A stretch of 25,166 nucleotides of DNA from a virus (lineage: Duplodnaviria > Caudoviricetes), in the IMG/VR virus record IMGVR_UViG_3300048589_001625, positions 1-25,166 of that record. The stretch is one strand, 5' to 3'. Within the stretch, counting starts at the first letter, position 1. The number at the start of each line of letters is the position of its first letter. Made by a program: the position numbers and the translations under genes. Under the pieces are notes generated by a model. The model was not told where the DNA came from. It searched no databases and was given only the letters and a program-made list of their open reading frames with translations. Shown here piece by piece: positions 1 to 25,166 of the stretch.

Positions 1-33
1 CGTAGCTGCGTGTGGGTTGTTTGCGTTGGTCAT
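1..33 (-). CDS. 5' end of a hypothetical protein (MTNANNPHAAT...) running off the left edge
   Basis: ATG at 33-31 on the minus strand with a GGAGA Shine-Dalgarno about 8 nt upstream. It is preceded by the same repeat that precedes the amidoligase. Confidence 0.6.
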   Translation of the reverse strand, partial: MTNANNPHAAT

Positions 34-72
34 GTTTGTGTCTCCGTTTCGGAAAAAGGTTTGAATCGTTTA

Positions 73-155
73 CGCGATGACACACATGAGCCATGCGATT
101 TGCGAAAGCTCAAGCCGAGCGTTCAGAGATTGCGTCGGAATTCTGAATGTTTTTC
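73..155 (-). promoter_or_regulatory. Repeated upstream element, copy 1 (putative promoter)
   Basis: The 25-bp core CGCGATGACACACATGAGCCATGCG (73-97) is identical to 1231-1255. CTCAAGC and ATGTTTTTC are conserved at the same 1158-bp offset. It lies 40 nt upstream of a minus-strand ATG. Confidence 0.6.
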
Positions 156-247
156 CAACCCACCGCCAAACGCACAAAACGCGTGCAGTTGCGTCGCATT
201 CGTCCATTGGCCACTATTAGTTACATACACGAAACAGGCCCACATTG

Positions 248-304
248 ACGAAGCGTTGGCCCAATATTGCCAACGCTTCGTGGACCGAACCTCCATGTTC
301 GGTC
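248..304. terminator. Tandem hairpins downstream of the amidoligase (possible terminator or RNA stability element)
   Basis: Perfect 13-bp stem ACGAAGCGTTGGC (248-260)/GCCAACGCTTCGT (269-281) and 8-bp stem GACCGAAC (283-290)/GTTCGGTC (297-304). No clear U-tract. Confidence 0.45.
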
Positions 305-321
305 GTATGCACGATGGCGGT

Positions 322-1179
322 CTAGGCCGCGCGGTCGTATTTGCGGGCGAGCTCGAGGAGTTTGGTTTTGATCTTCTTCCATTCTGGTTTGGTTTCACTG
401 GCGATCTCTCCGTAGACCTTGTCGCGAAGGGCACCCTTGTACCAACCCTTGGTCCATCCGAGTCGGTAGAACAATCGGTTGATTTCGGTTTCACCCAGGC
501 CGGCACCAGGTCGGTCCCAGCAGCTCTTGGTGCCTTCCTTCTTGATGTAGTCCCATTCGCTGCAGCGTTTGGTATTCAGGGCGAGTTCTACCAAACCCAA
601 AACCATCATCAGGTATCCGACCACCTTGGTCTTGTTGAGTGTTCCTGCAAAAGCTCGAAACTCGATTCGGTTCTTTCCGTTCTTAAGGTGAGTGAGGTTT
701 AGCAAATGGTACCGATCCGATTCGCAGCGTGTCTTGGCGTTGTCTTTGTTGCCGTATTGTTTGAGTCGCTTTGCGTACATTATCTGTTCGCGTTTGCGGG
801 TACCGGTCGAAGCGTAGATCGCTCGTTCGTGGTTTCCGACCAAGGAAATCAATCTTGCCAAGGCGGCTGCGTCCCCGTGCCAGCTAATCGTTATGTGAAG
901 TCCACAGCTGGAATTTACTCGGCCTCCGCGAGCGTTGATCTGGTCGATCGCGTCTTCAAGTTGGCGTACGCCTTCAACCCCTTTGAGTATCGGGCTTATA
1001 AACTCGCAACCTTTGCGGCTGGCGTTCTCGGGTCGGATGCTCCCGTCGCGTTCTGCTTTCCATCCCGTTGGCAGCCAAGGTACTTGGTATCCGCTGTGGT
1101 AAGGTCCGATCGGTGTGTTGTCGGTGCCGGGGAGGGTGGTTTCGAATTCGATTCCGAAGGCGATTTCGTTTGCGTTCAT
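322..1179 (-). CDS. Putative amidoligase (Amidoligase_2 / COOH-NH2 ligase family), 285 aa
   Basis: Motifs FGIEFE, WKAERDGSI, CEFISPIL, VNSSCGLHI, RYHLLNL and RIEFRAFAGTLN. Start placed at ATG 1179 with an AGGA RBS, not at 1470 as in the ORF track. Confidence 0.85.
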   Translation of the reverse strand: MNANEIAFGIEFETTLPGTDNTPIGPYHSGYQVPWLPTGWKAERDGSIRPENASRKGCEFISPILKGVEGVRQLEDAIDQINARGGRVNSSCGLHITISWHGDAAALARLISLVGNHERAIYASTGTRKREQIMYAKRLKQYGNKDNAKTRCESDRYHLLNLTHLKNGKNRIEFRAFAGTLNKTKVVGYLMMVLGLVELALNTKRCSEWDYIKKEGTKSCWDRPGAGLGETEINRLFYRLGWTKGWYKGALRDKVYGEIASETKPEWKKIKTKLLELARKYDRAA

Positions 1180-1230
1180 CGTTGCGTTCCTAGTTGGCTG
1201 GAGGTGTGTTTTGCGTCGCGTTTTCTGCGT

Positions 1231-1313
1231 CGCGATGACACACATGAGCCATGCGTTTCGAGGAACCTCAAGCGAAGTCTTGCATGTTTTTCCCAGTAAT
1301 TTCCATGTTTTTC
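1231..1313 (-). promoter_or_regulatory. Repeated upstream element, copy 2 (putative promoter of the amidoligase)
   Basis: Matches 73-155. The minus strand reads TTGAGG-17 nt-CTCATG. It lies 52 nt upstream of the amidoligase ATG. Confidence 0.6.
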
Positions 1314-1453
1314 GAGAGGCCACCGGTGCCCCAACATTACGCCACCGTCGCGTCCAAATATGCTCCGCGTAACCAGGCGAACATGCGAACAGAACGCGAC
1401 GTTGCGCAAACGGTGACCCAACGTTTCGAGATGCCCAACTACGGAGGAATGCG

Positions 1454-1660
1454 ATGAGTGAAGGAAACAACCAGGTCGATCCGACGAGGCTCTCGGTCGA
1501 GCAGGCGGCGAAGCTGCTGGCGGCTGCCTATCGCGAACGCATCGAGCCAGAGAAGATCCGACTGGACCTACAAAATGGTGCGCCGGTGAACGTCGACGGG
1601 ACGATCAACCTCGTGCATTACAGCGCATGGCAAGCAAAGGAGATGGGACGTGGCGAGTGA
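1454..1660 (+). CDS. Small Nu1-like winged-HTH protein, putative terminase small subunit DNA-binding module, 68 aa
   Basis: GGAGGA RBS and overlap with the terminase start. The pattern L-x-V-x-x-A-A-K-L-L...G-A-P-V...N-L...A-W resembles the lambda Nu1 DNA-binding domain. Confidence 0.6.
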   Translation: MSEGNNQVDPTRLSVEQAAKLLAAAYRERIEPEKIRLDLQNGAPVNVDGTINLVHYSAWQAKEMGRGE

Positions 1661-3920
1661 TCCGAGGAAACTAAAGCCAAGCGAGCTATGCCGACTGCTC
1701 AACTCGACACCGCTAGGCGAGGTGATCAGCGAACGGCAATTGTATCGGCATCGACAACGCGCCGGCGCGCGTATTGGCGACAACAAGACCGTTGATCTTC
1801 TTCGCTATTGTGCTTGGATGCATCTCGTCCGACACACGCCTCGTCCGACAAACGGTGTCGATCCATACGATGCGATGAAAGAGCGAGCGCGTGCTCGCAA
1901 CGCGGCGCTGGCACTTGCGGGTCGCGACATTGGTGAACTGCCTGAAGTCGACAATGCCGATCGCAAAGATCGCGCGTCGCGTGACTTTCGATACTTTTGC
2001 GAAACGTATTTTCCATTGACGTTTCATCTCGCGTGGTCGCCGGACCATATCAAGGTCATGGATAAAATTGAGCAAGCCGTTGTCCATGGGGGATTGTTTG
2101 CGTTAGCGATGGCGCGAGGCAGTGGGAAGTCGTCGATCGCCGAAGTCGCTTGCATTTGGGCTGTTCTCTATGGGCATCGCAACTTCGTTTGTTTGATCGG
2201 CAGCGATGAAGGTCACGCGTGCGATATGCTCGACTCGATCAAAACCGAACTCGATAGCAATGAGCTGCTGCTGGCAGATTTCCCTGAGGTTTGCTTTCCA
2301 ATCCAGGCCCTCGATGGAATCTCGAATCGCGCCAATGGGCAGCTCTACAAAGGCAAACGCACGCAGATTGGTTGGACCGCGAAAGAGGTTGTACTACCCA
2401 CGATCGATGGTAGCAGTGCCAGCGGCGCAATCATCAAGGTTGCCGGCTTGACTGGTCGCATCCGAGGTATGAAGTTCAAACGTCCCGACGGTAGAACGGT
2501 GCGTCCGAGTCTCGTTGTCCTTGACGATCCACAAACGGATGAATCGGCTCGGTCGCTTTCACAATGCGCAAATCGCGAGAGTATTCTCGCCGGTGCTGTT
2601 CTTGGTTTGGCAGGACCAGGCAAGAAGATCTCCGGCATCATGCCCTGCACCGTAATTCGTCCGAGTGACATGGCCGACAGTATCCTTGATCGCAATCGCC
2701 ATCCCGAATGGAATGGCGAACGCACCAAGATGGTCTATGCGTTCCCCAAGAACGAAACGCTGTGGGAACGCTACGCCGAGATCCGCGCCGAAGGGATGCG
2801 GAACGGCGATGGTGGTGAAGCGGCCACCGAGTTTTATCGGCAGAACCAAGCGGCGATGGACGAGGGTGCTGTTATCGCCTGGCAGGAGCGTTACAACTAC
2901 GACGAGCTCTCTGCGATCCAACATGCGATGAATCTCAAGTTGCAAGACGAGGCGGCGTTCTTTGCAGAGTATCAAAACCAACCGCTGCCAGCAGAGACGG
3001 TCGTCGATGGGATGCTTAAACCTGAAGAGGTCGCGAGCAAGATCAACCGCATGGATCGTGGTCTGGTATCGATTGGCGCAAATCACCTCACCGCATTTAT
3101 CGACGTCCAGCAGAAGTTGCTCTTCTATGTGGTCACCGCTTGGGAGGACGATTTCACGGGTTATGTTCTCGACTATGGTTGTTACCCCGACCAGCAGCGT
3201 CCGTATTTCACGCTGCGCGAGGCTCGCCAGACGCTGAGTTCCGAAGCCATTGGAACCGGACTCGAGGGATCGATCTACGCCGGCCTTGAATCGATGACTT
3301 CAAAGCTACTCGATCGCGAGTGGCAAAGGGACGATGGCGCTGCGATGAAGATCGGTCGCTGTTTGATCGACGCTAACTGGGGACAGTCGACTGATGTGGT
3401 CTACCAATTTTGTCGGCAGTCGAAGCACGCCGCTGTGATCATTCCAAGTCACGGCCGGTTTGTTGGGGCATCAAGTCTTCCGTTCAGCGAGTATCGACGC
3501 CGGCCTGGCGATCGCGTGGGACTCAATTGGCGTATCCCCAATGTTCATGGCAAACGGGCGATCCGCCACGTGGTCTACGACACCAACTGGTGGAAGTCGT
3601 TCGTCAACGCCCGCCTTCGCGTATCTATGGGCGATCGAGGGTGCCTGTCGCTCTTCGGTACCAACGCCGAAACGCATCGAATGCTGTCGGAGCATTTGAC
3701 CTCGGAGTACTACATCAAGACTGAGGCCCGAGCACGAAGCGTGGACGAATGGAAACAGCGTCCCGAACAGCCAGATAACCACTGGTTTGACTGCTTGGTT
3801 GGTTCCGCGGTTGCCGCATCCATGCAAGGTGTGATTTTGCCAGGCATCGAAGGGGCGTCAGAGATCCGGAAGGAACGCATGAGCTTTACCGAGATGCAAA
3901 AACGACGGCGTACCAAATAA
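1650..3920 (+). CDS. terL: Terminase large subunit, lambda GpA family, 756 aa
   Basis: Walker A LAMARGSGKSS, Walker B LVVLDD, and GpA-type nuclease motifs FIDVQ, CLIDANWG and DNHWFDC. GTG start with AAGGAG RBS, upstream of the portal. Confidence 0.92.
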   Translation: MASDPRKLKPSELCRLLNSTPLGEVISERQLYRHRQRAGARIGDNKTVDLLRYCAWMHLVRHTPRPTNGVDPYDAMKERARARNAALALAGRDIGELPEVDNADRKDRASRDFRYFCETYFPLTFHLAWSPDHIKVMDKIEQAVVHGGLFALAMARGSGKSSIAEVACIWAVLYGHRNFVCLIGSDEGHACDMLDSIKTELDSNELLLADFPEVCFPIQALDGISNRANGQLYKGKRTQIGWTAKEVVLPTIDGSSASGAIIKVAGLTGRIRGMKFKRPDGRTVRPSLVVLDDPQTDESARSLSQCANRESILAGAVLGLAGPGKKISGIMPCTVIRPSDMADSILDRNRHPEWNGERTKMVYAFPKNETLWERYAEIRAEGMRNGDGGEAATEFYRQNQAAMDEGAVIAWQERYNYDELSAIQHAMNLKLQDEAAFFAEYQNQPLPAETVVDGMLKPEEVASKINRMDRGLVSIGANHLTAFIDVQQKLLFYVVTAWEDDFTGYVLDYGCYPDQQRPYFTLREARQTLSSEAIGTGLEGSIYAGLESMTSKLLDREWQRDDGAAMKIGRCLIDANWGQSTDVVYQFCRQSKHAAVIIPSHGRFVGASSLPFSEYRRRPGDRVGLNWRIPNVHGKRAIRHVVYDTNWWKSFVNARLRVSMGDRGCLSLFGTNAETHRMLSEHLTSEYYIKTEARARSVDEWKQRPEQPDNHWFDCLVGSAVAASMQGVILPGIEGASEIRKERMSFTEMQKRRRTK

Positions 3921-4030
3921 CTTCCAAACATGATTCGAAAAAATCTTCTTGCTTCTCCGTCAATCTACATGGGTACCGGGTATTCCTACAGATAGAAGAC
4001 CACTTCTTCATTCTTAGGAAGGCCGCTGGC

Positions 4031-4228
4031 ATGTCAGATAACTTGCAAGAGACGATTCGCGAAAGTGCGAAAGCACCCGCAAAGGCATCAGGAGATGCTG
4101 GGAGCGTTGAGCAGCATAAGCTCACCGAGCAGATCGCTGCTGACAAGTATCTGGCGTCCAAGGCAGCTGCCTCTCAACCGAAGCGTGGTCTTCGTTTCAA
4201 CAAGCTCGTGCCACCTGGTGCGGACTAA
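4031..4228 (+). CDS. Putative head completion protein (gpW-like), 65 aa
   Basis: Size and position between terminase and portal match lambda gpW. Basic C-terminus. Confidence 0.55.
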   Translation: MSDNLQETIRESAKAPAKASGDAGSVEQHKLTEQIAADKYLASKAAASQPKRGLRFNKLVPPGAD

Positions 4229-4301
4229 TCGGTTCGCACTTGATTCGAGCTTGTTTCTATAGGCAGGGGTGTCGGGTTTCATAGTAGGGATTGATTCACG
4301 G

Positions 4302-5777
4302 ATGTTTAAATTGTTGTCAGGGATTCTGAGCAAGGGGAGCGATCGCAAAGATCGATCGCTCGTCCGTGGACGCTCGGCCCGGCACCCCTTTTCGCTGGCG
4401 AGATTGCTGGGGCGCTACGACGCGGCGACCACCACGGTCGATAACGTTCGCCACTGGGCGGCCGCTGATGGACTATCGGCCAGCGCGGCCAATAGCCCCG
4501 AGGTGCGCCGCACGCTACGCAACCGTTCGCGATATGAGGTCGCGAACAATTCTTATGCTCGCGGCATCTCGCTGACTCTAGCCAACGACTGCGTTGGTAC
4601 CGGACCTCGATTGCAAATGCTGACGGCCGATGCGTTTGCCAACCGTTTCGTCGAACAGGAGTTCTTTGCGTGGGCCGATGCAGTCGGCCTTGCCGAGAAG
4701 CTACGCACCATGCGGCTGGCTCGTGTATCGGATGGTGAATCGTTTGGTTTGTTAACCAACAACCCAAGGATTGACTCGCCGGTTCAACTTGATTTGAAGC
4801 TGATCGAGGCCGAACAGGTCACATCGCCAATCTTGGCCCTCGATAGTTATCGCTATCTCGACGGCATTCGCTTCGATGAACATGGCAATGCCATTTCGTA
4901 TGACGTTCTGCGAGAGCATCCTGGGGATGATGCGTTCTCGTTGACCGAGAACTATGACACCATTGACGCCAGTTCCATCCTCCATTTCTTCCGCTGCGAT
5001 CGCCCCGGGCAGATTCGTGGTATTCCGGACATCACGCCGGCGCTGCCACTGTTTGCACAACTGCGTCGATTCACGCTGGCAGTGTTAGCGGCTGCCGAAA
5101 CAGCCGCTGATTTCGCTGGGATTCTTTACACCGACGCGCCGGCGGGTGGCGAAGCGGATGCAGCTGAACCATTCGAGCCGATCGAACTGGAGAAGCGAGC
5201 TCTGCTGACGATGCCCGGCGGGTGGAAGATGGCTCAGATGCATGCTGAGCAACCAGCCACGACGTACGCCGAGTTCAAACGTGAGATTCTCAACGAAATC
5301 GCACGCTGTTTGAACATGCCCTTCAACGTGGCTGCTGGTAATTCATCGGGCTACAACTACGCCTCCGGGCGACTCGATCACCAAACCTACTTCAAGTCGA
5401 TCCGTGTCGAGCAGTCGCAAATGGCTCGCACCGTTCTGGATCGCATTCTGTATGCATGGCTGCGTGAGGCGATTCTCATCGAAGGCTATCTGCCTAACTC
5501 GCTTCGCACTCTCGACTCGTCGTTCGAGCATCAATGGTTCTGGGATGGGCATGAACATGTCGATCCCGCCAAAGAAGCCAATGCCCAGAAAATCCGCCTC
5601 GCCAATCATACGACAACTCTGGCCCATGAATACGCGCGGCAGGGGCGTGATTGGGAGGCGGAACTTAAACAACGCGCGAAAGAAGTCTCGCTCATGCGCG
5701 AGCTAGGGCTCTCGATCGAATCAAATTCACTTTCTCCAGGAGAGGTAACGGATGACGAAGACATTGCAGTCAAATAA
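4302..5777 (+). CDS. Portal protein, lambda gpB family
   Basis: Motifs YDAA, LRNRSRYEVANN, VGTGPRLQ, DGESF, RPGQIRGIP, NYASGRLD and HVDPAKEA. ATG at 4302 with AGGGA RBS; alternative GTG start at 4269. Confidence 0.92.
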   Translation: MFKLLSGILSKGSDRKDRSLVRGRSARHPFSLARLLGRYDAATTTVDNVRHWAAADGLSASAANSPEVRRTLRNRSRYEVANNSYARGISLTLANDCVGTGPRLQMLTADAFANRFVEQEFFAWADAVGLAEKLRTMRLARVSDGESFGLLTNNPRIDSPVQLDLKLIEAEQVTSPILALDSYRYLDGIRFDEHGNAISYDVLREHPGDDAFSLTENYDTIDASSILHFFRCDRPGQIRGIPDITPALPLFAQLRRFTLAVLAAAETAADFAGILYTDAPAGGEADAAEPFEPIELEKRALLTMPGGWKMAQMHAEQPATTYAEFKREILNEIARCLNMPFNVAAGNSSGYNYASGRLDHQTYFKSIRVEQSQMARTVLDRILYAWLREAILIEGYLPNSLRTLDSSFEHQWFWDGHEHVDPAKEANAQKIRLANHTTTLAHEYARQGRDWEAELKQRAKEVSLMRELGLSIESNSLSPGEVTDDEDIAVK

Positions 5778-7785
5778 GCAGAGTGAAGTGGAGGCCGAAT
5801 CGGTACCCAGCTCGCTGCGAATCGTTTGTGACGATGCCAGTTCGATCAATTTGCAAGCGGCCGAACCGGTCGAAGAAGGCAAGCCCGCGCTGCGCAAATT
5901 CTCGATGGTCGCTTATACCGGAGGCGCGATGCGTCTCGGTGGCTGGCCATATCCTGTGGTCGTTGACCTGGCGGGCATGCGAGTGACGCGCAAGTCGCGC
6001 CCGATTCTCAAGGACCACGATCGCGGAAGCATCGTTGGTCATACCGACGACATCATGGTTAGCGACAGCCGACTGGAAGTCGCCGGCGTGATCTCGGGCG
6101 TTGGTTCGACTGCTCAAGAAGTCATCGCCACCAGCGAGAACGGATTTCCTTGGCAGGCATCTCTTGGCGCGAACGCAGACAAGGTTGTCTTCATTCCTGA
6201 AGGTAAGACTGCGACCGCTAACAATCGCGAATTCAAAGGCCCCGTCTACATCGCTCGCAAGTCGACGCTGGGCGAAGTGTCGTTCGTGGCTCTTGGTGCC
6301 GACGATGACACCGAGGCTCGAATCGCAGCTGGCCAAGCAGGCGATGACGAGGAACTCGATAACGAACAGCCGGATGGCGACACTACCGAGTCCGATGATT
6401 CGGAGCTTGAACCCGTAAACGCCAGCCTTGACCTGGGTAGCAAGCCCAAGCGTCCTGTCACCAGTGGAGTTGTTACCAAGATGCGCATCGAAGCCGCTGC
6501 TGAATCAAAACGAATCTCCGGCATCCGCAAGGTCTGCGCTGGCAAACATTCCGAGATTGAAGCTCGCGCTATCGAGGAAGGCTGGAGTGTCACCAAAACG
6601 GAGTTGGCAGTGCTACGAATCGAACGACCAAAGGCTCCTGATCAGCAGGCAAGCCAACCGATGTACCGGCGCGAAGTCCTCGAAGCGGCCTGTTGCTTAT
6701 CGGTCGGACTCGATGAAACCAAGCTGCTCAAAGCTTACGGCGAGCGAACGCTCAACTCGGCCGATCCGCTTCGGCACATTGGCTTGCGTGAACTTGTCGC
6801 TGAATGCGCGCGATTGGAGGGCCACGACATTCCGCGCGTGTTCGGCGACGGTACTGCAACGATTCGCGCCGGCTTCTCAACGATGTCGCTACCTGGCATC
6901 CTCGAGAACGTTATGAACAAGACGCTCTTGTCTGCCTACGAGTCGACACCGATCGCTGCGTTTGATTTGTGCAGCATCGGAACTGTGAGCGACTTCAAGG
7001 AGATCTCTCGTTACCGATTGCTCGGTACCGGGGGCTTCGAGAAGGTCGCGCCCGACGGTGAATTGAAGCATGGCAAGCTCTCCGACCAAAAGTACAGCAA
7101 CAAGGCTGATACTTACGGTCAGATCCTTGCACTGACGCGCCATGACATCATCAACGACGATCTCAACGCGTTCATGGACATCCCTCGTCAAATGGGACGC
7201 AGTGGTGCTGAGTCGATTGACGAGCTGTTCTTCACGCTTCTATTGAAGAACACCGCGTTCTTCTCCTCGGCCAATGGCAACTTGCTCTCTGGTCCCGACA
7301 CCAAGTTCGGCCCAGAGTCGCTGACTATTGCCAAGACCACCTTCCGCAAACAGAAAGCCGGCCCAGGTAACAAAGCCAAGGACCAAAAGCCGATCAACAT
7401 CCGGCCTGAATTCCTGGTCGTTCCTGTGGAACTTGAAACCGACGCCGAACTGCTGATGGGTTCTGCCCAATTGATGATCGATGCCTCTGGTTCGCCGACC
7501 AAGATCCCGGTCGACAACCCGCACCGCAACAAGTATCGCGTCATTTCAACGCCGCACTTGTCGGATAGTTACTACCAGGGAGCCAGCGGTTCGGCTTGGT
7601 ATCTGTTCGCCAATCCCAATGTGCTGCCAGCGTTTGAGATCGTGTTCCTCAATGGCCGACGCACGCCTGTGATCGAGCGTGTTGAAATGCCTCCGAACAC
7701 ACTCGGTATGGGCTTCCGCTCTTACATCGACTTCGGCGTGAACTCGCAAGACGCTCGTGCCGCTGTGAAGGTCACCGGCGAATAG
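5752..7785 (+). CDS. Prohead protease-major capsid protein fusion (HK97-fold, Mu gpT-like capsid domain), 677 aa
   Basis: N-terminal prohead protease motifs (ILKDHD..VG, WQASLG, LGEVSFVALGAD), then an acidic linker, then capsid motifs (VSDFK, GELKHG, TYGQILALTRHDIINDDL, PEFLVVP, FLNG...P.IE, IDFG). Confidence 0.88.
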   Translation: MTKTLQSNKQSEVEAESVPSSLRIVCDDASSINLQAAEPVEEGKPALRKFSMVAYTGGAMRLGGWPYPVVVDLAGMRVTRKSRPILKDHDRGSIVGHTDDIMVSDSRLEVAGVISGVGSTAQEVIATSENGFPWQASLGANADKVVFIPEGKTATANNREFKGPVYIARKSTLGEVSFVALGADDDTEARIAAGQAGDDEELDNEQPDGDTTESDDSELEPVNASLDLGSKPKRPVTSGVVTKMRIEAAAESKRISGIRKVCAGKHSEIEARAIEEGWSVTKTELAVLRIERPKAPDQQASQPMYRREVLEAACCLSVGLDETKLLKAYGERTLNSADPLRHIGLRELVAECARLEGHDIPRVFGDGTATIRAGFSTMSLPGILENVMNKTLLSAYESTPIAAFDLCSIGTVSDFKEISRYRLLGTGGFEKVAPDGELKHGKLSDQKYSNKADTYGQILALTRHDIINDDLNAFMDIPRQMGRSGAESIDELFFTLLLKNTAFFSSANGNLLSGPDTKFGPESLTIAKTTFRKQKAGPGNKAKDQKPINIRPEFLVVPVELETDAELLMGSAQLMIDASGSPTKIPVDNPHRNKYRVISTPHLSDSYYQGASGSAWYLFANPNVLPAFEIVFLNGRRTPVIERVEMPPNTLGMGFRSYIDFGVNSQDARAAVKVTGE

Positions 7786-7842
7786 TCGGCAGTTCTTTCG
7801 TTCATCGCCAAACTTCCCTTCGTTCCCAGGACCGATCATTTA

Positions 7843-8172
7843 ATGCAAGCTCAATTCGTCCATGACGGTAAGGCCGTCGATTTCACACCCACTGTTGATG
7901 TTTCCGTTGGATCAATTGTGATCCAAGGCGACTTGGTGGGGATTACCAAGCGCGACATCAAGGCCGGTGCACTCGGCTCGATCGCTGTGGAAGGTGTCTT
8001 TGACATTCCCAAGGACCCGGCTCTGGCTGTCGAGTTTGAAGCGGGCACCAAGGTTTACGTCGACGAGGACGGCGCGGTGGTCGCTGACGATGTTGGCACC
8101 GTGTATCTCGGCAAAGTCGTTAACGACGCTGCCGATACTGATTCCTTCGTCCGCGTTCGCCTGAGCCAGTGA
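7843..8172 (+). CDS. DUF2190 family capsid cement/decoration protein, paralog 1, 109 aa
   Basis: Motifs FVHDG..VDFT, GDLVGI..DIKAG..G.IAVEGVFDIPK, G.KVY and VRVRL. Directly after the capsid gene. Confidence 0.85.
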   Translation: MQAQFVHDGKAVDFTPTVDVSVGSIVIQGDLVGITKRDIKAGALGSIAVEGVFDIPKDPALAVEFEAGTKVYVDEDGAVVADDVGTVYLGKVVNDAADTDSFVRVRLSQ

Positions 8173-8181
8173 TGAGACACC

Positions 8182-8535
8182 GTGAGCAACAACGCACAAA
8201 TCATAAATGCAGGAGCCATCTTCGTCGCGGATGGTAACACCTTGCCGATCGTCCCCGAGTCCGACGTGGCCGCTGGTTCAGTGGTTGTCGTCGACCGGCT
8301 TGTGGGTATCGCAAAGTTTGGGATTAGTGCGGGCTCACGGGGAAGCATCACAGTTCGTGGCGTCTTCGATGTCGTAAAAGACCCAACGACCAACATTCCT
8401 GCTGGAACGATCCTTTACTGGTCGCAGATCAGCTGGCATGTGGTCAAGAACGCATACGCCCATTCAATGATCGGCAAAGCCATTGAGGCCGCGCCGCCCG
8501 GCACACTCACAGTCCGTTTACGTTTGAGTCAATAG
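8182..8535 (+). CDS. DUF2190 family capsid cement/decoration protein, paralog 2, 117 aa
   Basis: Motifs FVADG, DVAAGSVVVV..LVGIA, G.ITVRGVFDVVKDP, G.ILYW, IGKA and VRLRLSQ. Clearly homologous to the preceding ORF. Confidence 0.82.
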   Translation: MSNNAQIINAGAIFVADGNTLPIVPESDVAAGSVVVVDRLVGIAKFGISAGSRGSITVRGVFDVVKDPTTNIPAGTILYWSQISWHVVKNAYAHSMIGKAIEAAPPGTLTVRLRLSQ

Positions 8536-8865
8536 ATGATGAGTTCAATCGCGAAAGTAACAATCGATCGAGCTCGCACAACCCAGCCCTTGCGAATGGC
8601 CAATGGTCTAGTCAGCCAATGGCTCTCGGTCGGCGAGTTTCGAAGTTGCTTTTGCGTGGCAAGTCAATCCGTTCCCTCGGCGTGGATCATTGAAGGCGTT
8701 TTACCCAATGGTGAGAGCGTACAACTCGCCAATTACGAAGCCGATTTGTTTGATCCAGCTAATCCACGCTACGTCACGATGAAGGCCATGTGTGGGCTGC
8801 CAATTCGATTCGTTGCGGCTACGTCTCAAACGAACTCGCGACTGTGGGTGGTATTCAAGAGTTAG
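8536..8865 (+). CDS. Hypothetical phage protein, 109 aa (beta-rich)
   Basis: Abuts the previous stop and fills the operon. No motif recognised. Confidence 0.6.
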   Translation: MMSSIAKVTIDRARTTQPLRMANGLVSQWLSVGEFRSCFCVASQSVPSAWIIEGVLPNGESVQLANYEADLFDPANPRYVTMKAMCGLPIRFVAATSQTNSRLWVVFKS

Positions 8866-8866
8866 C

Positions 8867-8954
8867 GACGACTACCGCTGGCCCGCACCAGGGGCACGAG
8901 TTGGGCCTCGGCTCTCCAAACGACCCTTGCGTTTGCGGTCCAGCGTTAGTCGTC
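8867..8954. other. Long imperfect intergenic stem-loop
   Basis: GACGACTACCGCTGGCCCGCA (8867-8887) pairs with TGCGGTCCAGCGTTAGTCGTC (8934-8954) at 19/21 positions, with further internal pairing (CAGGGG/CCCTTG, TTGG/CCAA). Confidence 0.65.
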
Positions 8955-8984
8955 AAAGTTATCAGTCTTAGAAACGAGCTCAAT

Positions 8985-9584
8985 ATGATTCATAAACAAT
9001 TGATTTCAGCCTGTGCATTGATGCTGCTCGTATTGGCTGGCTGCGATTCTGGCATCGTCAACGTTCGCGCATTGCCATCGCCTGAACCGGAGCAACCTCC
9101 AGCGAACTTGCCTGTGCAATTGCATCAGCGCAATTGGACGGGATCACTTGGTCAAGGAAGTTGCGTCCACGCCTCACTAGTCAATCATCTGCGTTGGCTC
9201 AACAAGTTCGAACTTAGTGAACGTTGGCGGGCGACCTATGCCGACGGTGAGTGGGACTCGCGGCTTCGTGATCGCTTGGATGCGGCCGGCATCGACTACA
9301 GCTTCACGCTCAAGGCCGACCCACGTTTTTTGGATTGGGCCAGCGCCACCAGGCGAGGAGCGATCCTCTGGTGGAAGCCCGCGCACTGCTGCACGTTCGT
9401 CGGTTGGATCGAACGCGATGGAAAGCAATATGCAGCGGTCCTCGACAACAACTATCCCGGACGTTTCGAGCTAACACCTCGTGAACAATTCATCCGCTTG
9501 TGGGCAGGCTACGGAGGCTTTGCCCTAACCGTTCTTAACGATCCAAGCAGTTCACTGCCTTACCAAAGTTATGAGGTTCTGTAA
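8985..9584 (+). CDS. Lipoprotein with papain-like (C39-like) cysteine peptidase domain, 199 aa
   Basis: Signal peptide with lipobox LAG-C and a Pro-rich linker. Candidate catalytic residues are in QGSCVHAS (Cys), KPAHCC (His) and VLDNN (Asp/Asn). Confidence 0.65.
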   Translation: MIHKQLISACALMLLVLAGCDSGIVNVRALPSPEPEQPPANLPVQLHQRNWTGSLGQGSCVHASLVNHLRWLNKFELSERWRATYADGEWDSRLRDRLDAAGIDYSFTLKADPRFLDWASATRRGAILWWKPAHCCTFVGWIERDGKQYAAVLDNNYPGRFELTPREQFIRLWAGYGGFALTVLNDPSSSLPYQSYEVL

Positions 9585-9589
9585 TCACC

Positions 9590-10642
9590 ATGATCAACGA
9601 TTCCGTTCGCATTCGTTTAAGTCTGGGTCTGATCGTGGTGGCCATCGTCCACGCGATTCTCCTGGGTATTGTGCTAACGACCGTACATTACAAGCCGGTC
9701 CAAGTACAACCTCAGCAACGCTGGGGTGTGCCGAGCTATCAGCCATCGGTGCCAAGCGTCGGCGCGATTGAAAAGCTTGAAGAGCCGCAGTCTGTGAACT
9801 TGCAAGCCCAGGGTGAGATCAAGCAACAGATCCGCAACTGTCCGCCGAACTGCCTACCTCAACGCGTCTATCCCGCGCCGGTAGTAGTTCAGCCCACAAT
9901 TGTGCAACCGACCGTCGTGACGCCAACTGTGACGCCCACAGTAGCCCCACCGGTACCTGCCACGCCGAGCTTTGTGGACACCCCAAAGCCAACACAGGGA
10001 CCGCTGGTCGTTACGCCCGTATCTAACCCGGCTTCACCTCCACCAAAGAAGAGTTACCAGATCGCATTGTTTGTTAACAGTGATTCCACCAGTCAAAAGC
10101 TACAGGATTGGTTCACGCAGAACAAACAATTGGCAGCGCTGAAGGAAAGCTGTGAGTTCCAGGTCTACACCTCTACTAATGCAATCTACAAGACCCGCTA
10201 TGCCGACATTGTGCCCGCCGAACAGTTTCCCGTTGTTCTCTTCCAAGATGCAACCGGCGGACACATTCACGCTGCCGGTCGATCGATGATTCCGAGTACT
10301 TCAGAGGAACTCTACTCGGATTTACGGCATGGTTACACGCTTTACAAACAAGCCAAGCAGGCACAGAAGACTGGAGCGGTGAAAACCAAGGGCTACTCCT
10401 GGGACGATGCAATCACACCAACTTTGTATCTATCGGCTGAAGATTGTCCGGATGGATATTGCCCGACGCCACCCTCCGAAGACCGCCGGCCACTGGATCG
10501 AGTACGCGATCTATTCGATGGCGCTACCGACACTCGCAATGCACTGATGTGGCTGTCGGCCGGCGAGATCGCCACGGTTGCACTGATTGGAATCGCTGCA
10601 GTTCTGCTCGTGTTCATCCTAGTCAAACGCGGCATTAACTAA
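9590..10642 (+). CDS. Membrane protein with N- and C-terminal hydrophobic helices, Pro/Thr/Val-rich linker and a possible thioredoxin-like domain, 350 aa
   Basis: TM segments LSLGLIVVAIVHAILLGIVL and IATVALIGIAAVLLVFILV-KR; CPPNC and CPDGYCP motifs; globular segment YQIALFV...FPVVLFQD..G. Confidence 0.7.
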   Translation: MINDSVRIRLSLGLIVVAIVHAILLGIVLTTVHYKPVQVQPQQRWGVPSYQPSVPSVGAIEKLEEPQSVNLQAQGEIKQQIRNCPPNCLPQRVYPAPVVVQPTIVQPTVVTPTVTPTVAPPVPATPSFVDTPKPTQGPLVVTPVSNPASPPPKKSYQIALFVNSDSTSQKLQDWFTQNKQLAALKESCEFQVYTSTNAIYKTRYADIVPAEQFPVVLFQDATGGHIHAAGRSMIPSTSEELYSDLRHGYTLYKQAKQAQKTGAVKTKGYSWDDAITPTLYLSAEDCPDGYCPTPPSEDRRPLDRVRDLFDGATDTRNALMWLSAGEIATVALIGIAAVLLVFILVKRGIN

Positions 10643-10690
10643 GCGTCGCTTTAACCCAATCCATTCTCCTAGCAGAGGTTTAGATCAAAC

Positions 10691-10969
10691 ATGTTACTAA
10701 CCATCGCCGTCATTGTGGTCGTTGTCTTGCTGGCAGTCGCTCTCCTTCCCATAAAGAAACGCGAACCAGAGCAACTCAGGCAAGCTTCCTCTGTTGCTTT
10801 CCTGAATCCAGAGCCAGCACAACCGGTCCGCCAAACAACGCTTCGTCAACAACAGCTCGACGAAGAGGCGACCGCGATTGCCTCCGAGTACCAGCTCCGC
10901 GCCGATGCGGTTTGGCTGGATGAAGTTCGAACGAAGGCTTCGAAGCTGCTTAGTGGGGAACAACAATGA
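10691..10969 (+). CDS. Small membrane-anchored protein, 92 aa
   Basis: N-terminal TM helix followed by KKR and a helical/coiled-coil tail. AGAGG RBS. Confidence 0.7.
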   Translation: MLLTIAVIVVVVLLAVALLPIKKREPEQLRQASSVAFLNPEPAQPVRQTTLRQQQLDEEATAIASEYQLRADAVWLDEVRTKASKLLSGEQQ

Positions 10970-11154
10970 TCGGCTGGCTCCTGTTTTTTCTCGTGTCGTT
11001 AACACTGTCGTTAACACTGTCGTTTGTAATTGGAACGATTACTGGGTTCTATCTACGATCAGCAGCCGATCCGGCTCGAGTTGGAACTGCCGCGATTGGC
11101 TCAATCACAGGCCTTTTGTTGCGACTATTCCCAATAAAGAAGGAAGATTCATGA
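10966..11154 (+). CDS. Small two-TM protein, holin-like, 62 aa
   Basis: Two hydrophobic segments and a charged C-terminus (KKEDS). ATGA overlaps at both ends. Confidence 0.55.
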   Translation: MIGWLLFFLVSLTLSLTLSFVIGTITGFYLRSAADPARVGTAAIGSITGLLLRLFPIKKEDS

Positions 11155-11534
11155 CAGACATGCTTCAAAAAGGCCAGGAGTGGCTTGCCTCAAAACTTAC
11201 GCAACATGCATCTCAACAAGTTGTATATCGCCGAGGAGAGCTCGGAGCCACGCTCCAGGCGACCATCGGTAAATCGATGTACGACCAGGACGATGGTGAA
11301 GGCATTGTGACACGCAGCCAGATTCGTGATTTCCTGATCGACACCTACGCACTTCTGGACTCGATCATCGGCTCGCTGCCTCGACGCGGTGACACGATCG
11401 TGGAGATCGATGGCAACCACACCTTCATCTTTGAAGTGATGGCCCTTGGTGGCGATCCACCTTGGCGCTACAGCGACCCGTTCCGATTGAAACTACGCAT
11501 CCACACCAAACAGATCGAATCCCATTCGTCATGA
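11151..11534 (+). CDS. Head closure / head-tail joining protein (gpFII-like), 127 aa
   Basis: Start MTDMLQ with AGGAAG RBS. Beta-barrel pattern (VVYRRG, RDFLI, PRRGDTI, FEV, LRIHTK) and position before the tail genes. Confidence 0.7.
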   Translation: MTDMLQKGQEWLASKLTQHASQQVVYRRGELGATLQATIGKSMYDQDDGEGIVTRSQIRDFLIDTYALLDSIIGSLPRRGDTIVEIDGNHTFIFEVMALGGDPPWRYSDPFRLKLRIHTKQIESHSS

Positions 11535-11959
11535 CGACCGTTTTACAAGTTGCCGATAGCGTCACCGCCCAGCTCAACGCCGGCGAGTTCGACTTCGAGT
11601 TCGTGGCCGAGCGTATGTACGTCCCCAACTTCGATCTCGAGGACATGAAGGAACTCCGCGTCAGCGTTGTGCCTCGCGACGTTGAGTTATTGCCTCATGA
11701 CCGCGCCCACAACAAGTACCACTGCCGCGTTGATGTCGCGGTGCAGAAGAAGTTTTCCAAGGGCACCAATGACGAGATCGATCCACTGGTGGATCTCGTT
11801 GAAAAAATCGCCGATGAATTTCGCCTGAAACGACTGACTTCGTTTCAAGCTGCTCGCTGCGTCAAGGCCGAACATGCGGTGCTGTACTCCAGCGAGCACT
11901 GGGAGCAGCTGCGTCAGTTTACCAGTCTGTTGACATTAACCTTTGAACTGGCGCGATGA
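11531..11959 (+). CDS. Putative tail terminator (gpU-like), 142 aa
   Basis: ATGA-coupled start. Alpha/beta pattern (ADSV...LN, VSVVP, VDVAVQKK, LVEKIADEF, LTLTF) and neck-region position. Confidence 0.6.
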   Translation: MTTVLQVADSVTAQLNAGEFDFEFVAERMYVPNFDLEDMKELRVSVVPRDVELLPHDRAHNKYHCRVDVAVQKKFSKGTNDEIDPLVDLVEKIADEFRLKRLTSFQAARCVKAEHAVLYSSEHWEQLRQFTSLLTLTFELAR

Positions 11960-12522
11960 TCAAGCTGACGGTCCGAACTCAATTCGACAAGCAGAAGCTC
12001 AAGAAGAAGGCGGAGACTGCCACCTTCACTTCGCTTCGGCATGCCGGGGGCGCAATTGGCAAGACCGCTCGGTTCAGTATTCGACGTCGAAAAACGTCAT
12101 CCAGGCCTGGCAGCCCGCCACATACGCAGACGGGCATGCTCAAGCGAGTGATTCGCTATGACGTCACCAACAACAAGACCGAAGTCGCCATTGGACCTGT
12201 GAATGAGATTGCTGGTCGCCTTTGGAACCTGCATGAATTCGGTGGCGTGGCTACTAAGCGTCGCAAACTGAAGCCCCACCGCTTCCGAGTCGGCGAACAC
12301 GGTCCGATTCGAATCAAGCATCAAGGTAACAAGACGAAGTTCGCGAGGATCGAACTGCGAACTGCTGCCCAGGCCAATCGAGCAACGCGGCTGATTGCTG
12401 AAGAGAACGAGCGACGCAGCGACAACAAGCCTCGTCATTATCCCAAACGTCCATTCATGAAGCCGGCCCTGGATGCCAATCGCAGTCGGTTACCAACGTT
12501 CTGGGCCAACTCCATCAAGTAA
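11956..12522 (+). CDS. Tail completion / neck protein (HK97 gp10- or gpZ-like), 188 aa
   Basis: Very basic. Motifs SRPGSPPHTQTGMLKR, LHEFGG and YPKRPFMKPAL are typical of the HK97-gp10-like family. Confidence 0.75.
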   Translation: MIKLTVRTQFDKQKLKKKAETATFTSLRHAGGAIGKTARFSIRRRKTSSRPGSPPHTQTGMLKRVIRYDVTNNKTEVAIGPVNEIAGRLWNLHEFGGVATKRRKLKPHRFRVGEHGPIRIKHQGNKTKFARIELRTAAQANRATRLIAEENERRSDNKPRHYPKRPFMKPALDANRSRLPTFWANSIK

Positions 12523-12548
12523 ACGTTCGCCATAAGGAATCATTCACA

Positions 12549-12965
12549 ATGCCAGAAGTAAGACTTGGTCTCGAAGCCGTCCTCACTATCGACGGTGCCG
12601 AGATCACTAACGTTAAGGATTTGACGGTTAGCCTGGAAAAGGCAGAAGCCGATGCCAGCACTCGCGCTAACAACGGTTGGCGCGCCACGGTGGGAACGCT
12701 GAAGGATGCGTCGATCGAATTCACCGTGCTGAATAAGGATGGCGATAGTGCCTTCGGCATGCTTCAAGGCTTGTGGAGCTCGGGCGATCCATGCGACGTC
12801 GGTATTAGCGATGCCGGTGGAACGCTCACTCTGACCTGCGAAGTGATGACTTTCAACGTCAACCAGAACCTCGAAGAGGTCATCTCCGCAGACGTAACGC
12901 TTAAGCCGACTCAGTCGACTGGCGGTGGCGGAATGAATGTGGGACCGGGCCTGGCTGGTCCATGA
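12549..12965 (+). CDS. Major tail tube protein (TP901-1/Phage_tail_2-like), 138 aa
   Basis: AAGGA RBS. Motifs NVKDLTVSLE..EADASTR...GWR....LKDASIEF and DVTLKPT. Confidence 0.8.
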   Translation: MPEVRLGLEAVLTIDGAEITNVKDLTVSLEKAEADASTRANNGWRATVGTLKDASIEFTVLNKDGDSAFGMLQGLWSSGDPCDVGISDAGGTLTLTCEVMTFNVNQNLEEVISADVTLKPTQSTGGGGMNVGPGLAGP

Positions 12966-13018
12966 TCGCAGTCACGCTGGTTTGAGTTTGGCGGATTTTT
13001 AGCACTCAGGGAGGCATC

Positions 13019-13519
13019 ATGCAGAAGTTTGTGGACCGCGCCGGACGGATTTGGATTGTTGATATCGATAACACAACGCTGCGCCGCGTGAAGGCTCTCA
13101 CCGGTGTGCAACTGCTTGAAGCGATCGACGGAGATTTAATTACGCGACTCTCGACTGATCCGTTGCTGCTCGGCGATGTGCTGTTCGCGATCTGTAAACC
13201 GCAGGCCGACAAGCAAGAGATCACTGATGAGTCGTTCGGAGAGGGATTGGCGGGCAATGCCATTGATGATGCAACCGGTGCACTTCTTGAAGCACTGCTC
13301 AGTTACTTCCCGGAGTCCCGACGCCGTCTTCTGCGGAAGGCGGCCGAGAAACAGAAGTTGATCGAGACGCGGGGGTTGATCGCGATCGAGAAGCGGCTGG
13401 ACGATCCGAATCTGGTCGACCGGATCGTCGAAGATCTCGAACGCAAGCTCGCTGTGCCGACATTGAGCGACTCATCATCCGACTTTCCGGCATCATCGGA
13501 GTCGACCCAGGTCCCTTAA
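13019..13519 (+). CDS. Tail assembly chaperone (gpG-like), 166 aa
   Basis: GGAGG RBS. Lies between the tail tube and tape measure genes; helical and acidic. Confidence 0.7.
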   Translation: MQKFVDRAGRIWIVDIDNTTLRRVKALTGVQLLEAIDGDLITRLSTDPLLLGDVLFAICKPQADKQEITDESFGEGLAGNAIDDATGALLEALLSYFPESRRRLLRKAAEKQKLIETRGLIAIEKRLDDPNLVDRIVEDLERKLAVPTLSDSSSDFPASSESTQVP

Positions 13520-13797
13520 CACTTCGCCAACTTGTGCTGATGGCAGAGGCCAGACGCCAGCACGACTGGAATGTCGCCAGCACGATCATGGCACTTATGG
13601 CCGAGATGAACCGCGATCGCAAGAGACGTCGCAAGCCATTCAGGCCCGATGACTTCAATCCCTACGCAGAACAGAAACCGATCGTTGCTCGCGGAACTGT
13701 TGAGCAAGCTGCAGCGATGCTCGGTGCAAGTTTTCAACCCAAGTTATCAGAGTCGCCATGTCTCAAGTCAAAGCTGGAGGAGCCTACGTCGAGCTGA
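13462..13797 (+). CDS. Second tail assembly chaperone segment (gpT-like), probably made as a -1 frameshift fusion; 5' boundary uncertain
   Basis: The -1 frame is open from 13291 to 13797. Protein-like sequence (IERLIIRLSGIIGVDPGPLTLRQLVLMAEARR...PDDFNPY) overlaps the end of the previous gene. Confidence 0.6.
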   Translation: MERLIIRLSGIIGVDPGPLTLRQLVLMAEARRQHDWNVASTIMALMAEMNRDRKRRRKPFRPDDFNPYAEQKPIVARGTVEQAAAMLGASFQPKLSESPCLKSKLEEPTSS

Positions 13798-16700
13798 CCG
13801 CGAGGAGCGCCCAGTTCCTCAAGGGGCTTGAGGCTGCGCAGAAGCGGCTGCAATCATTCGGCGCATCGACACGGATGATTGGCACCAAGCTGATGGGACT
13901 TGGTGTCGCCGCTGCCGCTCCCGTGGCTGGCAGTCTCGCAATCTATTCGAACTTCGATGATGCCATTCGCGCTGCGGGTGCGGTGGCTGGCGCGACTGGC
14001 GCGGCATTCGATTCTTTGCGTGAAAAAGCCAAGCTACTTGGTGCAACCACCAGTTTCTCTGCGAGCGAAGTCGCATCGCTGATGACCGAGCTTGGTCGCG
14101 CGGGTTTCTCGCCCAAGCAAATCGAAGAGATGACCGGCGCGGTGATGAATCTCGCAAGAGCCACCGGTACCGATGCAACCCTCAGCTCCGGCATCATGGC
14201 AGCCACAATCCGTCAGTTCGGCATGGCAGCTACCGATGCTACGCGCGTTTCCGATGGACTGACAGCCGCGGCCAACAAGTCGTTCAACTCGGTGGAATCT
14301 CTCGGTGAAGCATTGTCGTATGCAGGCCCGGTTGCTGCCAATGCGAACATGAGCCTGGAGGAGACGCTGGCGATTCTCGGCACTCTTGGAAATCTTGGCA
14401 TCCAAGGGAGCGAGGCCGGTACTGCGCTCCGTCGCTTGCTGACGTTAAGTGCATCCGAGTCGGAGAAGTTTCAAAAGGTCTTCGGAGTCGCCACCAAGGA
14501 TGCTCAAGGCAACGCCCGCAACCTTGTGGATGTGCTTGGTGAAGTGACGGCTGCCACCGCCAACATGGGCACTGGCGATCGCGCCGCGGCATTCAGCGAA
14601 GTCTTTGGTTTGCTTGGCATTACCAGTGCATCAGCCATCGGTAAGTCCGTTACCGACACGAGGCAGTTGCTTGGCGAGATCCAAAAGGCCCGTGGTATCT
14701 CGGCCAAGACCGCTGCTGATATGGATTCGGGAATCGGGGGTGCCTTCCGCATCCTTAAGAGCTCCATCGAAGGTGTGGCCATCGCGATCGGCGAGTCACT
14801 CGATCTCTCAGTGACCAAGATGATGAACGCAATCTCGCGTGCACTCTCCGGACTCACGGAATGGATCGGTAAGAATCAAGAGGTCGTCAAGAAGGTCGCT
14901 CTCATCATTGCCGGCGTGGTTGGCGTCGGCGCAGCATTCATCGGTATCGGAAGCGCTGCCGGAGTGGCTGCATTCGCCGTCGGTGGCCTGGCTTCGATGT
15001 TCTCGCTGGTGGGAACCGCAATCGGCGTTCTTGTGACCATGATCGGCGCTCTGTTCACGCCTCTCGGCTTGGTTGTCGCTGCCGTTGCGGCACTGGGTGC
15101 TTACTTCATTTATTCCACTGGAATTGCCGGCCAAGCGATCGAGTACTTGAAAGGTGTCTTCGAAACGCTGAAAGCCGACACGATCAAGGCCTTCGGTGCG
15201 ATCGCAAATGCACTGGCTGCCGGTGACATCACCGCCGCGGCCAACGTCCTGTGGACTTATCTCAAGCTCCAGTGGATCAAAGGCACCACGTATCTCAAAG
15301 GCGTTTGGGCCGACTTCACTAACTATCTTTCCGATGTGTGGGGCGATACTGCCTACGCAATCGGCGATGTGCTAATCAGTGCGCTGTCGGGACTCGCCAG
15401 CGTTTGGAATGCCACGCTAGGTTTCATGGCCGATGGCTGGACGATCCTCACGACCTCGGTGCAGAAGGGCTGGAACTCCACGATTGGATTCCTGAAGAAG
15501 GGATTCATTCGGCTGCGGGAACTTGTGGATATCGCTGGCGATGTTTCGGTACAGATCGGCGGCGTGCTCATCAATGCTCTGGCAGGTGTAGAGACTGCCT
15601 GGGTGGAAACGATCGACTATCTCGCCGACACCTGGTCGGTGTTCGTTGCCCAAGTCAAATCGATGTGGAACTCGACGGTGGGCTTTCTGCGTAAGGCATG
15701 GATCAAACTCAAGTCGCTGTTCGATGACGATGTGAATGTCGAAGTCGAAATGGCCAAGATCGACAAAGAGATCAAAACGGCCGACGAAGCTGAAGAAACC
15801 AAAAAGCAGCAAGCAATCGGCGATCGCATGAAACGTCGCGACGCTCGCAAAAAGCAAATCGAATCCAATCGCGTCCAGATGCAGGAAGGGATCAAGCAAC
15901 AGCTTGAAGAACGCCAAAAGGCCCGCGCTGGTCGCGACATTGATGCCGAGATGGCGGTCATCGATGAGGATACGGAAGCCAAGAACCAGGTAGTCGATGC
16001 TTCACGTGATGATGAGTTCGCGCAGAACGAAGCCGCCGGACAATCGTTACAAAAGACGATCGACGATACGACTGCTGGCGTCCAAAAGACACTCGATCAG
16101 ATGCGTGAGGAGGCTCGCGTCGCTCGAGAAGCGGGTCGCCAGTCGCCCGAAGATCGCGCCAAGCAGCGTGACGTACAGGTGTCTGCGGCTCAGGCGGAGT
16201 TCGATGCGGCTGTGGAAACAGCCAATGCAGCCAAGCCACAAGAACCGGAGGTTGCAAAACAACCCGACGCCAACATTCCAACTCTTCCATTGCCACCCAA
16301 GCCTGGCGATTTGAAGGTACCGAAAGTTGAAGTCGATGGTATCAAAGATCCCAAGCTGAAAGCTCCGAAGAAGAAGGACCTTAAACTCGGACTGGACCGC
16401 TCGGCCAAGGATTCGATGGATCAATTCTCCAAAGGTCCCGAAGAGCAAGTTGAAAAGACTGAGGCTGCCGGCAACTTTGACAGTCGTGGACTTGGTCTTG
16501 GAAGTGGTACCTCGCTAATTCCTGTCATTAAGCCACCAGATCAAAAGGATAAAGCGAACCCGGATGACGTCGATGCAGGTGTGAATGCGGATGCTGACGC
16601 TATCGAGCCCGAAGTCGAAGTGCCAGAGGTTGAACCCGAGCTTGGGCTGCAACCGATGGACGCTGAAATTTCTTCGCCAGAGGAGATGATCGAGCCGACT

Positions 16701-16937
16701 GCAGGGGAACCAGAGCCATCACTCAATCTCGAGTCAGTTCTGGCTTCGTTCGCAGCGGTTCGTGTGCGACTGAATGAGTTCGATGCTGCGCTTTCACAAA
16801 GCGTGGCAAGGCTTCAGATGCCACAAGTTATCGGCGAAGGCCTGTCGGATGATGTCAAACGAGCCATCATCGAAACCGCTGAGAACACCGCTCAGCTAGC
16901 CGAACGCGCACGCATAGGAGGCTTCGTGTTCAGCTAA
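13758..16937 (+). CDS. Tail tape measure protein (TP901 family core), 1059 aa
   Basis: Motifs AGGAYVEL, LGATTSFSASEVA..M.ELGRAG, LGEALSYAGPVA and GIQGSEAGTALR, with Ala/Gly-rich helices, a hydrophobic middle region and Trp-periodic repeats. Confidence 0.93.
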   Translation: MSQVKAGGAYVELTARSAQFLKGLEAAQKRLQSFGASTRMIGTKLMGLGVAAAAPVAGSLAIYSNFDDAIRAAGAVAGATGAAFDSLREKAKLLGATTSFSASEVASLMTELGRAGFSPKQIEEMTGAVMNLARATGTDATLSSGIMAATIRQFGMAATDATRVSDGLTAAANKSFNSVESLGEALSYAGPVAANANMSLEETLAILGTLGNLGIQGSEAGTALRRLLTLSASESEKFQKVFGVATKDAQGNARNLVDVLGEVTAATANMGTGDRAAAFSEVFGLLGITSASAIGKSVTDTRQLLGEIQKARGISAKTAADMDSGIGGAFRILKSSIEGVAIAIGESLDLSVTKMMNAISRALSGLTEWIGKNQEVVKKVALIIAGVVGVGAAFIGIGSAAGVAAFAVGGLASMFSLVGTAIGVLVTMIGALFTPLGLVVAAVAALGAYFIYSTGIAGQAIEYLKGVFETLKADTIKAFGAIANALAAGDITAAANVLWTYLKLQWIKGTTYLKGVWADFTNYLSDVWGDTAYAIGDVLISALSGLASVWNATLGFMADGWTILTTSVQKGWNSTIGFLKKGFIRLRELVDIAGDVSVQIGGVLINALAGVETAWVETIDYLADTWSVFVAQVKSMWNSTVGFLRKAWIKLKSLFDDDVNVEVEMAKIDKEIKTADEAEETKKQQAIGDRMKRRDARKKQIESNRVQMQEGIKQQLEERQKARAGRDIDAEMAVIDEDTEAKNQVVDASRDDEFAQNEAAGQSLQKTIDDTTAGVQKTLDQMREEARVAREAGRQSPEDRAKQRDVQVSAAQAEFDAAVETANAAKPQEPEVAKQPDANIPTLPLPPKPGDLKVPKVEVDGIKDPKLKAPKKKDLKLGLDRSAKDSMDQFSKGPEEQVEKTEAAGNFDSRGLGLGSGTSLIPVIKPPDQKDKANPDDVDAGVNADADAIEPEVEVPEVEPELGLQPMDAEISSPEEMIEPTAGEPEPSLNLESVLASFAAVRVRLNEFDAALSQSVARLQMPQVIGEGLSDDVKRAIIETAENTAQLAERARIGGFVFS

Positions 16938-17728
16938 TGGGATTCTCAAGCGGTGGATACAACTTCGAACTAGCAGCGCTGTCCAAGAAGGCAACGCGCG
17001 GCAAATCAACGTCGGACACGTTCGTCTATGTTGGGACCAACGGTGGCGCGGTTGATCCTGCCACTGCAGCCGATGCTTTGTTGTCGTATTACCGATCCAA
17101 TCAACCAAACCTCATCCCGTTTCTACAGGTTGATGGCGAGTACATCAACGAGAAGCACGCACTCGTCACGGCGTCAATCAATAGGACCAAACTTGATCCA
17201 GTCTCCTTCAACACCACCGGCGCATCGACGCATCTCAATCAATCACTCTTTACCCGTGGCATCTACGCCGCGCCGGGCAAGATCGCTCCCAACTATCGAG
17301 GTGCCATTGGTGTAAGCGACTCGGGCGTCGCCGGCGTGGATGTAACCGTTCCAGCGTTCGAGTTTTCTGTCCGTAAGAAGTTTGAGTTCGTCTCGACAGC
17401 TTACCTTCTCGCCATGGTCGCCATGACCGGACGAGTCAACTCAAGTCCCTGGTCGATCTTCGCGCCTGGCGAAGCCTTGTTTCTGGGTGGAGAAGGTGGC
17501 GAGGACGATCAGAACTGGGTCGATGTGACCTATCACTTCGCGGCGCGACCGAATGAGATGAATCTCACGGTTGGCAATATCGCAGGCGTTGCAAAACGTG
17601 GCTGGGATTATCTCTGGGTCAAGCATGGCGAAGAGGTGGTCGGCGATCGCGTTCTGCAAGTTCCTGAAGCTGCTTACGTCGAGCAGGTTTACCCCGAAGC
17701 GAACTTCAACGCATTGGGGATCGAGTAA
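16937..17728 (+). CDS. Hypothetical tail-tip protein (distal tail/hub position), 263 aa
   Basis: TAATG coupling to the tape measure and to the next gene. Beta-rich. No family recognised with certainty. Confidence 0.65.
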   Translation: MGFSSGGYNFELAALSKKATRGKSTSDTFVYVGTNGGAVDPATAADALLSYYRSNQPNLIPFLQVDGEYINEKHALVTASINRTKLDPVSFNTTGASTHLNQSLFTRGIYAAPGKIAPNYRGAIGVSDSGVAGVDVTVPAFEFSVRKKFEFVSTAYLLAMVAMTGRVNSSPWSIFAPGEALFLGGEGGEDDQNWVDVTYHFAARPNEMNLTVGNIAGVAKRGWDYLWVKHGEEVVGDRVLQVPEAAYVEQVYPEANFNALGIE

Positions 17729-20310
17729 TGGCCCGTCGCGTTAAACCAGGCGATAAACTCAACATCACCGCAGCGGAATACAACCGTCTGCTGGTGGCGG
17801 CCGATGCAGTTGCTCGCGATCGACTCGCCGGTGGCGCAGGAAACCGCACCCACGTTCGCGACGCTGCCACCGTTCGCGTTCACTACCAATCTGCGGCCAC
17901 TGTGCCCATCGGTGGAATCGTCGGTTTTAACGCCCCACTGGGCGATCCTGACGTGGGGCCCGCGGAACTCGCTCGCTTCGTACGCGATGCCACGATCCAG
18001 TCGGTTCGACCTGTCGCCGAAGAGCACGCGGGTCGGTTCGGTGTGGCCATCGAGCCGATCGCGGAGGACAAAGTCGGTCGCGTGGTATTTGCCGGAGTGG
18101 TCGCTGCCCGGGTGAACGTACAGGAGACCTGGCATCAGTATGCTGACGTTGCCGAGTCTGGCGGATCAACGCTGCAGTCGAAGCCCAACGGGTCGGCACA
18201 AATACTATGGCGACGCGATGCGAATCAAACAGGCGTCCAGTGGGCTGTTGTTCGAGTCGGTAAGCCGGCCGATCCAGCTTTCCTTATAAAAGTGCCGAGC
18301 GGTGGTATCGCAGGGCGTTCCGGTTTAGCCACGGGTTCAGCCAACTGTGACCTCTTTCAGCTAGACGATTCCGGCACAATTGAACCAGTCTTGAATCCAA
18401 GTGGTCAATCCGTTCGCATCATCGCTCGCAACCCAAGTGCCCAGCGCATTCGAGGCCCGGTTTCCAACTACGACGATGGGCAGTATCTCAGCGTCACGTA
18501 CGATGGCAATCGTTCCTGGATCATCGATCCGCCGAAACAGACTCTGTTATGTAAACCAGTCTCACGCCTCAAAGCCAAGAGCTGGGGCATGGCTCGTGAA
18601 CTGCGGTTCGCCAATGGCGTTTGGGCACCGATCGGAGTAAAGGTCGCGGTCTACAACGTCTGTGACTATGCGCTTCTGACAAGCCAGCAGATCGTTTGTC
18701 ATTTCCATGAGGACACCAGCGCGTACCTAACCATTGGATGCCGTTGCTGTGAGGGGAGCAGTAGTTCGAGTTCCAGCAGCAGTTCGTCTAGCTCATCTTC
18801 GTCATCACTTTCATCAAGCAGTTCAAGCAGTAGTTCGTCGAGTCCGTCTTCGTCGAGTAGCTCGAGCTCATCGAGTTCCTCGTCATCAAGCAGCTCAAGT
18901 GACTCGTCAAGTTCTTCTTCAGGCTCGAGTAGTTCATCCAGCTTGTCGAGCTCTTCATCACTTTCGTCCAGTAGTTTGAGTAGCGGCTCAAGCAGTAGCT
19001 CATCGAGTCCGTCATCGTCGAGCGGTTCAAGTATCTCATCGAACTCATCAAATTCTTCTAGTTCGCTCAGTTCTTCTAGTAGCAACTCATCTATGAGTTC
19101 GTCGTCGAGCGATCTGTCGAGTTCTAGCTCAAAGTCGTCTTCATCAAGCTTGAGTTCATCCAGCCCCTCCTCGTCGAGCTCCTCGGAATCAAGTTCGTCG
19201 CATTCAAGCTCCAGTGAGTCCAGCCACTCATCTAGTTCTGGATCATCAGCATCAAGCGGTTCTTCTAGCGAATCGAGCGAATCGATTTCACTGAGCGAGC
19301 CTTCGTACTCAAGTAGTCACTCATCGAGCGGATCGAGCTCCGTATCGAGTGGTTCAAGCCAATCCAGCGGCTCAAGCGGATCAAGCTCCAGTGAATCGGA
19401 TTCAAGCCAGTCGGAATCCAGTAAGTCTGAATCAAGTGAATCAGATTCGGATTCGTCGCGCGGCAGTGAATCCTATTCAAGCGACGCAAGCTACAGCCAG
19501 TCCTCTAGCGATAGCGACTCTGGTTCATCTAGTGGCAGCGATTCCAGCAAGAGCGGTTCGAGCGAAAGCGACAGCAGCCAGTCCGATAGTTCGGAAAGTG
19601 ACTCGACCAGTTCGGAAAGCGGCAGCGAATCTGAAAGCCAGTCGGATTCCCAAGCCCCGAGCAGTGATAGCCACTCGGTACCGAGTTACTCGTGGCCAAG
19701 CTACTCGCAACCCAGTTATTCCAGTGGAAGCGGTTCTGCGTCTACCAGCGTTTCCAGCGAAAGCAACAGCGAATCGCAGAGCGAGTCGGAAAGCGAATCC
19801 GACAGCCAATCCGAAAGCAATTCAGTGAGTCAATCACGTTCCGAAAGCGAACCATCAAGTGGCGATAGTTCGGAAAGTCGATCGAGCAGCGATCGACCAA
19901 GTTACAGCGAAAGCCATAGCGTGCCATGGTCAACCAGTCACTCAACCAGTGATTCCGCTAGTCATTCGCAAATCGATTCAGGCAGCGGATCGACAAGCGA
20001 ATCTGACAGTGATTCTTCACCATCAACCAGCGATTCTCGCGATCCATCAACCAGTGACTCAAATGATCCGTCAACAAGCGATCCCCCAGACCCATCCACC
20101 AGCGAGTCTGATCGTCCGAGCGTAAGCCATTCCGATAGCGAACCGCCAAGCGAACCTCCCACGTCCGACAGCAGCACGAGCGAGCCATGCAATACGACAT
20201 GGATCTGGTCCTGCGGTTGGCAGCTTCTTGAAAGCGATTGTCCCGAAGTCGGCGATCCGCCCGGTGGCTCTGGTGGATTTGATGGTGAAGTCGTGGAGGT
20301 GGCAGCATGA
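17728..20310 (+). CDS. Serine-rich mucin-like putative tail fibre/virion protein, 860 aa
   Basis: About 343-aa globular N-terminus ending in GCRCC, a Ser-dominated tract at 18757-20181, and a Cys/Trp/Gly C-terminal cap. No signal peptide. Located at the tail-fibre position. Confidence 0.8.
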   Translation: MARRVKPGDKLNITAAEYNRLLVAADAVARDRLAGGAGNRTHVRDAATVRVHYQSAATVPIGGIVGFNAPLGDPDVGPAELARFVRDATIQSVRPVAEEHAGRFGVAIEPIAEDKVGRVVFAGVVAARVNVQETWHQYADVAESGGSTLQSKPNGSAQILWRRDANQTGVQWAVVRVGKPADPAFLIKVPSGGIAGRSGLATGSANCDLFQLDDSGTIEPVLNPSGQSVRIIARNPSAQRIRGPVSNYDDGQYLSVTYDGNRSWIIDPPKQTLLCKPVSRLKAKSWGMARELRFANGVWAPIGVKVAVYNVCDYALLTSQQIVCHFHEDTSAYLTIGCRCCEGSSSSSSSSSSSSSSSSSLSSSSSSSSSSSPSSSSSSSSSSSSSSSSSSDSSSSSSGSSSSSSLSSSSSLSSSSLSSGSSSSSSSPSSSSGSSISSNSSNSSSSLSSSSSNSSMSSSSSDLSSSSSKSSSSSLSSSSPSSSSSSESSSSHSSSSESSHSSSSGSSASSGSSSESSESISLSEPSYSSSHSSSGSSSVSSGSSQSSGSSGSSSSESDSSQSESSKSESSESDSDSSRGSESYSSDASYSQSSSDSDSGSSSGSDSSKSGSSESDSSQSDSSESDSTSSESGSESESQSDSQAPSSDSHSVPSYSWPSYSQPSYSSGSGSASTSVSSESNSESQSESESESDSQSESNSVSQSRSESEPSSGDSSESRSSSDRPSYSESHSVPWSTSHSTSDSASHSQIDSGSGSTSESDSDSSPSTSDSRDPSTSDSNDPSTSDPPDPSTSESDRPSVSHSDSEPPSEPPTSDSSTSEPCNTTWIWSCGWQLLESDCPEVGDPPGGSGGFDGEVVEVAA
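20020..20115 (+). repeat. Four degenerate 24-bp tandem repeats encoding PSTSDSRD/PSTSDSND/PSTSDPPD/PSTSESDR
   Basis: Units start at 20020, 20044, 20068 and 20092. Confidence 0.8.
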
Positions 20311-20879
20311 TCCATTGTCCTAATTTGACCAACGACAACCGATGCCAGGTTGCCAGTCACATGGCAGAATGCCCCGTCCAGGCTTCATCCAGCGGTTGCC
20401 GAGCATGCACCGAGTGTTCCAACCCACAAGCGATCAACCTTGTGACGATCGGCATGGCCATCGTTAACCGGCGTCGGCGCAATCAAAACGTCGACGAACT
20501 CAAAACACTGCTGAAAAGCTACCTGCCTAATCAGGAAGAACCCGCGACTCTACGAATCGCGGCCTATAGGCCTGGGCCAGGTAACGAACTTCGCAAGATG
20601 CTCGCTTGGTTCGCCAGACCCAGCGACACCTGCAAGTGTGAGACCCGCGCCGAGACCATGAATGATTGGGGCGTGGAAGGATGCCGTACGAATCTCGACA
20701 CCATTATCGAATGGCTTTTGGAAGAAGCCCAACTCAGAGGATTACCCCATGGAAAGTTTACTAGAACGATCGCCAAGTCACTCGTGCTCACCGCCATCCG
20801 TCGGTTTGAACGTAAGTTCCCAGACGGTGCACCCGAGCCCAACGAAGACGATCCTGATGCCGACGAAGAAGATCGTTGA
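20307..20879 (+). CDS. Cys-rich hypothetical protein, 190 aa
   Basis: ATGA-coupled to the Ser-rich gene with a GGAGG RBS. Motifs CP..., CRACTEC and GPGNEL...CKC..RA..MN.WG..GC, with an acidic tail. Confidence 0.75.
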   Translation: MIHCPNLTNDNRCQVASHMAECPVQASSSGCRACTECSNPQAINLVTIGMAIVNRRRRNQNVDELKTLLKSYLPNQEEPATLRIAAYRPGPGNELRKMLAWFARPSDTCKCETRAETMNDWGVEGCRTNLDTIIEWLLEEAQLRGLPHGKFTRTIAKSLVLTAIRRFERKFPDGAPEPNEDDPDADEEDR

Positions 20880-22227
20880 ACGTTGCTTCTTAATGAATCT
20901 CGACCGGCGCGATGATCGACTCCATGAGTGGATGCAGCAACTGCCTCAGCCTTGGCCGTTTCCTGATGTCGAGCGATTCGCCGCCATCGATGGTCGCAGG
21001 CTTTCAACGCCGGAACAGTGGCGCGCTGGCAATGGTGCCTGGGGCTGCTACCGCTCGCACCTGCTCATCCTCGAAAAGTGCTTGCTTGAAGGCATCGATT
21101 CCTATGTGGTTTTTGAAGACGATGCCGGCTTTGTGCCCGACTTTGTTGAACACCTCGAAGCCTACGTGCGCGAGTTGCCCGAAGACTGGGGGTTGGCTTA
21201 CCTGGGAGGTCAACACCTCTACGCGGCCAAACATCCACCCAAGAAGATCAGCGATCACGTTTACCGACCTTATAACGTCAACCGTACTCACGCATTCATG
21301 GTGCGTGGACGAACGACGATGAAGGCATTGTATCGTCATCTCAACTGGAACGACTGGCATCTGAAGCATCACATCGACCATCACCTCGGCCGCTTGACTC
21401 AGCGGCGCTATGAAGCGCTGGTTCAGGGCAAGAACGTCGAGAAAGAATCGATTCCTGTTTACACACCCGATCGTTGGCTCGTCGGCCAGTTACCGACCAA
21501 ATCGAACATCTGCGGTCGCAAATGGACGCAGACGCGATTCTTCAACGATGCCAAGAACGCCGACCACAGCGACGCTCCATTCTTCGCCGTTCTCGGTCCC
21601 CATCGCAGTGGTACCAGTTGCGTGGCAATGATTATGCATCATCTGGGCGTTCACATGGGTAACGAGCTCGGTGGCTATGAAGCGACTGGAGGCGGCGAAG
21701 CGATCGGCCTAGCCCAGCTCTGTGAAAAGGCGATGCGATTCCCAGCGATCGATCCGAAGACGGCGGACGGTCAGCTGAGCAAGCAACTCAAGGCCTGGAT
21801 CGTAACGCGGAAGGCAGAAGCCATTCGCGATCGAACCGTGGCAGGGGGTAAGTATCCGCATCTCTGCCGATTCGCAAATCATCTCTACGAGGCCCTTGGT
21901 AACTCGCTCCATATCATCGCCGTTGATCGCCCGATCGAAGCGTCGATTCGCTCGCTTCAAGATCGCAGCAAGCGACACCCTGGCCAATGGTTCGCAGCCG
22001 GCGACGAGGCCTGCGACAAACTTCAGCGTTCGCTGCTCGAACACCGTGAGACGTTCATTCAAGAACATCCCGAGGTGCCAGTGCATCGCATCAACTTTGC
22101 CAAGCTGACGGAAGATCCGGAAACCGTGATCAACGAGTTGATCGCATTCCTCGGAATCGAGCCCACAGCGGAAGAGATCGATTCAGCGATCGCCCACGTC
22201 AATCCGGAGTTGAGGAAGTTCGGATGA
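20857..22227 (+). CDS. GT25 glycosyltransferase fused to a PAPS-dependent sulfotransferase, about 456 aa
   Basis: GT25 motifs FLMNLDRRDDR, RFAAIDG, GAWGCYRSH, VFEDDA and THAF. The sulfotransferase domain starts near 21580 with 5'-PSB VLGPHRSGTS, K.P, 3'-PB R-P...SIRS and INFAKLTEDP...LIAFLGI. Confidence 0.85.
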   Translation: MPTKKIVERCFLMNLDRRDDRLHEWMQQLPQPWPFPDVERFAAIDGRRLSTPEQWRAGNGAWGCYRSHLLILEKCLLEGIDSYVVFEDDAGFVPDFVEHLEAYVRELPEDWGLAYLGGQHLYAAKHPPKKISDHVYRPYNVNRTHAFMVRGRTTMKALYRHLNWNDWHLKHHIDHHLGRLTQRRYEALVQGKNVEKESIPVYTPDRWLVGQLPTKSNICGRKWTQTRFFNDAKNADHSDAPFFAVLGPHRSGTSCVAMIMHHLGVHMGNELGGYEATGGGEAIGLAQLCEKAMRFPAIDPKTADGQLSKQLKAWIVTRKAEAIRDRTVAGGKYPHLCRFANHLYEALGNSLHIIAVDRPIEASIRSLQDRSKRHPGQWFAAGDEACDKLQRSLLEHRETFIQEHPEVPVHRINFAKLTEDPETVINELIAFLGIEPTAEEIDSAIAHVNPELRKFG

Positions 22228-22670
22228 CACCAGTTGAAGACGTCCTCGCTAGGTTGCGGCATCGCTACATCATCATCGGCTCCGGCGCACTGCGGTTGCA
22301 TGGGATCGATTGGGAAGAAGGCGATCTGGACATTTGGCTTGATCCCAATCTATCCGATGAGGACTGGCAAGCGTCTGTCGATGATGCTGCTGGTTCTCTC
22401 AAGCGACCGTGGAAGCGAGGAGAGCCAGACGGATCAGGAGGACTGCGTGCATCGACTCGCATCGCATGTTCGCCACCGCTGGACGTGATGCGCGAAGTCA
22501 TGGGTTGCACGGCTGAGGACTTTGAAAAAGCCTTCGATAACTCGCTCATCTCGTTCTACGGCAATGTCGCTCCACTGAATTCAATCATGCACATCAAACG
22601 CAGCGCGAAGCGTCTCAAAGACTATCGCCATGCCATCAAACTTGCTCGCAAACTCCTTACCGCGTGGTGA
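22224..22670 (+). CDS. Nucleotidyltransferase (Pol-beta superfamily), 148 aa
   Basis: IIIGSGAL..HG...GDLDIW (hG[GS]x9-13DhD signature), a third Asp in PLDVM, and C-terminal K...R.KD. Confidence 0.7.
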   Translation: MTPVEDVLARLRHRYIIIGSGALRLHGIDWEEGDLDIWLDPNLSDEDWQASVDDAAGSLKRPWKRGEPDGSGGLRASTRIACSPPLDVMREVMGCTAEDFEKAFDNSLISFYGNVAPLNSIMHIKRSAKRLKDYRHAIKLARKLLTAW

Positions 22671-22673
22671 AAC

Positions 22674-23429
22674 ATGGAAGCAACGGTACCCATTCAAGAC
22701 ATTACTTTTTGCATTAAAACCATCCATCGGCCTTGGGCCTGCCATCGACTCGTTCAGTCGCTTCGAAATGAGTTCGGCGAACCCAAGATTGTGGTCGTGG
22801 ACGATGGACTGCCCGAACACTGGTTCTCTCGCAAGTATCCCGAGACAGCCAAACACTGCAAAGTGATCGACCTCGAGCAGCATGATGTGGGCGTTGGGAT
22901 CGGACGCAACACTGCGATCGACGCTGCCGAAACGGAGTTCATCTTTCTGCTGGATGATGACCAGATCGTGACGCCCGATCTACATCTCGATCGAGTCTAC
23001 CAACGGTTCATTGAGTACGACCTGGATATTCTAGCAGTCCGTCAGGGCGCTGGCGGCCGACCGATGCTTTTCAGCCCGCTGATGAATGGCACTCGGATCT
23101 GGATGCATCGTGGCGAACACAAACGCATCGGCGAAACCTGTTGGTGCGACATGGTCAGCAACGCTTTTCTTGCTCGTCGCGAAACGATTGCACGTGTTCG
23201 CTGGGACGACGAGATCAAGACGTATGAGCACTGGGAGTTCTTCTACCGTGCGTCCCAGATTGAACATCTGCAAATTGCCGTGGCACTCGACTGCTCGGTA
23301 GTCCACGACCATGTGGCAGCCAAGCCATACGGAGCACTGCGAGCCCGACCGAAGTTCCGCCGACTGGGGCTTCGCAAACACGGCTTTGATTCATTGCGCT
23401 ACCCAGGAGGAGGCATCGTCCATGCGTGA
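22674..23429 (+). CDS. GT-A glycosyltransferase (GT2 / B4GALNT-like), paralog 1, 251 aa
   Basis: Motifs ITFCIKTIHRP, VVVDDG, GVGIGRN, FLLDDD, NAFLAR and WDDEIKTYEHWEFF. Confidence 0.85.
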   Translation: MEATVPIQDITFCIKTIHRPWACHRLVQSLRNEFGEPKIVVVDDGLPEHWFSRKYPETAKHCKVIDLEQHDVGVGIGRNTAIDAAETEFIFLLDDDQIVTPDLHLDRVYQRFIEYDLDILAVRQGAGGRPMLFSPLMNGTRIWMHRGEHKRIGETCWCDMVSNAFLARRETIARVRWDDEIKTYEHWEFFYRASQIEHLQIAVALDCSVVHDHVAAKPYGALRARPKFRRLGLRKHGFDSLRYPGGGIVHA

Positions 23430-24150
23430 TCGCGTAACATTTTGCATCAAGACCATTCATCGCCCTCATTGCTGCGCAACGCTGGTGCGCAGCATTTACG
23501 AGCACTGTGGCGATGAGCGTCCGCTGATCTACGTCCTCGATGATGGCAGGCCGGAACTTCGCTTTTCGCAAACTTGCCCTGATGAAGCGGCTATGGTCGA
23601 TCGACTGATCGAGACCGAATACGACATCGGCTTGTCGGCTGGTCGCAATCGCCTGGTAGAAGCCGCCCAAACTCGCCTGGTGATCTTCTCAGATGATGAC
23701 CACGTGGTTGGTCCACAGACTCGGCTGAATGATCTTGTTCGTAAGTTCGAATCAAGTCGGCTGGATCTGTTGGCAACGCTCAGTAAGCAACCCCATCGCC
23801 CTCATCCAGACGGAACTCCCCGGCTGCTCACTTCGTCCGGTGGAGTACTCCATATTCCACGTGGTGAGTATCGGCGCATTGGCGACATTGCCGAATGTGC
23901 ATTCGTTTGTAATTGCTTCGTTGCCTATCGCGATGTTCTCCAGGCGGTTCGCTGGGACGAGGATCTGAAGGTTGACGAGCATTGGGACTTCTTTTGGCGA
24001 GCCAAGGTTGCCGGCGTCAGGGTTGGCGTGGCGATGGACCATGTGTTCCCGCACATTCACGTCGACCCGCCGGCATACAAGCGGCATCGGCCCATGTTCT
24101 TAAGAGCTGCACTTCGTAAACACGGACTAAGGAAGGTACTTTGGAAATGA
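23422..24150 (+). CDS. GT-A glycosyltransferase (GT2 / B4GALNT-like), paralog 2, 242 aa
   Basis: GGAGG RBS before ATG 23422. Motifs VTFCIKTIHRP, YVLDDG, GLSAGRN, FSDDD and WDEDLKVDEHWDFF. Confidence 0.85.
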   Translation: MRDRVTFCIKTIHRPHCCATLVRSIYEHCGDERPLIYVLDDGRPELRFSQTCPDEAAMVDRLIETEYDIGLSAGRNRLVEAAQTRLVIFSDDDHVVGPQTRLNDLVRKFESSRLDLLATLSKQPHRPHPDGTPRLLTSSGGVLHIPRGEYRRIGDIAECAFVCNCFVAYRDVLQAVRWDEDLKVDEHWDFFWRAKVAGVRVGVAMDHVFPHIHVDPPAYKRHRPMFLRAALRKHGLRKVLWK

Positions 24151-25166
24151 AACGAGTCATCGCAATTCTGGATTTGCCACCGCGCCGTGCGGTACCGACG
24201 GTACGAGAGAGTGTCGAGGCTGCTGCCGAGAGATGGAACGCCGAACTGTATTGGATTCGACGTCCTCTTCTACCATGTCATCCGTTCTGGCAAAAGATGT
24301 TTGTCTGTGGCGATGTCGCAAAGCGGTTTGGTCCATCGCATGTCCTGCAAATCGACAATGACATGGTGATTCGCAGCGACTGCCCATCGCCTTTCGAGTT
24401 GGCTGCACCTGGCCAATTCGCAATGGTGGCCGAACGACAATGCGCTCAGAACCGAATCGACAACGGCGGGTGGCAAAAGACAGCGCACGAGATTTGGGCC
24501 AAGCGTTGTCGCCTCAATCCCGCGCCGACCTGGATGCATCCTAACGGTGGGCTTTATCTCTACGACACAAAAACGTTTGCTCGCATGTTCGAGCGAATCA
24601 TCCAGTACTTGATCGTCACCTTCGGTGCAAACGACCAAGCAACCGACGAGTCGCTGATCATCAATCAACTGTGGAACGATCAAGCGGATTTGATCACTTT
24701 CCTGCCGCCTGACTTCAATGTCAGTATGTTGCAGACGCCGGAGTGGGCAACCAATCCTGTGATGCAGTCCTTTGTTTACCACTTCATAGGTCCCAGTAAA
24801 CCGCACCTGGATCGATGTCGCTGGCAACGAAGCAATCCGCCTGAGTTGCCTTTTCCTGATAACCGCCAATCGATCGAACTGATCAACGAGTGGAAAGATA
24901 AGCCGCCGGCCAGCTACGACGTGGGCACTGTCTTTCGACCCGATCTCGCTGCGAACTTGCTGGCTACGTTTCCGAATCTGATCGTCTCAGGGACGTGGTC
25001 CGACGAGCTGACTGTTTACGACGAAAGACTGACGAGCTTGGATGAAACGTTTTCATCGCATTTGGTGCTAACGCGATTTCTCATCCGTCTGGGCGTGAAT
25101 GCTCGTCGATTCAAACTTCGGATCAAGGAGGGCGACGATGCAACGCTTCAGCTTGCCCGCTCTTGA
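24147..25166 (+). CDS. GT8-like GT-A glycosyltransferase with a C-terminal extension, 339 aa
   Basis: Motifs WQKMF, VLQIDND (DxD), PNGGLYLY, DESLIIN, LPPDFN and YHFIG..KP occur in GT8 order. ATGA-coupled start; stop is the last codon of the window. Confidence 0.72.
   Translation: MKRVIAILDLPPRRAVPTVRESVEAAAERWNAELYWIRRPLLPCHPFWQKMFVCGDVAKRFGPSHVLQIDNDMVIRSDCPSPFELAAPGQFAMVAERQCAQNRIDNGGWQKTAHEIWAKRCRLNPAPTWMHPNGGLYLYDTKTFARMFERIIQYLIVTFGANDQATDESLIINQLWNDQADLITFLPPDFNVSMLQTPEWATNPVMQSFVYHFIGPSKPHLDRCRWQRSNPPELPFPDNRQSIELINEWKDKPPASYDVGTVFRPDLAANLLATFPNLIVSGTWSDELTVYDERLTSLDETFSSHLVLTRFLIRLGVNARRFKLRIKEGDDATLQLARS

Follow-up and report, generated by a model that had tools for sequence, protein, structure and literature searches.

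The tail operon of a lambda-like phage contig closes with a protein dominated by serine and a cassette of glycosyltransferase (GT) genes, one of them fused to a sulfotransferase. The contig was analysed over its whole length of 25,166 nucleotides (the window; Table 1). We conclude that this temperate planctomycete phage likely carries a predicted sulfated, mucin-like brush on its particle. The conclusion draws on the fold predicted for the N-terminal domain of the serine-rich (Ser) protein, on purifying selection on its Ser tract and on the recurrence of GT genes beside such tracts in other phages.

Table 1. Features of the tail-tip module and enzyme cassette in the window
Feature	Position	Strand	Basis or remark
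Tail tape measure protein	13758..16937	+	Pfam PhageMin_Tail 1e-45; PHROG tape-measure families
263-aa conserved gene	16937..17728	+	Between tape measure and Ser protein
Ser protein, N-domain	17728..18753	+	AF2 model and structural alignment; ends in CRCC
Ser protein, poly-Ser tract	18754..20187	+	478 aa, 298 Ser; predicted O-glycan acceptor
Ser protein, C-terminal cap	20188..20310	+	40 aa; conserved C..TWIWSCGW...C motif
Cys-domain protein	20307..20879	+	Unnamed family with two small helical domains; candidate GT adaptor
GT25-sulfotransferase fusion	20749..22227	+	Pfam; PAPS-type sulfotransferase; candidate initiating transferase and glycan-capping enzyme
Nucleotidyltransferase-like ORF	22224..22670	+	148 aa; GS..L.G...DxD motif; accessory
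GT2a	22674..23429	+	B4GALNT-like glycosyltransferase; Pfam GT2 8e-12
GT2b	23422..24150	+	Paralogue of GT2a, about 39% identical; Pfam GT2 1.4e-6
GT8-like protein	24147..25166	+	GT-A; Pfam GT8 0.018; accessory

The serine-rich protein and its locus

All genes from the tape measure to the last GT lie on one strand with overlapping stop/start junctions, and downstream of the Ser protein (ORF 17728-20310, 860 aa) the junctions are overlaps plus one 3-bp gap (22670/22674). From the Ser gene to the contig end, neither a promoter-like site on the plus strand nor a terminator-like site was seen, which is weak evidence. Coordinates re-derived here agree with the ORFs and junctions given in a preliminary description of this DNA, with the start of GT25-sulfotransferase corrected to 20749 as the most likely and that of GT2b to 23422, which has AGGAGG upstream. 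That description had also suggested that the cassette runs past the window, and relatives bear this out: a radical SAM gene follows the cassette beyond the point corresponding to the contig end in 43 of 45 close loci.

The tape measure is the upstream anchor of the tail-tip module. The position of the 263-aa gene suggests a distal-tail or hub role; searches of Pfam, PHROG and NCBIfam and of a cultured-phage collection returned no match, and its closest ESM clusters are viral and unnamed. It has at least 579 confirmed relatives in viral contigs, and its family is estimated at 880 viral-contig stretches.

The N-domain of the Ser protein was modelled with AF2 (pLDDT 67, pTM 0.60) as a beta-tulip of the cement or head-fibre-base type (about aa 42-180) and an OB-fold-like part (aa 268-342). 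Its best VIA-align match is 8qsy (Z 10.6, rmsd 2.5, 108 residues aligned), and capsid or portal-vertex chains fill all but one of the top 14 rows (13), the exception being the phi29 gp12 C terminus; matches to the OB-fold part reach Z 4-5 only. Foldseek against the PDB gave nothing at E ≤ 0.001, with T1 and FCWL1 capsid chains ranked at prob 0.98-0.99. Two genes apart from that of the Ser protein encode cement proteins in this phage, and the N-domain matches the phage's own cement gene at E 0.034 only. On the model, the N-domain is a virion-protein fold, and we predict that the protein is anchored to the virion through its beta-tulip. Because the matches are to capsid cement proteins, both a head and a tail location are compatible with the fold.

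The tract was described as about 475 Ser-dominated residues, in line with the 478 found here (residues 343-820), which include 298 Ser (62%; 82% over residues 343-520) and become more acidic towards the C terminus. Compared with three relatives, synonymous codon changes exceed non-synonymous ones (150/64, 161/68 and 67/22) and indels are mostly in-frame; thus the tract is a feature of the protein. DNA slippage, artefact and misassembly are ruled out as its origin by these codon changes, by the use of all six Ser codons and by tandem repeats in the DNA that are only short and weak. Among 75 complete close relatives the Ser tail varies from 210 to 723 aa with 86-428 Ser. By thirds, 66 distinct tracts hold 80, 58 and 44% Ser and 5, 16 and 21% Asp plus Glu; together they contain 359 Tyr, often in SEPSYS or ESYS contexts.

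The cap is found in all 75 complete W-type relatives and is swapped for another domain, preceded by a short Ser linker, at five loci (L028, L030, L078, L098 and L099). At two of these, L030 and L098, the N-domain protein keeps the short linker and the long tract sits in the next gene, fused to the C-terminal half of the Cys domain and directly preceding GT25-sulfotransferase. The Ser protein and every cassette enzyme are devoid of hydrophobic stretches (maximum 19-residue hydropathy ≤1.14), which agrees with the earlier statement that the Ser protein has no signal peptide. No other fibre gene is present.

The enzyme cassette and its co-occurrence with Ser tracts

GT25-sulfotransferase matches Pfam GT25 at 4.9e-10 (40 bits against a cut-off of 24) and Sulfotransfer_3 at 1.1e-6, and both Sulfotransfer_3 and Sulfotransfer_1 score over cut-off. 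Profile matches of the GT25 part are COLGALT1 (1.4e-11, spanning only profile positions 4-129), mimivirus R655 (7e-7) and bacterial GT25 (0.005); those of the sulfotransferase part are weak and mixed (TPST1/2 at about 1e-3, the CurM sulfotransferase at 0.002, and 2zq5). The two domains are fused in 39 diverse sequences, in which WGCYRSH, EDD, HxD, G..[RS]SG[TS]S, KYP and R...S are invariant or nearly so. The GT25 motifs G..GC..SH and EDD are found in 39/39, as are the G, G and S of the sulfotransferase loop together with K, R and S, and the loop Arg is found in 30/39; the loop presumably binds the 5'-phosphosulfate and R...S the 3'-phosphate. A tblastn search of 50,697 phage records with this protein gave only four weak partial matches, to uncultured large phages. 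GT25 is a plausible initiating O-glycosyltransferase for the tract, since its nearest relative by profile, COLGALT1, is a protein O-galactosyltransferase, in which the GT25 lobe is reported as the catalytic domain and uses the EDD motif (PMC12987934).

The best PDB match of GT2a is B4GALNT1 (1.5e-6). The earlier identities of GT25-sulfotransferase and the two GT2 enzymes are upheld by Pfam and PDB matches, and those of the 148-aa ORF and the GT8-like protein are less secure. The 148-aa ORF had no match in family searches and is labelled from its GS..DxD motif only, which we take to indicate a nucleotidyltransferase; the GT8-like protein scores 15.1 bits against a curated cut-off of 24.3, matches LgtC at E 0.076 and has 11 aligned homologues, of which three match GT8 weakly and five carry a fused Methyltransf_24 domain.

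The Cys-domain protein (AF2 pLDDT 84) found no clear match in fold searches (best Z 6.0) and falls in no named fold or named ESM cluster, which does not establish a new fold. Its family comprises 5,638 clusters (50% identity) at E ≤ 0.001. In 10 of 13 homologues longer than 300 aa the Cys domain is joined to GT25-like or Stealth-like (transferase-like) domains, and a PDB sequence search with the joined domain returned nothing. These fusions make it a candidate adaptor that would bring GTs to the tract.

The close relatives of the locus are Planctomycetota prophages, mostly of Pirellulaceae. Among loci long enough to show each gene, the Cys-domain protein is present in 64/64, GT25 in 63/63 (one a fragment), the sulfotransferase in 61/62 and GT2a or GT2b in 43/46, although these counts describe a single inherited block without independent events. 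The nucleotidyltransferase (15/45) and the GT8-like gene (24/45) are not core. One close locus (L048) keeps the tract and has lost most of GT25-sulfotransferase and both GT2 genes.

Of 31 distant GT25 clusters (34-44% identity, different scaffolds), 19 are preceded within 3.5 kb by a tract of at least 20 Ser per 40 aa. The count for a same-size window farther upstream is 0 of 26, a control that is not matched for position, as it falls among other tail genes. Of the 12 clusters lacking an upstream tract, two carry one on the downstream side, and Cys-rich ORFs (5-19 Cys per 60 aa) lie upstream of every one of the 12. The Cys-domain HMM matches just 16 of 35 distant clusters, several of which were used to build it.

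A matched control used the 263-aa gene as its reference. A GT lies beside 9/9 tract-bearing loci compared with 1/8 tract-less loci; this collapses to three GT lineages (3/3 versus 1/8, Fisher p=0.024). The GTs at the tract-bearing loci belong to GT4, GT71 and sialyltransferase-like families; L221 and L235, from another lineage, have a GT4-type gene beside the tract. Where the N-domain occurs without a tract, other fibre-type genes come next (a Gp80 fibre domain; L253 and L257). Tract and GT are both gone at L249 relative to L239 and L252, and as this was a single deletion it adds no independent support. The predicted sulfation is specific to the present lineage: elsewhere the tract is accompanied by methyltransferases and by GTs of the GT4, GT71 or sialyltransferase-like kind. 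A DNA pattern scan anchored on Ser, kept outside these counts, returned 20 stretches, several known and several off-target, of which 15 were examined; the new informative loci were L186, L188 and L197 (L186 with GT25 downstream) and L192, which has a sulfotransferase, a GT and a radical SAM gene.

The co-occurrence of tract and enzyme genes proposed in the preliminary description thus holds at three evolutionary depths. The counter-evidence that it named, GTs without a tract, is seen in part, in 12 of 31 distant clusters and at the tract-less locus L233 with its GT2 and sulfotransferase genes. Its reading of a sulfated bottle-brush gains from this co-occurrence and from the virion-type fold of the N-domain, and is weakened by the tract-less GT25 clusters and by the optional status of the nucleotidyltransferase and GT8-like genes.

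Proposed pathway and alternative readings

We consider it probable, judging from sequence, that the cassette O-glycosylates the Ser tract, and sulfation of the tract glycan in this lineage is a possibility that we hold more tentatively. The soluble GTs and sulfotransferase would act on the tract in the host cytoplasm. GT25 would add the first sugar to Ser, and the two B4GALNT-like GT2 enzymes, with the optional GT8-like enzyme, would lengthen the glycan. The fused sulfotransferase would then cap it using host PAPS, a step that methyltransferases may take in other lineages. The Cys-domain protein would recruit the enzymes to the tract, and a radical SAM enzyme encoded past the end of the contig may tailor a sugar. 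APS kinase was found in 5/5 host genomes, and Sat-type ATP sulfurylase was absent from all five.

The enzymes might instead put their sugars on other parts of the virion, namely the capsid, the tail tube or Cys-rich distal domains, leaving the tract as a mainly unmodified stalk for the cap. About a third of the distant GT25 clusters are tract-less with Cys-rich ORFs in place of the tract, the phage virion glycans described in PMC12363180 and PMC12619734 decorate subunits of the capsid and the tail tube, and the five loci with a different C-terminal domain have short Ser linkers. However, most phages that share these tail-tip genes and have no tract are GT-free, the long tract of L030 and L098 has moved to the gene directly before GT25-sulfotransferase, and several hundred Ser under purifying selection would seem more than a linker requires. 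We regard this reading as unlikely. Distinctly improbable, in our view, is that the block is a lysogenic-conversion moron that acts on the LPS, EPS or S-layer glycans of the host, as in superinfection exclusion or serotype change, and neighbours the tail gene only through a shared prophage end. Pfam names GT25 for LPS biosynthesis, a family that does include LPS enzymes, GT2a has weak matches to EPS enzymes, serotype conversion by GTs of temperate phages is documented (PMC12619734), and in the G002 prophage the cassette is the final block before host genes. Against it stand the single-strand, overlapping arrangement that runs from the tape measure through the last GT, a cassette with neither membrane nor export segments and no flippase-like gene seen with it, the recurrence of different GT families next to Ser tracts and their general absence elsewhere, and a GT25 far nearer to COLGALT1 than to any bacterial GT25 of solved structure. 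Morons also use the prophage end at which the cassette lies.

Other readings concern the chemistry. If the tract is glycosylated, the sulfotransferase could sulfate the protein directly, on Tyr in an acidic context or on Ser, or the sulfotransferase fold could perform another kind of capping. The profile matches to the tyrosylprotein sulfotransferases TPST1/2 and the average of 5.4 Tyr per tract fit this, but those matches are part of a weak and mixed set, the domain is joined to a GT throughout its diverse homologues and neighbouring cassette GTs carry fused methyltransferases, as suits glycan capping; we give it little credence. Scarcely credible is hypermodification of phage DNA: phage GTs often modify DNA (PMC12619734) and GT2a has a weak TAGT match (1.2e-5, under cut-off), but the cassette is in a late tail-operon position linked to Ser tracts, and the close-family cassettes showed no gene for base hydroxylation or for a base kinase.

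On the preferred reading, a glycosylated tract, the brush would serve adsorption or shielding, and with no other fibre gene it is likely to stand in place of a protein fibre. A bolder version, which we rate as unlikely, is that in planctomycete phages a sulfated O-glycan brush replaced the receptor-binding fibre and mimics sulfated polysaccharides that the hosts bind and take up, so that glycan capture by the host adsorbs the phage. A swappable GT and capping toolkit, recruited by Cys-domain adaptors, would then set host range much as fibre-tip swaps do.

Significance and comparison with known systems

In the literature searched, with most subscription papers outside its scope, we found no phage poly-Ser tail protein with a glycosyltransferase or sulfotransferase. 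If the proposal is true, phages make sulfated structures that resemble proteoglycans, and host recognition could depend on a glycan instead of a protein tip; the literature searched gave no case of sulfation on a phage particle. The locus would also provide glycoengineering with glycan sulfotransferases and with soluble Ser O-glycosyltransferases of bacterial type. Judged by the thousands of Cys-domain clusters and the roughly 880 stretches with the 263-aa gene, the module is common. Cultured Pirellulaceae strains, Stieleria, Novipirellula and Aporhodopirellula among them, carry intact copies, which makes the claim testable by induction. Metatranscriptome contigs, from three soil runs of one study plus one other run, span all 30 bins between the head genes and the GTs; as a contig neither demonstrates transcription nor allows genes to be ranked, this coverage is not evidence.

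Gtr-type serotype conversion cassettes combine a membrane flippase with an integral-membrane transferase, whereas no protein of the present cassette has a transmembrane segment. Virion glycosylation is reported for the mycobacteriophages Che8, Corndog and Myrna (PMC12363180, PMC12619734, PMC11256854) and resembles the present system in that phage-encoded GTs act on virion proteins, in the cytoplasm as we infer here. In those systems the glycans are described on subunits of the capsid and tail tube, and the GTs of one described genome are close to its 3' end; the present phage has, at the tail-tip position, a dedicated tract of several hundred Ser, and its cassette is inside the tail operon. 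Homologues of the GTs Che8 gp110 and Corndog gp38 were looked for with GT25-sulfotransferase as the query, and its four matches among the 50,697 phage records were all to uncultured large phages. The GT25 and GT2 enzymes, sulfotransferase, radical SAM gene and Cys-domain partner also set it apart.

The serine-rich repeat proteins of Gram-positive bacteria share a long Ser-rich acceptor gene beside a variable GT set, cytoplasmic O-glycosylation, as proposed here, and a possibly non-catalytic partner, GtfB, a part that we propose for the Cys-domain protein. Going by the portions of the source used (PMC6973325), they differ in having a signal peptide, an LPxTG anchor and dipeptide repeats, whereas the Ser protein has neither of the first two and combines homopolymeric Ser with a phage structural-fold anchor. 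SecA2/Y2 export genes were absent among the scanned ORFs of the window and the G002 prophage ORFs, and the GtfA/GtfB (GT-B) priming pair is also absent, the window having only GT25, GT2 and GT8-like enzymes.

COLGALT1 (GLT25D1) and mimivirus R655, the nearest solved relatives of the GT25 part, share its domain with the EDD motif, and COLGALT1 is a precedent for a GT25 that works on a protein hydroxyl; the acceptor given in the accounts drawn on is collagen hydroxylysine, for R655 as a proposal only (PMC12987934, PMC9546862). Unlike them, GT25-sulfotransferase has no N-terminal GT2 lobe, has a C-terminal sulfotransferase and is encoded in a window with no collagen. The beta-tulip fold of residues 42-180 or so is shared with HFTV1 8qsy, FCWL1, the phi29 gp8.5 N-base and the phi29 gp12 C terminus. 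In contrast to cement and head-fibre-base proteins, the Ser protein is encoded after the tape measure and not among the head genes, and its beta-tulip leads on to an OB-like domain, then to the Ser tract and the cap.

The serine-rich gene and its neighbours

The virus record spans 25,166 bases in full and coincides with the window. Pfam and PHROG family scans reveal a lambda-like structural operon composed of terminase, portal, a protease-capsid fusion, two cement, head-tail joining, tail completion, major tail and tape-measure genes. The tape measure is followed by a 263-aa gene and the gene for the 860-aa Ser protein, and then, through overlaps or a 3-bp gap, by a Cys-rich gene, a GT25 glycosyltransferase-sulfotransferase fusion (GT25-ST), a small ORF, two GT2 genes whose top PDB match is B4GALNT1, and a gene with weak likeness to GT8. 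We take the small ORF, which had no family match in the scans, to be nucleotidyltransferase-like from its motif. The ORFs, junctions and Ser-dominated tract agree with the preliminary description of the Ser protein and the gene series behind it. The Ser tract (residues 343–820) holds 298 Ser in 478 residues, uses all six codons and contains only weak DNA repeats. Relative to three homologues, synonymous codon changes are two to three times as frequent as non-synonymous ones, and indels are mostly in-frame. Further upstream, the ORFs between the head and head-tail genes gave no family matches and are possibly a planctomycete-type lysis block.

Features of the window and of related loci (L numbers)
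Sequence	Position	Feature
Window	322–1470, minus	382-aa ORF, GIEFE...DGS motif, presumably amidoligase-like
Window	8985–10969	Between head and head-tail genes: lipoprotein-like ORF (motif presumably Cys/His peptidase-like), 350-aa membrane-anchored ORF, small hydrophobic ORF
Window	16937–17728	263-aa gene
Window	17728–20310	Ser protein
Window	20307–20879	Cys-rich gene
Window	20749 (probable start)–22227	GT25-ST
Window	20749–20879	Overlap of GT25-ST frame with Cys gene
L016	15734–16908	Radical SAM and Pro/Trp/His-rich small gene
L011	14343–15494	Extra enzyme-like gene
L022	12199–12942	Extra enzyme-like gene
L026	14947–15738	Extra enzyme-like gene
L037	17224–17868	Extra enzyme-like gene
L263	13228–14733	Ser-tract protein (domain presumably Hint-like) beside methyltransferase and sialyltransferase-like genes
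L267	7740–8951	As L263

Close relatives in Planctomycetota

Searching with the N-terminal domain (N-domain) of the Ser protein returned 100 loci, 39 in viral contigs and 61 in genomes, the latter all from Planctomycetota and in the majority from Pirellulaceae. In one genome (G002) the cassette lies at one end of the element and genes that we read from their ORF sequences as serine-recombinase-like and replication-type lie at the other; we therefore regard the close-family elements as prophages. Single genomes carry three or four prophages of the same type (L049, L056, L072 and L081; L050, L069 and L073).

A complete Ser protein with a WxWxCGW cap is present at 75/100 loci, with a tail of 210–723 aa containing 86–428 Ser. 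Among close loci with enough downstream DNA we found the Cys gene in 64/64, GT25 in 63/63 (a fragment in L048), the sulfotransferase in 61/62, GT2 in 43/46, radical SAM in 43/45, a Pro/Trp-rich gene of 120–140 aa in 35/42, the GT8-like gene in 24/45 and the nucleotidyltransferase-like gene in 15/45. These counts define a core of tract, Cys protein, GT25-ST, GT2s and radical SAM. Because the close loci are one inherited block, with duplicates between collections, the counts measure conservation and not independent association. The radical SAM gene of the relatives falls beyond the contig end, so that the cassette does continue past the window, as had been suspected. Its neighbour, in either order, is the small Pro/Trp/His-rich gene (motif PxWWPxDWPWPP...WPRLPPDHPYHLPPGY), whose product may be either a peptide substrate or a structural component.

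Several relatives depart from this arrangement. Five (L028, L030, L078, L098 and L099) have a short acidic Ser linker and another C-terminal domain (KSTAIVPASF...EVRFDD); in two of these, L030 and L098, the next gene holds the long tract, joined to the C-terminal half of the Cys domain. Most of GT25-ST is deleted in L048, the rSAM-GT8-GT2b segment is inverted in L093, and the extra variable genes within the cassette (L011, L022, L026 and L037) have no Pfam or NCBIfam match. Among more distant loci, tract and GT71 are lost together in L249, and a GT7C-like domain is fused with a radical SAM domain in L235.

Serine tracts and glycosyltransferases in distant relatives

As a matched control we used an anchor that is neither tract nor enzyme, the 263-aa gene, for which at least 579 relatives were confirmed in viral contigs; of these, 80 were retained, and we inspected the 55 distant ones. 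At least 2.9 kb of downstream sequence was available for 20 of the 55, giving 17 by ORF layout once duplicates (L227, L264 and L268) were left out. All 9/9 tract-bearing loci encode glycosyltransferases from families other than GT25: a GT4 alongside GT2 and radical SAM (L221, L235), a GT71 type (L239, L252, L256, L262), or a sialyltransferase-like enzyme, assigned by PHROG in L263 and by visible likeness to it in L254 and L267. Tracts are thus accompanied by glycosyltransferases of at least four families. Among the 8 tract-less loci, where the family scan took in 61/71 ORFs (the others having been scanned earlier or overlapping the 263-aa gene), only L233 has glycosyltransferase and sulfotransferase genes. 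Collapsed to lineages, glycosyltransferases occur in 3/3 with a tract and 1/8 without (Fisher, p=0.024). Tract-less members retain a short N-domain version, with other fibre-type genes after it; the tract is thus an optional addition to a tail-tip gene that is itself conserved.

Run in reverse, with GT25-ST as the query, the search gave 90 viral-contig relatives. We kept the best 80, of which 55 were distant (34–44% identity); these form 35 clusters at 80% identity, 31 of them with 3.5 kb upstream. A tract (at least 20 Ser in 40 residues) lay within that distance in 19/31 of these clusters, drawn from the best 80 of 90 relatives, against 0/26 in a control window of the same size, not position-matched, 5.5–9 kb upstream; a downstream tract was present in 3/26. 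The scaffolds bearing these tracts are unlike the window's N-domain, and several of the loci have a tape-measure gene two or three genes upstream. The surrounding enzymes vary (GT32-like, GT2, GT34, GT61, Stealth, Stf0 sulfotransferase, sugar epimerases), with numerous Methyltransf_24 fusions. Of the 12/31 clusters lacking an upstream tract, 2 have one downstream, and all 12/12 have Cys-rich ORFs upstream. The proposed co-occurrence of tract and glycosyltransferases was seen in the close family, in these 19 clusters and at the nine anchored loci; the 12 clusters without an upstream tract and L233 go against it.

A possible glycosylated fibre

The best matches of a profile built from 39 GT25-ST sequences are human COLGALT1 (1.4e-11) and mimivirus R655 (7e-7), with solved bacterial GT25s far below (0.005); its sulfotransferase half weakly matches 2zq5, CurM and TPST1/2. 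The EDD motif and key sulfotransferase residues are invariant. The GT25 lobe of COLGALT1 is the catalytic one and uses EDD (PMC12987934), and R655 is a putative enzyme only (PMC9546862). APS kinase is encoded in 5/5 host genomes.

The Cys protein is confidently predicted to form two small helical domains, for which structure searches found no named fold. Its profile retrieved 5,638 clusters; 13 of the best 150 exceed 300 aa, 6 with a C-terminal domain aligning to the GT25 profile (E 3e-4, probability 40%, QDD on EDD), 4 with a Stealth-like domain (1 by Pfam, all 4 with phrog_7999) and 3 with something else fused. Being joined to both enzyme and acceptor suggests that it is a candidate adaptor. 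In all adjacent homologues the GT25-ST frame is open across a 120–132-nt overlap with the Cys gene end. The only consistently present start codon lies at that distance, preceded by AGAGGA, and none of the nearer ATGs is conserved. The two frames may overlap at length, or a programmed frameshift may join the Cys domain to GT25.

The N-domain was modelled with AF2 (pLDDT 67). Residues ~42–180 of the model match capsid cement and head-fibre base proteins of the beta-tulip fold (best Z 10.6, rmsd 2.5, 108 aligned), and residues 268–342 weakly match OB-folds; weak named BFVD matches are mainly virion and fibre proteins. These matches support a virion protein, which could belong to the head or to the tail. 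The place of the gene speaks for the tail tip, and the operon showed no other fibre gene.

We consider it rather probable that the cassette O-glycosylates the tract; that the product is a sulfated glycan is a more tentative proposal. The tract would be modified in the cytoplasm late in infection, with priming by GT25, extension by the GT2s and capping by the sulfotransferase, and the product would be mounted through the beta-tulip domain. It is unlikely that other virion parts are glycosylated and the tract is a stalk. Conversion of host glycans in lysogeny, which would suit a cassette at a prophage end, seems a little less likely again, given the cassette's translational coupling and its lack of membrane parts; a hydropathy scan found no hydrophobic segments in the downstream proteins. 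Direct sulfation of protein is improbable, and modification of phage DNA by these enzymes would surprise us most. Planctomycetes are specialists in sulfated polysaccharides, and one idea is that a glycosylated tract might serve as bait for a polysaccharide-binding host.

A targeted literature search, which reached few subscription journals, found no matching published system. The cassette partly resembles glycosylation of the serine-rich repeat proteins of Gram-positive bacteria (PMC6973325) but is not that system, because export signals and GtfA/B are both missing from it; it also partly resembles mycobacteriophage virion glycosylation (PMC12363180, PMC12619734, PMC11256854). By analogy, it may work like a hybrid of the two. 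We see it as a putative form of phage virion glycosylation, set apart by its dedicated acceptor, its sulfotransferase and its unnamed partner family.
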